Part shown: in pieces, positions 1-64,000 of the stretch
Position numbering within the stretch: position 1 is the first letter of the stretch
How the letters are laid out: each line of letters starts with the position of its first letter
From: Pseudomonadota bacterium
Lineage (GTDB): Bacteria > Pseudomonadota > Gammaproteobacteria > Pseudomonadales > JADFDG01
Reading direction: 5' to 3'
Length of the DNA: 64,000 nucleotides
NCBI GenBank assembly: GCA_049324475.1
Contig: JBMOOO010000014.1
Location: forward strand, 6,986 to 70,985
Notes under the pieces: model-generated
What the model was told of the DNA's origin: nothing
The model's input: the letters and a program-made list of their open reading frames with translations, nothing else
Database searches by the model: none
Made by a program: the position numbers and the translations under genes

Positions 1-1470
1 GGCCGGCGTGATTTCATACAGCGCGGTCACGGTCTGGCCTGCGCCCACGTCGCCGGCATCGACCTTGTCATTGTTGAAGTCCTCGCGCGCCAGCATGCGG
101 TTCTCGTAGCCGATCAGCCGGTACTCGCCCACCACCTGCGGGTTGAACTCCACCTGCACCTTCACATCGCTGGCCACGGTCACCAGTGTCGAGCGCACCT
201 GGTCGACCAGTACCTTGCGGCCTTCCTGCAACGTGTCGATGTAGGCGTAGCTGCCGTTGCCGGCGTCGGCCAGTTGCTCCATCAGCTGCTCGTTGTAGTT
301 GCCGGTGCCGAAGCCCAGCGAGGAGAACTGCACGCCGGATTCGCGCTCGCGCTCCACCAGGTCCTTCAAGGCCTCGAAGTCGGTGAGGCCCACGTTGAAG
401 TCGCCGTCGGTGGCGATCAGCACGCGGTTGATGCCGCCCTTGATGTAGCCGTCCTTCGCCATGCGGTAGGCAAGCCGGATGCCGGCCTCGCCGGCGGTGG
501 AGCCGCCGGCGCTCAGGTTGTCGATGGCACGCCGGATCTTCTCGCGCTCGCTGCCGGCAGTCGGCTCCAGCACCACCGCTTCACGGCCGGCATACACCAC
601 CAGCGACACGCGGTCCTGCGTACGCAGCTGGTCCACCAGCAGCTTCAGCGAGGATTTCAGCAGCGGCAGCTTGGCCGGGTCGTCCATGGAGCCGGACACA
701 TCGACCAGGAACACGAGGTTGGCCGCCGGCACCGCTTTCATGTCGACCTGGTCGGCCTTCACCGACACGCGCAGCAGCCAGTGCTGCGGATTCCACGGCG
801 CCGGCGCCAGTTCGGTGCCAACCAGGAACGGATGTTCCCGGGGCGTGCGGGCTTCATGCGCCGCAGGCGCATAGAAAGAGTCGTACGGGAAATAGTTGAT
901 CAGCTCCTCCACGCGCACCGCGTCCTGTGGCGGCAGCTGCCCCTGCGCCAGGAAACGCCGCACGTTGGAATAGCTGCCGGTGTCCACGTCGAGGCTGAAG
1001 GTGGACACCGGTTCATCGGCCACGCGTTTGACCGCGTTGTCATCCCGGTGCTGGTAGCGCTCGGTGTTGGCGGCATTCACCGGCGGCGGCGCGTAGTAAT
1101 CGGCCTCGGCATGGATGGACGGTGCCGCCGGCATGGCCATGACGCCGGCCACGCTCGCCACCGATTTCCGGTGCGCGTATCCGGATGCCGCCATCCGCTG
1201 CGGCGCGGCGAGCCCGGCACCGGCATCGCGACGGGCCAGCTCTTCTTTCGCGGTCACGGGTTTTTGCGCCGGCGCGGGCTGCGCCACCGGCCGCTGTTCC
1301 GGTTCGGCCGTGCTGTCTTCCGGCGGCGCCAGCACGGTATCGATGACGACATCGCCACCGGTTGCCGTACCGGTGGTGCTGTTCTCGTGGGCGCAGGCCG
1401 CCAGGTTCAGGGCCAGGACCAGGGCGGTGAGGCGGACCGGCAGGCGGGTATCGGGGATTCGGCTGTTCAT
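1..1470 (-). CDS. von Willebrand factor type A (VWA) domain lipoprotein, YfbK-like; partial, C-terminus lies outside the window
   Basis: The minus-strand frame is open to the window edge, so it is absent from the supplied track. ATG at 1468-1470. The N-terminus MNSRIPDTRLPVRLTALVLALNLAAC looks like a lipoprotein signal. The translation contains the MIDAS motif LVFLVDVSGSMDD, GGSTAGEAG, and the YfbK-type tail VQVEFNP..VGEYRLIGYENR. Confidence 0.8.
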   Translation of the reverse strand, partial: MNSRIPDTRLPVRLTALVLALNLAACAHENSTTGTATGGDVVIDTVLAPPEDSTAEPEQRPVAQPAPAQKPVTAKEELARRDAGAGLAAPQRMAASGYAHRKSVASVAGVMAMPAAPSIHAEADYYAPPPVNAANTERYQHRDDNAVKRVADEPVSTFSLDVDTGSYSNVRRFLAQGQLPPQDAVRVEELINYFPYDSFYAPAAHEARTPREHPFLVGTELAPAPWNPQHWLLRVSVKADQVDMKAVPAANLVFLVDVSGSMDDPAKLPLLKSSLKLLVDQLRTQDRVSLVVYAGREAVVLEPTAGSEREKIRRAIDNLSAGGSTAGEAGIRLAYRMAKDGYIKGGINRVLIATDGDFNVGLTDFEALKDLVERERESGVQFSSLGFGTGNYNEQLMEQLADAGNGSYAYIDTLQEGRKVLVDQVRSTLVTVASDVKVQVEFNPQVVGEYRLIGYENRMLAREDFNNDKVDAGDVGAGQTVTALYEITPA

Positions 1471-1711
1471 GCGTGGCTCCGTTCTGTGCAGGTTCGGGAA
1501 ATGACCTGTGGTTGCAGGTACGGAGGGGTTAACGAAAGCCGCCGGCCGGTCGGGTTGAATCCGGCAGGAATTTTTTTGACTGCCCGGTCACCCCGGTCTG
1601 GTGGCCACGGCGCACGACCGTTCGGCGCACCGGCCAAAGCTGACTGCAGGGTCGATGCTAAAGTCGGTCGCCTTGCGGCCCTGCCGCCCGCCCTCTCCTG
1701 TCTTTCGCCGG

Positions 1712-2746
1712 ATGGACCTGACGACTCCGATGCTGTCGCGCTGCGTATCTGCCCGTCTCGTCCGCGGCGCCCTGATGCTGGCCGCGCTGCTGGCGGCCGG
1801 TTGTTCGCCCTACAAGTTTGCCGGCGACCAGATCATGAAGCTGGGCAAGAAAGTCATCGTGCCGCACGAGCTGGCCGGTTCCGACCTGGGCATCGGTTGC
1901 CGTGCCGCCACCGCCTGGGCGGCACCGGGCATGGCCTTCGAACGGGTCGGCACCGACGTCAACCAGATGAGCGTGCTGCTGCTGGTCACCGCCGGTGTGT
2001 GCACCGAAGTCGACGCGGTCGAATACGAGCTGGCCTATCTGCGTGCCGCACACGCGCAAAACCCGCTGGCGGCACAGGATGCACGCGCCGAGCAGAAGCG
2101 CGCACACGCACTGGCGGCAAGACGCCAGTACGACGGTTATCTGCGCTTCATGAAGCACTACCGGAATCCGGCCGAAGGCAAATGCCCGAAGCTGCGCACG
2201 GACTTCGACGAGCTGGTGTTCCTGGTCGGGCTGCTCGGCGGCGTGCAGGCGGTGATCAACGACGCCCAGGCCAGCCAGACCGTCAACGTGCCGCGCGACA
2301 TCGCGCCGCTGGTGGGTCACCTGTCCGAGTGCGTGGACAGCGACAAGTGGTGGGATCTGCCGCTGGCGGTGCGCGCGGCCATGTGGAGCATCCTGCCGAT
2401 GCTGGCACCGCCGGATGTCGAACCGGCAAAAATCCTGGAAGAAGTTGCACACCGCGGCGAACGCGAAGGCGTGCGGCTGGGCCATGTGGTGTGGGCGATG
2501 TCGGCCTGGTCCGGCGGCGACAAGGCAACCACGCGGCGGGCGATCCGCGATTTCGCGCAGGCCGGCACGCGCTTCACGCCGAACCAGGAATACCGGATTC
2601 TCGACACCATCGCCGGCGAGATCATGCTGACGATTTCCGATCGCATGTGGACCGAGGCCGTCGGCCACCGCACACCCATGAACGGGCTCGGCACCTTCTG
2701 GGACGATACGCCGGCGATACTGCCGAACGTCGACGACCTGCTGTAA
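1712..2746 (+). CDS. hypothetical lipoprotein
   Basis: In-frame ATG at 1712 within track ORF 1601-2746. The N-terminus MDLTTPMLSRCVSARLVRGALMLAALLAAGCS has a lipobox (LAAGC). Amino-acid composition is normal compared with the antisense shadow ORF 1658-2668. I recognise no family. Confidence 0.6.
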   Translation: MDLTTPMLSRCVSARLVRGALMLAALLAAGCSPYKFAGDQIMKLGKKVIVPHELAGSDLGIGCRAATAWAAPGMAFERVGTDVNQMSVLLLVTAGVCTEVDAVEYELAYLRAAHAQNPLAAQDARAEQKRAHALAARRQYDGYLRFMKHYRNPAEGKCPKLRTDFDELVFLVGLLGGVQAVINDAQASQTVNVPRDIAPLVGHLSECVDSDKWWDLPLAVRAAMWSILPMLAPPDVEPAKILEEVAHRGEREGVRLGHVVWAMSAWSGGDKATTRRAIRDFAQAGTRFTPNQEYRILDTIAGEIMLTISDRMWTEAVGHRTPMNGLGTFWDDTPAILPNVDDLL

Positions 2747-2797
2747 GCGTCCCGTTCAGACACGGCGCATTCACGCACACCCTGCCTGAAGACGCGT

Positions 2798-3811
2798 CTA
2801 CAGCGAATAATCCAGCACGATTTTCCCGAAGTGGCCACCGCGCTGCATCAGCGCCAGCGCGTCTTTCGCCTGATCGAAGCGCAGCCGCTCGCCGATCACC
2901 GGCTTCAGTTTCGCCGCCGCGATTGCACGGTTCATCGCCGTGAAGTCTTCCTGCGAACCCACCGTGATGCCCTTCACCGTCGCATTCATCGCCATGATCT
3001 TCGCGGTCGGGATCACATCGGCAATGCCGGTGAGCACACCGATCATGCTGATGTGCCCGCCGATCTTCAGCGCGTTCAGCGACTGGTTGAACGTCCCCGA
3101 ACCGCCGACTTCCACCACCAGGTCCACGCCTTCGCCACCGGCCAGCTCGCGGGCACGCTTGCCCCATTCCGGCGTGGTCCTGTAGTTGATCACGTGATCG
3201 GCGCCCATCGCCCGGGCACGCGCCAGTTTTTCGTCCGAGCTGGAGGTGATGATCGTTTCCGCACCCAGCAGCTTCGCGAACTGCAGTGCGAACAGCGACA
3301 CGCCGCCGGTGCCCTGCAGCAGCACCCGCTGGCCGGCCTGCACGTTCGCTTCCACGGCCACCGCGCGCCACGCAGTCAGCGCCGCACAGGGCAGCGTTGC
3401 CGCTTCGGCATCGGTGAGATGCGCGGGCACCGGCATCACGCCGTCGGCCGGCAGGATGATGCAGTCGGCCAGGCAGCCGTCGAGATGTTCGCCCGGCACG
3501 TACGCCAGCCGCGCCCGCGTCGGCGCACCGGCCGGCCAGCGCGGGAAGAACGTGCTGCTCACGCGTTCGCCGGTCCGGCGCGCGCTGACGCCCGGGCCGA
3601 CCGCGTCAATGGTGCCGGCCCCGTCCGACAGCGGAATGCACGGCAGCTTCATGCGCGGGTTGGCCATGCCCATCACGGTGGCCAGGTCGTGGAAATTGAG
3701 CGAGGCCGCCGCCAGCTTCACCCGCACCTCGCCGTGCCCGGGTTCGGGCAACGCACGCTCCGCCGGCACCAGGCCGTCGAGGCCGAAACGGGTGAGTTCG
3801 ATGGCTTTCAT
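2798..3811 (-). CDS. zinc-type/MDR-family NAD(P)H-dependent oxidoreductase (quinone oxidoreductase-like alcohol dehydrogenase)
   Basis: 337-aa ORF. It has a GroES-like N-terminus (GEVRVKLAAASLNFHD) and a Rossmann motif (LLQGTGGVSLFALQFAKLLGA). Overall pattern matches the medium-chain dehydrogenase/reductase family. Confidence 0.8.
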   Translation of the reverse strand: MKAIELTRFGLDGLVPAERALPEPGHGEVRVKLAAASLNFHDLATVMGMANPRMKLPCIPLSDGAGTIDAVGPGVSARRTGERVSSTFFPRWPAGAPTRARLAYVPGEHLDGCLADCIILPADGVMPVPAHLTDAEAATLPCAALTAWRAVAVEANVQAGQRVLLQGTGGVSLFALQFAKLLGAETIITSSSDEKLARARAMGADHVINYRTTPEWGKRARELAGGEGVDLVVEVGGSGTFNQSLNALKIGGHISMIGVLTGIADVIPTAKIMAMNATVKGITVGSQEDFTAMNRAIAAAKLKPVIGERLRFDQAKDALALMQRGGHFGKIVLDYSL

Positions 3812-3979
3812 GCGTTTCTCCGTGGTGACGGCCGGGGTGACAGCACAGGTGACCGGGCGGGCGACAGGGTAGTACCAAACCGTGACTGGCTGGTACTGTC
3901 ATCGCCCTTGAGATTTCTCAAGGCCGGCAACCGCGGTCGCCGGCAGACTGCCGATGTCCCCCGATCCGCAGGAGCCGCC

Positions 3980-4861
3980 ATGGCCACCGCCCCGCACGTT
4001 TCCGGACCCGGCACCGCCGAACCGCATTCGGCCGTGACCGTTTCCGGCTACCGCGTTCCCGTCACCTGGTACGGTGCGCCGTCGCCGCACGCGACCCTGC
4101 TGCTGATGGCCGCGCTGGGGGTGGCCGCCCGTTTCTATGCACCGCTGGCCCAGGCCCTGTGCGACGCCGGCCTCAACGTGGCGCTGGTGGAGCAACGCGG
4201 TCACGGCGACAGCGCACTGCGGCCATCACGCGGCACCGATTTCGGATTCCGCGAGGCACTGGTCGAGGACATTCCCGCCGTGATGGATTTCGCCGCTGCA
4301 CGCGCGCCCGGCCTGCCGCTGTACCTGATGGGCCACAGTCTCGGCGGCCACTATTCCGCGATCACCGCCGGCCGTCTGCCGGAGCGCGTGGCCGGTGTGG
4401 TGCTCGCGGCCTGCGGCAGTCCGTGGACGGAAGCCTTTCCGGCGAAAACGCGCCGGCAGATACAGCTGCTGCTGACACTGATTCCGCTCACCGGCTTCCT
4501 GCTCGGCTATTACCCGGGCAACCGCATCGGCTTCGGCGGGCGTGAAGCGCGCACGCTGATGAGGGACTGGGCCACCGCGGCAAAAACCAACGCCTACCGC
4601 GCCACCGGCCTGGACGAGGATCTGGATGCGCAGATCGCGCGCTACGCCGGCCGCGTGCTGTCGCTGCGCATGGCCGACGACGACTTCGCGCCGGAAGCGG
4701 CCATGGCCGCGGTCACCGGCAAGTTCCGCTCGGCGCGGGTAACGAAACAGGTGCTCACCGAAGCCGACATCGGCGACCGCGCCGATCACTTCCGCTGGGC
4801 GCGCACGCCGCAGGCCACGGCGCACGCCGTGGCCGCGTGGACCCGCCGCGCGCCGGACTGA
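3980..4861 (+). CDS. alpha/beta-fold hydrolase
   Basis: In-frame ATG at 3980 inside the artefactually long track ORF 2831-4861. It has the nucleophile elbow LMGHSLGG and HGDS after strand 3. Only the C-terminal 293 codons have protein-like composition. Confidence 0.7.
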   Translation: MATAPHVSGPGTAEPHSAVTVSGYRVPVTWYGAPSPHATLLLMAALGVAARFYAPLAQALCDAGLNVALVEQRGHGDSALRPSRGTDFGFREALVEDIPAVMDFAAARAPGLPLYLMGHSLGGHYSAITAGRLPERVAGVVLAACGSPWTEAFPAKTRRQIQLLLTLIPLTGFLLGYYPGNRIGFGGREARTLMRDWATAAKTNAYRATGLDEDLDAQIARYAGRVLSLRMADDDFAPEAAMAAVTGKFRSARVTKQVLTEADIGDRADHFRWARTPQATAHAVAAWTRRAPD

Positions 4862-5177
4862 CGGTTCGCCGGACTGGCCGGCTGCTGACGCACACCGGGG
4901 CGCGATCCGGTGCCGGCGCCGGTTGGTGCTGCCCCGGGCCGGGCCGGATCTGGCACCATGGCGCCCGTCACTGGCCCCTCATCCGGAGGGGGCACGATGC
5001 CGGGCTGCCGGGCGGGCCGATTGTTACATCTGGTCCGTACGCCCCGGCCACGCCGCCACAGGCCTTGGGTAAACTTGCCGGCCACACCGACACGGGCATG
5101 TTCCCGGCCGGATGGCGGCCGGTTCGCCGCCGGATCACCGCCCGTAACCGCAAACCTGCAAGAGCCTCCCCGATACG

Positions 5178-7700
5178 ATGAAACGCTGGCTGGGCCTCGA
5201 CAGTTTCCTGCTGTTCTTCCTGCGCAAACTGCTGTTCATCTGGGTGCGCACCCACCGTCTGCCACAGGATTTCTCCACCCTGGGCATCGACCCGAAGCGC
5301 CCCGTCGTCTACGCCCTGCAGGACAAGTCGCTGTCGAACCTGCTGGTGGTCGAACACGAATGCCTGAAGCTGGGCCTGCCCCAGCCCTCGCGCACCAGCG
5401 GCATCCGCGGCACGGGCGCCGACCGCGCCTTTTTCTGCCTCACCCGCAACGACGGCCTGTTCTTCGGCCGCTACCGGCTGCCCTACATTTCCCAGCGCAT
5501 CGAACACCTGGTCGCCGCGGTGGAACGCGACAGCACGCTGGACGTGCAGATCGTGCCGGTGTCGGTTTACTGGGGCCGGCGTCCGGATCGCGAGAAATCA
5601 CTGATCCGCATCCTGCTCTCCGACACCTGGTCGGCGTCGGGCATGATCAAGAAAATGTTCATGATCCTGATCAACGGCCGCCAGACCTACATACAGTTCA
5701 GCAAACCGGTGTCGCTGCGCGAACTGGTGGCCGAGCAACTGGGCGAGGAACGCACGTCGCGCAAGCTGGGCCGGGTGCTGCGCGTGCACTTCCGCCGCGA
5801 ACGGGAAGCGATGATCGGCCCGGACCTGTCGCACCGCCGCACGCTGCTGGATGCACTGATCGCCGCACCGGCGGTCAAGGAAGCGATCCAGCAGGACGCG
5901 CGCGAGAAGGACATCACGGTCGAGGAAAGCACCGAGAAAGCCTGGGAGTACGCCAACGAGATCGCCTCCGACTACAGCCACACGGTGATCCGCTTCCTGG
6001 AAGTGGTGCTCACCTGGCTGTGGGAGCGGCTGTATGCCGGCGTCGAGGTCGGCCATGTCGGGCACCTGACCGACGTGGCGAAATCGCACGAGATCGTCTA
6101 CGTGCCCTGCCACCGCTCGCACATCGACTACCTGCTGCTCTCCTACATCATCTACAAGCACGGCATGGTGCCGCCGCACATTGCCGCCGGCATCAACCTG
6201 AACATGCCGGTGGTGGGCCCCATCCTGCGCCGTGGCGGTGCCTTCTTCATGCGCCGCAGCTTCAAGGGCAACCCGCTGTACTCGGCCGTGTTCTACGAAT
6301 ACCTGCACTCGATGTTCGCCCGCGGTTTCGCCGTGGAGTACTTCATCGAGGGCGGCCGCTCGCGCACCGGCCGGCTGCTGCAGCCACGTGCCGGCATGCT
6401 GGCCATGACCGTACGCAGCTTCCTGCGCGACACCAGCAAGCCGATCGCCTTCGTGCCGGTGTACATCGGCTACGAACGCATCCTGGAAAGCGGCTCCTAT
6501 GTGGAAGAGCTGCACGGCAAGCAGAAAAAGAAAGAGTCGCTGGGCGGTTTCTTCGAGACCGTCGCCCGCCTGTTCGGCCGTGCCGAGAAGCTGTCCGACC
6601 GCTTCGGCAAGGTGCACGTCAACTTCGGTGACCCGATCGATCTCGGGCCCTTCCTCGACACTTACGCGCCGGAGTGGCGCGAGGGCGGTTTCAGCGAGGA
6701 AGCCACCGCCTCCTGGCTGCCGCCGGTGGTGGAGAAGCTCGCGCGCACGGTCAACCGCCGCATCAACGACGCCGCCGACGTCAATCCGGTGAACCTGCTG
6801 AGCCTGGCGCTGCTGGCCACGCCCAAGCGGGTGATGGACGAGGATTCGCTGCGTACCCAGCTGGCGCTGTACCAGAAGCTGCTGGCCGATCTGCAGTACG
6901 GGCCGAACATCACCGTGACCGCCATGACGCCGGACGAGATGATCGCGCACGGCGAGAAGATGAAGATCCTGCAGCGCTACCGGCAGCCGCTGGGCGACCT
7001 GCTGTGGCTGGACGACGCCGCCTCGGTGACACTGACCTACTTCCGCAACAACGTGCTGCACCTGTTTGCCCTGCCGTCGCTGGTGGCCAACCTGCTGCTG
7101 CGCAACCGCACACTCAGCCGCGAACAGCTGGTTTCCATGGTCCGGCTGATCAACATCCCGCTGCGCGCGGAGCTGTTCCTGCAGCACGGGCCCCGCTCCG
7201 TGGTGCCCTACATCGACGCCGTGATCGCCGCCATGGAAAAGGCGGGTTTCATCGAGCACACCGAGGACGGGCGCCTGCAGGCACCGGTCACCGACACGCT
7301 GGAACACGCACAGATGAACGTGCTGGCCCAGACCATCCGGGAGACGCTGGAGCGCTACTACATCGTCATCTCGCTGGTGATGACCCATGCCGGCAACATC
7401 GACGAGGAACAGCTGGAGAAACTGTCGCAGCTGGTGGCCCAGCGCATGGCCATCCTCTACACCTTCAACTCGCCGGAGTTCTTCGATGCGCAGGTGATCA
7501 AGCGTTTCATCCGCACCATGAAGCGCGAGCAGCTGTTCGTCACCAATGCCGACGGCCGCATCGAATTCAGCGAGCCGCTGCGGCAGATCGAGGCCGACAC
7601 CCGCCGCATCCTGTCGGCGGAGATCCGCCGCAACATCGCCCAGCACACGAAAGTGGACCCGGCCGCACTGCCGGCCCCGGAAAAGAAAAAACGCAAGTAA
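5178..7700 (+). CDS. plsB: glycerol-3-phosphate 1-O-acyltransferase
   Basis: 840 aa, the size of PlsB. It has the HX4D acyltransferase motif VPCHRSHIDYLLLSY, plus FFMRRSF, VEYFIEGGRSRTGRLL and VPVYIGYE. Confidence 0.93.
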   Translation: MKRWLGLDSFLLFFLRKLLFIWVRTHRLPQDFSTLGIDPKRPVVYALQDKSLSNLLVVEHECLKLGLPQPSRTSGIRGTGADRAFFCLTRNDGLFFGRYRLPYISQRIEHLVAAVERDSTLDVQIVPVSVYWGRRPDREKSLIRILLSDTWSASGMIKKMFMILINGRQTYIQFSKPVSLRELVAEQLGEERTSRKLGRVLRVHFRREREAMIGPDLSHRRTLLDALIAAPAVKEAIQQDAREKDITVEESTEKAWEYANEIASDYSHTVIRFLEVVLTWLWERLYAGVEVGHVGHLTDVAKSHEIVYVPCHRSHIDYLLLSYIIYKHGMVPPHIAAGINLNMPVVGPILRRGGAFFMRRSFKGNPLYSAVFYEYLHSMFARGFAVEYFIEGGRSRTGRLLQPRAGMLAMTVRSFLRDTSKPIAFVPVYIGYERILESGSYVEELHGKQKKKESLGGFFETVARLFGRAEKLSDRFGKVHVNFGDPIDLGPFLDTYAPEWREGGFSEEATASWLPPVVEKLARTVNRRINDAADVNPVNLLSLALLATPKRVMDEDSLRTQLALYQKLLADLQYGPNITVTAMTPDEMIAHGEKMKILQRYRQPLGDLLWLDDAASVTLTYFRNNVLHLFALPSLVANLLLRNRTLSREQLVSMVRLINIPLRAELFLQHGPRSVVPYIDAVIAAMEKAGFIEHTEDGRLQAPVTDTLEHAQMNVLAQTIRETLERYYIVISLVMTHAGNIDEEQLEKLSQLVAQRMAILYTFNSPEFFDAQVIKRFIRTMKREQLFVTNADGRIEFSEPLRQIEADTRRILSAEIRRNIAQHTKVDPAALPAPEKKKRK

Positions 7701-7722
7701 GACCGACCTCCAGGAAGCCCCC

Positions 7723-8133
7723 ATGCGCACCGACGCCGAACGACTCAACCCGGAAATCGCCGCCCATGTGGCGGCCAACCGCTGGCTGTACTCGGCCGTG
7801 ATCTACTTCGTGATCGCGGTCGGGCTCGGCGTGTTCATGGGTGCCAGCCACGACCACCGCCTGGCGGGCGTGCATGTGCACCTGAACCTGCTGGGCTGGG
7901 TATCCATGGCGCTGACCGGTTTCCTGTACCGCGCCTGGCCGCGTGCGGCGGTATCCCGGCTGGCACGCGTGCACTTCTGGCTGTACAGCCTGGCACTGCC
8001 GCCGATGATGGTGGCGCTGGGCCTGTACCTCACCGGCACCGCCGCGGCCGAACCGGTGCTGGGCATCTGCTCGGTGCTGGTGTTTGTCGCCGTGCTGCTG
8101 TTCGCGATCAACGTCGCCCGCCACTCCCGCTGA
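7723..8133 (+). CDS. small 4-TM membrane protein with conserved His cluster (paralog A)
   Basis: In-frame ATG at 7723, 22 nt after the plsB stop. There are four hydrophobic helices. The motif LGVFMGASHDHRLAGVHVHLNLLGWVS is shared almost verbatim with the protein at 9002-9436. Confidence 0.7.
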   Translation: MRTDAERLNPEIAAHVAANRWLYSAVIYFVIAVGLGVFMGASHDHRLAGVHVHLNLLGWVSMALTGFLYRAWPRAAVSRLARVHFWLYSLALPPMMVALGLYLTGTAAAEPVLGICSVLVFVAVLLFAINVARHSR

Positions 8134-8252
8134 AAACCGCACCTTAGGGAACATTTAGGGTTTCCTTAGCGGACTTTTGGCAACGCCCCGGCCGCACACC
8201 GGCCAGCATCTCCGGCATCCCGCTGCACCGCGGCGGAATTGCCGGAGTTGCC

Positions 8253-8960
8253 ATGTCCGCCCCGCTGCAGCGCGTCGATCTCTACACCCTGGTCCACAAG
8301 GGGCTGCGCGCCCGCCTCTGCAACCTGCTGGTGGCCGCCGGCCGCCTCGACCACAGCAGTGACGCCGCCGTGGCCCTGCTGCTGGCCGACCTGCGGGAAA
8401 CGCTCGCCCTGCTCGCCCGCCACGCCGGACTGGAAGACCGGCACGTGCACACCGCCATGGAACGGCGACGCCCCGGCACCCGCCATGCCTGCGCCCGGGA
8501 ACACGCCGTGCACCGGCGCGATCTCGAGGAACTGCTGACCCTGGCACTGCGTCTGGAACACCTGCCGGCACTGCGCCGGCAGGTGGCCGCCACGGAGCTC
8601 TACCAGGTGCTGGCCCGCACGGTTGCGCACCAGCTGGAACATCTGGCGCTGGAGGAAAGCGTCAACAACCGCGTGCTGTGGGACGCTTTCTCCGACGACG
8701 AGCTCCGCGCCATCGAACAGGCAATGGCCGCGGAACTGACACCGGACGAACACAGCATTTTTCTACGCACCCTGCTGCCGCATGTGACGCCGGCAGAACG
8801 CACCCGGCTGCTGTCCGGCATGCGGACCGGCATGCCCGCGGAGGCCTTCGCCGGCGTGCTGACGCTCGCGGCCCGCCTGCTGCCCGGCGACGACATGCGC
8901 AACCTCGAATCCGCGCTCGGCATCGAGCGCAGACCGGCCGACTACGTCGGCCTCGCCTGA
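8253..8960 (+). CDS. hemerythrin-like (HHE cation-binding) domain protein
   Basis: 235 aa with high GC3. The His/Glu spacing is typical of hemerythrin-like four-helix bundles: LVHKGLRARL, HAGLEDRHVHTAME, REHAVHRRDLEEL and HQLEHLALEE. Confidence 0.65.
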   Translation: MSAPLQRVDLYTLVHKGLRARLCNLLVAAGRLDHSSDAAVALLLADLRETLALLARHAGLEDRHVHTAMERRRPGTRHACAREHAVHRRDLEELLTLALRLEHLPALRRQVAATELYQVLARTVAHQLEHLALEESVNNRVLWDAFSDDELRAIEQAMAAELTPDEHSIFLRTLLPHVTPAERTRLLSGMRTGMPAEAFAGVLTLAARLLPGDDMRNLESALGIERRPADYVGLA

Positions 8961-9001
8961 CGCGAACGCAAACCCTGTCCACCTTTCCGGGAGAAAACAC
9001 C

Positions 9002-9436
9002 ATGCAGAACGTACTCGCCGCCGGCACGATGCCGGCCCAGCACGACACCGCCCAGACCAGTGCACGCGCCGCCACACGGCGCTGGCTGAAGGTCTCCATC
9101 CTCTGGTTCGTGCTCGCCGTCAGCCTCGGCGTGTTCATGGGCGCCAGTCACGATCACCGGTTGATGGGCGTGCACGTGCACATCAACATGCTGGGCTGGG
9201 TGTCGCCGGCGCTGTTCGCCTTCGCGTACCAGTTCTTCCCCGCAGCCGCCACCACCCGGCTGGCCGGCGTGCAGTTCTGGCTGCACAACATCACGCTGCC
9301 GGTGATGATGGTCGCGCTCGCGTTCGTGCTGCTCGGGCACGAGGCGGAAGCCGGCCCGGTGCTGGGCATGACGTCGATGCTGATGTGGGCCAGCGTGCTG
9401 ATGTTCGCCTTCAACGTGCTGCGCCAGCGCGACTGA
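9002..9436 (+). CDS. small 4-TM membrane protein with conserved His cluster (paralog B)
   Basis: In-frame ATG at 9002 preceded by GGAGA. There are four TM helices. The motif LGVFMGASHDHRLMGVHVHINMLGWVS and later blocks (RLAGVQFWL, LPVMMVALA, PVLG, FAFNV) align with 7723-8133. Confidence 0.7.
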   Translation: MQNVLAAGTMPAQHDTAQTSARAATRRWLKVSILWFVLAVSLGVFMGASHDHRLMGVHVHINMLGWVSPALFAFAYQFFPAAATTRLAGVQFWLHNITLPVMMVALAFVLLGHEAEAGPVLGMTSMLMWASVLMFAFNVLRQRD

Positions 9437-9442
9437 GCCGGC

Positions 9443-10783
9443 TCAGCGGGCGTCGGCGTCCTGCAGCAGCAGGGGCCGGCGCACCGCCAGCCGGAACCGG
9501 CCACGGCCGGTCTTCTCGATACCCAGCGCGCTGTCGCGCTCGGCCAGCCGCTTCTGCAGCAGGATCAGCCGCGCCTCGAGGTTGTCGTCGACGTCCGGCA
9601 GCCGCAGGGAACGGTCCAGGCGCAGCTCGCGGTTGCTGAATTCGGTGCGCTGTTCCTGCACGTACAGGTTCAGCAGACGCCACAGGATGGCGCCGGCCAC
9701 GCCCTTGATCAGGTAATCCTCGCCGAGGAACACGCTGTCGTTCTGCGCGTAGTGCCGCACCACCAGCGGTGCACCGCTGACCGCCGGCTTCACCGCACCC
9801 GGACGCACGTCGTCGTCCTGGTCGGCGGCATGCTGCAACGCCAGCGCCGCCTCGCCGAGCAGCGCGGCGATCGCCACCAGGGCGTCCTCGTCTTCCCAGC
9901 TGAAACGCTGCGGCTCCGGGCTTTCCACATGCAGCACGCCCAGCAACCGGTTGGCAGCCACGATGGGCACCGCCAGCTGGCTGTGCGGTTCCGGCAGGCC
10001 GGGGAACGGGATCGCGGTTTCCAGCAGGTCATCCATGCCGGCGCCGGCGATGTGCTCGCGGATGGCGCGGCCGTAGGCATATTCGGTGGTCATGTGCGCG
10101 ATGCGGATCGGCGTGCGGTGCTGTGCCGCCACACCGATCACGCCACGGCCGAGCGGAAATTCCGAACCCACGCCCGACTGTGGATAGCCGCGGCTGGCCA
10201 CGGTGTAGAGCCGCCCGGCATCGGCATACAGCACCATGGCGTGACCGATGCCGAGTTCGGCTTCCAGGCCGGACAGCGTGCGCTCCAGCAGCGTGGCCAG
10301 GTCGGTGCTGCCGACGATGCGCGGCACCAGCGCACGCACGGCCGTCATGCGGCTGCGCTGCGTCACCGGTTTCGGCGCCGCTTCCACGCCCGGCACGTGC
10401 TCGACGTCCAGGACCTGGTAGACATCGGAGCCCTGCAGGCGGAACACACCGCTCATGCCGGTGTGCGAGGCGATCGCCGCCAGCTTGGCCTTCATGGTCT
10501 CGAACAGCGCGCCTTCCCCTTCCGTGCGCCGGTACAGCAGCGCCAGCCGGTAGCGGGCCGAGGTTTCCGGATGGATCAGGAACAGGGTGGCCTGCGGGTT
10601 GGCCAGGATGTTCTCGCGCGTCTTGTTGAAGAACTGGAAGGTGAGCGCAACATGGCCGGGATCGACATAGTGCACCTGCGACACATAGGTGACATTGGGC
10701 ACACCGTCGGTGTCGCAGGTGGCCAGCATGGAAGGTACCGCACCTTCGAAGCAGGGCCGGATCGCGTCCAGGCACACTTTCAT
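9443..10783 (-). CDS. PNPOx-like split-barrel + GAF + C-terminal winged-helix-like domain protein (putative one-component regulator)
   Basis: Internal ATG at 10783 (MKVCLDAIRPCFEG) of track ORF 9443-11284, overlapping the upstream gene's stop by 4 nt. The N-terminus is PNPOx-like (VPNVTYVSQVHYVD...FFNKTRENILANPQATLFL). The middle is GAF-like (GHAMVLYAD...GVIGVAAQHRTPIRIAH...LAVPIVAANRLLGVLHVES). The C-terminus (KGVAGAILWRLL...RTEFSNRELRLD...NLEARLILLQKRLAE...IEKTGRGRFRL) resembles OmpR/PhoB-type DNA-binding domains. Confidence 0.65.
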   Translation of the reverse strand: MKVCLDAIRPCFEGAVPSMLATCDTDGVPNVTYVSQVHYVDPGHVALTFQFFNKTRENILANPQATLFLIHPETSARYRLALLYRRTEGEGALFETMKAKLAAIASHTGMSGVFRLQGSDVYQVLDVEHVPGVEAAPKPVTQRSRMTAVRALVPRIVGSTDLATLLERTLSGLEAELGIGHAMVLYADAGRLYTVASRGYPQSGVGSEFPLGRGVIGVAAQHRTPIRIAHMTTEYAYGRAIREHIAGAGMDDLLETAIPFPGLPEPHSQLAVPIVAANRLLGVLHVESPEPQRFSWEDEDALVAIAALLGEAALALQHAADQDDDVRPGAVKPAVSGAPLVVRHYAQNDSVFLGEDYLIKGVAGAILWRLLNLYVQEQRTEFSNRELRLDRSLRLPDVDDNLEARLILLQKRLAERDSALGIEKTGRGRFRLAVRRPLLLQDADAR

Positions 10784-11271
10784 GACGTGCCTCCGATGCG
10801 CGCGCCGGCACCGGGCCCCGGCGTCTGCGCATACACGGCCTCGACCGTGAAAGTGACCGCCACGCACTGCGCGGACGGCGCCACGCCGTGCAGCGCCAGC
10901 GCGAACTCGCGGGCATAGCCCAGCGGGATGATGTCGGCAGCAAAGGCCTGCGCGTGCTGTTCGATCAGTGCGGAATCGGTCGGCTGCAGCGCACCGGTGC
11001 GCGCGTCGCTGCCCTTGATCTGCAGCGTACGGTGCGTGCTGGGCAGGGAAAACACCGCCGCCACCTGACGCGTGGCGGCGATGTCGTTGAGCAGCTGGCG
11101 GGCGCCCTCGGCTTCCAGCAACAGGGTGACTTCGCGGCGATCGGCGGAGACACGGCAGCCGACCGCCTTCATCACCGACGGCACACGGCGGGCGTCGCGC
11201 GAAGACACCGTGATGGACACAGGGCCGCCGAGAAATCCGGCCTGTTCGGCAGTCAGCGGGCTGGCAGTCAT
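10780..11271 (-). CDS. pyridoxamine 5'-phosphate oxidase-like (split beta-barrel flavin/heme-binding family) protein
   Basis: In-frame ATG at 11271 (MTASPLTAEQAGFLGGPVSITVSS). It has a 4-nt ATGA-type overlap with the downstream gene. The pattern of short beta-strands is typical of the PNPOx-like family. Confidence 0.55.
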   Translation of the reverse strand: MTASPLTAEQAGFLGGPVSITVSSRDARRVPSVMKAVGCRVSADRREVTLLLEAEGARQLLNDIAATRQVAAVFSLPSTHRTLQIKGSDARTGALQPTDSALIEQHAQAFAADIIPLGYAREFALALHGVAPSAQCVAVTFTVEAVYAQTPGPGAGARIGGTS

Positions 11272-11346
11272 GCGCGGGCGGCATCCGGACCGGTGCAGGA
11301 AGCGCCTATCCTGCCGCAGGCCACCGCCCGCGGCCAACCGGAACCG

Positions 11347-12918
11347 TCAGACCGGCGGCGGCGCCGGCAGGGTGCCGGGCTGCGCGGCCGGGCGGCGACC
11401 GCCACGCAGATAGATGCCGGACGGCACCGGCGGCCAGATCTCGCTCAGCAGCACCGAACGCGGGCCGCCGGTGACCATGCGCGCATGATGCCGGCGCAGC
11501 TCGCGCGGCTCCGACACACCGCAGGAATGCGCGATCACTTCCACCTCGTGCACGAGATGGCGGTGGAACTGGTAGACCCGTTCGGCCTTTTCCATCGGCA
11601 CCAGTCCGCGCTGCAGGCGTGGATCGTGGGTGGTGATACCGGTGGGGCAGGTGTTCTTGTCGCACTGCATGGCCTGGATGCAGCCCAGCGCGAACATGTA
11701 ACCGCGTGCCGACACGCAGAAATCCGCACCCAGTGTCAGCGCCCAGGCGACCATGTTGGGCGTGATCAGCTTGCCGGCGGCCACCACCCGAACCCGTTCG
11801 CGCAGGCCGTAGCCGCTCAGCAGGTCCACCATCATGGGCAGCGATTCGGCCAGATGCAGGCCGACATCGTCCATCAGCGCCATGGGCGCGGCGCCGGTAC
11901 CGCCGTCGCCACTGTCGATGGAAATGTAATCCGGCGCCGACTCGATGCCGCGGCGATGGATTTCCAGGAAGAAATCGTCCAGCCAGTCGGAAGCGCCGAT
12001 CACCAGCTTGATGCCCACCGGCTTGCCGGTAACCTCGCGCACGCGGGCGATGGCGTCGAGCAGCTCGCCGCTGCTGGCGATGTCCGGATGCCGGTTCGGA
12101 CTGATCGAGGGTTCGCCCGCCGGGATGCCGCGCACGGCGGCGATTTCCGGCGTCACCTTGCCGCCGGGCAGGATGCCGCCCTTGCCCGGCTTGGCGCCCT
12201 GGCTGAGCTTGATCTCGAACATCTTCACCTGCGGATGCGCCGCCACCTCGCGCAGTTTTTCGTCGCTGAGGTTGCCCTGCGCGTCGCGCACGCCGTAGCG
12301 TGCAGTGCCGATCTGGAACACGATGTCGGCGCCGCCTTCCAGATGCCAGGGCGACAGACCGCCCTCGCCGGTGTTCATCCAGCAGCCCGCCTTCGCCGCG
12401 CCCTTCGACAGGGCCAGCACCGCCGGTTTCGACAGCGCGCCGAAACTCATGCCGGAAATGTTGTGCAGCGACTTCGCCAGATAGGGCTGGCGTGCATGCG
12501 GCCCGATCAGCATCGGCTGCGTTTCCGCCTTGCTGGTGTCCAGCGTCGGGTACGGCGCGTTGAGGAAGATCACCCGGCCCGGCGCCAGCATGCTCTTGGT
12601 GGAGCCGAACGGCACCAGCGTGGAGAGATCCTTCGCCGCGCGGTACACCCATGCACGTTGTGCACGATTGAACGGCAGCTCTTCGCGGTCCATCGCAAAG
12701 AAATACTGGCGGAAGAATTCGCCCATCCGCTCGAAGAAATAGCGGAAGCGGCCCAGCAGCGGATAGTTGCGGCGCACCGTGTGCGCCGTCTGGAAGAAAC
12801 GGTCGTACACCCACATGGCGGCCAGCACGAGCACCAGTACCAGCAGGGCTGCGACCAGCGCCAGCAGGGCGACGTCGACCAGCGTTTCCAGCCACCTGTG
12901 CACCTGCGGTGACAGCAT
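11347..12918 (-). CDS. membrane-anchored FMN-binding glutamate synthase-family protein (GltB domain-2-like)
   Basis: Start taken at MLSPQVH (12918). An N-terminal TM helix (LVDVALLALVAALLVLVLVLAAMWV) is followed by glutamate-synthase central-domain motifs: ISGMSFGALS, NTGEGGLSP, KLSQGAKPGKGGILPG, DSGDGGTGAAP and GADFCVSARGYMFALGC. Confidence 0.8.
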   Translation of the reverse strand: MLSPQVHRWLETLVDVALLALVAALLVLVLVLAAMWVYDRFFQTAHTVRRNYPLLGRFRYFFERMGEFFRQYFFAMDREELPFNRAQRAWVYRAAKDLSTLVPFGSTKSMLAPGRVIFLNAPYPTLDTSKAETQPMLIGPHARQPYLAKSLHNISGMSFGALSKPAVLALSKGAAKAGCWMNTGEGGLSPWHLEGGADIVFQIGTARYGVRDAQGNLSDEKLREVAAHPQVKMFEIKLSQGAKPGKGGILPGGKVTPEIAAVRGIPAGEPSISPNRHPDIASSGELLDAIARVREVTGKPVGIKLVIGASDWLDDFFLEIHRRGIESAPDYISIDSGDGGTGAAPMALMDDVGLHLAESLPMMVDLLSGYGLRERVRVVAAGKLITPNMVAWALTLGADFCVSARGYMFALGCIQAMQCDKNTCPTGITTHDPRLQRGLVPMEKAERVYQFHRHLVHEVEVIAHSCGVSEPRELRRHHARMVTGGPRSVLLSEIWPPVPSGIYLRGGRRPAAQPGTLPAPPPV

Positions 12919-13000
12919 GTTGCCTCCCTGCGCATGCCGCCCCGGAACCGGGGCCCTGCGCCGGAGCATACGTCAGGCCGGGCGGACCTGTGCAGCGCCA

Positions 13001-13032
13001 GCGAAAACGCCGCCCGGAGGCGGCGTTTTCGC
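13001..13032 (-). terminator. GC-rich hairpin downstream of the thiolase gene
   Basis: Perfect 14-bp stem with a 4-nt loop: GCGAAAACGCCGCC-CGGA-GGCGGCGTTTTCGC. It lies between the thiolase stop (13099) and the next gene's start (12918). Confidence 0.55.
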
Positions 13033-13098
13033 TATCGGCGGACCGTCCGCAGCGAGGCGTTGCGCGGTGGGCGCGCCTCAGGCGGGCGCCACGGCAAA

Positions 13099-14388
13099 TC
13101 AGCGCTCCAGAATCGCCACCACGCCCTGGCCGCCGGCGGCGCAAACGGAAATCAGGACCCGGCCGGAGCCTTTCGCATCCAGCAGCTTCGCCGCGTTGGC
13201 GACGATGCGGCCGCCGGTGGCGGCAAACGGATGGCCGGCGGCCAGCGAGCTGCCCTTCACGTTCAGCTTGCTGCGGTCGATGCTGCCCAGTGCCTTCGAC
13301 AGGCCCAGACGCTCCTTGCAGAACTTCTCGCTTTCCCAGGCTGCCAGCGTGGCCAGCACCTGCGAGGCGAAAGCTTCGTGGATTTCGTAGTAGTCGAAAT
13401 CCTGCAGGCTCAGGCCATTGCGGGCCAGCATGCGCGGCACGGCATAGACCGGCGCCATCAGCAGGCCTTCCTTGTAGCCGCCACGGCCGGTGAAATCGAC
13501 CGCCGCGGTTTCGGCATCCTTCAGGAACGCCAGCGGTTTCAGGCCTTTCTTGGCAGCCCATTCCTCGCTGGCCAGCAGCACGGCGGACGCGCCGTCGGTG
13601 AGCGGTGTGGAATTGGCGGCGGTCATGGTGCCGTCGGCACCGCCGAACACCGGCTTGAGCGTGGCGAGTTTCTCGATCTTCGAGTCACCGCGCATGTTGT
13701 TGTCTTTTTCCAGACCCTTGAACGGCGTGATCAGGTCTTTCTGCCAGCCGTCGGCATAGCTCTTCGCCAGATTCTGGTGGGAAGCCACGGCCAGTTCGTC
13801 CTGCGCCTGGCGGGCGATGTTCCACTCTTTCGCGGTGATGGCAGCGTGGTCACCCATGGCAAGGCCCGTGCGCGGCTCACCGTTCTTCGGGATGTCCGGC
13901 ATGAACCAGGCAGTGCTCAGCAGGCCGAGCGCCTTCTTCGCCTTGTCGCCGTTGGTTTTCTGCGCGTTGATCACCATCAGCTTGCGGCGCAGCGAGTCAT
14001 TGAGGCCGATCGGCGCGTCGGACGTGGTGTCGACACCGCCGGCGATGGCGGAATCCACCTGGCCCAGCGCAATCTTGTTGCCGACCAGGATGGCGGCCTC
14101 AAGGCCGGTACCGCAGGCCTGCTGCACGTCGTAGGCCGGGGTATGCGGATCCAGCGTGGTGTCGAGCACGGCTTCGCGCACCAGGTTGAAATCACGCGAG
14201 TGCTTCATCACCGCGCCGGCGGCCACTTCGCCCAGGCGCTCGCCCTTGAGCCTGTAGCGGTCGACCAGCCCCTGGATGGCCGCGGCCAGCATTTCCTGGT
14301 TGGAGACGCCGAGGTAGGCACCGTTGGAGCGGGCAAAGGGGATACGGTTGCCGCCGAGGATGGCGACGCGACGGACCTGCTGACTCAT
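13099..14388 (-). CDS. acetyl-CoA C-acyltransferase (thiolase family)
   Basis: 429 aa. The ATG is preceded by GGAGAA. It has a thiolase N-terminus (VAILGGNRIPFARSNGAY), an active-site region (QQACGTGLEAAILVGNKIALG) and a C-terminal end (CAAGGQGVVAILER). Confidence 0.88.
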   Translation of the reverse strand: MSQQVRRVAILGGNRIPFARSNGAYLGVSNQEMLAAAIQGLVDRYRLKGERLGEVAAGAVMKHSRDFNLVREAVLDTTLDPHTPAYDVQQACGTGLEAAILVGNKIALGQVDSAIAGGVDTTSDAPIGLNDSLRRKLMVINAQKTNGDKAKKALGLLSTAWFMPDIPKNGEPRTGLAMGDHAAITAKEWNIARQAQDELAVASHQNLAKSYADGWQKDLITPFKGLEKDNNMRGDSKIEKLATLKPVFGGADGTMTAANSTPLTDGASAVLLASEEWAAKKGLKPLAFLKDAETAAVDFTGRGGYKEGLLMAPVYAVPRMLARNGLSLQDFDYYEIHEAFASQVLATLAAWESEKFCKERLGLSKALGSIDRSKLNVKGSSLAAGHPFAATGGRIVANAAKLLDAKGSGRVLISVCAAGGQGVVAILER

Positions 14389-14629
14389 GGCGGTTCTCCG
14401 GTTGCAGTGCAGAAAGACGGAAATGGATCAGGAGGCGCATCTTACAGGCCGCCGGCCACAACAGATTTGCCGGCGTGACCGGACGCATGTCCGTCGGGTC
14501 AATACGTGACCCCGTAGTCACGACTTATGATGCGCGCCTTCCGGACGCCCGCGCGTCCGTTTCCACGGTTTTGCGATTGCCCCACCGTTGCGCCACCCCT
14601 CGCCCTTTTGCACTGCCGGAGACCCTGCC

Positions 14630-16027
14630 ATGGACCGTTACACCTCGTTCGCCAATTCCGGCTTCGGCCGTTCGCTGCTGTCCTCGCTGGGCATGCCGAC
14701 CCCGACCGCGCTGGAGCGCTTCAATCCGGAACAGACCGGCCTGATCAGCGGTGCCGTGCTGTTCGGTGCCACCGGCGACGGCAGCGTCGCGCGCGCCATC
14801 GGCAACGTGCTGAAAAGCGGCGCCGCGGAAACCTTCGTGTATGCGCAGGGCGGTGAGACTGCCGGCGCAGCCCTCGGCGGCAGTGCGAAAACCTGGGACG
14901 GCACGCAGGAATCGGAACAGAAATTCAAGGGCCTGGTGTTCGATGCCAGCGGCATCCGCAACACCACGGAACTGAAGGCACTGTGGACCTTCTTCCATCC
15001 GGTGGTGAAGAAGATGACCACCAATTCGCGCGTGATCGTGGTCGGCCGCCCGCCGGAACAATGCAGCGACCCGAAAGCCGCCACCGCGCAACGCGCGCTG
15101 GAAGGCCTGACCCGCTCGCTGGGCAAGGAAATCAAGCGCGGCGGCACCACCGCACTGGTCTATGTTGCCGAGGGCGCCGAAGCCAACCTCGACTCCACCC
15201 TGCGCTTCTTCCTGTCGCCGAAATCCGCCTACGTGAGCGCGCAGGTCGTGCGCATCGGCAAGGCCGACACGGTCAGCGTCGACGCCGCGAAACCGCTGGC
15301 GGGCAAGATTGCCCTGGTCACCGGCGCCAGCCGCGGCATCGGCGAAGCCATCGCCGGCGTGCTGGCGCGCGACGGTGCGCACGTGATCTGCCTGGACATC
15401 CCGCAGGCCGGCGCCGAGCTGAAAGCCGTGGCCGACCGCATCGGCGGCTCCACACTCGCCCTGGACATCACCGACCCGGCAGCGCCGGTCACCATCGCCG
15501 ACTTCGTGAAGAAGACGCATGGCGGCCTGGACGTGATCGTGCACAACGCCGGCGTCACCCGCGACAAGATGCTGGGCAACATGCCGGACAAGTTCTGGGA
15601 CATGGTGATCAACATCAACCTGTCGAGCGAAGAGCGCATCAACGATGCCCTGCTGGCCGCCGACGCCATCAAGGCCAACGGCCGCATCGTCTGCGTCAGC
15701 TCCATTTCCGGCATCGCCGGCAACCTGGGCCAGACCAACTATGCCGTCTCCAAGGCCGGCGTGATCGGCATGGTGCAGTCCATGGCGCCGGTGCTGAAGG
15801 CGAAGAACATCACCATCAACGCCGTGGCACCGGGCTTCATCGAAACCCAGATGACCGCCGCCATTCCGTTCACCATCCGCGAAGCCGGCCGCCGCATGAA
15901 CTCCATGAGCCAGGGCGGCCTGCCGCTGGACGTGGCCGAGGCGATCGCCTGGTACAGCAATCCGGCCAGCAACGGCGTCACCGGCCAGGTCGTGCGCGTC
16001 TGTGGCCAGTCGCTCATCGGTGCCTGA
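14630..16027 (+). CDS. 3-oxoacyl-(ACP/CoA) reductase with N-terminal extension (FabG4-like SDR)
   Basis: In-frame ATG at 14630 (MDRYTSFANSGFGRSLL). A non-SDR N-domain of about 200 aa precedes a classical SDR: ALVTGASRGIGEAIA, NNAGVTRD, SSISGIAGNLGQTNYAVSKAG and PGFIET. This architecture is known from mycobacterial FabG4. Confidence 0.8.
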   Translation: MDRYTSFANSGFGRSLLSSLGMPTPTALERFNPEQTGLISGAVLFGATGDGSVARAIGNVLKSGAAETFVYAQGGETAGAALGGSAKTWDGTQESEQKFKGLVFDASGIRNTTELKALWTFFHPVVKKMTTNSRVIVVGRPPEQCSDPKAATAQRALEGLTRSLGKEIKRGGTTALVYVAEGAEANLDSTLRFFLSPKSAYVSAQVVRIGKADTVSVDAAKPLAGKIALVTGASRGIGEAIAGVLARDGAHVICLDIPQAGAELKAVADRIGGSTLALDITDPAAPVTIADFVKKTHGGLDVIVHNAGVTRDKMLGNMPDKFWDMVININLSSEERINDALLAADAIKANGRIVCVSSISGIAGNLGQTNYAVSKAGVIGMVQSMAPVLKAKNITINAVAPGFIETQMTAAIPFTIREAGRRMNSMSQGGLPLDVAEAIAWYSNPASNGVTGQVVRVCGQSLIGA

Positions 16028-16028
16028 C

Positions 16029-16083
16029 CCGGGAAACGCAGCCACATCCGGAAAACGCAACAAATCCGGGAAACGCAACAACG
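16029..16083. repeat. three tandem 18-19-nt direct repeats in the 3' region of the FabG4-like gene
   Basis: CCGGGAAACGCAGCCACAT / CCGGAAAACGCAACAAAT / CCGGGAAACGCAACAACG read directly, beginning 1 nt after the stop codon, followed by CCGGGGG. Confidence 0.85.
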
Positions 16084-16087
16084 CCGG

Positions 16088-16105
16088 GGGCCGCAATCGC
16101 GGCCC
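16088..16105 (+). terminator. hairpin after the tandem repeats
   Basis: GGGCCGC-AATC-GCGGCCC (7-bp stem) followed by TCGTGCTTT. Confidence 0.45.
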
Positions 16106-16156
16106 TCGTGCTTTAATGGCCGCCGAATTCGAAGAACAACGCGCGAGGAACGCCCC

Positions 16157-17188
16157 ATGTCCGCAAAGTCACCCGCCAGATCCACCGCCGAGCGCCTGCT
16201 CGATGCCCACGTGGCCTTCATGATCGCGCAGCTGGAAAAAGAACCGCTGCGGCTGAACATCGAGGAAGAGCTTGACCATGCGCTGGCCGCCGCCGAGAAG
16301 ATCACCCTGAACGAAGCGGTGACCCGCGACCAGATCAAGGACACGGTCAAGACCTATGCCGTCGACCTGGACCTGCACGGTGCCATTCCGGAACTGGTGG
16401 GCGACATTGCCCGCGCCATCTACAAGCACGGAATCCACGACCGCACCTCCCTCAACGATCTGGTCAGCGACAAGCAGTTCAGCGACCTTTTCGACCAGAT
16501 CATGGAAATGAAGGAACTGCGCGAGAAGATCATCAAGCAGTCGATCGGCAACCCGCTGTACGGTGCGCTGGTGTCGGACGTGCTGTACAACGGCATCAAG
16601 GGCTATATCAACGACAACCCGCTGACCAAGAACAGCCAGGTCGCGGCCGGCGCACTGAAGCTCGGCAAGACCCTGCTGTCCAAGGCGTCGCCCGGGCTGG
16701 AGCAGTCGCTGGAAGACGGCATCAAGAAGTACATCTCCTCCAACATCAAGGCTTCCCAGCGCAGCACCGAGAAATTCATCCGGGCACGGCTGGAGGACGA
16801 TTCGGTCAAGGAACGCGCGATCGACCTGTGGGACGAGCACAAGCACCGCAAGGTGGCCGAGTTCCGCGACTGGATTTCCGAACGCGATGTGGAAGAAGGC
16901 TTCGTCGCCGGTTACGAGTACTGGCGGCGCCTGCGCAAGACCGAGTACTACTGGACCATCATCGCCACCGGCATCGATGCTTTTTTCGACAAGTACGGCA
17001 ACAGCTCGCTGCGCGAAATTCTCGACGAGGTCGGCGTGCACCGGGAGATGATGGTGGCCGAGGCGATGCGCTATGCACCGCCGGTCATCACCATGCTGAA
17101 GCAGAAAGGCCTGCTGGAGCCGCGCATCCGCCGGCAGCTGGAGAAGTTCTACCTCTCCGAAGAAGCACGGGGCATCCTCGGCGACTGA
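16157..17188 (+). CDS. hypothetical cytoplasmic helical protein (343 aa)
   Basis: Lys/Glu/Ile-rich, protein-like composition, in contrast to the antisense shadow ORF 16169-17041. No signal peptide or TM segment. I recognise no motif. Confidence 0.7.
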   Translation: MSAKSPARSTAERLLDAHVAFMIAQLEKEPLRLNIEEELDHALAAAEKITLNEAVTRDQIKDTVKTYAVDLDLHGAIPELVGDIARAIYKHGIHDRTSLNDLVSDKQFSDLFDQIMEMKELREKIIKQSIGNPLYGALVSDVLYNGIKGYINDNPLTKNSQVAAGALKLGKTLLSKASPGLEQSLEDGIKKYISSNIKASQRSTEKFIRARLEDDSVKERAIDLWDEHKHRKVAEFRDWISERDVEEGFVAGYEYWRRLRKTEYYWTIIATGIDAFFDKYGNSSLREILDEVGVHREMMVAEAMRYAPPVITMLKQKGLLEPRIRRQLEKFYLSEEARGILGD

Positions 17189-17231
17189 GCCGGGATGGCG
17201 GATCGACGGGGCCGTGCAGCCGCAGCCGCGC

Positions 17232-17789
17232 CTACACCAGACGCAGCCAGGCCAGGCCGAGCCCCACCGCCAGTCCCGCCAGATGCGACTCCCAGGAACT
17301 GCGCGCCGCTGTCGGCAGCGCGCCCCACAGGATGCCTGAATACAGCATCAGCAACCCGATGCTGATCGCGAGATACAGCAACTGCCCGGACAGGAACCCG
17401 TGCAGCGCCAGGAATCCGAACAATCCATAGACAAGCCCGCTGGCACCGATGTGCACCGCACGGCGTGCCAGCAGCCACACCAGCAGGCCACTGCCGAGGG
17501 CAATCGCCAGCACGACCCACCAGAATCCGGACGGAAACAGCTTGCCCAGCAGCAGCGACAGCACGCACAGCGGCAGCAGGTTGGCAAAAAAGTGGCCGAG
17601 GTTCTCGTGCAGCAATGGCGCCAGGAAAATGCCGGGAACCGAATCGGCATCGCGCGGCACGATGCCCAGCGCATTCAGTTTCCGGAAGGTGACCAGGTTG
17701 ATCAGTTCGGCGGCGATCACCGCCAGCACCAGATACAACCCGGGGCCGGCGTGACCGGCGGCCCACTGCAGCTGTTCGGGGACGCTCAC
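17232..17789 (-). CDS. rhomboid-family intramembrane serine protease
   Basis: Motifs LLHENLGHFFANLL (H..H..N), HIGASGLVYGLFG (GxSG) and a distal ESHLAGL His. I prefer the GTG start at 17789, 13 nt after the pyrC stop. The ATG at 17861 would overlap pyrC by 59 nt, so the start is uncertain. Confidence 0.75.
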   Translation of the reverse strand: MSVPEQLQWAAGHAGPGLYLVLAVIAAELINLVTFRKLNALGIVPRDADSVPGIFLAPLLHENLGHFFANLLPLCVLSLLLGKLFPSGFWWVVLAIALGSGLLVWLLARRAVHIGASGLVYGLFGFLALHGFLSGQLLYLAISIGLLMLYSGILWGALPTAARSSWESHLAGLAVGLGLAWLRLV

Positions 17790-17802
17790 CGGCGCCCCGC
17801 GC

Positions 17803-18843
17803 TCACTCCGCGACCTGCCACTGCAACTCGCGGCCGGCCCAGAACGGCACGATCTCGCCACCGCCGAAGCTCAGCCGTTCCGGCACCGTCCAGGCTTCGC
17901 GTTTCAGCATGATCTTCTGCGTGTTGCGCGGCAGCCGGTAGAAGTCCGGGCCGAAGTGGCTGGCGAAGCCTTCCAGCCGGTCCAGCGCGCCGGCCTGATC
18001 GAAGAATTCCGCGTACAGCGGCAGGGCGGCCGGCGCCGAATAGCAGCCGGCACAGCCGCAGGCATTTTCCTTGGCATGGCGCGCGTGCGGCGCCGAGTCG
18101 GTGCCCAGGAAGAAGCGAGGATCGCCGCTCACCGCCACTTTCTGCAGCATTTCCTGGTGCGTGCGGCGCTTGAGCACCGGCAGGCAGTAGTTGTGCGGGC
18201 GCAGGCCGCCGGTGAACAGGTCATTGCGGTTCATCAGCAGGTGCTGCGGCGTGATGGTGGCGGCAATGCCGGCCCGGGCGCCCAGCACGAACTGCGCGGC
18301 ATCGGCGGTGGTGATGTGTTCGAACACGATGCGCAGTGCCGGGAAACGTTCACTGACCGGCTGCAGGTGGCGTTCGATGAACACCTTCTCGCGATCGAAC
18401 ACATCGATCGCGGCCTCCGTCACCTCGCCATGGACCAGCAGCGGCAGGTCGACTTCCTGCATGGCTTCCAGCACCGGGAAGATTTTCTCCAGTGCCGTCA
18501 CGCCGCCATGCGAATTGGTGGTGGCACCGGCCGGGTAGAGCTTGGCCGCCGTCAGGGTGCCATCGCGTTTACCGGCACGGATGTCGGCCGGGTCCGTGTG
18601 ATCGGTCAGATACAGCACCATCAACGGCTCGAAGGAGACGTTGGCCGGCACGGCGGCGCGAATACGCGCCCGATACTCCCGGGCCAGCGCACTGGTGGTG
18701 ACCGCGGGAACCAGATTCGGCATGCAGATGGCGCGGGCAAACACACGCGCCGTGGCGGGCACCACGTCCGCCAGCACCGTGCCGTCACGAAAATGCAGGT
18801 GCCAGTCGTCCGGGCGGGCGATGCTCAGGGTCTTGCCGGTCAC
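17803..18843 (-). CDS. pyrC: dihydroorotase (class II, homodimeric type)
   Basis: The GTG start at 18843 gives (M)TGKTLSIARPDDWHLHFRDG, co-linear with the E. coli PyrC N-terminus. It also has AKLYPAGATTNS, VHGE, FEHITT and FLGTDSAPH. 347 aa. The upstream part of track ORF 17803-19074 is not protein-like. Confidence 0.9.
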   Translation of the reverse strand: MTGKTLSIARPDDWHLHFRDGTVLADVVPATARVFARAICMPNLVPAVTTSALAREYRARIRAAVPANVSFEPLMVLYLTDHTDPADIRAGKRDGTLTAAKLYPAGATTNSHGGVTALEKIFPVLEAMQEVDLPLLVHGEVTEAAIDVFDREKVFIERHLQPVSERFPALRIVFEHITTADAAQFVLGARAGIAATITPQHLLMNRNDLFTGGLRPHNYCLPVLKRRTHQEMLQKVAVSGDPRFFLGTDSAPHARHAKENACGCAGCYSAPAALPLYAEFFDQAGALDRLEGFASHFGPDFYRLPRNTQKIMLKREAWTVPERLSFGGGEIVPFWAGRELQWQVAE

Positions 18844-18847
18844 AACA

Positions 18848-19864
18848 TCACTCCGCGTTCTGTTTGCGTTTGCGGTACTCGACCGGCGTTTCGCCGACCC
18901 AGCGCTTGAACGCACGGTAGAAGGTACTCGGCTCGGAGAAGCCGGTGAGATAGACGATCTGGTCGATGGTCTCGTCGGTGCGCGCCAGCAGGCGCTTGGC
19001 CAGCCGGCAACGGAAGTCGGCCAGCACCTGGTTGAAGCTGGTGTCGGCCTCGGCCAGGCGCGTGCGCAAGGCACGCGGCTTGATGCCCAGCCGCGCCGCC
19101 ACGTGTTCGAGACTGACTTCGCCGTCTTCCAGACTCTCGCCGATGATGCGCTTCACCTCGGCGACCAGGTCGCGGCGTTCCAGCTCGGCCACCCGCTCGC
19201 TGGCCACCTGTTCGTGCAGGCGCAGCAATTCCGGCTCGGCGTGCAGCGACGGCTTGGCCAGCACGAGACGGTCGAACCAGACACGGTTCTCTTCCGCACC
19301 GAGCTCCACCGGGCAGCCGAACACACGCTGGTACTCCGCCATGGGAGCGCCGTGCGTGTGCCGGAAGCTGATGCGCTCCGGCACGAAGGCACCCTCGGTG
19401 ATGTGCTGGAAAAACCGCACCAGCCCGATGGCCACGCACTCGACCGTGTGCCGGGGCACGGTGCTGCCGGAGCCGTCGATGGAACCGAAAGAGAGATAGC
19501 AGGATGCCGGCGTGAGCTCGAGCCGGGAGTCGACCGCGTCCGACAGCAGCCGCTGGTATTTCTGGGCGCGCTTCAGGCCGTCGCCGAAGGTCGGGCTGGA
19601 CAGGAACAGGTATTCCAGCACCTGGCCGCGGAACACCGGTATGTGCTCGCCCAGCAGCAGACCGCCGTTGGCGTTGCCGGTCACGTCCTCGACCGCGCGC
19701 CAGAACAGGTTGTGGCCGGCGTGCGGCGTGCGCAGGCTGGTGTCGTCAAGCTGGTTTGCAGCCATGCCGAGCCGGTTGAGCACGGCTTCGGCATCCACCC
19801 CGGCGCTGCGCATCGCCTGGTAGATCATCCGCAGCACGATGACGCCGTCGGTCAGTTCGCTCAT
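18848..19864 (-). CDS. AraC-family transcriptional regulator
   Basis: 338 aa. The C-terminal dual HTH reads LGIKPRALRTRLAEADTSFNQVLADFRCRLAKRLL...IDQIVYLTGFSEPSTFYRAFKRWVGETP. The N-terminal ligand-domain pattern matches OruR/ArgR-like AraC proteins. Confidence 0.85.
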   Translation of the reverse strand: MSELTDGVIVLRMIYQAMRSAGVDAEAVLNRLGMAANQLDDTSLRTPHAGHNLFWRAVEDVTGNANGGLLLGEHIPVFRGQVLEYLFLSSPTFGDGLKRAQKYQRLLSDAVDSRLELTPASCYLSFGSIDGSGSTVPRHTVECVAIGLVRFFQHITEGAFVPERISFRHTHGAPMAEYQRVFGCPVELGAEENRVWFDRLVLAKPSLHAEPELLRLHEQVASERVAELERRDLVAEVKRIIGESLEDGEVSLEHVAARLGIKPRALRTRLAEADTSFNQVLADFRCRLAKRLLARTDETIDQIVYLTGFSEPSTFYRAFKRWVGETPVEYRKRKQNAE

Positions 19865-20023
19865 CCGATCCCTTGCCGGTGCCCGTACGGGCCGAAGGAA
19901 GCACTACAAGGGGGCAATAGTAGTGATGTGTCGCCGCCACCGGCAACGATGACGGGCCGGCCGGCGACCGCTGCGCCGGGCATCCGTGCAGGGACTGTCA
20001 ATGGAAGGCCGCGGCGGGCTGCC

Positions 20024-20029
20024 TATAAT
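20024..20029 (+). promoter_or_regulatory. candidate -10 hexamer for the MaoC-like gene
   Basis: A perfect TATAAT lies 52 nt upstream of the ATG at 20081, in an otherwise GC-rich spacer. The hexamer 17 nt upstream (ATGGAA) matches TTGACA poorly. Confidence 0.3.
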
Positions 20030-20080
20030 GGCCGCCCGACCGTGCAATCCGCCCGTGAATCCGTCGTACCGGAGTACCGC

Positions 20081-20947
20081 ATGAACAGCCTGACCACGCG
20101 TGAACTGAACTCGCCGACCCCGACCCTGACGCTGTACCGCCGTGCGCTGCTGCGCCGGAAGACATCGGGCGAGAAGACGCTGCCGCGGCTGTCCCTGCTG
20201 ATGCGCGGCCGCCGCGCCGATCCGCACCAGCTGGAGCTGTACAACCAGGCCTGCGGCTTCCTCACCGGCCGGGAAATGCCGGCGGTCTATCCGCACATCC
20301 TCGCGTTCCCGCTGCACATGGAGCTGATGACGTCCGAGGGCTTCCCGTTCCCGCTGCTCGGCCTGGTGCACATTTCCAACACCATTACCCGCCATCGCCC
20401 GCTGACCATCAACGAAGCGCTGGACATCCACTGCCGTTTCGGCGAGCTGGAGCCGCATGACAAGGGCACGGCATTCAGCGTGATCACGGAAGCCTCGGTA
20501 CAGGGTCGCACGGTCTGGGAGAGCTCCAGCACCATGCTGTACCGCCATCCGGTGCCGGGTGGCGACCGGAAGGAAGCCGCGACGGAAGACGATCTGAAAG
20601 GCGCTGCCAGCGAACTCTGGAAGGTGTCTTCCGACATGGGCCGGCGCTACGCGGCGGCCTCCGGCGACCGCAATCCGATCCACCTGTGGCCGATCACGGC
20701 CAAGGCCTTCGGCTTCAAGCGTCACATCGTGCACGGCATGTGGACCAAGGCCCATGCGGTGGCCAGGCTGGCACCGCAGATCGGTGCCCGCCCGTTCACG
20801 GTGGCGGTCGGCTTCAAGTTGCCGGTATTCCTGCCGGCCGAGGTGAGCTTCATCCAGAAAAAGGACGCCGCCGGCATCCGCTTCGACGTACGCGACAAGG
20901 ACGGCGTGAAACCGCACCTGAAAGGCGCGGTCAAGTTCCTGGATTGA
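20081..20947 (+). CDS. MaoC-like (R)-specific hydratase/dehydratase, double hot-dog (HtdX-like)
   Basis: In-frame ATG at 20081 inside the chimeric track ORF 18641-20947. The C-terminal half has the MaoC signature SGDRNPIHLWPITAKAFGFKRHIVHGMW. Confidence 0.8.
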   Translation: MNSLTTRELNSPTPTLTLYRRALLRRKTSGEKTLPRLSLLMRGRRADPHQLELYNQACGFLTGREMPAVYPHILAFPLHMELMTSEGFPFPLLGLVHISNTITRHRPLTINEALDIHCRFGELEPHDKGTAFSVITEASVQGRTVWESSSTMLYRHPVPGGDRKEAATEDDLKGAASELWKVSSDMGRRYAAASGDRNPIHLWPITAKAFGFKRHIVHGMWTKAHAVARLAPQIGARPFTVAVGFKLPVFLPAEVSFIQKKDAAGIRFDVRDKDGVKPHLKGAVKFLD

Positions 20948-21015
20948 GCGACACCACACCGGTCAGCGCCACCGGGCCTCGTGCCTGGAGGCGCTGCCGC
21001 CGTGCGCGGAAACGC

Positions 21016-21270
21016 TTACGAGGGGCGGCTGTGGCGTACGGTCGCCACCATGAACAGCGCGCCGTTCACGGTTTCGCCCAGTTCCTGGCCCAGCGTGCGC
21101 ACGAATTCGTAGGTACGGTCGGCGCTGGCGCCCTGCTCCCGGCAATCGGCGGCGAAGCCGCCGATCACCCGGTGGAAACGCTCGACGCGGCGCGTACCCC
21201 AGTCGAAGCCGGCCACCAGCAGGCGGTTGGCGTTCATCAGTTCACCGGTGATGCGGTCAGGCGTGCTCAT
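21016..21270 (-). CDS. small hypothetical protein (84 aa), paralog of the upstream 91-aa protein
   Basis: 4-nt overlap with 21267-21542. It shares the blocks GT.R.ER.H..I, DR..Y..+R....ELGE and F.MV with its neighbour. Confidence 0.55.
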   Translation of the reverse strand: MSTPDRITGELMNANRLLVAGFDWGTRRVERFHRVIGGFAADCREQGASADRTYEFVRTLGQELGETVNGALFMVATVRHSRPS

Positions 21271-21542
21271 GGCGTCTTCTCCTTGTCCTTGCGGGCGGCA
21301 GCGGCCAGGCGGGCGCTCTCGACCATCTCGAACAGGTCGGTGGCCGCCTCGCCCAGTTCGCGGTTGATGCCGCGGATCAGGGTATAGATCGACTGCCGGT
21401 CGATCACATCCTCACCCTTGATCTCGCGCACATGCTGCGTGGCGTAGTCCGCAATCATGTTGTGGATACGCTCCAGGCGTTCGGTGCCGCTGTCCACCGC
21501 CACCTGCAGGCTGTCCTTCAGCGTCTCGATTTTTCCGATCAT
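21267..21542 (-). CDS. small hypothetical protein (91 aa)
   Basis: Starts 25 nt after the desaturase stop on the same strand. Predicted helical with a Lys-rich tail (AAARKDKEKTP). Paralogous to 21016-21270. Confidence 0.6.
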   Translation of the reverse strand: MIGKIETLKDSLQVAVDSGTERLERIHNMIADYATQHVREIKGEDVIDRQSIYTLIRGINRELGEAATDLFEMVESARLAAAARKDKEKTP

Positions 21543-21567
21543 GGCCTCGCTCCCGTGGGCAGGATGT

Positions 21568-22716
21568 TCAGGCGGTGGCTGCTTCGACAGACCGCTTGCC
21601 TTTCGGCGGCAGGGCCAGCGCGAAAATGCGGCGCACCACGGTTCCGAACTGTTTCGTCATCGAGCCGGTGTTGTACGGCAGGCCGTACTTCCGGCACAGG
21701 GCACGGACTTCCGGCGCGATTTCCGCGTAACGGTGTGCCGGCAGGTCCGGGAACAGGTGATGCTCGATCTGGTGCGACAGGTTGCCGGTCATCACGTGCA
21801 TCAGCTTGCCGCCTTCGATGTTGGCCGAGCCCAGCAACTGGCGCAGATACCACTGGCCGCGGGACTCCTGACGGGTTTCCTCTTCGGTGAAGATGGCCGT
21901 ACCGTCCGGGAAGTGACCGCAGAAGATCACCGAGAACGCCCACACGTTGCGCACGATGTTGGCAGTGAAGTTGCCGGCCAGCACGGGCAGGAAGAACGGA
22001 CCAGCCAGCGCCGGGAAAACCACATAGTCCTTCAGCACCTGCTTGCGCGCCTTCTTCCAGACCAGCTTGAGTTCAGCCAGTGCCTGCTCACGCGATTTTT
22101 CGCCGGACAGAACCTTTTCCGTTTCGATGTCGTGCAGGGCCACGCCCCACTCGAAGAACAGGGCCAGCGCCAGCGCATAGGCCGGGTTGCCGAGGTATTT
22201 CGGCTCCCAGGGCTGCTCTTCGGCCATGCGCAGGATGCCGTAGCCGACATCGCGGTCCTTGCCAACGATGTTGGTGAACGTGTGGTGCATGTAGTTGTGC
22301 GAGTGACGCCAGGTATCGCCCGGGCAGGTGGTGTCCCAGTCGTACTTGTTGCCGTTGAGGGCCGGATCCTTCATGAAGTCGTACTGGCCGTGCATCACGT
22401 TGTGACCGATCTCCATGTTCTCGAGGATCTTGGAGACGGAGAGCAGTGCGGTTCCGGCCAGCCAGGCCGGCGGCAGGACGCCGGCGAACAGCAGCGCACG
22501 GCCACCGATCTCGCAGCGGCGCTGGATCTTCATCATGCGGCGGATGTACTGCGCGTCGCGCTCGCCCAGATCGGCGATGGTTTTCTCGCGGATGGCGTCC
22601 AGCGCTTCGCCGAAGGCGTCGATGTCAGCCGGCGTCAGGTGCGGGAACATCGCACGGATGGTCGGGCTGACGTTATTGGTCCGGGTGAGCTGGGTGATGG
22701 CAGCGGTCATGGTCAT
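21568..22716 (-). CDS. desB: acyl-CoA (delta-9-type) fatty acid desaturase, membrane di-iron
   Basis: Start at MTMTAAITQ (22716), preceded by GGAGG. Three His boxes are present: HNVMHGQY, WRHSHNYMHHTFTN and HQIEHHLFP. Paired with a reductase and a divergent TetR, as in Pseudomonas aeruginosa desCB-desT. Confidence 0.8.
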   Translation of the reverse strand: MTMTAAITQLTRTNNVSPTIRAMFPHLTPADIDAFGEALDAIREKTIADLGERDAQYIRRMMKIQRRCEIGGRALLFAGVLPPAWLAGTALLSVSKILENMEIGHNVMHGQYDFMKDPALNGNKYDWDTTCPGDTWRHSHNYMHHTFTNIVGKDRDVGYGILRMAEEQPWEPKYLGNPAYALALALFFEWGVALHDIETEKVLSGEKSREQALAELKLVWKKARKQVLKDYVVFPALAGPFFLPVLAGNFTANIVRNVWAFSVIFCGHFPDGTAIFTEEETRQESRGQWYLRQLLGSANIEGGKLMHVMTGNLSHQIEHHLFPDLPAHRYAEIAPEVRALCRKYGLPYNTGSMTKQFGTVVRRIFALALPPKGKRSVEAATA

Positions 22717-22739
22717 GGCCTCCGTCGTGGATTCGTTGG

Positions 22740-23888
22740 TCAGATGTCGAGTGCGACGTCGCCCATCGGGACGCTGACGCACAACTGGATGTCATCGCCG
22801 GCTTCGGTCGACAGCTCGCCGGTAATCAGGTTCTTCGTCACGCCGCTCTTCTTGGTGCACTTGCAGCTCATGCAGATGCCCATGCGGCAGCCGGCTTCCG
22901 GTTTCAGACCGGCCGCTTCCGCCTGGTCCAGCAGCGAGCGGCCGTCGCTGACCACGAAGCGCTCGGCGCGTACGAAGCGGACTTCACCGCCAACGGCATC
23001 GGCCACGGCGGCCGGGGCAGCAGCGATGAAACGCTCGATGTGCAGCTTGTCTTCCAGTCCGCGGGTGGCGCATTCGGCACGGACGGCATCGATCAGCGCC
23101 TGCGGACCGCATACGAAGATCTCGGCAGCGGCCAGTTCCCCGGCCGGCACCAGCGCATCCAGGTGCGCGGCAGAAAAGTGACCGGTGAAATCATCGGCAT
23201 CCGCTGCCGCGCGGGTCAGGGCGAAGCGGACCTCGACGTTCGGGTGCTTCTCGGCAATGTCGAGCAACTCCATGCCGAAGATCACGTCGTCGTAGGTCGG
23301 CGCGTAGTGCAGCACCGTGACGCGGCCGGCATAGTTCTCGTCAGCCAGTGTGCGCAGCATGGCCATGTTCGGCGTGATGCCGCTGCCGCCGCTGACCAGC
23401 ACGATGCGGGCCGGCAGAGCACCCGACAGCGACGCTTCCGGCAGCACGTAGTCGCCTTCGGCCTGTGACAGCGTGACGACCATGCCCGGCGTCGCGGCCG
23501 CCGACAGCGGACCGGAGACCAGACCACCGGCAACGGTCTTGACCGTGATGTCGATCAGGCCGTCGTTGCGGCGGGCCGAGGAGGAAACCGAATAGCAGCG
23601 GCTGCGGCGCACACCGCCCAGGTCGGCAGCAATGCGTACATACTGGCCGGCGCGGGCACCCAGCCAGTTGCCGTTGGGGCGCAGGCGGATGGTGGTGGCA
23701 TCGGCGGTTTCGCGGATGGTCGCCACCACTTCGGCGCGGACTTCGGACACCGACCACAGCGGGTTGAACAGTTCCAGATAGCGGTCGACACCGTGCGGGG
23801 TCGCCAGCGCGGCCACCAGGTCCGACGCCAGCAGGCGGCGCAGGCCTTTGGGCAGGTCGGCCTTGGGCAGGGAAGCGATCCGGGACAT
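22740..23888 (-). CDS. desC: ferredoxin-NAD(P)H oxidoreductase (FNR-like FAD/NAD domain + C-terminal 2Fe-2S ferredoxin), desaturase electron donor
   Basis: 382 aa. It has an FAD-binding RCYSVSS motif, an NAD-binding VLVSGGSGITP motif, and a plant-type 2Fe-2S Cys cluster (CRMGICMSCKC...LCVS) at the C-terminus. Confidence 0.8.
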   Translation of the reverse strand: MSRIASLPKADLPKGLRRLLASDLVAALATPHGVDRYLELFNPLWSVSEVRAEVVATIRETADATTIRLRPNGNWLGARAGQYVRIAADLGGVRRSRCYSVSSSARRNDGLIDITVKTVAGGLVSGPLSAAATPGMVVTLSQAEGDYVLPEASLSGALPARIVLVSGGSGITPNMAMLRTLADENYAGRVTVLHYAPTYDDVIFGMELLDIAEKHPNVEVRFALTRAAADADDFTGHFSAAHLDALVPAGELAAAEIFVCGPQALIDAVRAECATRGLEDKLHIERFIAAAPAAVADAVGGEVRFVRAERFVVSDGRSLLDQAEAAGLKPEAGCRMGICMSCKCTKKSGVTKNLITGELSTEAGDDIQLCVSVPMGDVALDI

Positions 23889-23911
23889 GGCACACCTCGC
23901 AGGTCGGCATC

Positions 23912-23928
23912 AGTGAACAAGTGTGCAC
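23912..23928. promoter_or_regulatory. putative DesT/TetR operator 1
   Basis: AGTGAACAAGTGTGCAC is an imperfect palindrome (GTGAACA-AG-TGTGCAC) in the AT-enriched desC/desT divergent spacer. Confidence 0.5.
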
Positions 23929-23950
23929 AAGATACCCGGATCGTTATTTT

Positions 23951-23967
23951 AGTCAACACTTGTGCAC
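23951..23967. promoter_or_regulatory. putative DesT/TetR operator 2
   Basis: AGTCAACACTTGTGCAC is a second copy of the same 17-mer (AGTSAACANNTGTGCAC), 39 nt from the first. Confidence 0.5.
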
Positions 23968-24060
23968 TAAAAACATTTCATCCTTTACATATCAATAGGT
24001 TATGAGTTCAAATAGCCGACAATCCTGTACACAGAGCCGGCCTGCCCCCGGGGATCCGAC

Positions 24061-24699
24061 ATGAACCAGCCGACCGGCCCCCGCGAGGAAAAGAAGCAGA
24101 AGACCCGGCAGGCCCTGCTGGATGCCGCCCTGCTGCTGCTGGAGGGCGAGCAGAGCTTCGCCAGCCTCAGCCTGCGCGAAGTGACCCGCGAGGCCGGCAT
24201 CGTGCCCACCGCCTTCTACCGGCACTTCGCCGACATGGATGAACTGGGGCTGGCCCTGGTCGACGAGTCCTTCCACACACTGCGCCAGATGATGCGGGCG
24301 GCCCGCAGCGGCCAGTTGCCGGCCGAGCAGCTGATCCGGCGCTCGGTCACCGTGTTCGTGGCGCATGTCCGCGCCAACTCGCGCTACTTCCAGTTCCTGC
24401 TGCGTGAACGTGCCGGCGGCCGCAACGCGCTGCGCAACGCAATCCGCACGGAAATCCGCCTGTTCGTCAGCGAACTGGCCACCGACCTGGCGCGCTTCCC
24501 CGCCCTGAACACCTGGTCCACCGAAGACCTGCAGATGATGGCGGGATTGCTGGTGGCCACGATGATGAACGGCGTGCTGGACATCCTCGACCTGCCGGCC
24601 GGACGGCCGGAGGACGAACTGGCCACCATCGAGCTGCTGGAGAAGCAGATGCGGCTGGTGATCCTCGGTGCCGGCCAGTGGAAAAGCGGCAAGACCTGA
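24061..24699 (+). CDS. desT: TetR-family transcriptional repressor (DesT-like)
   Basis: 212 aa. The N-terminal TetR HTH reads KTRQALLDAALLLLEGEQSFASLSLREVTREAGIVPTAFYRHFADMDELG. It is divergent from the desaturase operon. Confidence 0.75.
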   Translation: MNQPTGPREEKKQKTRQALLDAALLLLEGEQSFASLSLREVTREAGIVPTAFYRHFADMDELGLALVDESFHTLRQMMRAARSGQLPAEQLIRRSVTVFVAHVRANSRYFQFLLRERAGGRNALRNAIRTEIRLFVSELATDLARFPALNTWSTEDLQMMAGLLVATMMNGVLDILDLPAGRPEDELATIELLEKQMRLVILGAGQWKSGKT

Positions 24700-24703
24700 G
24701 CCG

Positions 24704-26815
24704 TCAGGCCTCGGCATCCACACCCAGCAATTCGCCCAGCGGTCGTGGCTTGCCCACGCCGTAACCCTGCGCGTAATCGACGCCGAATCCGCGCAGCACA
24801 GTCACCAGCGCATCGTTCTCGACGAACTCGGCAATGGTTTTCAGCTGCATCGTGCGCGCCACTTCCGCGGTCGCCTTCACCACCGCCTGGTCGAAGGACG
24901 AGCTTTCCAGCGTCTTGATGAAACCACCGTCGATCTTCAGGTAATCGAACGGGAAGGACTTCAGATAGTCGAAGGTGGCGAGACCGGTGCCAAAATCGTC
25001 CAGCGAAACACTGGCGCCGAACTCGCGCAGGCTTTCGATCAGCCGCCGGGCATGCTCACGGCTGGCAATGGCCTGGCTCTCGGTGATCTCGAAGCACAGC
25101 TTCTGCGGCGCGATGCCGTATTTCTGCACGGTCTGCCGGATCCACGGCGACAGCGCCGGATCGCTGACCGACCAGCCGGTGAGATTGATCGCGCACTTGG
25201 CAAGCTTTGCCGTGGCTTGCGGCTGTGCGGCCAGGAATGCCAGCAGCCGCTCGATCACATAACGGTCGATGGCGCCGGTCAGCTGCGCGCGCTCCGCGGC
25301 AGGCAGAAAATGCCCGGGCGGCAGGATACTGCCGTCACGCTCGCGCAGGCGCAGCAGGATCTCGCAGTGCAGCCCGTCATCAGCACCGCTCAGCGGCACG
25401 ATGGGCTGTGCATACAACACGAAACGCTGTTCCTGCAGCGCCGCCTTCACCTGTTCCTGCCGCCGGACCAGATCGCGACGCTCGGCCACCAGGTCTCGCT
25501 CGCCGGAGGCCACCTCAATGCGCACGCCGGTGCGCGTGGATGCCATCGCCAGTGCCAGGTTGGCCGCGAGCAGCACTTCCTCCACGTCGCGATCGCCCAC
25601 CGGCACCACGGCGATGGTCGGGCGCAATGCGACCACGTCGTGTTCGCCGCGGAACAGCCGGTTGTCGAGCGTGTCGTAGAACGACTGCGCGATGCGACGA
25701 CCACCCGCAGCGTCCTCGCCCGGCAACAGGATGGCGAAGCGCCCGCGGTCCAGTCGCATCGCCTCGTTGCCGTAACGCTGCGGCAGGTCACGCGCCAGCC
25801 CGGTTTCCAGTTCTTCCGTGGCAGCGGCGCCGAGCAGGTCGGCAACGCTGCTGATGTCCTCGATGCGCGCCATCATCAGGCAGGCCTGCTGCCCCTGCAG
25901 CAGCGCCAGCCGTTCACGCAATGCCCGTTCGTTGCCGAGGCCGGTCAGCACGTCGCGGCGGGCAAGATCGCGCTCGCGCTGCAGCATCTCGTTGCGCTCC
26001 ACCGACACCGCGTTCAGCAGCTGTGCCAGCACGGTGAGGCCGGCGATCCGCAGCACCAGCTCAAGCACGTCACGGTTGGAATCCATCGGCCCGGCGCTCA
26101 GGGCCACGGCCAGCATGGTGGACATCAGCAACAGCACGGCCAGATGCAGGAAGGCCGGTCGCGCCCGCATGGCCGGCCAGGCGATCAGCAGGCCGGCCAG
26201 CAGCACGACCACATCACGGATGTCGCTGCGCACGAACAGGGTGAGCCCGAACACCGCCAGTGACACCAGCAGCCAGCGGACTGCCAGCTCGCGGTCCGGC
26301 CACAAGGCGGCGAAGCCGTCACGTGCCAGCGTGCGCGTGAGCAGGCCGAACAGCAGCGCCCCCATCGATTCGGAAACCCAGAAGGCGAAGAACAGTTCGC
26401 CGAAGGCCATGTCGCGGTACAGGCCGGCCCAGTGGAAACCGGCAGCACCGACCAGCGCACTGACCGTGGCGCCGGCACCGACGCCGGCCACATAGAAACG
26501 GGCAATGCGCCCGAGGGCACCGCGACCCAGACCCGCCAGCCCGCGGAAGACGAGCACGCCGGCCGCCGTGCCGGCCGCGATTTCCAGCGAGGCCACGGGT
26601 ACCAGCAGCAGGCTCTGGCCCGTGGCCACGACCCAGACCGCGAACCCGGCCAGCACCGCCAGCAGCCCGGACCCGCCGCGCGCCAGCACCAGGCCCAGGG
26701 CAAGTCCCAGCGGCGGCCACACCAGCGAGGCGTCACCGGTGGCCGACACCCAGCGGGACAGACCGATGGCCAGGGCCGTGCCGGTCGCGGCCAGCAGGAA
26801 CTGCCATGCATTCAT
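24704..26815 (-). CDS. MASE1 membrane sensor - degenerate GGDEF - EAL phosphodiesterase
   Basis: Start taken at MNAWQFLL (26815); 26842 is an alternative. The N-terminal multi-TM region has WPPLGLALGLVL (MASE1-like). The GGDEF position reads RLDRGRF. The EAL domain is intact: EILLRL, FEITES, SLDDFGTG, KIDGGFI, AEFVEN and YAQGY. Confidence 0.8.
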   Translation of the reverse strand: MNAWQFLLAATGTALAIGLSRWVSATGDASLVWPPLGLALGLVLARGGSGLLAVLAGFAVWVVATGQSLLLVPVASLEIAAGTAAGVLVFRGLAGLGRGALGRIARFYVAGVGAGATVSALVGAAGFHWAGLYRDMAFGELFFAFWVSESMGALLFGLLTRTLARDGFAALWPDRELAVRWLLVSLAVFGLTLFVRSDIRDVVVLLAGLLIAWPAMRARPAFLHLAVLLLMSTMLAVALSAGPMDSNRDVLELVLRIAGLTVLAQLLNAVSVERNEMLQRERDLARRDVLTGLGNERALRERLALLQGQQACLMMARIEDISSVADLLGAAATEELETGLARDLPQRYGNEAMRLDRGRFAILLPGEDAAGGRRIAQSFYDTLDNRLFRGEHDVVALRPTIAVVPVGDRDVEEVLLAANLALAMASTRTGVRIEVASGERDLVAERRDLVRRQEQVKAALQEQRFVLYAQPIVPLSGADDGLHCEILLRLRERDGSILPPGHFLPAAERAQLTGAIDRYVIERLLAFLAAQPQATAKLAKCAINLTGWSVSDPALSPWIRQTVQKYGIAPQKLCFEITESQAIASREHARRLIESLREFGASVSLDDFGTGLATFDYLKSFPFDYLKIDGGFIKTLESSSFDQAVVKATAEVARTMQLKTIAEFVENDALVTVLRGFGVDYAQGYGVGKPRPLGELLGVDAEA

Positions 26816-27001
26816 GCCCTGCACCGCTTTTTCTTCGCCCATGCCACCCCCGCCCGCCGAACCTGCATCTTCGCCGGCCCGGGCCGGGCCGGCCACCGGC
26901 AACGGCGTGCATCCGTCAGCCCCTGCGACCGGCGATTCCACCGGTCACGGCCGATCAGTACACTGTGCGCCGCTTTCGACCCGCCCAGCCGGAAACCCGC
27001 C

Positions 27002-27559
27002 ATGAAACCGATGAATCCCGCTCCGCACATTGCCAGCTTCATTTTCCTCAGCCGCTGGCTGCAGGCGCCGCTCTATCTCGGCCTGATCGTGGCGCAGGGC
27101 GTGTATGTGGTGAAGTTCATGCAGGAGCTGGCGCACCTGGTGACCGGCTTCAACACGCTGTCCCACACCGACATCCTGCTGCTGGTGCTTGGCCTGATCG
27201 ACGTGGTGATGATCGCCAACCTGCTGATCATGGTGATACTCGGCGGCTACGAGATCTTCGTTTCACGCCTGCACATCGACAAGCATCCCGACCAGCCCGA
27301 CTGGCTGAACCATGTCGATGCCGGCATGCTGAAAGTGAAACTGGCGATGAGCCTGATCGGCATTTCTTCCATTCACCTGCTGCGTTCCTTCATCGACGCC
27401 GGCAACCTCAGCGAGCACCAGCTGAAGTGGGAAGTGATCATCCACTGCGTGCTGGTCGGCTCCGCCGTGTTCCTTGCAGTGACCGACCGCATGATGATGG
27501 TGCTGGGTCACTCCCGCCCCACCGGCAACGGCGCTCACTCGGGCAACGCCACACACTGA
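27002..27559 (+). CDS. yqhA: UPF0114 family inner-membrane protein
   Basis: In-frame ATG at 27002. It is co-linear with E. coli YqhA: SRWLQAPLYLGL, GGYEIFVSRL and IGISSIHLLRSFID. Confidence 0.8.
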   Translation: MKPMNPAPHIASFIFLSRWLQAPLYLGLIVAQGVYVVKFMQELAHLVTGFNTLSHTDILLLVLGLIDVVMIANLLIMVILGGYEIFVSRLHIDKHPDQPDWLNHVDAGMLKVKLAMSLIGISSIHLLRSFIDAGNLSEHQLKWEVIIHCVLVGSAVFLAVTDRMMMVLGHSRPTGNGAHSGNATH

Positions 27560-27581
27560 TGCGCTGACGGCGCGCGGTCCG

Positions 27582-28397
27582 CTATCGCAGGGGCCGCGGC
27601 AGGGTTGCCGATTCCAGGCGGCAGCTGCGCAGTTCGCAGCGTATGACGTGGCGGCGGTTGTCGCAGGCCGCCACGTACAGTTCCTGCGATTCGGTTTCTT
27701 CCAGCTGGACCAGTACCGGATTGCGGCACTGGCGTGACGCCAGCAGTTTTTCCGCCTGCAACAGCGACGTACCGGTGCGATAGCCCGCCACCCGCTCGCG
27801 ACCGCTGACCGGCACGGCCAGCGCCGCAGCATCGAACACCGCTGCCGTGGCACCGCCGGAACCGCCCAGGCCTTCCCGGCGCAGGGCCGCCATGGCCGGC
27901 GTGTCGAGGGCGATGTCCTGGCCGCTGTCGTCATAGCGCGCCAGCTCGAAACTGCAGATGCGTGCCTGCCCGGCAGCATCGCGGGCGGCAGCGCCCGGTG
28001 CACCGCGCACGGCCTGCCCGGCAGCATGCAGGGCATCGACACGCAGGCCGACGGCAGGCAGGACCGACAGTTCGGCAGCGAGCGGCGCCAGCGGCGTACG
28101 GGCCAGGGCAGCGGCATCGGCCGCCAGCGCGGCACGGTAACGGGCATCGGCTGCGCTGAGCAGCGAGGCCTGCCGCCCGCGCCAGTCGGCTTCCAGCACG
28201 GCAACCCGGCCGCGCCAGTCATCGTCGATGGCGGAACAGATCCGGCCGAACGCTTCCAGCCGCAGCGACGCAGCCAGCACCTGCGCAACGGCCGTGTCGT
28301 ATTCCTGCGCCGTGATGGCCGGCGGGACGGCAGCGCACCCGGACAACACAGCCACGGCCGCCGCTGCCACCACCATACGCCATGCCATGCCTGTCAC
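27582..28397 (-). CDS. hypothetical lipoprotein
   Basis: The N-terminus MTGMAWRMVVAAAAVAVLSGC carries a lipobox. The protein is Ala-rich but less pathological than the competing shadow ORF 27263-28288. I recognise no family. Confidence 0.5.
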   Translation of the reverse strand: MTGMAWRMVVAAAAVAVLSGCAAVPPAITAQEYDTAVAQVLAASLRLEAFGRICSAIDDDWRGRVAVLEADWRGRQASLLSAADARYRAALAADAAALARTPLAPLAAELSVLPAVGLRVDALHAAGQAVRGAPGAAARDAAGQARICSFELARYDDSGQDIALDTPAMAALRREGLGGSGGATAAVFDAAALAVPVSGRERVAGYRTGTSLLQAEKLLASRQCRNPVLVQLEETESQELYVAACDNRRHVIRCELRSCRLESATLPRPLR

Positions 28398-28436
28398 CGT
28401 TGCGTCCTGCCCTGCCGACTGCGCGGGAGCAACAGC

Positions 28437-29030
28437 CTACAGGATGCGACAGTCCTCGGCGAAATCCGGACGCGGCCCGCGCGGATGCGCCGAGCCCGGC
28501 ACGCCGTAACCGATGTTGATCAGGAAGTTGGATCTGACCGCCGTGCCGGCAAAAAATGCCTCGTCCACCTTCGCGTTGTCGAAACCGGACATGGGGCCGC
28601 AGTCCAGGCCCAGGGCACGCGCCGCCATGATGACGTAGGCACCCTGCAGCGTGGCGTTGCGGAAGGCCGTGGTCTCGGCCAGCTTCGCATTGCCCGCGAA
28701 CAGATCCCGGGCGCCGGGAAAGGACGGAAACAGGCGCGGCATTCTTTCGAAGAACGCGTAATCGGTGGCGACCACGATGGTCGCCGGAGCGGCCATCGTT
28801 TTCGCCAGGTTGCCTTCGGACAGCGCCGGTTTCAGTTTTTCCTTCGCCGCTGCCGATTTCACGAACACCAGCCGCATCGGCAGACCGTTCATGCTGGTCG
28901 GGCCCCACTTCGCGAGATCCCAGATCGCCCGCAGCTGCTCGTCGGTCACGGGCTCGTCCCGGAATTTTCCGGTGGTGCGCGCTTCCGTGAACAGCTGGCG
29001 CAGGCTTTTGTCGTCGAGCGGTGCGTTCAT
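28437..29030 (-). CDS. nitroreductase-family protein, malonic semialdehyde reductase RutE-like
   Basis: 197 aa. Motifs: FTEARTTGKF, WGPTSMNGLPMRLVFV, QGAYVIMAARALGLDCGPMSGFD and NFLINIGYG. Confidence 0.75.
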   Translation of the reverse strand: MNAPLDDKSLRQLFTEARTTGKFRDEPVTDEQLRAIWDLAKWGPTSMNGLPMRLVFVKSAAAKEKLKPALSEGNLAKTMAAPATIVVATDYAFFERMPRLFPSFPGARDLFAGNAKLAETTAFRNATLQGAYVIMAARALGLDCGPMSGFDNAKVDEAFFAGTAVRSNFLINIGYGVPGSAHPRGPRPDFAEDCRIL

Positions 29031-29067
29031 GACGGTCTCCGGTGTTGCGGCCGTTACTGCTTCAGGT

Positions 29068-29469
29068 TCACGCTTTTTTCAGTTTCGCATCCAGGCTCCA
29101 GGCACCGGCGCCGTGTGCCGCCAGGAACAGGAAGCCGCCACCGAGTGCCAGGTTCTTCATGAACATGATCTGCTGCGCGGCATCGGCCGGATTGTGGAAC
29201 AGGATGCCGGACAGGATCGAGAAACCGGCCAGGGCGATCGCGGCGATGCGGGTCTGGAAGCCGAGGATGATGGCCAGGCCGCCACCCAGCTCGGTGAGGA
29301 TCACCAGCGGCAACAGTTCGCCCGGCACGCCCTGGCTGGCCATGTAGCCGGCCGTCCCTTCATAGCTGCCGATCTTGCTGTAACCCGCCATCACGAAAAT
29401 GACGGAAATCAGGATGCGGCCGGCCAGGTCGAGCGGAGCCGCGAAGCGGTTGAAAAGATTGTCGAGCAT
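29068..29469 (-). CDS. DoxX-family membrane protein
   Basis: Start at MLDNLFNRF (29469), preceded by GGAGAA. Motifs: LAGRILISVIFVMAGYSKI, ELGGGLAIILGFQTR and GAGAWSLD. Confidence 0.8.
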   Translation of the reverse strand: MLDNLFNRFAAPLDLAGRILISVIFVMAGYSKIGSYEGTAGYMASQGVPGELLPLVILTELGGGLAIILGFQTRIAAIALAGFSILSGILFHNPADAAQQIMFMKNLALGGGFLFLAAHGAGAWSLDAKLKKA

Positions 29470-29537
29470 GTCGTTCTCCTTGTTGTCGATGGTGTGGGGT
29501 ATTGCGTGGTATTGCCGTGAAACTGTCCGGCTGCCGG

Positions 29538-30248
29538 TCAATTGCGTTCGGTAACCGGCGGCAGATCGAAAAACAGGAACTCGCTGTGCTCGCCGGCAGA
29601 CACCTGCGGCTGCGCCTCGTCGCGGATCGCCAGGCCGTCACCGGCTGCCAGCGCATGACCACCGCTCACGCTGAGCCGGCCGCGCACCATGTGCAGGTAT
29701 CCGATGCGTCCCGGCGCCAGCGGCAAGGCCAGCGTGTCACCGGCAGCCAGCACACCGCGGTGGATGCGCACGTTCTGGCGCACCGTCAGCGACCCTTCGG
29801 CACCGTCCGGCGATGCCACCAGCTGCAGGCCGGCCACGCGTTCGAAGCGTTTCTGTTCATAGCCCGGCGCACCGCCGAGCACATCCGGCAGGATCCAGAT
29901 CTGCAGGAATTTCAGCGTGTCGTTCCGCGAAGCGTTGAATTCGCTGTGATAGATGCCGCTGCCGGCGTGCATCAGCTGGAATTCGCCGGCCGGGACCTGC
30001 TCGCGGTTGCCGGTGGAATCCTCGTGGGCGATGGTGCCGTCGATCACGTAGGTCAGGATTTCCATGTCACGGTGGCCGTGGCTGCCGAAGCCGGCACCCG
30101 GGGTCACCGTGTCGTCGTTGATCACCCGCAGCGCCGAAACGCCGAGGTGGCGCGGATCAAAGTAGTCACCAAAGGAAAAACTGTGCCGGCTGTCCAGCCA
30201 GGCCAGACGGGTCTGGCCCCGGTCTTCGGCGGCGCGTACCTGGTACAT
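29538..30248 (-). CDS. pirin-family (YhhW-like, bicupin) protein
   Basis: Start at MYQVRAAEDRG (30248). Motifs: SRHSFSFGDYFDP, GFGSHGHRDMEILTYV and HSEFN. Confidence 0.85.
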   Translation of the reverse strand: MYQVRAAEDRGQTRLAWLDSRHSFSFGDYFDPRHLGVSALRVINDDTVTPGAGFGSHGHRDMEILTYVIDGTIAHEDSTGNREQVPAGEFQLMHAGSGIYHSEFNASRNDTLKFLQIWILPDVLGGAPGYEQKRFERVAGLQLVASPDGAEGSLTVRQNVRIHRGVLAAGDTLALPLAPGRIGYLHMVRGRLSVSGGHALAAGDGLAIRDEAQPQVSAGEHSEFLFFDLPPVTERN

Positions 30249-30310
30249 GGCGGGCTCCTCGGGGGTGGTTGTTCGGGGTACGGGGCCAAGATAGGAGTTG
30301 GCCCGGCGGG

Positions 30311-30329
30311 CTGAAATCGCTAATTTCAG
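30311..30329. promoter_or_regulatory. candidate LysR-type binding site
   Basis: CTGAAAT-CGCTA-ATTTCAG is a perfect 7-bp inverted repeat in the pirin/LysR divergent spacer, 26 nt upstream of the LysR ATG. Confidence 0.45.
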
Positions 30330-30354
30330 AGGATCTTGTTCAGCGGATTCGAAC

Positions 30355-31269
30355 ATGCAGCCCGTCACCCTCGACGCCCTGCGCGTACTGGACGCCATCG
30401 ACCGGCGCGGCAGCTTTGCCGCCGCGGCCCAGGAACTGCACCGGGTCACGTCGGCCGTCTCCTATGCCATCCAGAAACTGGAAGACGACATGGGCGTGGT
30501 GCTGTTCGACCGCGACGGTCACCGGGCAAAGCTCACACCGGTCGGCCGGCTGGTGCTGGAGCGCGGCCGCGAACTGCTGGCGGCAGCCGATCGCCTGGCG
30601 CTGGATGCACGCGAGCTGCACGACGGCTGGGAAACCGAATTGCGCATCGCCTTCGACAACGTGCGGGATGTCGACGTGCTGTTCCCGTTGCTGGCGGAAT
30701 TCCAGCGTGTGCGTCCGGCCACCAGCGTGCGGCTGATGGACGAAGTCATGGGCGGCGCCTGGGAAGCACTGGAAACCGATCGCGCGGACATTGTCGTGGC
30801 CGGTCTGGTGGCCTCGTCGCCGCCGGCAGGCATCCGGGTGGAAACACTCGGCACGATTCCGTTCCTGATGGCCGCCGCGCCCGGCCATCCGGTGACGCGT
30901 GAACGGCAACCGCTGGAAGACGACGTGCTGCGCCGTTACCCGGTCATTGCCGTGGCTGATTCCTCGCGCGTGCGCCCGCCGCTGACCGTCGGCCTGCTGG
31001 CGCGCCAGACAACCCTCACGGTGTCGGATTTCCGCGCCAAGGAGCAGGCGCTGATGGCCGGGCTCGGCATCGGGACACTGCCGGAAAACCGGCTGGCACC
31101 GCTGGTGGCGGCCGGCAGGCTGGTGGTGTTGCGCACGGCGAGCCTGCGTGAACCCGGCAACTTTGTCATGGCCTGGAAAGGCAGCGGTGGCGGCCGTGCA
31201 CGGCGCTGGTTTCTGGAACGCATTCCGGATGCCTGGTCCGTGACCGATCAGTCACGCAATGTTTCGTGA
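30355..31269 (+). CDS. LysR-family transcriptional regulator
   Basis: In-frame ATG at 30355. The HTH reads LRVLDAIDRRGSFAAAAQELHRVTSAVSYAIQKLEDDMGVVLFDR. It is divergent from the pirin-DoxX-nitroreductase operon. Confidence 0.88.
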   Translation: MQPVTLDALRVLDAIDRRGSFAAAAQELHRVTSAVSYAIQKLEDDMGVVLFDRDGHRAKLTPVGRLVLERGRELLAAADRLALDARELHDGWETELRIAFDNVRDVDVLFPLLAEFQRVRPATSVRLMDEVMGGAWEALETDRADIVVAGLVASSPPAGIRVETLGTIPFLMAAAPGHPVTRERQPLEDDVLRRYPVIAVADSSRVRPPLTVGLLARQTTLTVSDFRAKEQALMAGLGIGTLPENRLAPLVAAGRLVVLRTASLREPGNFVMAWKGSGGGRARRWFLERIPDAWSVTDQSRNVS

Positions 31270-31389
31270 GCAGAGGCTGAGCGCCAAGGCTTGGAGGCCC
31301 GACAAGCCGCCCGTATAGTGCGAAAAAACGTCGGTCCGCCGTGCCCGGCAACCGCGATAACAACAAAGAACACTCGATGGAGCCTTCGA

Positions 31390-32664
31390 ATGGCAGTCCC
31401 CGCTCGCTCCCGCTGGCACGCGCTTTCCCTCCCGGTCTCCCTCCTGCTGCTTCTTTCCCTGGTCAGTCCTGCCCACGCTGCGCCGGCCGGTGCACGGCCG
31501 GCCGGCATCGGCACGGACACCGAGACCGTCGAGGAAGGCGAAGCCGAGTTCGATGAAATCGAGGCCCTGAAGGCCAAGGCCGCCCAGGAAGGCGACTGGG
31601 GGCAGTCCAAGGAAGACGAGGTCAAGGTCAACGAACGCATCTTCACCAAGACCTGGAACAAGGCCCCGTTCGGTTCCGACGCCTTCGACATGACACCGGA
31701 ACAGATCCAGGCGAACTGGGGCGACATCATGCGCGCCATCCGCGTGCCCTATCCGTCGCCGGAATACCTGCGCACCCGTTCCGAACGTTTCCCGGTGTTC
31801 AAGCAGAGCGTCCCGAATTTCAACGGTGACTACGAAGAACTGTCCCGCAACGTCATCAATGTCTGGCGGCTGTTCTTCCGCGGCGACTTCCAGGAAGCCG
31901 AGCGCGAGGGCGACAAGTACGGCGTGGCCGGCATGATCCCGGGCAAGGTCTCGCAGATGATCTATGCGGTCTATCTGGAGCCGAACCTGGCCGACAAGCA
32001 CATGCTGCTGCAGGACGTGGCCAACACCGTGCGTGAGTACAGCACGGCCGTCGACCAGATGAAAAAGGAAAAGCAGTTCCAGGCCGACTACATCATCCTG
32101 CGCGTGGGCTACTCCTACTCGATCGGCCGCATCGCCGAGGACGTGCCCATCCCGGTTGCCATCGGCCGCAACTACGTGTTCAAGCTGCTGGGCGCCACCA
32201 ACGACATCCTTGAACTCGATCCGGACAACCCGCTGGGCCTGGCCTTCCGCGCCGGCATCGACGCCAACGTGGTGCGCAAGGTCGGCAAGGCCACCGGCCG
32301 GGTTACCTTCGGTGCCAAGCAGACCAACGTGAAGAGCTACTTCGACCGCGTGCTGAAGGACGTCCCGGACTGGGCCATCCTGCGCTACGAATATGCCAAC
32401 GCCCTGCTGTACATGGACAAGAAGCGCCAGATCGACGAAGCACTGGCCCAGTTCCAGGAGGCCAGCAAGGCGCGCCCGCGTATCGCCATGGAAGCACTGG
32501 ACGCCATGTACGCCGCCAAGCGCCGCAAGGAAGTCGAGGCCCTGTCCCGCTGGTCCGGCAGCTTCCGCTCGTTCGAACGCAAGCGCCTGAAATACCAGAA
32601 GGACAACAACATCAACCTGTACTGCGTACTGCCGAAGGTCTGCCCGGCGTATATCATCCAGTAA
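31390..32664 (+). CDS. hypothetical secreted protein (about 425 aa)
   Basis: ATG at 31390 with GGAG 8 nt upstream. Signal peptide MAVPARSRWHALSLPVSLLLLLSLVSPAHA. The mature part is acidic and Lys-rich and ends with two Cys (YCVLPKVCPAYIIQ). I recognise no family. Confidence 0.65.
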   Translation: MAVPARSRWHALSLPVSLLLLLSLVSPAHAAPAGARPAGIGTDTETVEEGEAEFDEIEALKAKAAQEGDWGQSKEDEVKVNERIFTKTWNKAPFGSDAFDMTPEQIQANWGDIMRAIRVPYPSPEYLRTRSERFPVFKQSVPNFNGDYEELSRNVINVWRLFFRGDFQEAEREGDKYGVAGMIPGKVSQMIYAVYLEPNLADKHMLLQDVANTVREYSTAVDQMKKEKQFQADYIILRVGYSYSIGRIAEDVPIPVAIGRNYVFKLLGATNDILELDPDNPLGLAFRAGIDANVVRKVGKATGRVTFGAKQTNVKSYFDRVLKDVPDWAILRYEYANALLYMDKKRQIDEALAQFQEASKARPRIAMEALDAMYAAKRRKEVEALSRWSGSFRSFERKRLKYQKDNNINLYCVLPKVCPAYIIQ

Positions 32665-32704
32665 GCCGGCCCGGCGCGGGTCTGCGTCTGGAGACCCGCA
32701 CGCC

Positions 32705-33298
32705 GTGAGCCGCTTCCTTGCCTACCTGAGCCGCCTGCGCCACATCGTGCGCTGGGGGCTCAAGCGCAACACCGCACCGGAAAATGTCGTCGAACACAGC
32801 TGGGAAGTGGCGGTCATCGCCCACCTGCTGGCCAATGTCCGCAACACCTACTTCGGCGACCGGCTCGACGCCAATGCCGTCGCGGCCGCTGCCCTGTTCC
32901 ACGACGCCAGCGAAGTGCTGACCGGTGACATGCCGTCGCCGGTGAAATACCACTCTCCGGAAATCACCCGCGCCTACAAGGCCATCGAACACCGGGCCCA
33001 GCTGGAACTCTGGCGGCAACTGCCGCCGGAACTGCAACCGGCCTACCGGCCGCTGCTGCTGGATGACGACCTGCCGGCCGCACACCACGAACTGATCAAG
33101 ATCGCTGATACGCTGTCCGCGCTGCTGAAGTGCCGCCACGAGATGCGCGCCGGCAACCACGAGTTCGCGACCGCCCTGGCCGATATCGCCATGCGGGCGG
33201 AGAAGCTGGCGGAAACGCGTCCGGAAGTGCGCTGGTTCCTCGACAACTGCGAACCGGCCTTCGACATGACCCTGGACGAATTGCTGGCGAAACGCTGA
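32705..33298 (+). CDS. yfbR: 5'-deoxynucleotidase, HD-domain
   Basis: GTG start. It is co-linear with E. coli YfbR: LSRLRHIVRW, ENVVEHSWEVAVIAH, FHDASEVLTGDMPSPVKY and IKIADTLSALLKC. Confidence 0.88.
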   Translation: MSRFLAYLSRLRHIVRWGLKRNTAPENVVEHSWEVAVIAHLLANVRNTYFGDRLDANAVAAAALFHDASEVLTGDMPSPVKYHSPEITRAYKAIEHRAQLELWRQLPPELQPAYRPLLLDDDLPAAHHELIKIADTLSALLKCRHEMRAGNHEFATALADIAMRAEKLAETRPEVRWFLDNCEPAFDMTLDELLAKR

Positions 33299-33375
33299 AA
33301 CCCGGCGTTGCCTGCTGTCGCAGGCGCGGCTTTCATGCTCTCAGGCGGGACTCTTTATTCCCGCAGGCGCGCCTC

Positions 33376-33939
33376 TTATGCGCGCAAGCGCGATTGCGGC
33401 GGAAACTGCGCGCGCAGGAATTCCATCTGGTCTCCGAGGATGCGCCGGCTGTTCACCAGCGCCAGATACTCGGCCATGTTCGGCGTGTAGGGCAGTGCCA
33501 GCAGCTCCAGGCCACACTCGTCCAGGGTCCGGCTGCCCTTGTGCTGGTTGCAGCGACGGCAGGCCGTGATCACGTTCAGCCAGGTGTCCTTGCCGCCACG
33601 CGAACGCGGATGGATGTGGTCGCGGGTCAGGTCACGGTCGTAGAACTGCTTGCCGCAGTACAGGCAGATGTTCTGGTCGCGACGGAACAGGGAGCTGTTG
33701 GTCAGCGGCGGCACCGTGCGGTAGGGAGCAAGCAGACGCCCTTCGCAGGCGATGATGCTGTGCACCTCCACCAGCGACTGCAGGCCGGTGATACGGGAGT
33801 GCCCGCCGCGGATGCGGTAGACCACGTCGCCGAGCGTCCAGCCGATCAGGTCCCGCGCATAGAGGCAGACGGCCTGCTCCCAGTCGAGCCATTCGACCGG
33901 TTGTCCCGCCATATCGACCCTCAGGATGCGCGCGGACAT
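33376..33939 (-). CDS. HNH endonuclease-domain protein
   Basis: 187 aa. The HNH/zinc motif reads CLYCGKQF...TRDHIHPRSRGG...NVITACRRCNQHKG. The N-terminal ~90 aa are uncharacterised. An alternative start is at 33912. Confidence 0.8.
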   Translation of the reverse strand: MSARILRVDMAGQPVEWLDWEQAVCLYARDLIGWTLGDVVYRIRGGHSRITGLQSLVEVHSIIACEGRLLAPYRTVPPLTNSSLFRRDQNICLYCGKQFYDRDLTRDHIHPRSRGGKDTWLNVITACRRCNQHKGSRTLDECGLELLALPYTPNMAEYLALVNSRRILGDQMEFLRAQFPPQSRLRA

Positions 33940-34035
33940 CGCCGTTTACCGCCCTGCGTTAACATACCTGCACGAAAAATCGCCCCGAGCATAACCGCGG
34001 CCCGTGACGGCTGCCAACTCGCCGGAATCCGGATC

Positions 34036-35178
34036 ATGCCATCGCCTCTGGACCGCGCCACCGAACTGCTGGGTACCGGCCGCCGCTTCCTGCGCAATGC
34101 CGTGCAGCGGCGTGCCAACCCGCACAAGTTCATCGAGAACAACCTCACGCCGCACGGCGAGATCCTGCGTGACGGCCTGCTCACGGTCCGGCACTACCCG
34201 CGGCTGGCCAATCCTTCGATTGCAGTGGAGGGCACCACGGTCCCGGTCAGTGGCCGGCAGCACCGGCTGCCGCTGGTGCTGGTACCACCCCTGGGCGTGC
34301 ACGCCTGGGTGTTCGACCTGCTGCGCGAACGCAGCATGGTCCGCTACTTCCTGGCACGCGGTTTCGACGTCTACCTGATCGACTGGGGTGCGCCCGGTGC
34401 CAACGATCACGACCTCGCGCTCGACACGTACGTGAATCGCTGGTTCCCGCAGGCGCTGGCCGCCATCCGCCGGCACAGCGGCCGGGACGATCTGTCCCTG
34501 CTCGGCTACTGCATGGGCGGCCTGCTGTCGCTGATGTACCTGGCCGCCAGCGGCGATCGCCACGTACGCAATCTCGCCACCATCGCCAGCCCCATCGACA
34601 TCCACGCCGGCGGTACCCGCGGCCGCGTACTGGAGGCGATCAGCAAACCGGCCATGGCGGTGCACGAGCGGCTGGGCATCCGGCTGGATTTCTTCGCCAA
34701 CCGCCATCGTTTCCACGTACCCGGCTGGATGCTGGCACTGGCGTTCCGCGCCACCAATCCGCCCGGCACGGTACGCGCCTACATCGACATGGTGCGCAAC
34801 CTGGCCGACACCGAATACATCACCGAGTACATGAGCATGGGCCAGTGGTTCACGGACATGCCCTACTACCCCGGCGGCGTGGTGCAGGACATGGCGGAAA
34901 AATTCGCGATCGCCAACCGCATGGCCGGCGGTCACATGGTGATCGGCGAAGCCGAACTCGACTTCGCCCGCATCGACTGCAACCTGATTGCCCTTGCCGG
35001 CGACAACGACCGCATCGTCGGCGTGGATGCCGCCAGGAAAATCCTCGACATCGTCGGCAGCCACGACAAGCAGTTCCTGGTCGGCCCCGGCGGCCATGCC
35101 GGCGTGTTTGCCGGCAGCCGTGCACCGGCGGAGGTCTGGCAACCGATCGCCGACTGGCTCAGCCCGCGCTCGGACTGA
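34036..35178 (+). CDS. alpha/beta hydrolase resembling class III PHA synthase PhaC (Cys nucleophile)
   Basis: In-frame ATG at 34036. FDVYLIDWGAP and the lipase-box variant LLGYCMGG (G-x-C-x-G-G) match PhaC. Candidate Asp (GDNDRIV) and His (GGHAGVF) residues are present. About 380 aa. Confidence 0.6.
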   Translation: MPSPLDRATELLGTGRRFLRNAVQRRANPHKFIENNLTPHGEILRDGLLTVRHYPRLANPSIAVEGTTVPVSGRQHRLPLVLVPPLGVHAWVFDLLRERSMVRYFLARGFDVYLIDWGAPGANDHDLALDTYVNRWFPQALAAIRRHSGRDDLSLLGYCMGGLLSLMYLAASGDRHVRNLATIASPIDIHAGGTRGRVLEAISKPAMAVHERLGIRLDFFANRHRFHVPGWMLALAFRATNPPGTVRAYIDMVRNLADTEYITEYMSMGQWFTDMPYYPGGVVQDMAEKFAIANRMAGGHMVIGEAELDFARIDCNLIALAGDNDRIVGVDAARKILDIVGSHDKQFLVGPGGHAGVFAGSRAPAEVWQPIADWLSPRSD

Positions 35179-37531
35179 GCCCGTCGCCGAACAGGCGCAT
35201 CAGCAGGTCATCCAGGTCGCCGGCGCGTACCGGCTTCGGCAGGTGCGCATCCATGCCGGCGGCCAGGCATTCGGCGCGATGTTCCGGCAGGGCGTCCGCC
35301 GTCACCGCCACGATCGGCACCCGGCCGCGACGCCGGCGCGCTTCTTCCTCGCGCACGCGCCGGGTCGCCTCCATGCCGTCCAGGCCCGGCAGGTTGCGGT
35401 CCATGAACAGCACGTCGTAGTCGCGCGCGCAGGCATAACGCATGGCTTCCTCGCCGGTGGCGACCATGTCCACTTCCAGGCCACGCCGCTCCAGCAGCCC
35501 GCGCAACACCAGCTGGTTCACCGGATTGTCCTCGCACACCAGGGCACGCCGGCCACGCCAGTGGTTCTCCGGCACGCCGTCGCGCGCCTCGCCCGGCAAC
35601 TGCACCGGCTGCAGCGGCAAGGACACGGTGAAGGTGCTGCCTTCGCCGATCCGGCTTTCCAGCGTGATATCGCCACCCATCAGCCTCGCCAGATCGCGGG
35701 CAATCGTGAGCCCGAGACCGGTACCGCCCCGGCCGCGCGCACCGCGGCCTCCCACCTGGTGGAAACTGTCGAACACCGCCTGCTGTTGCCCCGCCGGAAT
35801 GCCGATGCCGGTATCACGCACACGCAACAGCAGGCGCCGGCCGTCCGAGGAGGACTGTGCCAGCAGCGTCACCGAACCGTGGTCGGTGAACTTGACGGCG
35901 TTGCTCACCAGATTGAGCAGCATCTGCCGCAGGCGGACCGGATCGATGCTGACGGCTGTCGGCAGACCGTCCTCGCAACGGCTGGACAGCTCCAGGCGGC
36001 GCTGGGTGGCGACACCGCGGAAAGTGTCGATCACGCTCGCCATCAACGGCCTCAGTGCCACCGGTTGCGGCCGCAGCTCCACACGACCCGCCTCGAGCTT
36101 GGCAGTGTCGAGCACATCGTCGATCACCGTCACCAGCGAGTCTGCCGACTCCTGGATCGTCCGCAGCATGTCCTGTTGCTGCCGGCTGAGCTCACTGTCG
36201 CGCAACAATTCCACCATGCCGACGATGCCGTTCATGGGCGTGCGGATCTCGTGACTCATGTGCGCCAGGAACTGCGACTTGGCCTCGGCCCTCGCCTGCG
36301 CCACCGAGGCATGCTTCAGGGCGCTGTCACGCTCGATGTTCACGGCACGGATGCGATAGGCCAGCGCGAATGACATCAGCACCACTTCCGCCACCTGCCC
36401 GAACTTGATCGCATTCAGGAACGCGGCCAGCGGCGGCAACAGACCGTGATTGGCCATGATGGTGACCGTGGCGCCGACCATGGTCGCGCCCCAGGCCACG
36501 TTGTAATAGAACGCCGGCCGGTGCCCCTGCAGCGCCACCAGCGCACCGGCCAGCACCACGGTGGGAATGGCCAGCATGATCAGCGTGTCGACCGCGATCA
36601 CCAGCTCGCGCCCGTAGAAGAAGCAGGTCAGCAGCGCAAACGCGGCATACAGGACGAGCAGGCCCTGCATCACCCGGTGCAGCCATGGCAGACGCTCGCG
36701 GGTTTCCAGGAACACCATGGCAAACCACAGGGTCGAGGACGCCGCCGCGTACACCGCGAACGGAAAGGCCCGGTGCTTGAGCCAGACGTTGTCGCCCAGC
36801 GGCAGGTAATGCCAGCCGTCCACCGTGAGCACACACAGGAAGATGCTCATGATGCTCACGCAGTAGGCGAGGTAGCTCTGGTCCCGGATGGTGAAGAACA
36901 GGAACAGGTTGTAGATGAACAGCGTGGCCACCACCGCGCCGTACAGCACCAGCAGCAGCAGCTCGCCCTGGCGCCAGCCGGCCAGCGACAACGGCGTGTC
37001 CACCCGCAGCGGCACCACCATCGAGGACTGCGACCAGGTGCGCAGGTAATAGGTGGCTTCGTCGCCGGGCGCGAGCGTGAGTGCGAACACCGGCTGCTGC
37101 ACATCAATCACGCGATGCACGGACGGCGCCATCCGGCCCTGCGGCAGGAAGACGTGCACGGCGCCGTTCTTCAGCTGGAACAGGCGCGCGTCGTCCAGCG
37201 TGGGCTCGGCCACCACCAGATACAGCGCCTGGGACGTGTCGGTGTCGTTGGCCAGGGTGAAACGCTGCCACCAGGCAGAACGGGAAATACCCGGTGCCAA
37301 CGGCTCGTCATGCAAACGACGGAAACGGCCGCCGGCATCCGCCTGGAGAACGTCCTTCAGCGTCATCGTGCCGGCCGGATCCTCCAGCACGGCAACAGCC
37401 GCCGGAGCGATTTCCGGTTGCATCATGAGCGACGACACGGAAAGCACGGCCACATCGGCACGCGCGGCGGCACCGGCCAGCAACAGACCGGCCAGCAACA
37501 TGCCCCACCCGCGCACCCGACTCGATGCCAT
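35159..37531 (-). CDS. 7TMR-DISM hybrid sensor histidine kinase (DISMED2 periplasmic domain, 7 TM, HisKA, HATPase_c, REC)
   Basis: Start at MASSRVRGWGMLLAGLLLAGAAARA (37531) within track ORF 35159-38044. A periplasmic domain is followed by seven hydrophobic helices. The H-box reads FLAHMSHEIRTPMNGI, with N/G boxes (NAVKFT, DTGIGI, GGTGLGL). The C-terminal receiver reads ALVCEDNP...LFMDRNLPGLDG...KP. Its last 20 nt overlap the convergent PhaC-like gene. Confidence 0.85.
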   Translation of the reverse strand: MASSRVRGWGMLLAGLLLAGAAARADVAVLSVSSLMMQPEIAPAAVAVLEDPAGTMTLKDVLQADAGGRFRRLHDEPLAPGISRSAWWQRFTLANDTDTSQALYLVVAEPTLDDARLFQLKNGAVHVFLPQGRMAPSVHRVIDVQQPVFALTLAPGDEATYYLRTWSQSSMVVPLRVDTPLSLAGWRQGELLLLVLYGAVVATLFIYNLFLFFTIRDQSYLAYCVSIMSIFLCVLTVDGWHYLPLGDNVWLKHRAFPFAVYAAASSTLWFAMVFLETRERLPWLHRVMQGLLVLYAAFALLTCFFYGRELVIAVDTLIMLAIPTVVLAGALVALQGHRPAFYYNVAWGATMVGATVTIMANHGLLPPLAAFLNAIKFGQVAEVVLMSFALAYRIRAVNIERDSALKHASVAQARAEAKSQFLAHMSHEIRTPMNGIVGMVELLRDSELSRQQQDMLRTIQESADSLVTVIDDVLDTAKLEAGRVELRPQPVALRPLMASVIDTFRGVATQRRLELSSRCEDGLPTAVSIDPVRLRQMLLNLVSNAVKFTDHGSVTLLAQSSSDGRRLLLRVRDTGIGIPAGQQQAVFDSFHQVGGRGARGRGGTGLGLTIARDLARLMGGDITLESRIGEGSTFTVSLPLQPVQLPGEARDGVPENHWRGRRALVCEDNPVNQLVLRGLLERRGLEVDMVATGEEAMRYACARDYDVLFMDRNLPGLDGMEATRRVREEEARRRRGRVPIVAVTADALPEHRAECLAAGMDAHLPKPVRAGDLDDLLMRLFGDGLSPSAG

Positions 37532-37702
37532 CACCGGCTCTCCCTGCACAGCGGCCGACAACCGGGCGGTGACATTCCCGCCCGGCCGGAGTCCGACTAT
37601 AGCGCGGCCCGGCCCGCCTTCGGGCCGCGGGCATGACGTGCTATGGTTCCGGCCCGCGCGCATGCCCATGACAACAACACCCGGAACCGTCGGAGACCTT
37701 CC

Positions 37703-38725
37703 ATGCGACCCCTGCGTCCGCTCGCTGCCACACTGAGTGCCCTCGCCCTCGTCCTTGCTGCCACCGCCGCCCAGGCCACGGACCTGACAAAACGGTCGGT
37801 CTGCGTGTTCGACATCGTCGGTACCCATGGCGACCTGTTCAACGCCATGAAGGATTTCCGGATCGAGGCCATGAAGTGGGGCGTCGATCTCGAACTGCGT
37901 CCGTACACCAACGAGAAGATCGCCGCCGAGGACTACAAGGCCGGCCAGTGCGATGCCGCGGTGATGACGGGTCTGCGTGCCCGCACTTTCCTGCCCTATG
38001 CCGGCACCATCGATTCGGTCGGCAGCGTGCCCGACGTCAACCACATGCGGCTGCTGATGCAGGCACTGGCCGACCCCAAGAGCGCACCGAAACTGCGCAA
38101 CGGCCCGTTCGAGGTGGCCGGCATTGCCCCGCTGGGTGCCGCCTACATCTTCACCCGTGACAAGGCCGTGAACAGCCTGACCAAGGCCTCCGGCAAACGC
38201 GTGGCCGTACTCGACTACGATCCGTCACAGGCACGCATGGTGGCGCAGGTCGGCGCCTCGCCGGTGCCCTCCGACATCACCAACTTCGCCGGCAAGTTCA
38301 ACAACGGCTCGGTCGACATCATCGGTGCACCGCTGGCCGCCTACAAACCGCTGGAACTCTGGAAAGGCCTGGAGCCGAACGGCGGCATCATCAACTACCC
38401 GTTCGTGATGCTGTCCATGCAGTTCCTGATCCGTCACGAGAAGTTCGCCGGGACGCCGGACTTCTCGCAGAAATCGCGCGAATATTTCTACGCAAACTTT
38501 GACCGCATCCTGTCTGCGCTGGACAAGGCCGCGCAGGAAGTCCCGCAGAAATACTTCGTCGAGATCCCCGCCACCGACAAGGTCAAGTACGAAGCGCTGA
38601 TGCGCGACGCCCGCGTCCAGCTGCGCAACGAGGGCTATTACAACGGCGACATGCTGACCCTGCTGCGCAAGGTGCGCTGCAAGGTCGACTCCGCGCGCGG
38701 CGAATGCACCGACAAACTCGAATAA
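37703..38725 (+). CDS. periplasmic solute-binding-like protein, paralog 1 (family not recognised)
   Basis: ATG at 37703 with GGAG upstream. Signal peptide MRPLRPLAATLSALALVLAATAAQA. It shares blocks with 44159-45184 and 45241-46302: CVFDI.G.HGD, AAEDYKAGQCDA, GKRVAVLDYDP, GASPVPSDITNFAGKFNNGSVDII and LLRKVRCKVDSARGECTDKLE. Confidence 0.8.
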   Translation: MRPLRPLAATLSALALVLAATAAQATDLTKRSVCVFDIVGTHGDLFNAMKDFRIEAMKWGVDLELRPYTNEKIAAEDYKAGQCDAAVMTGLRARTFLPYAGTIDSVGSVPDVNHMRLLMQALADPKSAPKLRNGPFEVAGIAPLGAAYIFTRDKAVNSLTKASGKRVAVLDYDPSQARMVAQVGASPVPSDITNFAGKFNNGSVDIIGAPLAAYKPLELWKGLEPNGGIINYPFVMLSMQFLIRHEKFAGTPDFSQKSREYFYANFDRILSALDKAAQEVPQKYFVEIPATDKVKYEALMRDARVQLRNEGYYNGDMLTLLRKVRCKVDSARGECTDKLE

Positions 38726-38729
38726 GGCC

Positions 38730-39935
38730 TTGAACGCAGGGCGCCACACAGCGCTGCAGGAACTGGCCGGAGTCCTGGCCGGTACTGCGGCGCTCTGGCG
38801 CCCGGCGCCGTTCCACGACGACCCGCCCTGGGTCGTCCGCTTTCCCGCCCTGCGCGACGCCCTGCTGGCGCTCGACGACGCCGGCATCGACGCCCTCGAA
38901 CACGATCCGCAGCAACTGGCCGACCGGATCGCGCAGCACATACCGGAATTTGCCGGCCTGATGCCTCCGGCACTGCGCTGCCTGGACAGTCGCGAAATCC
39001 CGCTGCCGCTGGATCTGCCGGAAAGCCTCGGCCGCGACGTGCCCGGCCGCAAATGGCAGCAGACGCTGCACTTTGCCGCCGCCTGCGGCAGGCCGCAGGG
39101 CACGGTACTGGACTGGTGCTGCGGCAAGGCACACCTGGGACGCGTGCTGGCACGGCACTACGGCAACGCGGTGAGCGGCATCGAACGCAACGGTGCGCTG
39201 TGTGCGGCCGGCCGCGCGCTTGCACAGCGCGAACACCTGCCGGTGCAGTTGCACCAGGCCGACGTGCTGCGGCATCCGCCCGTGGACGTGCTGCGCGACA
39301 GCATGCATGCCGTGGCATTGCACGCCTGCGGCTACCTGCATCTGGCGCTGCTGGAGCAGGCTGCCGCAGCCGGCGTGCCGGCACTCGATCTCGCGCCCTG
39401 CTGCTATCACCTCACCGCCGACGAAAACTGGCAGCCGCTCAGCCGCGCACTGGCCGGCACGGCCCTGACGCTCAGCCGCGCGGAGCTGCGACTGGCCGTG
39501 CACGAGACCGCCACCGCCAGCGCACGCGTGACAACGCAAAGCCGTCGCCTTGCCTCATGGCGGCTGGGTTTCGACCGGCTGCAACGTACCCTGCGCGGCA
39601 TCGACGAATACCTGCCCACGCCGTCACGGCCGGCCCGCGTGCTGCGCGACGGCTTTGCCGCGTTCTGCCGGGACCTGGCCGCCCACCACCGGATCGCCCT
39701 GCCCGCAGGCACGGACTTCACGCACTGGGAGAACACCGGCAGGCAGCGGCTGGCACGGGTACGGCGCCTGGAGCTGGTACGGCATGCCGTGCGCCGGCCG
39801 CTGGAAATCCTGCTGGTGACGGACCGGGCCCTGTGGCTGGAGGATCACGGCTACGAGGTCTCGCTCCGGCTGTTCTGCCCACCCGGGCTGACGCCGCGCA
39901 ACCTGCTGGTCCGGGCCCGCCGGTCCGCCGCCTGA
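38730..39935 (+). CDS. class I SAM-dependent methyltransferase-like protein
   Basis: TTG start 4 nt after the preceding stop. GRKWQQTLHFAA...VLDWCCGKAHLGRVLA...SGIERN resembles the motif-I region of a methyltransferase family that I recall carrying W-C-x-G-K-G-H-L-G. The antisense ORFs 38583-39539 and 38638-39384 are Arg/Ala shadows. Confidence 0.6.
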   Translation: MNAGRHTALQELAGVLAGTAALWRPAPFHDDPPWVVRFPALRDALLALDDAGIDALEHDPQQLADRIAQHIPEFAGLMPPALRCLDSREIPLPLDLPESLGRDVPGRKWQQTLHFAAACGRPQGTVLDWCCGKAHLGRVLARHYGNAVSGIERNGALCAAGRALAQREHLPVQLHQADVLRHPPVDVLRDSMHAVALHACGYLHLALLEQAAAAGVPALDLAPCCYHLTADENWQPLSRALAGTALTLSRAELRLAVHETATASARVTTQSRRLASWRLGFDRLQRTLRGIDEYLPTPSRPARVLRDGFAAFCRDLAAHHRIALPAGTDFTHWENTGRQRLARVRRLELVRHAVRRPLEILLVTDRALWLEDHGYEVSLRLFCPPGLTPRNLLVRARRSAA

Positions 39936-40004
39936 TGCACCGGCTCGCGGCTCCGTGTAAATTTGGAACGTTAGTGCCACATTAAAAGAACAACAGGAGT
40001 CCCG

Positions 40005-41429
40005 ATGGCATCCGAGCACCCCGCCCGACCGGAACACGACCCGGCCCGACGCCGCCTGCTGGCCACGTCCATGGCCGGGCTGGCCCTGACCGCTGCCGGC
40101 AGCACCCTGCTGCCGGGCACGGTGCGCGCCGACGGCGCCACGACAGCGGCCGGTGCTGCCGGCGCCCGCTGGCAGAACTGGTCGGGAGGCCAGTCGGTGC
40201 AGCCGTCCGCCATCTTCTATCCGCAGAACGAGGCGGATCTGGCGCGTATTGTGAAAACGGCGGTGCCGCCGATCCGGCCTTTCGGCGGCAGCCACTCCTT
40301 TGCACCGCTGGTGCCGACACCGGGCACGCTGGTGTCGCTGGAGCAGATGACCGCACTCACCGCCCACGATCCCCGGGCACTCACCGCCACCTTCACCGGC
40401 GGCACCCGCATCGCCGTGGCCGGTGAAATGCTGGCCGCCATCGGTCAGAACTTCTTCAACGAGCCGGACATCAATCTGCAGTCGCTGGCCGGCGCCGTCA
40501 GCACCGCCACCCACGGCACCGGGCTCGGCCTGCAGTGTCTTTCTGCCTACGTGACACAGATGAAGCTGGTGCTGGCCGACGGCAGCGTGGTCACCTGCTC
40601 GATGGACAGGGACCGCGAGCTGTTCGAGGCCGCCCGCGTTTCCATGGGCACCATCGGCATCATCGCGGAGCTGACCTTCCGCAACATGGCCGCCTACAAG
40701 CTGCGCGAGGAAACACAGGTGATGGACATCGCCGAGGCGATGCAGCACATCGAGCAGCGCAGGAACACGGACCGTCATATCGAGTTCTTTGCCTTCCCGT
40801 ACGGCGGCAAGGCCGTGGTCAAGCGCATGAACATCACCACCGAGGCCGACACGCCGCCGGTAGAGGAAACCATCGACCAGAACCAGGCGCTGGAAATGGC
40901 CGCCGACATCGTGAAGGCCGCGCCGTTCACCAAGGGCGTGATCCAGAAGATCGTCGGCGCCTTCATCAGTGACGAGGTGCGGGTGGCACCGGCGCATCGC
41001 ATGTTCCCCAGTCCGCGCACCGTGCAGTTCAACGAGATGGAGTACACGGTACCGGCGGACCAGGGCATTGCCTGCCTGCAGGAAGTGATCGACACCATGC
41101 GCGCGCGCGACCTGCCGGTATTCTTCCCGATCGAGTACCGGTACGTGGCGGCGGATGATATCTGGATGAGTCCGTTCGGCGGACGCGCCGGTGCGTCCAT
41201 TTCCATCCACCAGTACGCACGCCAGGATTACCGGGAAGTGTTCGACGCGGTCGAACCGATCCTGAAAAAATACGAAGGCCGGCCGCACTGGGGCAAGCTG
41301 AACACGCTGACGGCAAAAGACCTGCACGCGCGCTATCCGCGCTTCGGCGATTTCCTCGCCGTGCGGAAACGGGTCGATCCGCAGGGTCGTTTCCTCAACA
41401 CCTACATGAAGACGCTGTTCGGCGCCTGA
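40005..41429 (+). CDS. FAD-linked oxidase of the D-arabinono-1,4-lactone / L-gulonolactone oxidase (ALO) family with Tat signal
   Basis: The N-terminus has a twin-arginine motif and an h-region (RRRLLATSMAGLALTAAGS...VRADG). It has a PCMH-type FAD domain (GGSHSF, ISTATHGTG-like STATHGTG) and an ALO C-terminal signature (GRPHWGKLN). Confidence 0.8.
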   Translation: MASEHPARPEHDPARRRLLATSMAGLALTAAGSTLLPGTVRADGATTAAGAAGARWQNWSGGQSVQPSAIFYPQNEADLARIVKTAVPPIRPFGGSHSFAPLVPTPGTLVSLEQMTALTAHDPRALTATFTGGTRIAVAGEMLAAIGQNFFNEPDINLQSLAGAVSTATHGTGLGLQCLSAYVTQMKLVLADGSVVTCSMDRDRELFEAARVSMGTIGIIAELTFRNMAAYKLREETQVMDIAEAMQHIEQRRNTDRHIEFFAFPYGGKAVVKRMNITTEADTPPVEETIDQNQALEMAADIVKAAPFTKGVIQKIVGAFISDEVRVAPAHRMFPSPRTVQFNEMEYTVPADQGIACLQEVIDTMRARDLPVFFPIEYRYVAADDIWMSPFGGRAGASISIHQYARQDYREVFDAVEPILKKYEGRPHWGKLNTLTAKDLHARYPRFGDFLAVRKRVDPQGRFLNTYMKTLFGA

Positions 41430-41436
41430 GCCTGCC

Positions 41437-42750
41437 ATGAAGAGACGGAAAGTGCTGATCGGTGCCGCCGCCGCGGCCGGCGTGGCCGCCACCGGCTGGC
41501 TGCTGCGGCCGGAAGACCGTGGCGCACCCCACGACGCCTGGTTCCGCAGCCTGAACGACCTGCTGCGGGCACAGGGCCCCGGCCGGCCGGTGCTGGTCGT
41601 AGACCTGGACCGGCTGGAGCGCAATTGCGCCCGGCTGCAGGAGACCGCCGCCGGTCACGGCAAGAAACTGCGTATCGTCGCCAAGTCGCTGCCGTCCCTG
41701 CCCATGCTGCAGCATGTGCTGGCGCGCACCGGCAGCAACCGCCTGATGAGTTTTCACCAGCCGTTCCTGAGCGCACTGGCTGCACAGGCGCCGGCATCCG
41801 ACCTGCTGCTGGGCAAACCCATGCCGGTACGCGCGGCGGAAACCTTCTACCGCCGGCTGGGCAACCAGGGCGGATTCGATCCCTCGCGGCAACTGCAGTG
41901 GCTGGTCGACAGCCACGAGCGGCTGCAGCAGTACGCGCAGCTGGCACGCAGCCTGGGCACGAAAATGCAGGTGAACGTCGAGATCGATGTCGGCCTGCAC
42001 CGCGGCGGCCTCGCCGTGCCGGAACAGCTCGACCCGCTGCTGGCGACCATGGCTGCCGATCCCGATCACCTGGTGTTTTCCGGTTTCATGGGCTATGACG
42101 CCCACGTCGGCAAGGTGCCGTCGATCCTCGAAAGCCGCGACACCTCGCTGGCCAGGGCCAATGCGGTGTATCGCGGTTTCATGGCGCGCGCGCAGGCACT
42201 GCGACCGGCGCTGGATACCGCGACGCTGACCCTCAACGGGGCTGGCAGCCCGACCTTCCGCCTGCACGATGCGCAGTCGCCGCTGAACGAGATCTCGGTG
42301 GGCTCGGCGCTGGTGAAACCGTCCGATTTCGACCTGGAGCCGCTGGCGGATTTCGAACCGGCGGCGTTCATCGCCACACCCGTGCTCAAGGCCATGGATG
42401 GATTGCGCCTGCCCGGCAGCGACCTGATCGGCAATACCTGGGCCATGTGGGACCGCAATCGCCGCCGCACCTTTTTCATCTACGGCGGCAAGTGGATGGC
42501 GCATTTCGTATCGCCACCCGGGCTGGCCGACAACACGCTGTACGGCAGCAGTTCCAACCAGGCCATTGCCAACGCGTCGCCCGCCGTGGAACTCGCTGTC
42601 GACGACTACGTTTTCCTGCGTCCGACCCAGAGCGAAGCCGTGCTGCTGCAGTTCGGCGATCTCGTGGCCGTGCGTGGCACCGGTACACCGGAAGGTGCAC
42701 GCATCGAGGCCTGGTGGCCGGTGCTGGCGCCGGCCCACGAAACCGCGTGA
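41437..42750 (+). CDS. alanine-racemase-fold (fold-type III) PLP enzyme, DSD1/D-threonine-aldolase-like, with Tat-like N-terminus
   Basis: Starts 7 nt after the oxidase. The N-terminus is MKRRKVLIGAAAAAGVAATGWLL. VLVVDLDRLERNCARL...KLRIVAKS carries the candidate PLP lysine. Later motifs are EIDVGLHRGG and GFMGYDAH. Confidence 0.65.
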   Translation: MKRRKVLIGAAAAAGVAATGWLLRPEDRGAPHDAWFRSLNDLLRAQGPGRPVLVVDLDRLERNCARLQETAAGHGKKLRIVAKSLPSLPMLQHVLARTGSNRLMSFHQPFLSALAAQAPASDLLLGKPMPVRAAETFYRRLGNQGGFDPSRQLQWLVDSHERLQQYAQLARSLGTKMQVNVEIDVGLHRGGLAVPEQLDPLLATMAADPDHLVFSGFMGYDAHVGKVPSILESRDTSLARANAVYRGFMARAQALRPALDTATLTLNGAGSPTFRLHDAQSPLNEISVGSALVKPSDFDLEPLADFEPAAFIATPVLKAMDGLRLPGSDLIGNTWAMWDRNRRRTFFIYGGKWMAHFVSPPGLADNTLYGSSSNQAIANASPAVELAVDDYVFLRPTQSEAVLLQFGDLVAVRGTGTPEGARIEAWWPVLAPAHETA

Positions 42751-43745
42751 GTCACTGGCCGCTGTTCGAGCGCTTTCCGGCGCTGCAGGCCACGCTGGCC
42801 CCGCTGCCGTTGTGCGGGCTGCCAACGCCGGTGCAGGCCATGCCGGCCATTGCCGGCCATGCCTGGATCAAGCGCGACGATCTCACCCACCCGGAATACG
42901 GCGGCAACAAACTGCGCAAGCTGGAGTTCATTGCCGGCGAAATGCGTGCACGCGGAGCACGCCGCGTGTACACCTTCGGCGCCACCGGTACCAATGCCGG
43001 CGTGGCCGCCGCCATGGTCTGCAGACAGCTCGGCATTGCCTGCACCGTGCTGACCTTCGACCAGCCGGCATCGGCCACGGTGGCGAAAAACCGGCAACTG
43101 ATGGATCACTACGGCGCGCACCGCGTGCATACCGGTTCCCTGTTCGCCACGGCACTGGCCTGGTACGTGCACCCGCGGCGACTCGACCCGCACAGTTACT
43201 TCCTGTTCGCCGGCTGCTCCAACCCGGTCGCCACCTTCGGCCACGTCAACGCCGCCTTTGAACTGAAAACACAGATCGCACGCGGCGAATGCCCGGAACC
43301 GGAAGAGATCGTGGTCGCGGCCGGCAGCGCCGCCACGCTCGCCGGCCTCACCCTGGGCTGCCGGCTGGCCGGCCTGCGCAGCCGCGTGACCGGCATCCGG
43401 GTGGCACCGGCACGGGTCGGCCCTTTCGCGGCCTGCACACCGGGCGTGGTGACCGCCATGATGCGGCGCGCAGCGCAGACCCTCGCCCGGGCCTGCCCGG
43501 AGGAAACGCTGCCGCCATGGCCGGATGTGGAACTGCGCGACGACTGGTACGGGCCCGGTTACGGCGTCACCACGCCGGCCGCCGACCTGGCCATCGCCCG
43601 GGCCGCCGCCGCCGGCATTCCCCTGGAGCAGACCTACAGCGGCAAGGCGTTTGCCGCGTTCCTCGATCACCTCGACCGCACCCGCGGGCCGGTACTGTTC
43701 TGGAATACGTACAGCTCCCGGCCGTCGCCCGCGCTGCAGGACTGA
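42747..43745 (+). CDS. ACC deaminase / D-cysteine desulfhydrase-family (fold-type II) PLP enzyme
   Basis: The GTG start overlaps the upstream stop (GTGA). The hallmark motif is KRDDLTHPEYGGNKLRKLEF. No signal peptide. Confidence 0.75.
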   Translation: MSHWPLFERFPALQATLAPLPLCGLPTPVQAMPAIAGHAWIKRDDLTHPEYGGNKLRKLEFIAGEMRARGARRVYTFGATGTNAGVAAAMVCRQLGIACTVLTFDQPASATVAKNRQLMDHYGAHRVHTGSLFATALAWYVHPRRLDPHSYFLFAGCSNPVATFGHVNAAFELKTQIARGECPEPEEIVVAAGSAATLAGLTLGCRLAGLRSRVTGIRVAPARVGPFAACTPGVVTAMMRRAAQTLARACPEETLPPWPDVELRDDWYGPGYGVTTPAADLAIARAAAAGIPLEQTYSGKAFAAFLDHLDRTRGPVLFWNTYSSRPSPALQD

Positions 43746-43816
43746 TCCCGGTCAAGGTGCCCTTCCCCCGCCATGCCGACCATAGGAGCCGGTCATACAC
43801 GCGGAGGGATCACACC

Positions 43817-43996
43817 ATGGAATTCGTACTGGCAGACCTGTTCGGCTCCCTGGGCGGCCTGCTCACGCTCTTCATCGTCCTGTTCTGCATCGCCGCCATC
43901 CCGGCAGGCATTTACTTCGCGATGAAGAATGCCGTGCAGCTGTCCGCCGAACAGGACCGCATCAACGCGGAGAAGCACCGGCGGCAGGCACCCTGA
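43817..43996 (+). CDS. small single-TM membrane protein (59 aa)
   Basis: ATG at 43817 preceded by GGAGGG. One hydrophobic helix (LGGLLTLFIVLFCIAAIPAGIYF) and a basic tail. Confidence 0.45.
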   Translation: MEFVLADLFGSLGGLLTLFIVLFCIAAIPAGIYFAMKNAVQLSAEQDRINAEKHRRQAP

Positions 43997-44158
43997 GGGG
44001 CCGCCGGGGGACCGGCGCCCCGTCCGGGGCCTGAGGGGGCATTTACCGCAAAGGCCATGACCGGCGGGCGAATCGGTCATGGACCGGGGGCAGGGGTTGC
44101 GGAACAGTAGGCGGTCCGGGTCTACCCGCAGAACAACAACCCCCGCCGAGGCTCCCCG

Positions 44159-45184
44159 ATGCGTCTGTTCGCCCTGCCAGCTCTCCTGCTGTCCGCCCTG
44201 CTGTTCTCCACCGGCTCCGGTGCCGCGGACCAGCAGGTACCCGCCAATGTGGTCAAGCGGAAGTTCTGCGTGTTCGATATCGCCGGCGCGCACGGTGACA
44301 TCTACCGCACCATGCAGGACTACCGGCTGGAGATGCTCAAGCACGGGGTCGATTTCGAGCTGGTGCCCTACACCAGCGAGAAGATTGCCGCCGAGGACTT
44401 CAAGGCCGGCCTGTGCGATGCCGCCGACCTGACCTCGTTCCGTATCCGCAACTTCATCAAGTTTGCCGGCACTGTCGACGCGGTCGGCGCACTGCCGACC
44501 CGCGAGCACGTACGCCTGGCACTGCAGGCCCTGGCCCATCCCAGCATGGCGCCGAAGCTGAAGAGCGGCCCGTATGAGATCGCCGGCATCGTGCCGATCG
44601 GCGCGGCCTACGTGTTCAGCCGCGACCGCCGCATCGACACCATCACCAAGGCTGCCGGCAAGCGCGTGGCCGTACTCGACTACGACCCGGAGATGGCAAA
44701 GATGGTGTCGCGCCTCGGCGCCTCGCCGGTGCCCTCCGACATCACCAACTTCGCCGGCAAATTCAACAACGGTTCGGTCGACATCATCGTGGCACCGATC
44801 GCTGCCTACAAACCCCTGGAACTGTACAAGGGCCTGGAGCCGAGCGGCGGCATCATCGATTTCCCCTTCACCCAGCTCTCCGCCATGGTGATCGTGCGCA
44901 GCGAGAAATTCCCGCCGGACATGCTGCAGTTCGCCCGCGAGGAAATCTTCCGCAACCTCGACCGCATCTACGAAATTGTCGACCGCATGGGCACCGATGT
45001 GCCGAAGAAGTACTGGGTCCCGATTCCGGAAGCGGACAAGGGCAAGTATGAAATCCTGATGCGCGACACCCGCATCCAGCTGCGCGAAACCGGCTACTAC
45101 GACGGCGAGGCCCTGACCCTGCTGCGCAAGGTGCGCTGCAAGGTCGAGCCGGCCCGCGCGGAGTGCACCGACAAGACCGAGTAG
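44159..45184 (+). CDS. periplasmic solute-binding-like protein, paralog 2
   Basis: 341 aa. Signal peptide MRLFALPALLLSALLFSTGSGA. It has the same conserved blocks as 37703-38725, including a 73-nt stretch differing at only 2 positions. Confidence 0.8.
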   Translation: MRLFALPALLLSALLFSTGSGAADQQVPANVVKRKFCVFDIAGAHGDIYRTMQDYRLEMLKHGVDFELVPYTSEKIAAEDFKAGLCDAADLTSFRIRNFIKFAGTVDAVGALPTREHVRLALQALAHPSMAPKLKSGPYEIAGIVPIGAAYVFSRDRRIDTITKAAGKRVAVLDYDPEMAKMVSRLGASPVPSDITNFAGKFNNGSVDIIVAPIAAYKPLELYKGLEPSGGIIDFPFTQLSAMVIVRSEKFPPDMLQFAREEIFRNLDRIYEIVDRMGTDVPKKYWVPIPEADKGKYEILMRDTRIQLRETGYYDGEALTLLRKVRCKVEPARAECTDKTE

Positions 45185-45240
45185 GCACCCCATCCCGGAA
45201 ATCCTTTCCGGAATCCCGAAACGGCCACTGGAGAACAACA

Positions 45241-46302
45241 ATGAAAAGACTGCTGGCTGCCCTTGCCCTGACCGCGTTTGCCACCACGGCGGGCGCGGCC
45301 GACATCAAGGCCGAAGACTTCATCTCTGCACCCGGCGTGAAAGCGCCGGCCCCGGTCAGCGGCCCTCCGCTCAAACGCAAGGTCTGTGTCTGGGACATCG
45401 CCGGTGCCAACGGTGACCTGTTCCGGACCATGGCCGACCTGCGCATCGGCATCCTGCGCTACGGCATCGACCTGGAGCTGCTGCCCTACACCAGCGAGCG
45501 GGTCGCCGCCGAGGACTTCAAGGCCGGCCAGTGCGATGCGGTCAACCTGATGACACTGCGTGCGCGGAACTTCATCAAGTTCTCCGGATCCCTGGATGCG
45601 ATCGGCGCCCTGCCGACCCGCGAGCACCTGCGCCTGGCCCTGACCGCACTGGCCGATCCGCGCATGGCTCCGAAGCTGAAAAGCGGCCCGTATGAAGTGG
45701 CCGCGTTCATCCCGATCGGCGCGGCCTACATCTTCACCAATGACCGCAGCGTGACGTCGATCGCCAAGGCCTCGGGCAAACGCATCGCCGTGCTCGACTA
45801 CGATCCGACCATGTCGAAGATGATCGCCGGTATCGGCGCCTCACCGGTGCCTTCCGACGTCACCAACTTCGCCGGCAAGTTCAACAACGGCTCGGTCGAC
45901 ATCATTGCCGCGCCGCTGGCCGCCTACAGCCCGTTCGAGCTGTACAAGGGGCTGGAACCGCGCGGAGGGATCGTCGATTTCCCGTTCACCCAGCTGACCG
46001 CGCAGGTGCTGGTGCGCAGCGACAAGTTCCCGGCCGAGATGCTGCAGTACTCGCGCACGGTGGTGGCCCGCCACTTTGAGTCGACCATGGAAATCGTGGA
46101 CGCGATGTCCGGCGAAATTCCGGCCAAGTACTGGATCAAGATCCCGAAGACCGACCAACTGCGCTATGAGCTGATGATGCGGGAAGCCCGCGTCCAGCTG
46201 CGCGAGGAAGGCTATTACGACGGCGACATGCTGGCCCTGCTGCGCAAGATCCGCTGCAAGCTGGATTCCGGCCGCGGCGAGTGCACCGACAAGCAGGAGT
46301 AA
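45241..46302 (+). CDS. periplasmic solute-binding-like protein, paralog 3
   Basis: ATG at 45241 preceded by GGAG. Signal peptide MKRLLAALALTAFATTAGA. It has the same conserved blocks and ends LLRKIRCKLDSGRGECTDKQE. Confidence 0.8.
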   Translation: MKRLLAALALTAFATTAGAADIKAEDFISAPGVKAPAPVSGPPLKRKVCVWDIAGANGDLFRTMADLRIGILRYGIDLELLPYTSERVAAEDFKAGQCDAVNLMTLRARNFIKFSGSLDAIGALPTREHLRLALTALADPRMAPKLKSGPYEVAAFIPIGAAYIFTNDRSVTSIAKASGKRIAVLDYDPTMSKMIAGIGASPVPSDVTNFAGKFNNGSVDIIAAPLAAYSPFELYKGLEPRGGIVDFPFTQLTAQVLVRSDKFPAEMLQYSRTVVARHFESTMEIVDAMSGEIPAKYWIKIPKTDQLRYELMMREARVQLREEGYYDGDMLALLRKIRCKLDSGRGECTDKQE

Positions 46303-46312
46303 CCCCCTGCCG

Positions 46313-46348
46313 AACGAAAACGCCGCCTTCGGGCGGCGTTTTCGTTTC
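46313..46348. terminator. strong hairpin between convergent genes (bidirectional terminator candidate)
   Basis: CGAAAACGCCGCC-TTCG-GGCGGCGTTTTCG is extended by A/T pairs and followed by TTTCC. It lies between the stop at 46302 (+) and the stop at 46387 (-). Confidence 0.7.
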
Positions 46349-46386
46349 CGGCGGCGGCCGGGAAAGAGGTCGTGCCCGAAGGCGCG

Positions 46387-47358
46387 CTACCGTTTTTTCT
46401 TGCCGTGCAGCGGAATCACGTCGACCGGATGATCGGCGGAACGGCCGACATGCTTGTGGATGAAACGACCGATCTCGCGCACCGCCTCCTTGCCTTCCGG
46501 GATGAAATACGCCAGCGCCTGGAACACGTGCATCATGCCCGGATACACCGTCAGCTTGACCGGAATGCGCGCCTTCTTCGCCGCCGCCTCGACCCGTTCG
46601 GCATCCGACAACAGCACTTCGTTGCCGCCCACCTGGATCAGCAACGGCGGAAATCCGCTGTAGTCGCCGTAGATCGGCGACAGGAACGGATCGTGCGGCG
46701 AATGCTCGCCGGCATAGACCCGCGCCAGGAATTTCAGCACATTCACCGGAATGTAGGGCTCGTGGCGTGCGTTCTCCCGCAGCGAATCACCGGTGGCGGT
46801 GAGATCGGCCCAGGGTGAAATCAGCACGGCACCGGCCGGCAGCGGCAGGCCCAGCTCGCGGAATTTCAGCATGGACACCAGCGTCAGGTTGCCGCCGGCG
46901 CTGTCGCCGCCGATGAAGATGTTCTGCGGCTCGTAGCCGCGGGCCAGCAGCCAGCGATACACACGCACCACGTCCCAGATCGGTGCCGGGTATTCGTGGT
47001 CCGGCGGCTGCCGGTAATCCACCGCCAGCACTTTCATGCGGCCGGCCTGGGAGATGCGCCAGGTCAGCGTGCGGTGCGAACGCGGCGAACCGAAGAAATA
47101 GCCACCGCCATGCAGATAGATGAACACGCGATCCTGGTGCAGTTCGTCCGCACACACCACCCATTCGCAGGGCACGTCGCCGGCGTGTACGGGAATGATC
47201 TCGGCATTGCGCGGCACCGGCAGCACCATGGTCAGGGCATCAAACCCGAGCTGCGAGAATTTCATCAGGCGCGGCGTGAACTTCACCCGCGCGATCACCG
47301 GTTTCACGAAAGTACGCGCGGCCAGGTTCAGGGCCTGCGCCTGCCAGCTGGTGGTCAT
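46387..47358 (-). CDS. alpha/beta hydrolase, hormone-sensitive-lipase-type esterase/lipase
   Basis: Oxyanion motif YLHGGGYFFGSP and nucleophile GGDSAGGN. I prefer the ATG at 47358 (GGAG 8-11 nt upstream) to the track start at 47391. Confidence 0.8.
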   Translation of the reverse strand: MTTSWQAQALNLAARTFVKPVIARVKFTPRLMKFSQLGFDALTMVLPVPRNAEIIPVHAGDVPCEWVVCADELHQDRVFIYLHGGGYFFGSPRSHRTLTWRISQAGRMKVLAVDYRQPPDHEYPAPIWDVVRVYRWLLARGYEPQNIFIGGDSAGGNLTLVSMLKFRELGLPLPAGAVLISPWADLTATGDSLRENARHEPYIPVNVLKFLARVYAGEHSPHDPFLSPIYGDYSGFPPLLIQVGGNEVLLSDAERVEAAAKKARIPVKLTVYPGMMHVFQALAYFIPEGKEAVREIGRFIHKHVGRSADHPVDVIPLHGKKKR

Positions 47359-47412
47359 CCGGTCTGCTCCGTGTTCTTGTTGTTCTGGCATGAGGGTCCG
47401 CCACCGGCGAGT

Positions 47413-48735
47413 CTACAACCGGGTCAGCGTCACCGGCAGCCCGTCGCGCGGCTTCGCGATCGGCACCAGCTGGTAAGGCATGCGGTAGTGGCGCGGTACG
47501 CTCCAGCGGTAGCGCAGCAGGACCTGGTGCAGGATGGCCTTGACCTGCAGGTCGGCGAAATGCTGGCCGATGCACATATGGGCGCCGCCGCCGAAAGGCA
47601 CCCAGGCATACGGGTGGCGCTTGTGCTCATCGCGGCCAGGCGCAAACCGTTCGGGATCAAAGCGGAACGGTTGTGACCAGATCTCTTCCATGTGGTGGGT
47701 GTGGATCGGTGCCAGCCCGATCTGGGTATGGGCGGGAATGCGGTAACCCATGAATTCGAATTCACGGGTCGCGTAGCGCGGCATCACCGGCAGTGGCGGG
47801 TAACGGCGCAGCGCTTCCTTCATGGTCCAGCCCAGTGCCGCCAGCTTTTCCAGATCGTCGAATTCCAGTCCGTCCCGCGCCAGCGCCCGCGACTCCTCGC
47901 GCAGGCGTTCCTGCCAGGCCGGCTCCTGCCCGAGCGCGTAGAACATGGTGGTCAAGGTGGACGTGGTGGTGTCATGCGCCGCCATCATCAGGAATGCCAT
48001 GTGATCGACGATCTCGTCGTCGGTGTAGCGTTCACCGGATTCACTGACGGCATGGCAGAACGCGCTGAAGAAATCCGGTGTTTCGCGCGCGCGCTTTCCC
48101 GGCAGCAGACCGTGGAAGGTGCGCACCAGATGCTCGCGGCCGCGCAGGCCGCGCCGGTACAGCGTGCCTGGCAGGTCGAAGCGCACCGCTGCAATGGAAC
48201 CTTCCACCGTATCGATGAAGGCCTGGTTCAGGCGCGTGGCCTCGACACCCGGCTCGATGCCCATGAACACCCGCGAGGCAAGATCCAGCGTGAGCTGCTT
48301 GACCGCCGGGAACACGCGGAAATCGCTGCCGCTCTGCCAGGCACGCAAGCCGTCGGCGATGTGCCCGTTCATGTGTCCCAGGTAGGTGACCAGCGCCGGC
48401 TTCTTGAACGCGTGGTTCATGATCCGGCGCTGGAAGCGGTGCTCCTCGCCGTCCATGGTCATGATCGCGCCCGGGAATACGTGATCGATCACCCAGCCCC
48501 AGCCCAGGCGCGAGGAAAAGATCTCGTCGCGGTTCTGCAGCACCAGCTGGTTGGCCTCGGGCCCGAACAGCGCCACGCTGGACAGCTTGCCCCAGCCGCT
48601 GCGCACCACCGGACCGTTGCGCCGGTACAGCTCGCGGGTGGTGGCGCCGATGTCACGATAGAAACCGACGAAGTACTGGAACGGCCAGGAACCGTTGTCG
48701 TGGGGAATCCGGTGATCGGCGGCCAGCGTGGTCAT
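47413..48735 (-). CDS. cytochrome P450 monooxygenase
   Basis: Start at MTTLAADHRIP (48735). Heme-thiolate loop FGGGAHMCIGQHFA, I-helix MMAAHDTTTS and EALRRYPP (ExxR). Confidence 0.88.
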   Translation of the reverse strand: MTTLAADHRIPHDNGSWPFQYFVGFYRDIGATTRELYRRNGPVVRSGWGKLSSVALFGPEANQLVLQNRDEIFSSRLGWGWVIDHVFPGAIMTMDGEEHRFQRRIMNHAFKKPALVTYLGHMNGHIADGLRAWQSGSDFRVFPAVKQLTLDLASRVFMGIEPGVEATRLNQAFIDTVEGSIAAVRFDLPGTLYRRGLRGREHLVRTFHGLLPGKRARETPDFFSAFCHAVSESGERYTDDEIVDHMAFLMMAAHDTTTSTLTTMFYALGQEPAWQERLREESRALARDGLEFDDLEKLAALGWTMKEALRRYPPLPVMPRYATREFEFMGYRIPAHTQIGLAPIHTHHMEEIWSQPFRFDPERFAPGRDEHKRHPYAWVPFGGGAHMCIGQHFADLQVKAILHQVLLRYRWSVPRHYRMPYQLVPIAKPRDGLPVTLTRL

Positions 48736-48786
48736 CGGTACCTCTGCAGGGCGGCGGAAACGGGCACGTTGACCGCAGTCTGCCAT

Positions 48787-48797
48787 TGGTATGACCA
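48787..48797. promoter_or_regulatory. candidate GntR/FadR-type operator 1
   Basis: TGGTATGACCA (TGGT-N3-ACCA palindrome) lies in the P450/phyH divergent spacer and is followed by a half-site, TTTGGTCACC. Confidence 0.5.
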
Positions 48798-48862
48798 TTT
48801 GGTCACCCGCCGATCGTCTTCCGACCGGCTGCACTGGCCGCGGGCGCCTGTCACGGGCAGAG

Positions 48863-48873
48863 TGGTCTGACCA
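48863..48873. promoter_or_regulatory. candidate GntR/FadR-type operator 2
   Basis: TGGTCTGACCA is a second perfect TGGT-N3-ACCA palindrome, 14 nt upstream of the phyH-like ATG. Confidence 0.5.
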
Positions 48874-48886
48874 ATAACGCGGATCA

Positions 48887-49693
48887 TTGGCCATGCCCCT
48901 GAACGCACTCCCGGCAGACGAGAAAGCCTTCTACGAATCAGAGGGTTACCTGCTCCGGCGCGGCCTGTTCACGCAGGGCGAACTCGCACCCTGGCTGCAG
49001 CGGCTGGACGACATCATCACCGGGCAGATCGCTCGCCCCGCCAACATGCTGGTGATGAAGGACATCATGGTGGCCAAGGGCCGTGTGCAGGCTGCCCGTC
49101 CGCAGGATGCCGTCGCCAAGGTCCAGGACCTGCAGGACGACCCGGTGTTCAGCACCTACCTGTTCAGCGAAAAGCTGCTCGACCTGGTCGAGAACTTCTG
49201 CGGCCCGGACATCAAGACCGTGCACAACATGCTGATCAACAAGCCGCCGGGCGTGGACGGCCGCCACCCGTTGCACCAGGACCTGCTGTATTTCCCGTTC
49301 CGGCCGGAAGACCGCATCGTCGCCACCTGGACTGCGCTGGAAGCCGTGAACCGCGACAACGGCTGCCTCGCGGTGATTCCCGGCTCGCATCGCGAAGGTC
49401 TGCGCGAGCACGGCAACATCGACGACAACCGCAATATCAACCTGGCCTATTTCGGCGCGAAGGATGTCGATCTCGGGCGTCGCGTGCACATCGCGATGGA
49501 TGCCGGCGACGTGCTGTTTTTCCACCCGCTGCTGCTGCACGGTTCCGGCCGCAACCGCTCCGCGGGCTACCGGCGTGCGATTTCGGCACACTATGCGTCC
49601 TGTGGATGCCGCTATGTCGCCAACGGCGAGCAGATGGCGAAAGTCCGCCACTACCGGCTGGCGCGCGGCAACGAAGTGCCTGGAGGGCTGTGA
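48887..49693 (+). CDS. phytanoyl-CoA dioxygenase (PhyH) family Fe(II)/2-oxoglutarate oxygenase
   Basis: 268 aa. The HxD motif is within HPLHQDLLYF, the distal His is within FFHPLLLHGSGRN, and RRAISAHY is also present. Confidence 0.8.
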   Translation: MAMPLNALPADEKAFYESEGYLLRRGLFTQGELAPWLQRLDDIITGQIARPANMLVMKDIMVAKGRVQAARPQDAVAKVQDLQDDPVFSTYLFSEKLLDLVENFCGPDIKTVHNMLINKPPGVDGRHPLHQDLLYFPFRPEDRIVATWTALEAVNRDNGCLAVIPGSHREGLREHGNIDDNRNINLAYFGAKDVDLGRRVHIAMDAGDVLFFHPLLLHGSGRNRSAGYRRAISAHYASCGCRYVANGEQMAKVRHYRLARGNEVPGGL

Positions 49694-50388
49694 TGAAAGC
49701 ACGCAAGGGACTGTCGCAATCGCTGTACGAAACCCTGCGCGACAAGATCGTGGCCGGCGACTACCCGCCGGGCGTGCGCCTGCCCGCCGAACGCGAGCTG
49801 GTGGAGCTGTACGGCGTCAACCGCGGCGCGGTGCGCGAGGCCATCAACCGGCTGGCGCAATCCGGGCTGGTGGCCACCGTGCACGGCGGCGGCACGCGGG
49901 TGGAGAACTACCTGTCGACGGCCGGGCTGGACCTGCTGGTGACACTGGTGGTGGCCGGCGACGGCACGCACCGGCGCGAGGCCGTGCGCAGCCTGATCGA
50001 GATGCGCACGGCACTGGCGGTGGATGCCGCGCGGCTGGCGGCGCAGCGCCGCCACGAATCCCAGGTGGCGACATTGCGCACGCTGGCACACGGTCTTGCC
50101 ACGATGTCGGACGATGCCTCGCTGCAGGATCGCCTGCTCGCCGTGTGGGAAGGCATCGTGGCCGCCAGCGGCAATCTCGCCTACCGGCTGGCTTTCAACA
50201 CCCTGCGCGACGGCTACCTGCTGTTCGGCAAGCCCATGCACCAGGTGGTGCGGGAATCCTTCCACGCACCGGACTACCGCTTCCTGATCGATGCCATCGC
50301 CATCGGTGACGCGGCGCGCGCCGAACGGGGTGCGCGCCGCATCGTGGAGAAGGACGCCGCCGCCTTCATCACCCGCTTCAGCCTCTGA
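49693..50388 (+). CDS. GntR-family (FadR-subfamily) transcriptional regulator
   Basis: The ATG overlaps the phyH-like stop (TGATG). The wHTH reads LYETLRDKIVAGDYPPGVRLPAERELVELYGVNRGAVREAINRLAQSGLV. The C-terminal domain is all-helical. Confidence 0.85.
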   Translation: MKARKGLSQSLYETLRDKIVAGDYPPGVRLPAERELVELYGVNRGAVREAINRLAQSGLVATVHGGGTRVENYLSTAGLDLLVTLVVAGDGTHRREAVRSLIEMRTALAVDAARLAAQRRHESQVATLRTLAHGLATMSDDASLQDRLLAVWEGIVAASGNLAYRLAFNTLRDGYLLFGKPMHQVVRESFHAPDYRFLIDAIAIGDAARAERGARRIVEKDAAAFITRFSL

Positions 50389-51067
50389 GCGCGCGATACA
50401 CCGTCACGTGCTTCACCCACTCCGCCTCGCCGAGATCGGGTACCGCAATGCAGTCCTGCGACCACAGCCGCTCGTAGCCGGGCTCCCGGAAATCACGCAC
50501 CCGCGAATCCGCCACCAGCACGGTGCCGGCGCGACGGCGGAAGTCGGCCAGGAAAGGCATGTTCTCCCGGTCGTACAACACGTCGGCGGCAGCGATCAGG
50601 TCGATATCGCCGTCGCACGTGAAGTAGTCCGGCGACAGCTCCACCGACACGCCGTTCAGGCGCGCGTTGGCCCGCGCCGCGGCCAGTGATTGCGGATCGA
50701 TGTCGCAGGCAATGGCGCGACGTGCACCGGCCCGTGCCGCCGCCACGGCCACCACGCCGGAGCCGGCGCCGAAATCCAGTACGGTACGGCCGTGCACGGC
50801 CTGCGGATGGTCCAGCAGCCAGCGTGCCAGCACGGCGCCGCTGCCCCAGCAGAACGCCCAGTACGGCGGGCTCTCCATCAGGGTGCGGGCCACTTCCGGC
50901 GGCAGCGGCCCTGCCGGGTAATCGGCGTTGATCAGCCACAGCCTCAGTTCCGGTACCAGTGGCAGCGCCGCCGGTACCAGGTGTGCACCGGGCAGCAGGC
51001 CACGCAGGCCGGCATCCAGGGACTGGGCGTCGGGACAGATGACGGATGCAGCGTCGGTCATAGGCAA
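50378..51067 (-). CDS. class I SAM-dependent methyltransferase (PrmA / protein-lysine MTase-like)
   Basis: 229 aa. Motif I is VLDFGAGSGVVAVAAARAG, followed by IACDIDP. The convergent gene overlaps the GntR gene's end by 11 nt. Confidence 0.7.
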   Translation of the reverse strand: MPMTDAASVICPDAQSLDAGLRGLLPGAHLVPAALPLVPELRLWLINADYPAGPLPPEVARTLMESPPYWAFCWGSGAVLARWLLDHPQAVHGRTVLDFGAGSGVVAVAAARAGARRAIACDIDPQSLAAARANARLNGVSVELSPDYFTCDGDIDLIAAADVLYDRENMPFLADFRRRAGTVLVADSRVRDFREPGYERLWSQDCIAVPDLGEAEWVKHVTVYRALRG

Positions 51068-51196
51068 GCCGGGGCAGTACCGCTAAAGTCGCTGGGTCGC
51101 TTTTGTCGCCGGAACCGCTCCCGCACAGGCTGTGCCGGATTCCGGTGAGCGCCGCACGCTACACGAATCGCCGACAACAACAAGACCGGAGCGGCC

Positions 51197-53074
51197 GTGT
51201 CCAGCAAGCTGTCCGCCATGCTTTTCCTGCTCGCGGCGCTGTGTGCCTCCATGGCCCGTGCCGACGGTGCGACCGATGCCGAGATGGCGCAGCTGTTCGA
51301 TGCCGTCGAGCGCGATCCCGGCGCCCTCAACCGCATGCGCCCGGTGCTGGAACGCCTGACGGCACCGCAGATGGCCCAGGCCATCGCCTCCACCGGCAAC
51401 TCCCATTTCACCTGGCTGTATCCCATGATCCTGCGCGCCCAGGACTATCCGGCGCTGGAAGGCCTGCCGATCGCGCAGCTGTCGGTGGTGGCGTTGCGCG
51501 GCGACAAACTGGTGCCGATCCCGTTCCAGATCGACGAGTTCGATACCCGCGGCCTGGTGTTCGTGCCGGGTGTGCAGACACCGGGCATCTTCAACCCGGG
51601 CGGGCTGATCAAGCGCGAACGGGAAACCGACGGCGTGGCCGGCCGCTACGACCGCGGCGACGAGCTGGTGTTCATGTACCGCGATGCCGGCCGCCGGCGC
51701 GCCACCGCAGCGGAGTTCGCGAGGATCACCGGCAAGGTACTGGCGACACTGGAGCTGAAACGCGAAGGCCTGCCGGTGCGCTATGCCTACGTGATGCAGA
51801 ACCAGCCGCTGCGTGCCGCGGCCGACTACGTGAAGGTCAACCTGCCGGCCGGCACGGTGCAGACCACCGTCGCCGACATCGTCTGGGACCCGGATTCCAT
51901 GGCGCTGTTGAAGAAGATCGCCCCGCGGGTTGGCCCTTCCAGCGGCAAGAACATCATCGACGGCGTATACGGCGAGGTCAGCACCGGCCTGATGCAGAAA
52001 AACCTGCGTTTCTCGCTCAACACCACCGACAACATCCGGGTACAGCCGATCGCCGTGCGGGACGGCCCGGTACGGGCCGTGCTGCTGGTGAAGCTGCGCA
52101 TCTTCTACGCCGGCCTGCCGGTATTCCACGACTACCTGAACGTGGCGATGTACGAGCAGGGTGCCAGCCTGCTGGCCAGGGTGCGGCTGGACAGCCTGGA
52201 TGCGGTCAAGTACTTCGTCGGCCTGATCAAGGAGCCGCACATCGAGGCCACCATCGACTTCGCCAATCTGGACGGTGCCGAAGTGCGCTGGGAGGCCGTG
52301 CATGCCGCCACCGAGCGCGCCATTGTCGATGGCGAAATGAACGGCATCGAGAGCGCCATGAATTCGGTACGCATGCCCGGCGACTGGCTGTGGATGGACA
52401 GCAAGCGTGGCTGGCAGTTCTTCTTCAGCAACAACTTCTCGGTGGAACAGGAAGGCCTGCTGCAGGCCTTCCTCGACGGCATGGACATCCACATGATCTA
52501 TGAGGATGGTGCCGACCGGACCCGCGAGGGCGAACAGTTCCCGGGCGCCGGACCGCGCTTCGGCGTGACCACGCGCGGCATGCCTCTGATCCTGGTCAAC
52601 CTGCTGACCTCCATGCGCGGGATCGACCTGGGCAAGCTGAAGAGCGTCGAGGAACTGATCGACGCCATGATCGAACTGGATGAGCAAGGCAAGCTGGACC
52701 GCCTCAACCAGAACATCGACCTGGTGCACAAGCGACTGGTCGAGGAGGGCAAGGTGAGCACCATCGAGGATGTCGCCGAACTGCTGGTACGCGACATCCG
52801 GCGCATCGGCTTCCGGCCGGCCGAGCAGGAACAGCTGGCCCGCCTGGCCCGCCGGGCCGTGCTCGAAGCCGGCAACCTGGAGCAGTACCGGCTCGGGCAG
52901 GTCCTGAAAGCCATGAAGCGGATCGCACAGGAAGAGGGCTTCGACTTCAACAAGCTGCAGTTCGCCCTGCTCGACAACACGCTCTGGTTCCCGGACAACG
53001 TCGGCGAAGCCGGCCCGGCGGCCTTCGACCGGGAAGTGCGCAATCCGCCACGGGCCACGCTGCTGCCGCCCTGA
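51197..53074 (+). CDS. large hypothetical secreted protein (625 aa)
   Basis: GTG start with GGAG upstream. Signal peptide MSSKLSAMLFLLAALCASMARA. Composition is normal, unlike the 874-aa antisense shadow ORF 51083-53707. The C-terminal third is predicted helical. I recognise no family. Confidence 0.7.
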   Translation: MSSKLSAMLFLLAALCASMARADGATDAEMAQLFDAVERDPGALNRMRPVLERLTAPQMAQAIASTGNSHFTWLYPMILRAQDYPALEGLPIAQLSVVALRGDKLVPIPFQIDEFDTRGLVFVPGVQTPGIFNPGGLIKRERETDGVAGRYDRGDELVFMYRDAGRRRATAAEFARITGKVLATLELKREGLPVRYAYVMQNQPLRAAADYVKVNLPAGTVQTTVADIVWDPDSMALLKKIAPRVGPSSGKNIIDGVYGEVSTGLMQKNLRFSLNTTDNIRVQPIAVRDGPVRAVLLVKLRIFYAGLPVFHDYLNVAMYEQGASLLARVRLDSLDAVKYFVGLIKEPHIEATIDFANLDGAEVRWEAVHAATERAIVDGEMNGIESAMNSVRMPGDWLWMDSKRGWQFFFSNNFSVEQEGLLQAFLDGMDIHMIYEDGADRTREGEQFPGAGPRFGVTTRGMPLILVNLLTSMRGIDLGKLKSVEELIDAMIELDEQGKLDRLNQNIDLVHKRLVEEGKVSTIEDVAELLVRDIRRIGFRPAEQEQLARLARRAVLEAGNLEQYRLGQVLKAMKRIAQEEGFDFNKLQFALLDNTLWFPDNVGEAGPAAFDREVRNPPRATLLPP

Positions 53075-53224
53075 ACATCCCGGGCCCGCGGGAAATACAA
53101 ATCCCGAACCTGCTATTGAATTTCCCGCGCGCGGGCCAATACTTGGCCCCCTGCCCTGCCATCGTCGGCAGGCGCCCGCCGGTACTGCACCGGTATCCGC
53201 CACACACCTCATGGAGACACGGAC

Positions 53225-53803
53225 ATGGCCTTCGAACTGCCGCCGCTGCCGTATGCCAAAGACGCCCTCGCCCCGTTCATCACCGCCGAGACCATCGATT
53301 TCCACTACGGCAAGCATCACCAGGCCTATGTCACCAACCTGAACAACCTGGTGAAGGGTACCGAGCACGAAAACAAGACGCTGGAGCAGATCATCACCAG
53401 CTCCAGCGGCGGCATCTTCAACAACGCCGCGCAGATCTGGAACCACACCTTCTACTGGAACGGCCTGAAGCCGGCCGGCGGCGGCGAACCGACCGGCGCA
53501 CTGGCCGATGCCATCAACAAATCGTTCGGCTCGTTTGCCGCCTTCAAGGAAAAATTCTCCGCCAGCGCCGTCGGCAACTTCGGTTCCGGCTGGACCTGGC
53601 TGGTGAAAAACAAGGACGGCTCGCTCGAGATCGTCAACACCTCCAACGCCGGCTGCCCGCTCACCGAAGGCAAGAAGCCGCTGCTGACCGTCGACGTGTG
53701 GGAGCACGCCTACTACATCGACTTCCGCAACCTGCGCGCCAAGTATGTGGAAACGTTCTGGAACTACGTGAACTGGGACTTCGTCGCCAAACAGTTCGCC
53801 TGA
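53225..53803 (+). CDS. sodB: iron superoxide dismutase
   Basis: 192 aa. Motifs: [40 protein letters not shown] and [13 protein letters not shown]. Confidence 0.95.
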
Positions 53804-53823
53804 TCCGGGAACGCACCGGCAAA

Positions 53824-53845
53824 AAGGGCCGCATCAGCGGCCCTT
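53824..53845. terminator. hairpin between convergent sodB and kinase genes
   Basis: AAGGGCCGC-ATCA-GCGGCCCTT followed by TCTGTTTCC. Confidence 0.6.
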
Positions 53846-53870
53846 TCTGTTTCCGGCATGCCGCCGACGG

Positions 53871-56030
53871 TTACGCGGGGCTGCCGGCCTCGACGGCACT
53901 GCGTACCGCCGCCAGCAGCTTCTCGGTCTCGATCGGCTTGCCGAACATCGCACGAATGTTGTGCTTGCCGAAGTCGGCGATATCGATGTCGGCGCCGTAA
54001 CCGGACACCAGCAACACCGGCAGGCGGGCATCCAGCGTCTGGAGTTCCCGCGCCAGCGTGACCCCGTCCATCTCGGGCATGGAATAGTCGGTGATCACCA
54101 GCTTCACCTGACCCGGATTGTCACGGATCAGGCGGATCGCTTCGGCGGCACTGGTCAGCGCACGCGCACGGTAACCGTGACTGATCAGCAGCTCGGCCAC
54201 AAACGAGCCCGCGCCGATATCATCATCCACAACAAGTACCGGCATGACGGCACCGGGTTCGGCAACAACGGATTCCACAGGTTCCTCCGCCAGCGGCAGA
54301 TACAGCGTGAAGGTGGTTCCGCGTCCGACTTCGGACGCAACGGCGACGTGGCCGCCGTATTCATGCATCAACCGGTTCACCATCGCCAGCCCCAGGCCGG
54401 TGCCGCGCCCTTCGCCCTTGGTGGTGAAAAACGGCTCGAACATCTGGCGACGTACTTCTTCCGGAATGCCGCTGCCGGTATCGGTGATGCGGATCATGGC
54501 GTAGCTGCCGGAAAACGCATGGTGGCAGGCGTCGCAGAAACATTCCTTGAGCTGGTCGATGTCGGTGCTGACGTGCAGCAGACCCTGCCCGTCCATGGCA
54601 TCGGAGCCGTTCAATGCCAGGTTGAGGATCACCTGGTCGAGCTGGTCGGCATCGAACAGCGCGGTCAGCTTCGAGAGCGACAGGCTGCTTTCCACTTCCA
54701 CCGACGACGGCAGCACGGCCCGCAGGAAATCCAGCGTGCCCATCAGCTGCTCGCCGAGGTCGATCCGGGTCACCGCCACCGTCGAGGCGGCACCGAACTT
54801 CATCAGCTGTTTGACCAGCAGGCGGGAGCGCCGGATCGCATCGTCGATGCGCGACAGGCAAGCATTGAGCATGTCCGGATCGCGGCGTGCGTACTGGCGG
54901 GCCAGCGAGGTGTAGCCGGACACCGCGGTAATGATGTTGTTGAAGTCGTGGGCGATGCCCGCGGTCAGGTGACCAACCGCCTCCATCTTCTGGGCCTGGA
55001 TCAGTTCGGCTTCCAGGCGTCGCTTCTCGGTGGCATCGCTGCGCCGGCCATGATTGCTCAGTGCACCGGCAAACTGGTCCGCCAGCTCGCCGGCAAAGGC
55101 AATCTCTTCCGCCGTCCACTGCCGGCGCTGGCGCACCGATTCCAGACAGATGACGCCGCGCACCTGGCCGGCCACGCGCACCGGCGCGTCCAGCATCGAG
55201 GTGATTTCGTGCCGTGACAGATAGTTGCTGCCGAATTCGCTGGTGCGGGGGTCGAGGTTGGCGTCGGCGGCATCGATCGCGCGCTCGTCACGCAGGGCGG
55301 CATAGTAACGGGGGAAATCCGTGGCGGTGATGGCAGCGCCGGCACCGTGGCGGCGTGGCGTGCGCTCGTAGAGATCGATGCAGGACAGGGTGCGGCCGTC
55401 ATCCGAGAGCACCCACATGCCGACACGCTCGACCAGCAACAGATTGGCCGCCACCTCGTTGATCATGTGTGCAACGTCGGTGAGCCGCCCTTCCGTGACG
55501 GCAGGCGAGGTGGCCAGCCGCACCAGCTCCTGCTGCTCGCGGCGGCGCAGCTCATCCTGTTCGCGCTGCCGCTGTTCATAGATCTTGCGCGGTGTCACAT
55601 CGACAATCACGCCTTCACGCAGCGGCATGCCCTGCTCATCGGTGCGCAGGCGGCCGCGGTCATAGACCCAGCGTGTTTCGCCCAGCCGGGTCTGCACGCG
55701 GTATTCCACGGCATAGCTGCCGTCACCACGACGCGCATCATCGACCGCGCGCGCAACCCGGGCGCGGTCTTCCTCGATCAACAGATCGTCGAGCCGGGCC
55801 AGGCCGGCGTCGAACTGGTCGGAGGTGTAACCGGTGAGATCGATGACGGCGCCGGCCACGAACACCGGCCCCTGGCCGTCGGCCCGACGCCGGTAATAGA
55901 CGCCGGGCAATTGCGCCGGGTCGAGTTCCAGCCGGCCGTTGTCCAGCTCGGGCTCGTGACGCCTGAGCCAGAGAAAAGCGGCGGCCGCGGCCGCAGCCAG
56001 CAAGGCAATGGTGACGAGCAGTTCCATCAT
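53871..56030 (-). CDS. hybrid sensor histidine kinase (TM, PAS, GAF, HisKA, HATPase_c, REC)
   Basis: 719 aa. N-terminal TM helix MMELLVTIALLAAAAAAAFLWL. PAS-like (YAVEYRVQTRLGETRWVYDRG) and GAF-like (VERVGMWVLSDD...APVRVAGQVRGVICLES) regions. H-box LTAGIAHDFNNIIT and G-boxes DTGSGI, GTGLGL. Receiver VLVVDDD...ITDYSMPEMDG...KP. Confidence 0.85.
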   Translation of the reverse strand: MMELLVTIALLAAAAAAAFLWLRRHEPELDNGRLELDPAQLPGVYYRRRADGQGPVFVAGAVIDLTGYTSDQFDAGLARLDDLLIEEDRARVARAVDDARRGDGSYAVEYRVQTRLGETRWVYDRGRLRTDEQGMPLREGVIVDVTPRKIYEQRQREQDELRRREQQELVRLATSPAVTEGRLTDVAHMINEVAANLLLVERVGMWVLSDDGRTLSCIDLYERTPRRHGAGAAITATDFPRYYAALRDERAIDAADANLDPRTSEFGSNYLSRHEITSMLDAPVRVAGQVRGVICLESVRQRRQWTAEEIAFAGELADQFAGALSNHGRRSDATEKRRLEAELIQAQKMEAVGHLTAGIAHDFNNIITAVSGYTSLARQYARRDPDMLNACLSRIDDAIRRSRLLVKQLMKFGAASTVAVTRIDLGEQLMGTLDFLRAVLPSSVEVESSLSLSKLTALFDADQLDQVILNLALNGSDAMDGQGLLHVSTDIDQLKECFCDACHHAFSGSYAMIRITDTGSGIPEEVRRQMFEPFFTTKGEGRGTGLGLAMVNRLMHEYGGHVAVASEVGRGTTFTLYLPLAEEPVESVVAEPGAVMPVLVVDDDIGAGSFVAELLISHGYRARALTSAAEAIRLIRDNPGQVKLVITDYSMPEMDGVTLARELQTLDARLPVLLVSGYGADIDIADFGKHNIRAMFGKPIETEKLLAAVRSAVEAGSPA

Positions 56031-56310
56031 GGCGGCATTCCCTGACCCTGCCCCGGGTTCCCCAACGTGCTCCCTGCACTATGACGGCGCACCCTGCATG
56101 GCGACTGCGGACCGGTACGCAGTGAAAGCACCGGGACAACGCAACCGTCGCCAGTTGCAGATCACGCTTACGTAAAAGGTATTACTTCCGGACACTACAC
56201 CATGCCCGGATCGACTTGAAGGGCTTCAAATCCCGTTACAAAACCGGTCTTTCCGTTCGTCGCCGCCGCTCGCCGGCGGCCCCTTATGATGGCCACCCCT
56301 CCGGAGCCCG

Positions 56311-57063
56311 ATGCGCACGATGAAGACCCTCGCCTACACCCCCTGGAAATGGCTGGTGGCCATTCCCGGCATCGCGCTCAGCACCCTGTTTTTCGGCACC
56401 GCCTGCCTGCTGCTCCTGCTGGTCCTGCCACCCCGCCGGGTCAACCGTTTCATACCGGTGTGGTGGGCGCGGGTGAACCTGGCCCTGATCCCGGTCGCCG
56501 TCAACGTGCACGGACGTGAGCACCTGGAGCCCGGGCAGTCCTACCTGATTGCCGCCAACCATCTCAGCCATATCGACATCCTCGCGCTGTACGCCACGCC
56601 CGGCCTCGACCTGCGTTTCGTCATGAAGCAGGAACTGCGCAAGGTACCGGTCATCGGCGTTGTCTGCGCCGGTCTCGGCTATATCTACGTGAACCGCAGC
56701 AACCGGCACGAGGCAGTACGCTCGCTCAATGCTGCCAAGCCGCGCCTGACCAGCGACGGCGCGTCGGTGATTTTCTTTCCTGAAGGCACCCGCAGCGTCG
56801 ACGGCCGCCTGCACGATTTCAAGAAAGGGGCATTCGTGACGGCACGTGACATGAACCTGCCGATCCTGCCGGTCACACTGCGCGGCAGCGACGGCGTGCT
56901 GCCGGCAAAAACCCTGGGATTGCTGCCGGGCCGCGTCGACGTGATCATCCACCGGCCGATTTCCGCCGCACAGGTGCAGAACAGCAGCGCGGAGGAACTC
57001 ATGACGCAGACGCGGGCCGTCATTGCCGGCGTGCTGCCGCCGGACCGCATCGCCAGCGACTGA
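56311..57063 (+). CDS. 1-acyl-sn-glycerol-3-phosphate acyltransferase (PlsC/LPLAT family)
   Basis: 250 aa. An N-terminal TM helix, the HX4D motif AANHLSHIDIL, and FFPEGTRS and ILPVTLRG motifs. Confidence 0.8.
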   Translation: MRTMKTLAYTPWKWLVAIPGIALSTLFFGTACLLLLLVLPPRRVNRFIPVWWARVNLALIPVAVNVHGREHLEPGQSYLIAANHLSHIDILALYATPGLDLRFVMKQELRKVPVIGVVCAGLGYIYVNRSNRHEAVRSLNAAKPRLTSDGASVIFFPEGTRSVDGRLHDFKKGAFVTARDMNLPILPVTLRGSDGVLPAKTLGLLPGRVDVIIHRPISAAQVQNSSAEELMTQTRAVIAGVLPPDRIASD

Positions 57064-57178
57064 ACCGGCGCCGGGCACGGCGATTGACGCGGTGTTTCCC
57101 GCGCCGGGTGGCGACGCCCCCGCATGACCCGTCCCCGGACTCCTGTGCTATGTTGGCCCCTCATTCCGGGAGTCCTGC

Positions 57179-57865
57179 ATGCGTCTGCCTGTCCTGCCCG
57201 CCCTGATCCTGACCGTTCTTCTGGCGGCACCGCTGCAGGCAGACGAAGGCTGGATCAGCGCTGCCAAGGCACGCACGCCACAAGACATTTCCCTGTGGAC
57301 CCGCACGGTGCCGGGCGCGGAACTGAAAGCCTTCCGCGGCGCCACCCATGTCGATGTGCCCGTGGCCGGCATGGCGGCCTTTCTCTACGACACGCACGCG
57401 ATGCCGGACTGGATCTTCCGTTGCCGGGAGGCGCGCATCCTCGCCGAACACGAGGACGGCACTGTCGACCTGCACCTGAAGATCAAGGGCATCTGGCCAC
57501 TGGAAGACCGTGACGCCGTCATCCATGTGACCCCGGAGGTGACACCGGGCGGCGGGCTGCGCCTGACCGGTGTGGCAGCACCCGATCTGCTGCCGTTGCA
57601 GCCCGGCTACATCCGCATTCCGTCGATCGAATCCACCTGGCTGATGCAACCGGCCGACAACGGCCTGCTGCGCATCGAATGGTCAGGACATGTCGACCCG
57701 GCCGGCAACGTGCCACGCTGGCTCGCCAACGCGCTGGTGACGCTGGTGCCGCGCTACACCCTGCGGCATGTGCACATGCTCACCGAAGACGAGAAATGGC
57801 GCAGTCCTGCCCGGCTGGAACAGGGCTGGCGCCTGATCGAACGCAGCAGGCGCCGGGCTCCCTGA
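57179..57865 (+). CDS. secreted START/SRPBCC-like lipid-binding domain protein
   Basis: Signal peptide MRLPVLPALILTVLLAAPLQA. Its length (~200 aa mature) and pattern (FRGATHVDVP...MPDWIFRC...PLEDRDAVI...GNVPRWLAN) are typical of bacterial START-like domains. Confidence 0.55.
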   Translation: MRLPVLPALILTVLLAAPLQADEGWISAAKARTPQDISLWTRTVPGAELKAFRGATHVDVPVAGMAAFLYDTHAMPDWIFRCREARILAEHEDGTVDLHLKIKGIWPLEDRDAVIHVTPEVTPGGGLRLTGVAAPDLLPLQPGYIRIPSIESTWLMQPADNGLLRIEWSGHVDPAGNVPRWLANALVTLVPRYTLRHVHMLTEDEKWRSPARLEQGWRLIERSRRRAP

Positions 57866-57875
57866 CACCGTTTCC

Positions 57876-58943
57876 ATGACTCTCGCCATCAACGACGTGC
57901 TGGTGCTGCGCGCCGGGCCGGAAGCCCGCGCGCGCATTGCCGCCGACGGCATCTCGCCGGACCTGTTCTCGACCATGCTCGGCGCATCCGGCGGACCGAA
58001 GTGGCTGATCCTCGCCGGACTGGACCGTTTTCTGGCCGGCGAATTCTTCCGCGCCCGCACGGCGCCGCTGGCCTTGCTGGGCACGTCGATCGGCAGCTGG
58101 CGGCATGCCTATTTTGCGCGCCGGGATCCACTGGCCGCCCTCGATTGTTTTCTCGACGCCTACCTGCAGCAGCGCTACAGCGCGCGACCGACCGTGGCCG
58201 AACTGACCCGCGAGGCGGAGCGCCTGCTGGGTGTGCTGCTGGGCGAACACGGCCGGCAGGAAATCGTCGCCCATCCCGTGTTCCGCACCCACATCATCGC
58301 GGCCCGCTGCCGCGGCCTGACCCGCAGCGAGCAACGGGCGCCGCTGCTGGCCGGGCTGGTGCTGGCGGCACTGCTGAACACGGTGTCGCGCCGGACGCTG
58401 GCCCTGCAGTTCGAGCGGGTGATGTTCGCCAGCCATGCCGGCAGCGCATTACGCCTGGACGGAGCGCCGGCACGGCACGCACCGCTGGACGAAGCCAATC
58501 TCGTCGATGCCCTGCTGGCCACTGCCGCGGTACCGATGGTGTTCGCACCGCGGCGGGACATTGCCGGTGCACCGCCCGGCGTGTACCGCGACGGCGGCAT
58601 CACCGACTACCACTTCGATCTCGCCATCGAGGCCCCGCCCGGGCTGGTGCTCTACCCTCACTTCTACCCGCACATCACGCCCGGCTGGTTCGACAAGATG
58701 CTGCGCTGGCGCCGGCCGCACGGTGCGCTGGCCGCGCGAACCCTGCTGGTGGCGCCGGCACCGCAGTTCACTGCCAACCTGCCGGGCCGCGCGATCCCGG
58801 ACCGCCGGGATTTTGCCCGCCATGATGACGACACCCGTGAAGGCTTCTGGCGCGCCGCCGTAAACGAAAGTGCCCGCCTTGGCGAGGCTTTCGCCGCCTG
58901 GTGTCGCGATCCGGAACCGGCACGCTGGCTGACGCCGCTATAA
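57876..58943 (+). CDS. patatin-like phospholipase
   Basis: Oxyanion motif GASGGPKW, nucleophile GTSIGS (GxSxG) and catalytic Asp motif YRDGGITDY. Starts 10 nt after the START-like gene. Confidence 0.7.
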   Translation: MTLAINDVLVLRAGPEARARIAADGISPDLFSTMLGASGGPKWLILAGLDRFLAGEFFRARTAPLALLGTSIGSWRHAYFARRDPLAALDCFLDAYLQQRYSARPTVAELTREAERLLGVLLGEHGRQEIVAHPVFRTHIIAARCRGLTRSEQRAPLLAGLVLAALLNTVSRRTLALQFERVMFASHAGSALRLDGAPARHAPLDEANLVDALLATAAVPMVFAPRRDIAGAPPGVYRDGGITDYHFDLAIEAPPGLVLYPHFYPHITPGWFDKMLRWRRPHGALAARTLLVAPAPQFTANLPGRAIPDRRDFARHDDDTREGFWRAAVNESARLGEAFAAWCRDPEPARWLTPL

Positions 58944-58974
58944 TCGCGGCCTGCCAACCACCGGGAGCCCCGCC

Positions 58975-59172
58975 ATGACCGAAGCCGAATTTGCCGACCT
59001 CTCGCTCAAGATCGGCGTGGGCGGGCTGATCCTGCTGATGGGCTTCATCATGTTCGATCTGGCGAAGAAATCCGGCGCCGGCAAGTTCGGTACCTTCATC
59101 ATTTTCCTGGTGCTGGGCCTGTGCGTGGCCGCGTTCCTGATCAAGGAAATCCTCATCGTCGTGCTGGAGTGA
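58975..59172 (+). CDS. small 2-TM membrane protein (DUF2788-like)
   Basis: 65 aa. FDLAKKSGAGKFGTFIIFLVLGL resembles the DUF2788 family as I remember it. Confidence 0.5.
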   Translation: MTEAEFADLSLKIGVGGLILLMGFIMFDLAKKSGAGKFGTFIIFLVLGLCVAAFLIKEILIVVLE

Positions 59173-59180
59173 GCCGGGCC

Positions 59181-60389
59181 ATGAACCAGGCAACCCGCCG
59201 CCCGCTCGAGGGCATCCGCGTCATCGAGGTCGGGCAGTTGCTGGCCGGGCCCTTCACCGGCACGCTGCTTGCCTACTTCGGCGCGGAAGTGATCAAGATC
59301 GAACCGCCGGGTGGCGACCCGATCCGTGGCTGGCGCAAGCTGGACGAGAACGGCACGTCGTACTGGTGGCGTTCACTGGGCCGCAACAAGAAGTGCATCA
59401 CCATCGACATGAAAAGCGCGGAGGGCCGCGCACTGGTGCGCAGGCTGGCCGACAACGCCGACGTGCTGATCGAGAACTTCAAGCCGGGCGTGATGGAAAA
59501 CTGGCAACTCGGACCGCAGGACATCGCGCAGTCGAACCCGAAGCTGGTCTACGCGCGCATCAGCGGCTACGGCCAGACCGGCCCCTATGCACCCAAACCC
59601 GGCTACGCATCGGTGACGGAAGGCATCAGCGGCTTCCGCTACGTGAACGGCTTTCCGGGCGAGCCGCCGGTGCGGCCTAACCTGTCGATCGGCGACACGC
59701 TGGGCGCGCTGCACGCCGCACTCGGCATCCTGATCGCACTGTGGGACCGCGAGCAGCACACCGGCGGCAAGCAGGGACAGGTGGTCGACATCGCACTGTA
59801 CGAGTCGATCTTCAACCTGATGGAAGGCGTGGTGCCGGAATTCTCCGGCGCCGGCCTCGTGCGCGAGGCCTCGGGCACAACGATCACCGGCATCGTGCCG
59901 ACCAACACCTACAAGTGCCGCGACGGCAAGTTCGTGGTGATCGGTGGCAACGGCGACTCGATCTTCCAGCGGCTGATGAAGACTGCCGGCCATCCGGAAA
60001 TGGCAAACGATCCGCGGATGGCGACCAACCCGGGCCGCGTCACGCACGAGAAAGCGATCGACGACGCACTGCGCGGCTGGTGCGCGGCGCACGATGCTGC
60101 GCATATCCTGGCTGAACTGGACAAGGCACAGGTGCCCGGCGGGCCGATCTACTCGGTAGCCGACATGTTCGCCGACCCGCACTTCAACGCGCGCGGGCTG
60201 TTCGAGAACGTGACGGTGAACGGCAAGCCGCTGGCGATCCCGGCGATCCTGCCGAAGCTCGCCGGCACGCCCGGCGCCACCGAGTGGCCGGGCCCGGAAG
60301 TGGGCAGCCACAGCGAGGAAGTGCTGCGCGATGTACTGAAGCTGTCCGCGGATGAAATCGCCGGCCTGAAACAGCGCGGCGTGGTCTGA
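59181..60389 (+). CDS. CoA-transferase family III (CaiB/BaiF-type) protein
   Basis: In-frame ATG at 59181. Motifs: LEGIRVIEVGQLLAGPFTGTLLAYFGAEVIKIE, ADVLIENFKPG and SIGDTLGALHAA. Confidence 0.85.
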   Translation: MNQATRRPLEGIRVIEVGQLLAGPFTGTLLAYFGAEVIKIEPPGGDPIRGWRKLDENGTSYWWRSLGRNKKCITIDMKSAEGRALVRRLADNADVLIENFKPGVMENWQLGPQDIAQSNPKLVYARISGYGQTGPYAPKPGYASVTEGISGFRYVNGFPGEPPVRPNLSIGDTLGALHAALGILIALWDREQHTGGKQGQVVDIALYESIFNLMEGVVPEFSGAGLVREASGTTITGIVPTNTYKCRDGKFVVIGGNGDSIFQRLMKTAGHPEMANDPRMATNPGRVTHEKAIDDALRGWCAAHDAAHILAELDKAQVPGGPIYSVADMFADPHFNARGLFENVTVNGKPLAIPAILPKLAGTPGATEWPGPEVGSHSEEVLRDVLKLSADEIAGLKQRGVV

Positions 60390-60452
60390 GCCACGCCACA
60401 ACGGCGGCCGCCACTCCCCGCCACGCCGGTTCCCCGGCGGCCTGCGGCCGGC

Positions 60453-60821
60453 TCAGTGGTGGATGTAACTGTTCGTATTGGTCTTTTCCGGATGCCTCGC
60501 CAGGTGCGCGTGGCGGTGCATGGCGGGCCCGGCCAGCCGCGCCAGGATGGCGCCGAGATCGCTGTCTTTCGCCAACCGCTGGTACGCGGCCTGACCGGTA
60601 ATGGCAGCGGACAGCGCATAACCGGGTTCGGCCGCCGGCAGCAACGTCACGTCCTCGTGGCGGCAACGCACGGCATCGTTGCCCGCCTTCGCAAGCAGTT
60701 CGCACACCGTGCGCGAGAAACACTGCCTCACCTCTGCCATCGATCCGGCCGCCGCCACGTCCCTGCGATACCGGTGGACGAGCTCGTTCTCGAACCGGGT
60801 GAAGGATCTCTGATCGGTCAT
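60453..60821 (-). CDS. hypothetical protein (122 aa)
   Basis: ATG at 60821 preceded by GGGAGGG. Composition is moderate, whereas the competing + strand ORF 60456-61091 is Arg/Pro-rich. I recognise no family. Confidence 0.45.
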   Translation of the reverse strand: MTDQRSFTRFENELVHRYRRDVAAAGSMAEVRQCFSRTVCELLAKAGNDAVRCRHEDVTLLPAAEPGYALSAAITGQAAYQRLAKDSDLGAILARLAGPAMHRHAHLARHPEKTNTNSYIHH

Positions 60822-60900
60822 GACGCCCTCCCTGAGGCACACCGGCGGTTATCGGTCCTTCATCCTAGCCGCGGCCGGCACCACCCGGATTTGACGGGGA

Positions 60901-62760
60901 TCAACGGCGACCGGCCGACTGATGGGCGGCAAGCCGCCAGCGCGCCACACCGAACACCACCAGTACCAGCAACAGCGGTGCCACCACGATGTTCAGCCAG
61001 CGCAGCACCGTACCCAGCGACTCGATGTCACTGCCCAGCTGATGCTGAACGTCGCGCAGTTCCTTGCGGATGCGGACCTTCTCGGCCATGAAGCGCTCCA
61101 GCTCCTGCACCTGCGCATCATCCAGCTCGAATGCCTTGGCATCCTGCTGCTTTTTCGATTCCAGCGCGCGCAGCTTGTCCTCGGTTTCTGCCAGCTGCGC
61201 TTCCAGTTCCTGTTCCTTGGCCTGCAGATCGATCGCCGCCTGGCGCTCGAGGCTGTCCACCGCTTCGAACGGACGCTCGTAGCGGCCACGACCGCGGATG
61301 TTCATCAGATCGGCACTGCCCATCAGGCTGTCGACGGCATTGATCGCAAAGTCACCGTTGTCGGCGAATGCCGAGGCCACCTGCTGCCCCATGAAGTCCT
61401 GGATACGCACCCACAGACGGTCGCTGAGCACGTCGGTGTCTGCCACGATCAGGATATTGGCCGGCTTCTCTTCCACCGCGGCCTGCATCGCCGGTTCGCC
61501 CGGTTTTGCCGGCGCCACGCCGGCAACCTTGCCGGTCACGCGTGCTGCCAGCACATAGCGCTCGCCGGTCGGACGGAAGCCTTCATACAGTTTGGTGTGA
61601 TCATCCAGCATCGCGAAGCTGCCGGCCGGCAGCAGCATGGCCTGATCGCTGGACTCCACCAGCGGCGTGAACACGGATGCCGAACCTTCCGCGTGCTTCA
61701 GCACGCCGCTCGACGCCATGATCAGGCGCTCGAGACGCGCCGTGACCGGGTCCTGGTTCGGGAATTCGCCCGGGCCGAACTGGTTGATGGCCACGTGCGG
61801 CACCGGACGGCCGTATTCGCTGCTGGCCACCGGCACCGCCAGCGAGGCATCGCCCAGCACCTGGTTCGGGTCGTACTGCACACCCCAGGCGGCAAACAAT
61901 GCCGGCAGGTCGGACGAACTTTCCGCACCGCCGAACATGCCACCGCCGGCCCGTTCCGCGAACGGATCGACGAACACCAGCGTGGCGCCACCGGCGCGCA
62001 CGTAACGGTCGATGGCCGCCACCGACTTGTCCGGCAACGCGCCCGGGTGCACCAGCACCAGCAGGCTGACGTCGTCCTTGATGGCATCGAAATCCGGCGG
62101 CAGCGCTTCCACCGTGTACAGCTGCTCCAGCTGTGCAAACGAAGCCCAGGGCGGCGAAGGCTGACGGCTCATGAAATCGAATCCGCCCTGCACCTCCAGC
62201 CCGCTCACCAGTGCGATCTTCGGTGCGGTCTTGCGCGAGGCTTTCCATACCACCTGGCTGAGATCGTACTCCAGGGTTTCCTCGCGGTCCGGCCGGAAGA
62301 AATCGATGATCTCCGGCTTGCCGTTGTCGCCGGTCACCGCCAGGCCGAACCAGATTTCCGGTCCGCCGGCGATCACCGGCACGCTCATCAGGCCCAGTTC
62401 ATTGGCGCGGTCTTCCTCGCCGGAGAACGGCTCCGGATCGACCAGGGTGAATTCCAGTTTCCCGCCGGACAGGCGCTGGTATTCACGCAGCAGCTCCTGC
62501 ACACGCTGCGCGTAGTTGCCGATCTGCGGCACGCCTTCGGCAAGTTCTGCCGAAAAAAACAGCTCGGCTTTCACCGGCTTCTCCATGCCCTTGAGCATGC
62601 GCTTCGTGCCGTCGGTGACGGTGTAGAGGTCGTCCTCGGTGAGGTCCAGCCGGACGTTCGGCAGCATGCTCACCACCTGGGTCAGCACCGCGACCAGCAG
62701 GGCAATCACCAGCAGACCGAGGCCGGAAAACAGTGCGCGTTTCTTCATGGATGCATTCAT
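60901..62760 (-). CDS. GldG-like auxiliary component of an ABC-2 transport system
   Basis: 619 aa. An N-terminal TM helix is followed by VRLDLTEDDLYT, a large periplasmic region, a coiled-coil segment (QAKEQELEAQLAETEDKLRALE) and a C-terminal TM helix. This is the typical GldG-family layout. Confidence 0.75.
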   Translation of the reverse strand: MNASMKKRALFSGLGLLVIALLVAVLTQVVSMLPNVRLDLTEDDLYTVTDGTKRMLKGMEKPVKAELFFSAELAEGVPQIGNYAQRVQELLREYQRLSGGKLEFTLVDPEPFSGEEDRANELGLMSVPVIAGGPEIWFGLAVTGDNGKPEIIDFFRPDREETLEYDLSQVVWKASRKTAPKIALVSGLEVQGGFDFMSRQPSPPWASFAQLEQLYTVEALPPDFDAIKDDVSLLVLVHPGALPDKSVAAIDRYVRAGGATLVFVDPFAERAGGGMFGGAESSSDLPALFAAWGVQYDPNQVLGDASLAVPVASSEYGRPVPHVAINQFGPGEFPNQDPVTARLERLIMASSGVLKHAEGSASVFTPLVESSDQAMLLPAGSFAMLDDHTKLYEGFRPTGERYVLAARVTGKVAGVAPAKPGEPAMQAAVEEKPANILIVADTDVLSDRLWVRIQDFMGQQVASAFADNGDFAINAVDSLMGSADLMNIRGRGRYERPFEAVDSLERQAAIDLQAKEQELEAQLAETEDKLRALESKKQQDAKAFELDDAQVQELERFMAEKVRIRKELRDVQHQLGSDIESLGTVLRWLNIVVAPLLLVLVVFGVARWRLAAHQSAGRR

Positions 62761-62772
62761 GGCGACAATTCC

Positions 62773-63519
62773 TCAGCCGGCCTTCTTCAGGTCGATCACG
62801 ATCGCCGTGGCCAGCAGCCAGCCGCCGATCATCACGAGGAAGTAGAAAAGATCACGGACATCCAGCACACCCTTGCTGATGGCGTCGTAATGGGTCAGGA
62901 ATGACAGGTTCGACACGGCATCGACCAGCAGACCCGGCGCCCAGCCCTTGAACGCAGCCAGCACCATCGGGAAACCGGCAATCACCAGCAGGAAACACAC
63001 CACCACGGTGATGATGAAGGCGACCACCTGGTTGGAGGTGGCCGCCGACAGGCAGGAACCGATGGCGAGATATGCACCGGCCATCAGCCAGCTGCCCACA
63101 TAGGCAGCCAGGATGGCGCCGTTGTCGGGTGCGCCCAGCCAGTTCACGGTGATCACCAGCGGGAACGTCAGCGCGAGCGCGAGGCCTGCGAACAGCCAGC
63201 CGGCCAGGAACTTGCCGAGCACGGCATCGCGCAGCCGGATCGGCAGCGTGAGCAGCAGCTCCAGCGTGCCGCTCTTGCGCTCTTCCGCCCACAGGCGCAT
63301 GGCCAGTGCCGGCATCAGGAACAGGTACAGCCAGGGGTGGAAGGCAAAGAACGGCAGCAGGTCGGCTTGCCGGCGCTCGAAGAAGTTGCCGATGTAGAAC
63401 GTGAACACGGCCGTGAGCACGAGGAAGATCGCGAGAAACACATAGGCCAGCGGCGTGGCGAAGTACGCATAGAGTTCGCGGCGCGTTACGGCGGCGATGT
63501 TGCTGAAATCCTGTTTCAT
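62773..63519 (-). CDS. ABC-2 type transporter permease (GldF-like)
   Basis: Start at MKQDFSNIAAVTRREL (63519) with GGGAG upstream. Six hydrophobic helices and an ERKSGTLELLLTLP motif. Confidence 0.8.
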   Translation of the reverse strand: MKQDFSNIAAVTRRELYAYFATPLAYVFLAIFLVLTAVFTFYIGNFFERRQADLLPFFAFHPWLYLFLMPALAMRLWAEERKSGTLELLLTLPIRLRDAVLGKFLAGWLFAGLALALTFPLVITVNWLGAPDNGAILAAYVGSWLMAGAYLAIGSCLSAATSNQVVAFIITVVVCFLLVIAGFPMVLAAFKGWAPGLLVDAVSNLSFLTHYDAISKGVLDVRDLFYFLVMIGGWLLATAIVIDLKKAG

Positions 63520-63535
63520 CGAGGCTGCTCCCGGA

Positions 63536-64000
63536 TCAGGCCGCACGGTCGCGGGTGAGGCGACGGAAGACTTCGTCGAGGCGACCGCGCTCGACCACCA
63601 GATCCGTCACCGGCCACTGCCGTTCACGGGCCAGCGCCAGGAAGCCCGGCAGCAGGTCACGACCGGTGTCGGCGATCAGGGTGCGACGACGACCTTCCGC
63701 TTCCACCGCAATCACGCCCGGAATGGCGGCCAGTGCGGCATCGACACCCTCGGCATCGCTGCTTTCTGCATCGAGGGTGACGCTCAGTGCCCGGTGATAG
63801 CGCGACTGCGCCTCCAGGGCATCCGGCGTGCCGTCGCTCACCACGGTGCCGTCGGCGATGATTACCGCGCGCGTGCACACCGCTGTCACTTCCTCGAGGA
63901 TGTGCGTGGAAATGATGATGATGCGCCCGGCCGACAGCCGCTGGATCAGTGCGCGCACCTGGTGCTTCTGGTTCGGATCGAGGCCGTCGGTGGGTTCGTC
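63536..64000 (-). CDS. ABC transporter ATP-binding protein (GldA-like); partial, N-terminus outside the window
   Basis: The frame is open to the window end. The last codons in the window read DEPTDGLDPNQKH (Walker B / D-loop), followed by IIISTHILEEV (H-loop). Confidence 0.85.
   Translation of the reverse strand, partial: DEPTDGLDPNQKHQVRALIQRLSAGRIIIISTHILEEVTAVCTRAVIIADGTVVSDGTPDALEAQSRYHRALSVTLDAESSDAEGVDAALAAIPGVIAVEAEGRRRTLIADTGRDLLPGFLALARERQWPVTDLVVERGRLDEVFRRLTRDRAA

Follow-up and report, generated by a model that had tools for sequence, protein, structure and literature searches.

Three orphan AdeT-family binding proteins in a gammaproteobacterial locus that is probably a lineage-specific juxtaposition of modules

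Background

What role do three similar periplasmic binding proteins play when they are encoded side by side with enzymes and a sensor kinase, and with no transporter nearby? The question is raised by a gene run within a 64,000-nt stretch of gammaproteobacterial DNA (hereafter, the window), for which an original prediction had proposed a periplasmic sensing or processing module. We have found that the three proteins belong to AdeT1_2, a family with no established function (PMC11467057). The locus is probably a lineage-specific juxtaposition of separate modules, in which the orphan AdeT proteins would serve as accessory binding proteins for a distant TRAP-type permease.

Results

Gene content of the locus

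The open reading frames (ORFs), their coordinates, the junctions between them (4, 69, 7, -4, 71, 162 and 56 nt) and the terminal hairpin were confirmed by ORF and fold computation as originally described. The features are listed below, with the supporting evidence in parentheses.

35159 to 37531, minus strand: 7TMR-DISM hybrid histidine kinase, HK (Pfam)
37532 to 37702, no strand: divergent intergenic region (alignment of HK-bearing relatives)
37703 to 38725, plus strand: AdeT_a, orphan AdeT1_2/DUF6091 TRAP-type solute-binding protein (PF19582, 305 bits)
38730 to 39935, plus strand: Methyltransf_32 SAM-dependent methyltransferase, MT32 (Pfam)
39964 to 39979, no strand: near-palindrome TGGAACGTTAGTGCCA preceding the oxidase gene (pattern shared among relatives)
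40005 to 41429, plus strand: Tat-signal FAD-linked oxidoreductase, VAO/ALO type (FAD_binding_4 and ALO; TIGR01679)
41437 to 42750, plus strand: DSD1-type fold-III PLP enzyme (Pfam Ala_racemase_N)
42747 to 43745, plus strand: fold-II PLP enzyme, D-cysteine desulfhydrase/ACC deaminase group (PALP)
43817 to 43996, plus strand: 59-aa single-TM peptide (homologues in relatives)
43991 to 44082, no strand: GC-rich hairpin and 9-bp palindrome (sequence of the 162-nt spacer)
44159 to 45184, plus strand: AdeT_b, orphan AdeT1_2 solute-binding protein (PF19582, 305 bits)
45241 to 46302, plus strand: AdeT_c, orphan AdeT1_2 solute-binding protein (PF19582, 303 bits; NJ tree)
46313 to 46348, no strand: strong hairpin between convergent genes (-41.5 kcal/mol, z = -3.6)

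The window was scanned for Pfam domains in its long, high-GC3 ORFs, a subset of all ORFs. These contained no importer dependent on a solute-binding protein (SBP), no membrane subunit of a TRAP system and no outer-membrane receptor, in keeping with the transporter-less neighborhood first reported for the paralogs; an ABC-2/GldG-like exporter-type pair (60901-63546) accounts for all the transporter genes found. The ORF of 59 aa is real; homologues stand upstream of AdeT_b in L003, L091 and L007, with or without the PALP gene, and it matched no family in domain searches.

The paralogs are AdeT1_2 proteins with a TRAP-type fold

Each of AdeT_a, AdeT_b and AdeT_c has a Sec-type signal peptide and matches Pfam PF19582 (AdeT1_2, formerly DUF6091) with an E-value of about 1e-90 and a score of ~305 bits (cut-off, 27). 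Pairwise identity among the three is 57-63%, and the shared motif blocks noticed earlier are present, except that the gap in RCK......ECTDK is six residues long, not four. When an AlphaFold model of AdeT_b (pLDDT 90.5) was searched against the PDB using Foldseek, the best 50 matches were all DctP-type TRAP SBPs, with TM values, normalised to the query, of about 0.6-0.7. Identity, family membership and structural matches together uphold the description of the three as paralogous periplasmic SBPs. The family, which the original prediction could not assign, is a defined though uncharacterised one with a TRAP DctP-type fold. Judged by the predicted structure, the little-studied AdeT1_2/DUF6091 family is a divergent branch of the DctP-type TRAP solute-binding proteins.

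The window proteins share with SiaP, DctP, TarP and IseP the two-lobed type II fold with its long spanning helix and the Sec signal peptide, and canonical AdeT proteins adjoin a DctM-domain permease. They differ from DctP types in their low sequence identity to them (11-17%), in scoring 36-41 bits against the NCBIfam TRAP_S1 cut-off of 50, and in carrying four invariant or near-invariant cysteines. The arginine that clamps the carboxylate in classical DctP proteins is replaced by alanine in the window paralogs, so the ligand class is not restricted to carboxylates by that residue. AdeT1 and AdeT2 of Acinetobacter baumannii fall in the same Pfam family as the window paralogs (~305 bits), although the latter form part of a clade-specific orphan branch.

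Triad-linked and orphan AdeT copies

We compared 148 AdeT copies from 88 loci and the window; 79 of the loci belong to other genomes. In roughly a quarter of the copies (34/148) a large membrane protein follows directly, and in 32 of those 34 a lipoprotein also precedes AdeT. The canonical triad therefore has the order lipoprotein (roughly 350 aa), AdeT, DctM-domain permease (700-790 aa). All six triad membrane proteins tested passed the Pfam DctM gathering score, and in four of the five in one subset the DctM profile is covered nearly end to end. Unlike in DctP TRAP systems, the AdeT-linked permease has an N-terminal extension of roughly 250 aa, a lipoprotein takes the place of a recognisable DctQ, and the window AdeT copies have no adjacent permease.

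The remaining AdeT copies are orphans, often in tandem arrays (three copies in the window and up to four in tandem elsewhere). There are also about ten lipoprotein-AdeT pairs with no detectable permease gene nearby, some of the permease-less cases being contig ends. In a neighbor-joining (NJ) tree, a simple distance tree lacking support values, triad-linked copies and orphans occupy separate clades; AdeT_a, AdeT_b and AdeT_c lie among the orphans, and AdeT_c is the sister of AdeT_b. Orphans differ from triad-linked copies at 42-46% of positions. Four metagenome-assembled genomes (MAGs) that carry a related cluster have a triad on another contig: L012 is in the same WGS set as L003, L017 as L008, L027 as L005 and L011, and L035 as L010. 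The transporter missing from the window would have its counterpart in the DctM-domain permease, which accompanies canonical family members and lies on other contigs in relatives. TRAP SBP-permease pairs are usually specific, however, and this, like the divergence of the orphans from triad-linked copies, speaks against use of that permease by the orphans.

The locus varies module by module

AdeT_a alone among the genes occurs in every one of the nine related versions of the locus. L005 consists of AdeT_a and MT32 only, and L010 adds AdeT_b to these. L003 has the cluster without PALP, L008 has the oxidase module without the kinase, and in L004 a sulfur-detoxification set (CsoR/rhodanese/TauE/MBL) occupies the oxidase slot. 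The same gene order recurs in L001, L008 and L091. At the 74 AdeT loci outside the close clade, no oxidase or PLP enzymes were found near AdeT. The set of kinase, paralog, oxidase and PLP genes is not conserved as a neighborhood; whole modules come and go even between close relatives, and the locus is not one conserved system.

MT32, a cytoplasmic enzyme, begins at a TTG codon 4 nt downstream of the AdeT_a stop. Its orthologues (39-47% identity) occur in Halomonas, Vibrio, Motiliproteus and Gallionellaceae, and those of Halomonas and Vibrio stand alone in housekeeping contexts.

The oxidase scores 446 bits against a cut-off of 292 for TIGR01679, and its RR motif and AxA site are conserved across homologues, as expected from the Tat signal first ascribed to it. 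The closest solved structures are the alditol/glycerol oxidases 8ot8 and 2vfr (AldO), with E = 3e-48. The DSD1-type enzyme matches 7yqa and 6qkb (E = 1e-11) and by sequence appears to be a relative of D-threonine aldolase and D-3-hydroxyaspartate aldolase (BhcC), although it scores only 50 bits against the 690-bit cut-off of the BhcC equivalog. A twin-arginine N-terminus, M[KQ]RRxFLxG, is conserved in 12 of its 13 homologues, and its gene always lies directly 3' of the oxidase gene. Unlike AldO and BhcC, the window enzymes are thus both twin-arginine proteins encoded by a conserved gene pair, and both would be exported. The pair occurs without AdeT, MT32 or PALP in L086-L088 (Alcanivoracaceae and another gammaproteobacterial MAG). 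The PALP enzyme has no signal peptide, and its gene starts at a GTG overlapping the previous stop by 4 nt; neither L003 nor the oxidase/DSD1 pairs of Alcanivoracaceae include it.

The kinase comprises a signal peptide, 7TMR-DISMED2, 7TMR-DISM_7TM (seven TM helices), HisKA, HATPase_c and REC domains, with no Hpt domain detected by Pfam. The scanned window ORFs include neither a stand-alone response regulator nor an Hpt protein, in keeping with the hybrid kinase lacking an output regulator that was first proposed. The kinase is present in four of nine related versions, with an orthologue upstream of AdeT_a in L001/L009, L003 and L091, and all four versions with AdeT_c also carry it. It is absent from L004, L005, L007, L008 and L010, and at the 74 more distant loci no 7TMR-DISM kinase gene adjoins AdeT. 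The L091 kinase is broken into three ORFs; MT32 is split there too, with the rest of the cluster retained.

Candidate regulatory elements

In the 171-nt spacer at 37532-37702, the blocks GAGTCCGACTATA and TGCTATGGTT are conserved among HK-bearing relatives, and no match to a sigma-70 consensus was found there. The pattern TGGNAC-N4-G[T/G]NCCA lies at the same place upstream of the oxidase in L001, L008 and L091, and Alloalcanivorax L088 has a sequence related to the near-palindrome at 39964-39979 ahead of its oxidase gene; the element is a candidate operator of a separate transcription unit. A GC-rich hairpin with 17-nt arms is found directly 3' of the 59-aa ORF, and the spacer before AdeT_b also holds a perfect 9-bp palindrome, CCATGACCG-N10-CGGTCATGG. 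In the hairpin at 46313-46348, an almost perfect stem of 15-16 bp carries a UUCG loop and is followed by a U-rich tail; the structure is a probable bidirectional intrinsic terminator. We infer about three transcription units for the locus; the junctions of 4, 7 and -4 nt and the lack of any T-tract terminator inside the gene run are also compatible with co-transcription and shared function.

Discussion

One form of shared function would be a dedicated catabolic operon, in which the AdeT proteins capture, for example, an amino-polyol or a D-beta-hydroxy/thiol amino acid, the Tat-exported oxidase and DSD1-type enzyme process it in the periplasm, and PALP and the methyltransferase finish in the cytoplasm. 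The eight genes all run in one direction, their junctions are short or overlapping, and a sole strong terminator stands at the end; their order recurs in L001, L008 and L091, both PLP enzymes come from D-amino-acid-acting families, and the oxidase finds its closest relatives in alditol oxidases. We nevertheless consider such an operon unlikely, given the independent oxidase/DSD1 pairs, the lack of these enzymes near AdeT at the 74 loci outside the close clade and their complete absence from L010 and L005, the sulfur-detoxification set in the same slot of L004, and the division of the run by a conserved operator-like motif and a hairpin. Binding-protein-dependent sensing is modelled by TorT with TorS and LuxP with LuxQ, where, as here, a binding-protein gene adjoins a hybrid sensor kinase gene. 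Likewise, at least one of the AdeT paralogs might take up a ligand in the periplasm and then dock on the 7TMR-DISM kinase, which would control the divergent operon. The conserved blocks in the spacer shared with AdeT_a and the match between kinase-bearing versions and those with AdeT_c favor this, as does the TTT family, where the Bug/TctC member BctC also signals through a kinase (BctC/BctE; PMC5812351). Against it, five versions keep AdeT_a, and some of them AdeT_b and the oxidase module, without a kinase; the co-occurrence, unlike that of TorT-TorS and LuxP-LuxQ, is unconserved (4/9 related and 0/74 distant loci); the L091 cluster is retained, apart from MT32, around a split kinase; no cognate regulator lies nearby among the scanned ORFs; and the kinase has a ligand domain of its own, 7TMR-DISMED2, unlike the periplasmic domain of TorS or LuxQ. 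We regard this kind of sensing as quite unlikely.

Orphan AdeT proteins could also work without any inner-membrane permease and escort hydrophobic or lipid-derived molecules as soluble carriers or chaperones. Family members cluster in hydrocarbon- and lipid-degrading lineages, among them Alcanivoracaceae, Ketobacteraceae, Moraxellaceae and Limnobacter, their gene neighbors include acyl-CoA dehydrogenase, ABC1/UbiB-type kinase, SDR and START-domain genes, the window is rich in lipid-metabolism genes, and the arginine-to-alanine change and the permease-less lipoprotein-AdeT pairs would both fit. This is an argument from context, some of those pairs lie at contig ends, and fold and triad context favor transport, so that we hold the proposal to be improbable. 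As for the literature annotation, some family members bear the database name 'RND type efflux pump' (P0047), and AdeT1/2 were named efflux components, AdeT1 being described as an RND pump component (PMC7687900). A role of the AdeT proteins in drug-resistance efflux, as membrane-fusion or RND-type components, is scarcely credible: the predicted fold is that of a TRAP SBP and not a membrane-fusion protein, the scanned window ORFs include no RND or outer-membrane factor gene, Pfam curators placed the family with TRAP/PBP proteins (PMC11467057), and wild-type AdeT1 conferred no resistance in E. coli and did not reproduce the efflux function (PMC7687900). Fold and gene context contradict an efflux role.

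The juxtaposition of separate modules is the reading that we favor as probable. The three AdeT paralogs would each bind a different, though related, ligand in the periplasm and pass it to a putative DctM-type permease encoded elsewhere in the genome, on which the orphans may dock, by analogy with the mode of action proposed for orphan Bug proteins of the TTT family. MT32 is a cytoplasmic enzyme of wide conservation, and its link with AdeT_a in this clade would be one of synteny only. The Tat-signal oxidase and the twin-arginine DSD1-type enzyme form an independent, probably periplasmic two-gene unit, which in the window would have been joined by the D-cysteine-desulfhydrase-like PLP enzyme and inserted between AdeT_a/MT32 and AdeT_b, and the hybrid kinase would be a further lineage-specific insertion. 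Thus, paralogous SBPs with no transporter nearby, a Tat oxidase and a hybrid kinase remain of the original interpretation, but the sensing or processing module is not supported, because the paralogs belong to PF19582 with a TRAP DctP-type fold and permease-linked canonical members, the gene set is unconserved, with the oxidase/DSD1 pair and MT32 independent elsewhere, and the kinase is missing from five of nine related versions and from all 74 distant loci.

Conclusions

Orphan binding proteins that share few membrane units have been described for the TTT family (PMC5812351). AdeT represents a different protein family and fold subtype with a more modest expansion, but like the orphan Bug/TctC proteins it has many binding-protein genes for few membrane units, and its orphans adjoin catabolic genes and not permeases. 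In the AdeT family, the number of binding-protein genes has grown with no matching gain of permeases.

Results

Gene content of the cluster

The ORF list and translations reproduced every gene coordinate of the original prediction, which had described a co-directional gene run built around three paralogous periplasmic proteins and facing a divergent hybrid kinase.

Genes of the cluster in window coordinates, with domain assignments
35159-37531, minus strand, hybrid kinase: 7TMR-DISMED2, 7TMR-DISM_7TM, HisKA, HATPase_c, REC
37703-38725, plus strand, AdeT_a: PF19582 (AdeT1_2)
38730-39935, plus strand, MT32: Methyltransf_32
40005-41429, plus strand, oxidase: FAD_binding_4 and ALO; TIGR01679
41437-42750, plus strand, DSD1-type enzyme: Ala_racemase_N
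42747-43745, plus strand, PALP enzyme: PALP domain
43817-43996, plus strand, 59-aa ORF (small peptide)
44159-45184, plus strand, AdeT_b: PF19582 (AdeT1_2)
45241-46302, plus strand, AdeT_c: PF19582 (AdeT1_2)

Junctions of 4, 69, 7, -4, 71, 162 and 56 nt were confirmed from the ORF coordinates, and the hairpin that ends the run is strong (-41.5 kcal/mol, z = -3.6). AdeT_a, AdeT_b and AdeT_c are mutually 57-63% identical and share the sequence blocks on which their paralogy had been proposed. The cluster had also been described as lacking a transporter, and this was upheld in a Pfam search of the long, high-GC3 ORF subset of the window, which recovered no importer dependent on a solute-binding protein (SBP), no TRAP membrane subunit (DctQ or DctM) and no outer-membrane receptor. 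The sole transporter genes among these ORFs were an ABC-2/GldG-like pair (60901-63546).

Genes of lipid and hydrocarbon metabolism are also densely packed in the window (5178-7700, 13099-16027, 21568-23888, 46387-49693 and 56311-60389), including those for a PlsB-type acyltransferase, thiolase, SDR, fatty-acid desaturase and reductase, esterase, P450, PhyH dioxygenase, acyltransferase, START, patatin and CoA-transferase proteins. This density fits a relative of oil-degrading Gammaproteobacteria. Two further plus-strand genes (31291-32664, 457 aa; 51197-53074, 625 aa) had no Pfam family; related MAGs carry Pfam-less genes that are alike in length and position only (421-456 aa upstream and 628-652 aa downstream).

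Family and fold of the AdeT paralogs

The three paralogs scored 305.1, 305.3 and 303.3 bits against Pfam PF19582 (cut-off 27), covering profile positions of about 106-391 of 394. PF19582, formerly DUF6091, is named for AdeT1 and AdeT2 of Acinetobacter, which were originally described as RND efflux components; wild-type AdeT1, however, did not confer resistance (PMC7687900). The Pfam curators list the family as uncharacterised and nearest to DctP-type TRAP binding proteins (PMC11467057). It has no solved structure, its sole PDB sequence match being a weak one to a DctP protein, and a profile of our AdeT alignment A2 found nothing under E = 0.01 among PDB sequences. AlphaFold2, given a 60-sequence alignment, modelled AdeT_b with a pLDDT of 90.5 and a pTM of 0.84, and all of the model's top 50 Foldseek matches in the PDB were TRAP DctP-type SBPs (best E 9e-16; TM about 0.6-0.7, normalised to the query). 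For AdeT_b it is structure comparison by itself, made with this predicted model, that establishes a type II periplasmic binding-protein fold of the DctP kind. The checks named in advance, profile-HMM searches together with structure prediction and structural search, were run; the profiles place all three paralogs in PF19582, and the AdeT_b model resembles TRAP-type SBPs.

The family differs from DctP-type SBPs in two respects. Its paralogs score 36.5-41 bits against the NCBIfam model TRAP_S1 (NF037995), under the cut-off of 50, and none of the three matched Pfam DctP. In addition, the column of the carboxylate-clamping Arg, which we take to be the equivalent of SiaP R147 in a G-x-K-x-R motif, aligned with the near-invariant Ala of GKRVAVLD (A171 in AdeT_b numbering) in two independent HMM alignments, to 4paf and 5i5p. 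As judged from these alignments, the substitution suggests that the ligand or the way it is bound is not the classical one. Four Cys residues are invariant or nearly so across the family, consistent with a periplasmic, disulfide-bonded protein. R95, R97, R260, R305 and R326 (AdeT_b numbering) are also among the invariant positions. The RND/MFP efflux annotation is essentially excluded, since both fold and gene context contradict it.

A dedicated permease, probably encoded elsewhere

A scan with the AdeT alignment, limited to one genome per species, returned 79 loci from Alcanivoracaceae, Ketobacteraceae, Moraxellaceae, Limnobacter and unclassified Gammaproteobacteria. Neighbouring ORFs were clustered and context counts were then made by tblastn mapping over 148 AdeT copies, drawn from 88 loci and the window. 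A membrane protein of 700-790 aa lies directly 3' of AdeT in 34 of these copies, and in 32 of the 34 a lipoprotein of ~350 aa, without a Pfam family, also lies 5' of AdeT; we refer to this arrangement of lipoprotein, AdeT and permease as the triad. All six membrane proteins tested passed the Pfam DctM gathering score. Four of five in one test set matched nearly the full profile, and in permeases with such matches the DctM region sits behind an N-terminal extension of ~250 aa. From the triad counts and the DctM scores, we conclude that the AdeT family has a dedicated TRAP-type permease. Used as tblastn queries, the triad permeases found no match in the window.

AdeT copies outside triads are orphans and take two main forms. 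Some stand in tandem arrays immediately 5' of a triad in Alcanivorax, where the gene order is SDR, three AdeT, a divergent ABC1/UbiB-type kinase, lipoprotein, AdeT, DctM-domain permease and PilZ protein (arrays with three orphans at about 1500-11500 in L036, L042, L044, L047, L051 and L068; L numbers denote homologous loci in other genomes). Others are single genes with AraC and acyl-CoA dehydrogenase neighbours. In several lineages, genes for the ABC1 kinase and the PilZ protein accompany the triad repeatedly. In four MAGs that carry a cluster of the window type, a complete triad was found on a different contig.

Triads in MAGs that also carry a window-type cluster
Triad L012, cluster locus L003
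Triad L017, cluster locus L008
Triad L027, cluster loci L005 and L011
Triad L035, cluster locus L010

Triad-linked and orphan AdeT formed separate clades in a neighbour-joining tree, in which AdeT_a, AdeT_b and AdeT_c grouped among the orphans and AdeT_b and AdeT_c were sisters. Elsewhere in the window (1601-2746, plus strand), a paralog of the triad lipoprotein (47-53% identical), without any Pfam or NCBIfam family, is encoded on its own, flanked by a VWA/YfbK gene and a zinc alcohol dehydrogenase gene. The lipoprotein component has thus likewise been duplicated as an orphan.

Mosaic conservation of the gene set

The nine genes had been put forward as one unit, and comparison of neighbourhoods did not bear this out; the set varies among relatives module by module. 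Related loci share an HNH endonuclease upstream and esterase, P450, PhyH and GntR genes downstream.

Gene content of related loci
L005: AdeT_a and MT32 alone; AdeT_b and AdeT_c on a separate contig (L011)
L010: AdeT_a, MT32, AdeT_b
L007: AdeT_a, small peptide, AdeT_b
L004: AdeT_a, MT32, CsoR-like, rhodanese, TauE and metallo-beta-lactamase genes, AdeT_b
L008: AdeT_a, MT32, oxidase, DSD1, PALP; without kinase
L003: full set without PALP
L091: full set; CitMHS transporter and protease inserted 5' of AdeT_b; kinase as three ORFs

The site between MT32 and AdeT_b acts like a hot spot for insertions. The slot that holds oxidase, DSD1 and PALP in the window is occupied in L004 (7385-9878) by a sulfur-handling set comprising a CsoR-like repressor, a rhodanese, a TauE sulfite-exporter and a metallo-beta-lactamase-fold gene. 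In L091, a relative from a JGI metagenome, the three kinase ORFs span 7384-9741 and the methyltransferase is split into ORFs of 318 and 50 aa (11149-12292), reflecting either decay or assembly errors.

MT32, oxidase, DSD1, PALP and the 7TMR-DISM kinase were found near none of the 74 AdeT loci outside this clade. Orthologues of MT32 (39-47% identical) occur in Halomonas, Vibrio, Motiliproteus and Gallionellaceae; those of the first two genera lie in unrelated housekeeping surroundings. A conserved pair of AdeT_a and MT32 was rejected because MT32 accompanies none of the 74 distant AdeT loci and occurs alone in Halomonas and Vibrio.

Oxidase and PLP enzymes

The oxidase is a member of TIGR01679 (446.1 bits, cut-off 292.25) and falls under the cut-off of the sugar-1,4-lactone oxidase model TIGR01678 (194.8, cut-off 396.8); its nearest solved relatives are alditol/glycerol oxidases (8ot8, 2vfr) (PMC10771423). 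Its N-terminus (PARRRLLATSMAGLALTAAG...VRA|DG) is a classical Tat signal, AxA site included, and is conserved in homologues. The DSD1-type enzyme begins with MKRRKVLIGAAAAAGVAATGWLLRP, in which a twin-arginine motif leads into a hydrophobic stretch; M[KQ]RRxFLxG plus 12-16 hydrophobic residues is present in 12 of 13 homologues, and the enzyme shows no evident AxA site. To judge from these N-termini, both enzymes are probably exported or Tat-anchored.

DSD1 denotes the family of D-serine dehydratases and D-threonine aldolases, which are fold-type III PLP enzymes. The DSD1-type enzyme passes Pfam Ala_racemase_N (70 bits against 24) and falls short of the BhcC equivalog (50 against 690); its nearest solved relatives are D-threonine aldolase (7yqa, E = 1.3e-11 in the PDB) and D-3-hydroxyaspartate aldolase/dehydratase. 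In the PALP enzyme the general PALP domain alone passes (118 against 35). Its best models, all under their cut-offs, belong to the D-cysteine desulfhydrase/ACC deaminase group (TIGR01275, 130.7 bits, cut-off 289.4), and the nearest solved structure is D-cysteine desulfhydrase 4d8t (E = 1.8e-28).

Orthologues of the DSD1-type enzyme (55-67% identical) occur in Alcanivoracaceae, Moraxellaceae and Burkholderiaceae, and in the contexts examined (L086-L088) the gene lies directly 3' of an ALO-type oxidase with the other cluster genes absent. The two-gene unit (window 40005-42750; L086 6583-9290; L088 6628-9281) is conserved, independently of AdeT genes, in Alloalcanivorax gelatiniphagus and a further gammaproteobacterial MAG. 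A PLP enzyme that is probably periplasmic would be an unusual partner for a FAD oxidase. The pair could plausibly oxidise a D-configured hydroxy or amino compound in the periplasm and then cleave it in a PLP-dependent step.

Internal signals

A 16-nt near-palindrome, TGGNAC-N4-G[T/G]NCCA, lies immediately 5' of the oxidase gene in the window (39964-39979), L001 (6076), L008 (2876) and L091 (12312). It is perfect in L008, a related sequence lies 5' of the oxidase in Alloalcanivorax L088, and we regard it as a candidate operator. A sigma-54 promoter reading of this element (TGGAAC...TGCCA) was rejected: GG and GC are spaced by 9 nt instead of 10, and in L008 the element forms a palindrome. Two further elements lie within 43991-44082. 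A GC-rich hairpin with 17-nt arms stands directly 3' of the 59-aa ORF, and the 162-nt spacer 5' of AdeT_b contains a perfect 9-bp palindrome (CCATGACCG-N10-CGGTCATGG); the spacer between kinase and AdeT_a contains conserved blocks. A scan for sigma-70 consensus promoters gave no match, nor did an Rfam scan of the whole window. Together with the junction lengths, the near-palindrome, the hairpin and palindrome and the conserved spacer blocks suggest about three transcription units: AdeT_a-MT32, oxidase-DSD1-PALP, possibly with the peptide, and AdeT_b-AdeT_c.

Discussion

We consider it probable, with moderate confidence, that AdeT_a, AdeT_b and AdeT_c are accessory orphan SBPs of a divergent TRAP-type system, lying within a lineage-specific mosaic. 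The orphan paralogs would serve a system whose permease gene lies elsewhere in the genome, and their neighbours would be a methyltransferase with no relation to them, an oxidase/DSD1 pair that is conserved independently, together with PALP, and a kinase that has been gained and lost. The orphan Bug proteins described for the TTT family (PMC5812351) offer a parallel. Comparative context explains the apparent puzzle of binding proteins without a transporter.

The original prediction had favored a periplasmic sensing or processing module over an uptake operon. The neighbouring protein is a 7TMR-DISM sensor kinase, in which the extracytoplasmic DISMED2 domain (PF07696, 96.7 bits) and the 7-TM module (PF07695, 128.5 bits) are fused to a transmitter (HisKA, HATPase_c, plus REC). 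The conserved adjacency of binding-protein and kinase genes that would be expected of a TorT/TorS-like sensor does not hold across the loci compared: the kinase is present in four of nine related versions of the locus and beside an AdeT gene in none of the 74 others. We regard the sensing hypothesis as distinctly improbable. A metagenome scan with the kinase, made with back-translated patterns from the generic core of transmitter and receiver, picked up only unrelated hybrid kinases (35-46% identity across residues ~300-790, which cover transmitter and receiver) and was uninformative.

A single catabolic operon would accommodate the co-directional run and the possible oxidase/PLP reaction, and is unlikely given the module-wise variation and the division into transcription units suggested here. 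A permease-independent carrier role is very unlikely, as fold and triad context favour transport. AdeT1_2/DUF6091 might instead represent a third, undescribed TRAP-like class, consisting of lipoprotein, binding protein and extended DctM-domain permease, with expanded orphan receptors that lack the carboxylate-binding Arg. Such a class would handle non-carboxylate, possibly lipid-derived substrates in hydrocarbon-degrading Gammaproteobacteria, and in this lineage its orphan receptors would have been recruited, with the 7TMR-DISM kinase and the Tat-exported pair of FAD oxidase and PLP enzyme, into a unit for capture, processing and sensing in the periplasm. We judge this proposal quite unlikely as a whole.

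Conclusions

By fold and gene context, AdeT-family proteins are binding proteins of the TRAP type that have their own DctM-domain permease and a companion lipoprotein; the RND efflux label that they often still carry is corrected here. The oxidase/DSD1 pair suggests an uncharacterised periplasmic reaction. The leads that emerge are family-wide rather than specific to the window: an undescribed lipoprotein/AdeT/extended-DctM architecture, the pairing of a Tat-signal oxidase with a PLP enzyme, and loss of the usual carboxylate-binding Arg in a family concentrated in oil- and lipid-degrading bacteria.

Follow-up and report, generated by a model that had tools for sequence, protein, structure and literature searches.

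Organization of the locus

In the 64-kb stretch of DNA analysed here (the window), three genes follow one another closely on the forward strand. Gene 1 (40005–41429; 474 aa), which encodes an oxidase, starts with ATG and has AGGAG 5 nt upstream. Gene 2 (41437–42750; 437 aa, ATG start) encodes a fold-type-III PLP enzyme, and gene 3 (42747–43745; 332 aa, GTG start) a fold-type-II PLP enzyme. The stop codon of gene 1 is separated from the start of gene 2 by 7 nt (41430–41436), and the junction of genes 2 and 3 is GTGA, where the GTG (42747–42749) overlaps the TGA (42748–42750). The GC3 values of these ORFs, 0.83–0.86 in a window of 66% GC, indicate that they are the coding frames. The boundaries, spacing, overlap and tight coupling given in the original prediction all agree with the ORF coordinates, and the families it assigned to the three products were correct by their Pfam and TIGR profile scores (see below).

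The pairing of the first two genes is widespread: in 72 of the 80 genomes compared, from many genera, the oxidase gene is the immediate 5′ neighbour of the PLP gene. The distance from the oxidase stop to the PLP start has a median of 9 nt; among 56 loci it does not exceed 30 nt in 42, and the two genes overlap in 20. This pairing exceeds chance.

A palindrome, TGGAAC-GTTA-GTGCCA (39964–39979, forward strand), occurs 25 nt 5′ of the oxidase ATG. No other match to TGGNACNNNNGTNCCA occurs in the window, where 0.07 would be expected, and the motif was found once per locus, always just 5′ of the oxidase gene, in 13 of the 92 fetched loci, including those of Alcanivorax and Kangiella and loci L006 and L086. 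The palindrome is a candidate operator of the trio operon. A sigma-54 reading was ruled out, the GG-GC spacing being wrong.

Directly 5′ of the trio lie genes for an AdeT-like solute-binding protein (37643–38725) and a Methyltransf_32 protein (38730–39935), both identified with Pfam and both on the forward strand. They are possibly co-transcribed with the trio, but this order was seen only in the close relatives L006 and L086, while a TetR gene takes their place in the trio loci of other lineages; their membership in the functional unit is uncertain.

Gene 1 encodes a putatively exported oxidase

The gene 1 product matched Pfam ALO (3.3e-62) and FAD_binding_4 (1.7e-20), as well as TIGR01679 (446 bits against a cutoff of 292), and contains the motifs RRRLLATSMAGLALTAAGS and GRPHWGKLN quoted in the original prediction. 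Its best solved structures were the glycerol/alditol oxidase 8ot8 (3e-48) and AldO of Streptomyces coelicolor (2vfr; 4e-36), whereas sugar-lactone oxidases and dehydrogenases matched more weakly (1e-27). The protein is an SphC-like flavoprotein of the VAO/ALO superfamily, and the earlier label of a sugar-lactone-type oxidase should give way to a closer kinship with the alditol/glycerol oxidases, which oxidise primary alcohols. With both structures it shares the VAO-type FAD domain, the ALO cap domain, the covalent-FAD histidine (GGSHSF) and the substrate-site residues equivalent to Glu320, Arg322, His343 and Lys375 of AldO; these residues suggest that a primary alcohol adjoining a polar group is oxidised. 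The likeness to 8ot8, a thermostable enzyme, is moderate, and Thr345, Ser106 and Ala105 of AldO are replaced by Tyr, Asp and Pro, respectively. AldO, a cytoplasmic enzyme, has soluble polyols as its substrates, whereas gene 1 carries a predicted Tat signal peptide of 42 residues (40005–40130, forward strand).

This signal combines the motif RRRLL with 23 consecutive uncharged residues and a signal-peptidase-type site, V-R-A↓D, at which cleavage would occur; the family domain begins at residue 56. The signal matches the TatP regular expression RR.[FGAVML][LITMVF], its hydrophobicity lies within the span of Tat signals validated in P. aeruginosa, and the homologues bear (S/D/N)RRxFLK-type motifs, all of which bears out the Tat signal originally proposed.

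At the oxygen gatekeeper position, whose role in flavoenzymes is documented (PMC11099136, PMC3371188), gene 1 has Pro154 and not Ala. Among oxidases linked to a cytochrome c gene, this position is A in 33, S in 5 and P in 3, most being from Pseudomonas, while the unlinked oxidases have P in 22, G in 4, A in 4 and S in 1; neither count is corrected for phylogeny. All eight oxidases linked to a gene 3-type gene carry Pro. This residue suggests a true O2-using oxidase. Since there is also no cytochrome c (CxxCH) gene in the 64-kb window, gene 1 would, judging from this correlation, probably be reoxidised by O2 with formation of H2O2 and not through an SphB-type cytochrome. However, AldO is an oxidase although its gatekeeper is Ala, which cuts against this reading.

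Gene 2 encodes a PLP enzyme with a twin-arginine N-terminus

The gene 2 product matched Pfam Ala_racemase_N (2.7e-19) and, distantly, the BhcC profile (50 bits against a cutoff of 690). Its AF2 model (pLDDT 92.4) gave as top Foldseek matches D-threonine aldolases, the beta-hydroxyaspartate aldolase BhcC, D-threo-3-hydroxyaspartate dehydratase and chicken D-serine dehydratase, at TM 0.6–0.78 and about 20% identity. These matches sustain the proposed DSD1/D-threonine-aldolase type, within which the SphD-like protein belongs to a distinct subfamily. With the D-threonine aldolases (7yqa, 7dib, 4v15) and BhcC (6qkb) it shares the fold-type-III barrel, the C-terminal beta domain and the PLP lysine, K83 (AKSLP), which is invariant across the family alignments. 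It differs in that the Pfam C-terminal D-serine dehydratase domain was undetected and that the DSD1 metal ligands H-x-C/D are seemingly replaced, in a weak alignment, by Q-S/T-E, so its aldolase chemistry could differ.

The N-terminus (MKRRKVLIGAAAAAGVAATGWLL; 41437–41508, forward strand) is of the twin-arginine type and contains the originally quoted motif MKRRKVLIGAAAAAGVAATG; a conserved RPxDxGxPH segment follows. Neither element is known in characterised DSD1 enzymes. Two alignments, of 25 and 79 sequences, show R3 and R4 without exception; the family RR motif, conserved in 77 of 80 genomes, is encoded by all six Arg codons, and the TatP expression matched 118 of 120 and 77 of 77 family members, with uncharged runs of 14–20 residues. 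Given the retention of RR under synonymous codon variation, the start is not mis-called, which was one refutation envisaged earlier; rather, start-codon calls have removed this N-terminus from 43 of 120 Pseudomonas database entries of the SphD family. In the AF2 model, residues 2–22 form a lone helix, and residues 23–40 are packed on the domain. A near-universal twin-arginine N-terminus in the SphD family, as these sequences indicate, is a new observation, and our literature search found no description of a Tat-targeted PLP enzyme. Precedents for a periplasmic fold-type-III PLP enzyme are the broad-spectrum amino-acid racemases (Bsr; Vibrio BsrV, P. putida Alr), which carry Sec signal peptides and have free amino acids as their substrates for racemisation, in contrast to the twin-arginine-type signal and DSD1-like fold of gene 2.

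Gene 3 encodes a recurrent third enzyme

The gene 3 product matched Pfam PALP (6.4e-34) and TIGR01275 (131 bits against a cutoff of 289), and it fell far short of all curated cutoffs. Its best structures were Salmonella D-cysteine desulfhydrase (1.8e-28) and a Pyrococcus ACC-deaminase homologue. It resembles the DcyD/ACC deaminase family (4d8t, 1j0a, 1rqx) in the fold-type-II PLP fold, in length, in the PLP lysine within GGNKLRKLEF and in having no signal peptide; as originally stated, none was predicted, nor was one found in 120 homologues. Thus the family and the motif given earlier stand, but the protein is not an ACC deaminase: besides the missed cutoffs, Y-S-G-K replaces the Y-E-G-K that holds the ACC-deaminase Glu, and T-N-A replaces the DcyD S-N-H with its His. 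Gene 3 represents a divergent, uncharacterised subfamily that is D-cysteine-desulfhydrase-like.

Unlike DcyD and the ACC deaminases, gene 3 is genomically tied to a periplasmic oxidase. It adjoins the oxidase-PLP pair in 8 of 81 loci (80 GTDB loci and the window), and homologues follow the pair in the independent metagenome loci L089 and L090, each with the order TetR, oxidase, PLP enzyme, gene 3 homologue. The third gene overlaps the PLP gene in the window and in L089. At least 29 of the best 120 homologues share a contig with an SphD-like match. A signal-less DcyD-like enzyme is a recurrent third gene of the oxidase-PLP operon, which is a new observation.

Relation to sphBCD and proposed reactions

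In Pseudomonas loci, the order is cytochrome c (125 aa, CxxCH, lipoprotein-like), ALO oxidase and fold-III PLP enzyme. Gene 1 and gene 2 are, over their full lengths, 42% (E 4e-118) and 50% (E 2e-150) identical to the respective partners in the P. koreensis operon. The Pseudomonas oxidase signals, e.g., MPIDLTRRQLLQRASIVGAFSALASNPAL, are a near match to the published SphC signal MPSHLSRRQLLQRAGALGAFAAMVGNPALA; on this match and on operon architecture, we equate these loci with sphBCD (PA5328–PA5326 in P. aeruginosa), which encodes the cytochrome c SphB, the Tat-exported flavin oxidoreductase SphC and the threonine-aldolase-like PLP enzyme SphD. In P. aeruginosa, sphC and sphD serve in the detoxification of sphingosine, a lipid of the host. 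The sphBCD genes belong to the sphingosine/SphR regulon, and a two-step route was proposed for them in 2014, in which C1 oxidation is followed by aldol cleavage to glycine and a fatty aldehyde; this route is unproven (PMC3900636). P. aeruginosa SphC was shown by experiment to be periplasmic with Tat-dependent export (PMC6085387). sphBC is required for the depletion of sphingosine, sphinganine and phytosphingosine, while sphD was dispensable in a growth assay, the authors leaving open a direct action of SphB/SphC on sphingosine (PMC11893366). sphBCD is thus characterised genetically, not biochemically, and no SphC or SphD product has been identified.

The trio shares with sphBCD the two enzyme families, their order and tight coupling, the oxidase Tat signal and the RR N-terminus of the PLP enzyme. 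Accordingly, the original remark that the combination was not a recognised pathway does not hold, as genes 1 and 2 match this operon, which is known from its genetics. The differences are that the trio has no sphB gene, that no AraC (SphR) or SphA gene lies nearby, that the gatekeeper is Pro instead of the Ala of the Pseudomonas oxidase, that the DcyD-like gene is added, that the 5′ palindrome is absent from the Pseudomonas loci, and that the host is an environmental MAG and not a pathogen. We consider it somewhat better than an even chance (about 55%) that the trio is a cytochrome-independent variant of the Pseudomonas sphCD module with an added, apparently cytoplasmic PLP deaminase-type enzyme. 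At 40–50% identity and with SphB, SphR and SphA missing, the substrate need not be the one used in Pseudomonas; the authors themselves doubted that a Caulobacter SphC of 42% identity is an orthologue (PMC11893366).

In such a module, gene 1 would be exported folded, with covalent FAD in place, through the Tat pathway, the route shown for its P. aeruginosa homologue. Its periplasmic substrate may be a long-chain 2-amino-1,3-diol such as a sphingoid base or a related amino alcohol, whose primary alcohol at C1 it would convert to an aldehyde or an acid; substrate and site are suggested by the closeness to alditol oxidases together with the published sphBCD genetics. Gene 2, presumably targeted outward by its twin-arginine N-terminus and either released or left membrane-tethered, would break the C2–C3 bond by PLP-dependent retro-aldol cleavage, yielding a fatty aldehyde together with glycine (or aminoacetaldehyde). 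By the CIP rules, D-erythro-sphingosine oxidised at C1 is a (2R,3R) acid and an analogue of D-allo-threonine, and this stereochemistry is, from what is known of the family, accepted by D-threonine-aldolase-type enzymes; the DSD1 family is specific for D-configured beta-hydroxy-alpha-amino acids, as a C1-oxidised sphingoid base would be. The weakest step concerns gene 3. As its family beta-eliminates or deaminates D-amino acids, the presumably cytoplasmic enzyme would most likely act on an oxidised intermediate that has been imported, a D-amino acid with a beta-hydroxy group, and release a 2-oxo acid and ammonia. The need for an import step, given a periplasmic product, speaks against this scheme.

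Alternative interpretations

The substrate might instead be small and polar. Gene 1 would then oxidise an amino-polyol, amino sugar or alditol (e.g., serinol, glucosamine or glucosaminitol) to a periplasmic hydroxy-amino acid, followed by DSD1-like cleavage or dehydration, capture of the products by the adjacent solute-binding proteins and cytoplasmic DcyD-like deamination. This is essentially the original guess of periplasmic processing of D- or hydroxy-amino compounds completed by a cytoplasmic deaminase, which comes close to the proposed sphBCD-type chemistry, itself resting on an inferred substrate. Xylitol, sorbitol and glycerol are the substrates of the closest solved oxidases, the characterised DSD1-family enzymes all take small substrates (such as D-Thr, D-Ser and 3-hydroxyaspartate), and a related DSD1-family member is reported to contribute to the breakdown of D-glucosaminate within an oxidative chitin pathway (PMC9537276). 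Three AdeT/TRAP-like solute-binding proteins also flank the trio in the window and would suit such a substrate better than a lipid. These proteins are, however, lineage-restricted, the trio recurring elsewhere with TetR, ACBP or patatin genes as neighbours (the latter two in L090), and the surroundings of the trio contain neither a sugar kinase nor a permease nor a TRAP membrane subunit. Moreover, the sole genetics on the oxidase-PLP pair points to sphingoid bases, and a fatty aldehyde agrees better with the aldehyde dehydrogenase gene found beside the operon in 18 loci, as expected for an aldehyde product, and with the lipid-type genes in the window (esterase, P450, PhyH, FadR-like regulator, acyltransferase, START and patatin). 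We regard a small polar substrate as unlikely.

Relative to the sphCD-like module, two further readings concern localization and membership. The N-terminus of gene 2 could be an uncleaved signal-anchor (Rieske-type, Tat- or Sec/YidC-inserted), keeping the PLP domain attached to the inner membrane on its periplasmic side, the place to which a lipid substrate would partition; this would refine the preferred explanation, with membrane side and chemistry unchanged, and would not assign another function. Neither a clear polar c-region nor an AxA site was found in this N-terminus, and the uncharged stretch (mode 16–17 residues) abuts the invariant L-[RK]-P-x-D-x-G-x-P-[HY] segment, which packs on the domain in the model (pLDDT 94–98). 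The P. aeruginosa Rieske protein, a known uncleaved Tat anchor, is a precedent, and SphD (PA5326) is missing from the published P. aeruginosa Tat candidate and validated lists that we examined, the latter having used cleavage-site predictors. On the other hand, cleavage just before [WL][WL]L[RK]P is possible, since 135 and 122 of 164 N-termini have A/G at the would-be −1 and −3 positions, respectively, and a stable transmembrane helix would usually be longer than 16–17 residues rich in Ala and Gly. An anchor is a tentative reading, though a better one than a small polar substrate. Far less probable is that gene 3 is a functionally unlinked neighbour, or that the gene 2 N-terminus is a cytoplasmic extension with only the oxidase exported. 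Gene 3 is indeed missing from most loci (the pair occurs without it in 72 of 80 genomes), and close homologues also sit by themselves in a housekeeping neighbourhood (L091) or at another place on the contig (L087); nevertheless, in unrelated settings and lineages it again lies directly 3′ of the pair, in some cases with an overlap of the PLP gene, and in L092 such a gene directly follows a Tat oxidase alone. As for the extension, the Pfam TAT_signal and TIGR01409 models recognise only 5 and 3 of 25 SphD-family N-termini, respectively, but RR, the positive-inside charge and the uncharged stretch are kept, under synonymous variation, across gamma- and betaproteobacteria.

Structure of the three genes

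The GC content of the window is 66%, and the coding frames were marked out by the GC content at each codon position. Three co-oriented ORFs are found on the forward strand: gene 1 (40005–41429, 474 aa), which starts with ATG and has AGGAG 5 nt upstream; gene 2 (41437–42750, 437 aa), which also starts with ATG; and gene 3 (42747–43745, 332 aa), which starts with GTG. Genes 1 and 2 are separated by a 7-nt gap, and genes 2 and 3 share a GTGA overlap. These positions and junctions are exactly those of the original prediction. Five metagenome contigs encode an identical gene 2 protein, and the genes called on them independently likewise give products of 474, 437 and 332 aa. The broad family calls were equally sound: gene 1 carries FAD_binding_4 and ALO domains, gene 2 an alanine-racemase-type barrel, and gene 3 a PALP fold. 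The trio is real and its anatomy had been described accurately. Two narrower labels, "sugar-lactone oxidase" for gene 1 and "ACC deaminase" for gene 3, had to be dropped on the basis of family cutoffs and key residues.

Relationship of the gene 1–gene 2 pair to sphBCD

The pair formed by genes 1 and 2 is part of a known, genetically studied system. In P. aeruginosa, the sphBCD operon lies within the sphingosine-responsive SphR regulon and encodes a predicted cytochrome c (SphB), a predicted flavin oxidoreductase (SphC) and a predicted PLP threonine-aldolase-like enzyme (SphD) (PMC3900636). [quoted passage not shown] SphC is periplasmic and Tat-dependent, its start codon was formerly mis-annotated, and its experimentally validated Tat signal is MPSHLSRRQLLQRAGALGAFAAMVGNPALA (PMC6085387).

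A database search with gene 2 gave thousands of relatives of 420–440 aa, and a scan of one genome per species provided 80 loci, from Alcanivorax, Pseudomonas, Variovorax, Colwellia, Kangiella, Solimonas, Nevskiaceae and others. A gene 1 homologue is located directly upstream of the PLP gene, on the same strand, in 72 of the 80. From the oxidase stop codon to the PLP enzyme start codon, the median distance is 9 nt; in 20 of the 56 measurable cases, the two genes overlap. Thus, the oxidase and the PLP enzyme genes form a conserved unit.

A 125-aa lipoprotein-like monohaem cytochrome c is encoded ahead of the pair in the Pseudomonas loci. When compared with the proteins of one such operon, that of P. 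koreensis (L059), used in place of the PA5326 and PA5327 sequences, gene 1 showed 42% identity (E 4e-118) and gene 2 showed 50% identity (E 2e-150), both over the full length. The signal of the L059 oxidase, MPIDLTRRQLLQRASIVGAFSALASNPAL, is almost identical to the published SphC signal, and a near-match is also found in the oxidases of other Pseudomonas loci. The operon architecture and this signal peptide indicate that the Pseudomonas loci are orthologous to sphBCD; since the window proteins are full-length homologues of those of L059, genes 1 and 2 were classified as SphC-like and SphD-like, respectively. P. aeruginosa SphD was not among the 120 closer Pseudomonas clusters in a database search with the P. 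pseudonitroreducens orthologue.

The locus resembles sphBCD in that a Tat-signal VAO/ALO gene lies directly upstream of a DSD1-like fold-type-III PLP gene, here with the 7-nt gap, whereas it differs in that no sphB-type monohaem cytochrome c gene heads the operon. It is a variant of the sphBCD-type system that is devoid of the cytochrome, has Pro at the gatekeeper position of the oxidase, and carries an extra DcyD-like enzyme and its own upstream motif. No AraC-family gene adjoins the trio in the window. The original prediction was to fall if the trio matched a characterised catabolic operon; such a match holds by half, the pair being known genetically and not biochemically.

The oxidase and its electron acceptor

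Gene 1 passes the TIGR01679 cutoff (446.1 bits against 292.25). The identities of a sugar-1,4-lactone oxidase (TIGR01678; 194.8 bits against 396.8) and of GalDH (74.8 bits against 458) were rejected, both scores being below the cutoffs. The nearest solved structures are 8ot8 (3e-48), an alditol/glycerol oxidase (PMC10771423), and AldO (2vfr, 4e-36), with the galactonolactone dehydrogenases behind them (1e-27). In the alignment with AldO, GGSHSF of gene 1 faces GSGHSF, EYRYV faces EIRTV, IHQY faces AHFT, and RPHWGK faces RPHWGK; the covalent-FAD His is kept in 72 of 72 family members. The Glu, Arg, His and Lys of the AldO substrate site have conserved counterparts in the gene 1 protein. The closeness to alditol oxidases, the conserved FAD His and the AldO-type site together favour the oxidation of a primary alcohol beside a polar group, and such a reaction would fit C1 of a 2-amino-1,3-diol.

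Tat signals were identified by two features: the pattern RR.[FGAVML][LITMVF], located no further in than residue 35, and after it at least 13 uncharged residues of moderate hydrophobicity. The N-terminus of the oxidase carries RRRLL, an uncharged run of 23 residues with a Kyte–Doolittle mean of 1.33, and V-R-A|D, which on visual inspection fits a signal peptidase site of the A-x-A type. The TatP motif is present, and the hydrophobicity is in line with that of validated P. aeruginosa Tat signals. The gene 1 protein is therefore predicted to be exported by Tat, by analogy with P. aeruginosa SphC, the one protein of this kind whose Tat dependence is known (PMC6085387).

A cytochrome c gene is located upstream of the oxidase gene in 40–41 of the 80 loci, and it is absent from the window, from its close relatives L006 and L086, and from the Alcanivorax loci. 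Moreover, no ORF with CxxCH in a coding frame occurs anywhere in the 64-kb window, and no linked cytochrome c was thus found elsewhere in it. In GalDH, the gatekeeper Ala bars the access of O2, and Gly at this position restores oxidase activity (PMC11099136); the equivalents are Ala105 in AldO and Gly101 in HotAldO (PMC3371188). Alignment to GalDH and its A113G variant identified Pro154 as the gatekeeper residue of gene 1. Among the 72 family members counted, the cytochrome-c-linked oxidases have Ala (33), Ser (5) or Pro (3), while the unlinked oxidases have Pro (22), Gly (4), Ala (4) or Ser (1), including the ACCD-linked subset, in which all 8 have Pro. For the association between the residue and the cytochrome linkage, Fisher's test gives p = 2e-8, uncorrected for phylogeny. 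From these patterns we infer a true oxidase in the window and, in Pseudomonas, a transfer of electrons from SphC to SphB. Pro at the gatekeeper is said, in work by Leferink et al. in 2009, to act like Gly. However, AldO is an oxidase although its gatekeeper is Ala, which is a caveat to this reading.

Fold and chemistry of the PLP enzyme

Apart from the N-terminal barrel, the sole family match of gene 2 is a distant one to BhcC; the curated BhcC equivalog (NF045642) was rejected, with 50.4 bits against a cutoff of 690 over the N-terminal barrel only. The AlphaFold model, built on 79 homologues (pLDDT 92.4), consists of a fold-type-III barrel and a C-terminal beta domain, and the PLP lysine, K83 in AKSLP, is invariant. 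The top 21 Foldseek matches of this model are all DSD1-family proteins (TM 0.6–0.78, about 20% identity). They include D-threonine aldolases, BhcC, D-threo-3-hydroxyaspartate dehydratase and D-serine dehydratase, enzymes that act on D-configured beta-hydroxy-alpha-amino acids. The Pfam D-serine dehydratase C-terminal domain was not detected in the SphD family, even at E ≤ 10. In a weak HMMER domain alignment, the metal-ligand segment PGHCD of BhcC faces PTQSE in gene 2 and PTQTE in the Pseudomonas relatives, and the His-x-Cys/Asp metal ligands of the family thus appear to be replaced by Gln-Ser/Thr-Glu, which is a caveat to an aldolase role of gene 2.

The stereochemistry of the putative substrate can be followed by the CIP rules. 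D-erythro-sphingosine is (2S,3R), and the conversion of C1 to a carboxylate swaps the priorities at C2, so that the acid is (2R,3R), a long-chain analogue of D-allo-threonine. D-threonine aldolases cleave D-allo-threonine. This fit, which we derive from the rules, supports the proposed aldolase role of gene 2.

Twin-arginine N-terminus of gene 2

The N-terminus of gene 2 might have been an artefact of a mis-called start codon. This is ruled out, and the predicted start is right: the twin-arginine N-terminus is kept in 77 of the 80 genomes as M-x(1–3)-R-R-x-[FLIV]-[LIV], 16–20 uncharged residues, and L-[RK]-P-x-D-x-G-x-P-[HY]. R3 and R4 do not vary in either alignment, and all six Arg codons are used for them, which means that selection acts on the protein. 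The TatP motif was found in 118 of 120 and in 77 of 77 family members. In the window protein, RRKVL is followed by an uncharged run of 18 residues (Kyte–Doolittle mean 1.89), which compares well with the validated P. aeruginosa signals. Tat HMMs gave weak support, with the Pfam model matching 5 and the TIGR model matching 3 of 25 members, the window protein not among them.

In the model of gene 2, residues 2–22 form a lone helix and residues 23–40 are packed on the domain. The candidate −1/−3 positions, at the end of the h-region, are mostly Ala or Gly, while a polar c-region is lacking; for this reason, the protein could be either a cleaved passenger or an uncleaved, Rieske-like anchored one.

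The database entries provide a clue to why this feature has escaped attention. Among 120 Pseudomonas SphD-like entries, 43 (P0256–P0301 and others) are 402-aa calls that begin with MRP, at the leucine of WLRP (mostly CTG), and thereby lose the twin-arginine segment; calls of 425–427 aa for the same genes also exist. Both calls of one gene are found on the same 6,244,007-bp contig of Pseudomonas sp. TCU-HL1 (P0255 and P0298). The shorter calls look like the erroneous ones, in a systematic start-codon error that resembles the proven one of SphC. This twin-arginine N-terminus, which makes SphD look like an exported PLP enzyme, belongs to the SphD family at large and has probably gone unnoticed, likely because many annotations start the gene 23 codons late. 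Such gene calls conceal it, and the list of Tat substrates published for P. aeruginosa does not contain it. The location of SphD is not mentioned in the sph papers. In the accessible parts of the P. aeruginosa Tat-substrate lists, neither PA5326 nor the candidate PA14 tags (whose mapping is unconfirmed) appear, and this counts as weak evidence. Our literature search found no description of a Tat-targeted PLP enzyme.

The third gene

Gene 3 scores best against the D-cysteine desulfhydrase/ACC deaminase group and misses every cutoff. ACC deaminase was rejected: TIGR01274 gives 53.4 bits against 392, and gene 3 has Y-S-G-K where the Pseudomonas ACC deaminase has Y-E-G-K, the Glu of this Tyr-Glu pair being needed for ring opening. 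DcyD was also rejected, with 120.5 bits against 429 for the equivalog, 130.7 against 289.4 for TIGR01275, and T-N-A in place of S-N-H of Salmonella DcyD. The PLP lysine motif is kept. Given the residue changes and the missed cutoffs, gene 3 represents an uncharacterised subfamily that is nearer to DcyD than to ACC deaminase.

In 8 of 81 loci (the 80 GTDB loci and the window), a gene 3-like gene comes after the pair. One also comes after it in L086, whose synteny is that of the window, and in two unrelated metagenome contexts (L089 and L090), where the order is TetR–oxidase–PLP–ACCD. For at least 29 of the 120 best gene 3 homologues, the longest contig is equal in size to that of one of the 120 best SphD-like matches, and most of these contigs are shorter than 20 kb. 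In another locus, L092 (6621–9023), an ACCD/DcyD-like gene begins 6 nt after the gene for an ALO oxidase whose Tat signal (RRRAFLKSVLAAPLVASC) ends in a lipobox-like sequence, and no fold-type-III PLP gene is present at this pair, which suggests that a DcyD-like enzyme can partner the oxidase directly. A second PALP gene, a hexapeptide transferase gene and radical-SAM genes are also located nearby in L092. There are counter-examples: a gene 3 homologue stands alone among housekeeping genes in L091, and one is non-adjacent in L087.

The family is known for the alpha,beta-elimination and deamination of D-amino acids that bear a leaving group at the beta carbon. On this basis, the gene 3 protein may dehydrate and deaminate an oxidised intermediate imported into the cytoplasm, which is the least secure step of the proposed pathway. 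No signal peptide was found in any of 120 gene 3 homologues, which puts gene 3 in a different compartment from its two predicted exported partners. As an alternative to the cytoplasmic role, the product might be exported as a Tat "hitchhiker" with its twin-arginine-bearing partners.

Genomic neighbourhood and the proposed substrate

Upstream of the trio are a 7TMR-DISM hybrid histidine kinase gene (35159–38044, −), a gene for an AdeT-like (TRAP-type) solute-binding protein (37643–38725, +), and one for a Methyltransf_32 protein of 401 aa (38730–39935, +). Two further AdeT-like genes (44159–45184 and 45163–46302, both +) lie downstream, making three paralogues in all, and no TRAP membrane subunits are encoded near the trio. 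The solute-binding protein and methyltransferase genes accompany the trio only in the close relatives L006 and L086.

Two lipid-type clusters are present in the window: one (46387–50388) encodes an HSL-family esterase, a P450, a PhyH-family dioxygenase and a FadR-like GntR regulator, and the other (56311–60389) encodes a PlsC-type acyltransferase, a START-domain protein, a patatin-like lipase and a family III CoA-transferase. In L090, ACBP and patatin genes adjoin the trio. In 18 loci of the P. fluorescens group and Variovorax (L028, L035, L044, L051, L052, L059 and 12 others), a gene for an aldehyde dehydrogenase of 540–550 aa, mostly divergent, lies beside the cytochrome c–oxidase–PLP operon, about 3.5 kb upstream of the PLP gene. 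This neighbour fits a fatty-aldehyde product and, like the lipid-type genes of the window and the ACBP and patatin genes of L090, fits lipid metabolism. An AraC-family regulator gene occurs in 27 loci, and a gene for a protein of about 660 aa, outer-membrane-like by eye, in 17.

From the homology to sphBCD, the stereochemical fit and the genomic context, we put the chance that the substrates are sphingoid bases or similar long-chain amino alcohols at about even. The main rival is that the enzymes act on small polar amino-polyols. A further-reaching reading is more tentative, with a probability of about 0.3. According to this reading, SphD would be the first family of Tat-targeted PLP enzymes, loaded with its cofactor in the cytoplasm, exported folded, acting in the periplasm as a released or membrane-tethered aldolase, and overlooked through late start calls. 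The window would specify an O2-dependent, cytochrome-free breakdown of sphingoid bases, with gene 3 encoding a cytoplasmic D-beta-hydroxy-amino-acid dehydratase or a Tat hitchhiker.

For the bacterial destruction of antimicrobial sphingoid bases, sphBCD provides a genetic anchor, but the biochemistry awaits a solution: no product has ever been identified, and the direct action on sphingosine is unproven. If the above reading is true, the window oxidase could be assayed without a cytochrome partner and could reveal the reaction product of SphC; the enzymology should be easier to reconstitute with such natural variants because they probably need only O2. The recurrent DcyD-like gene may complete the pathway. 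Since the module is widespread, being found in Alcanivorax, Moraxellaceae, Pseudomonas, Variovorax and many uncultured Proteobacteria, environmental bacteria may commonly turn over long-chain amino alcohols, and this ability would then not be a speciality of pathogens.

Upstream motif and other features

Scans of the stretch at 37.4–46.5 kb for promoters and terminators gave no information, with no promoter-like sites detected and terminator-like sites fewer than in shuffled sequences. A 59-aa ORF (43817–43996, +) without a family match lies in the 414-nt gap between gene 3 and the next solute-binding protein gene; it is called by the source annotations, as in L001, L002 and L004. Upstream of the trio, a stand-alone gene (33376–33939, −) encodes a 187-aa HNH endonuclease that weakly matches the HNH modules of IscB and Cas9d, and this gene is found at the same place in L086.

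The palindrome TGGAAC-GTTA-GTGCCA (39964–39979) lies 25 nt before the start codon of the oxidase gene and has no second copy in the window, where 0.07 occurrences are expected. A sigma-54 reading of TGGnAC...GTnCCA was rejected, the GG-to-GC spacing being one base short and the palindrome being perfect in relatives. The motif occurs once, at the same position, in 13 of the 92 related loci, including seven of Alcanivoracaceae and Kangiella. Its consensus is ATGGTAC-N4-GTGCCAAT, with an A-rich stretch after it, and the motif is a candidate operator that resembles those of the GntR type (GT...AC).
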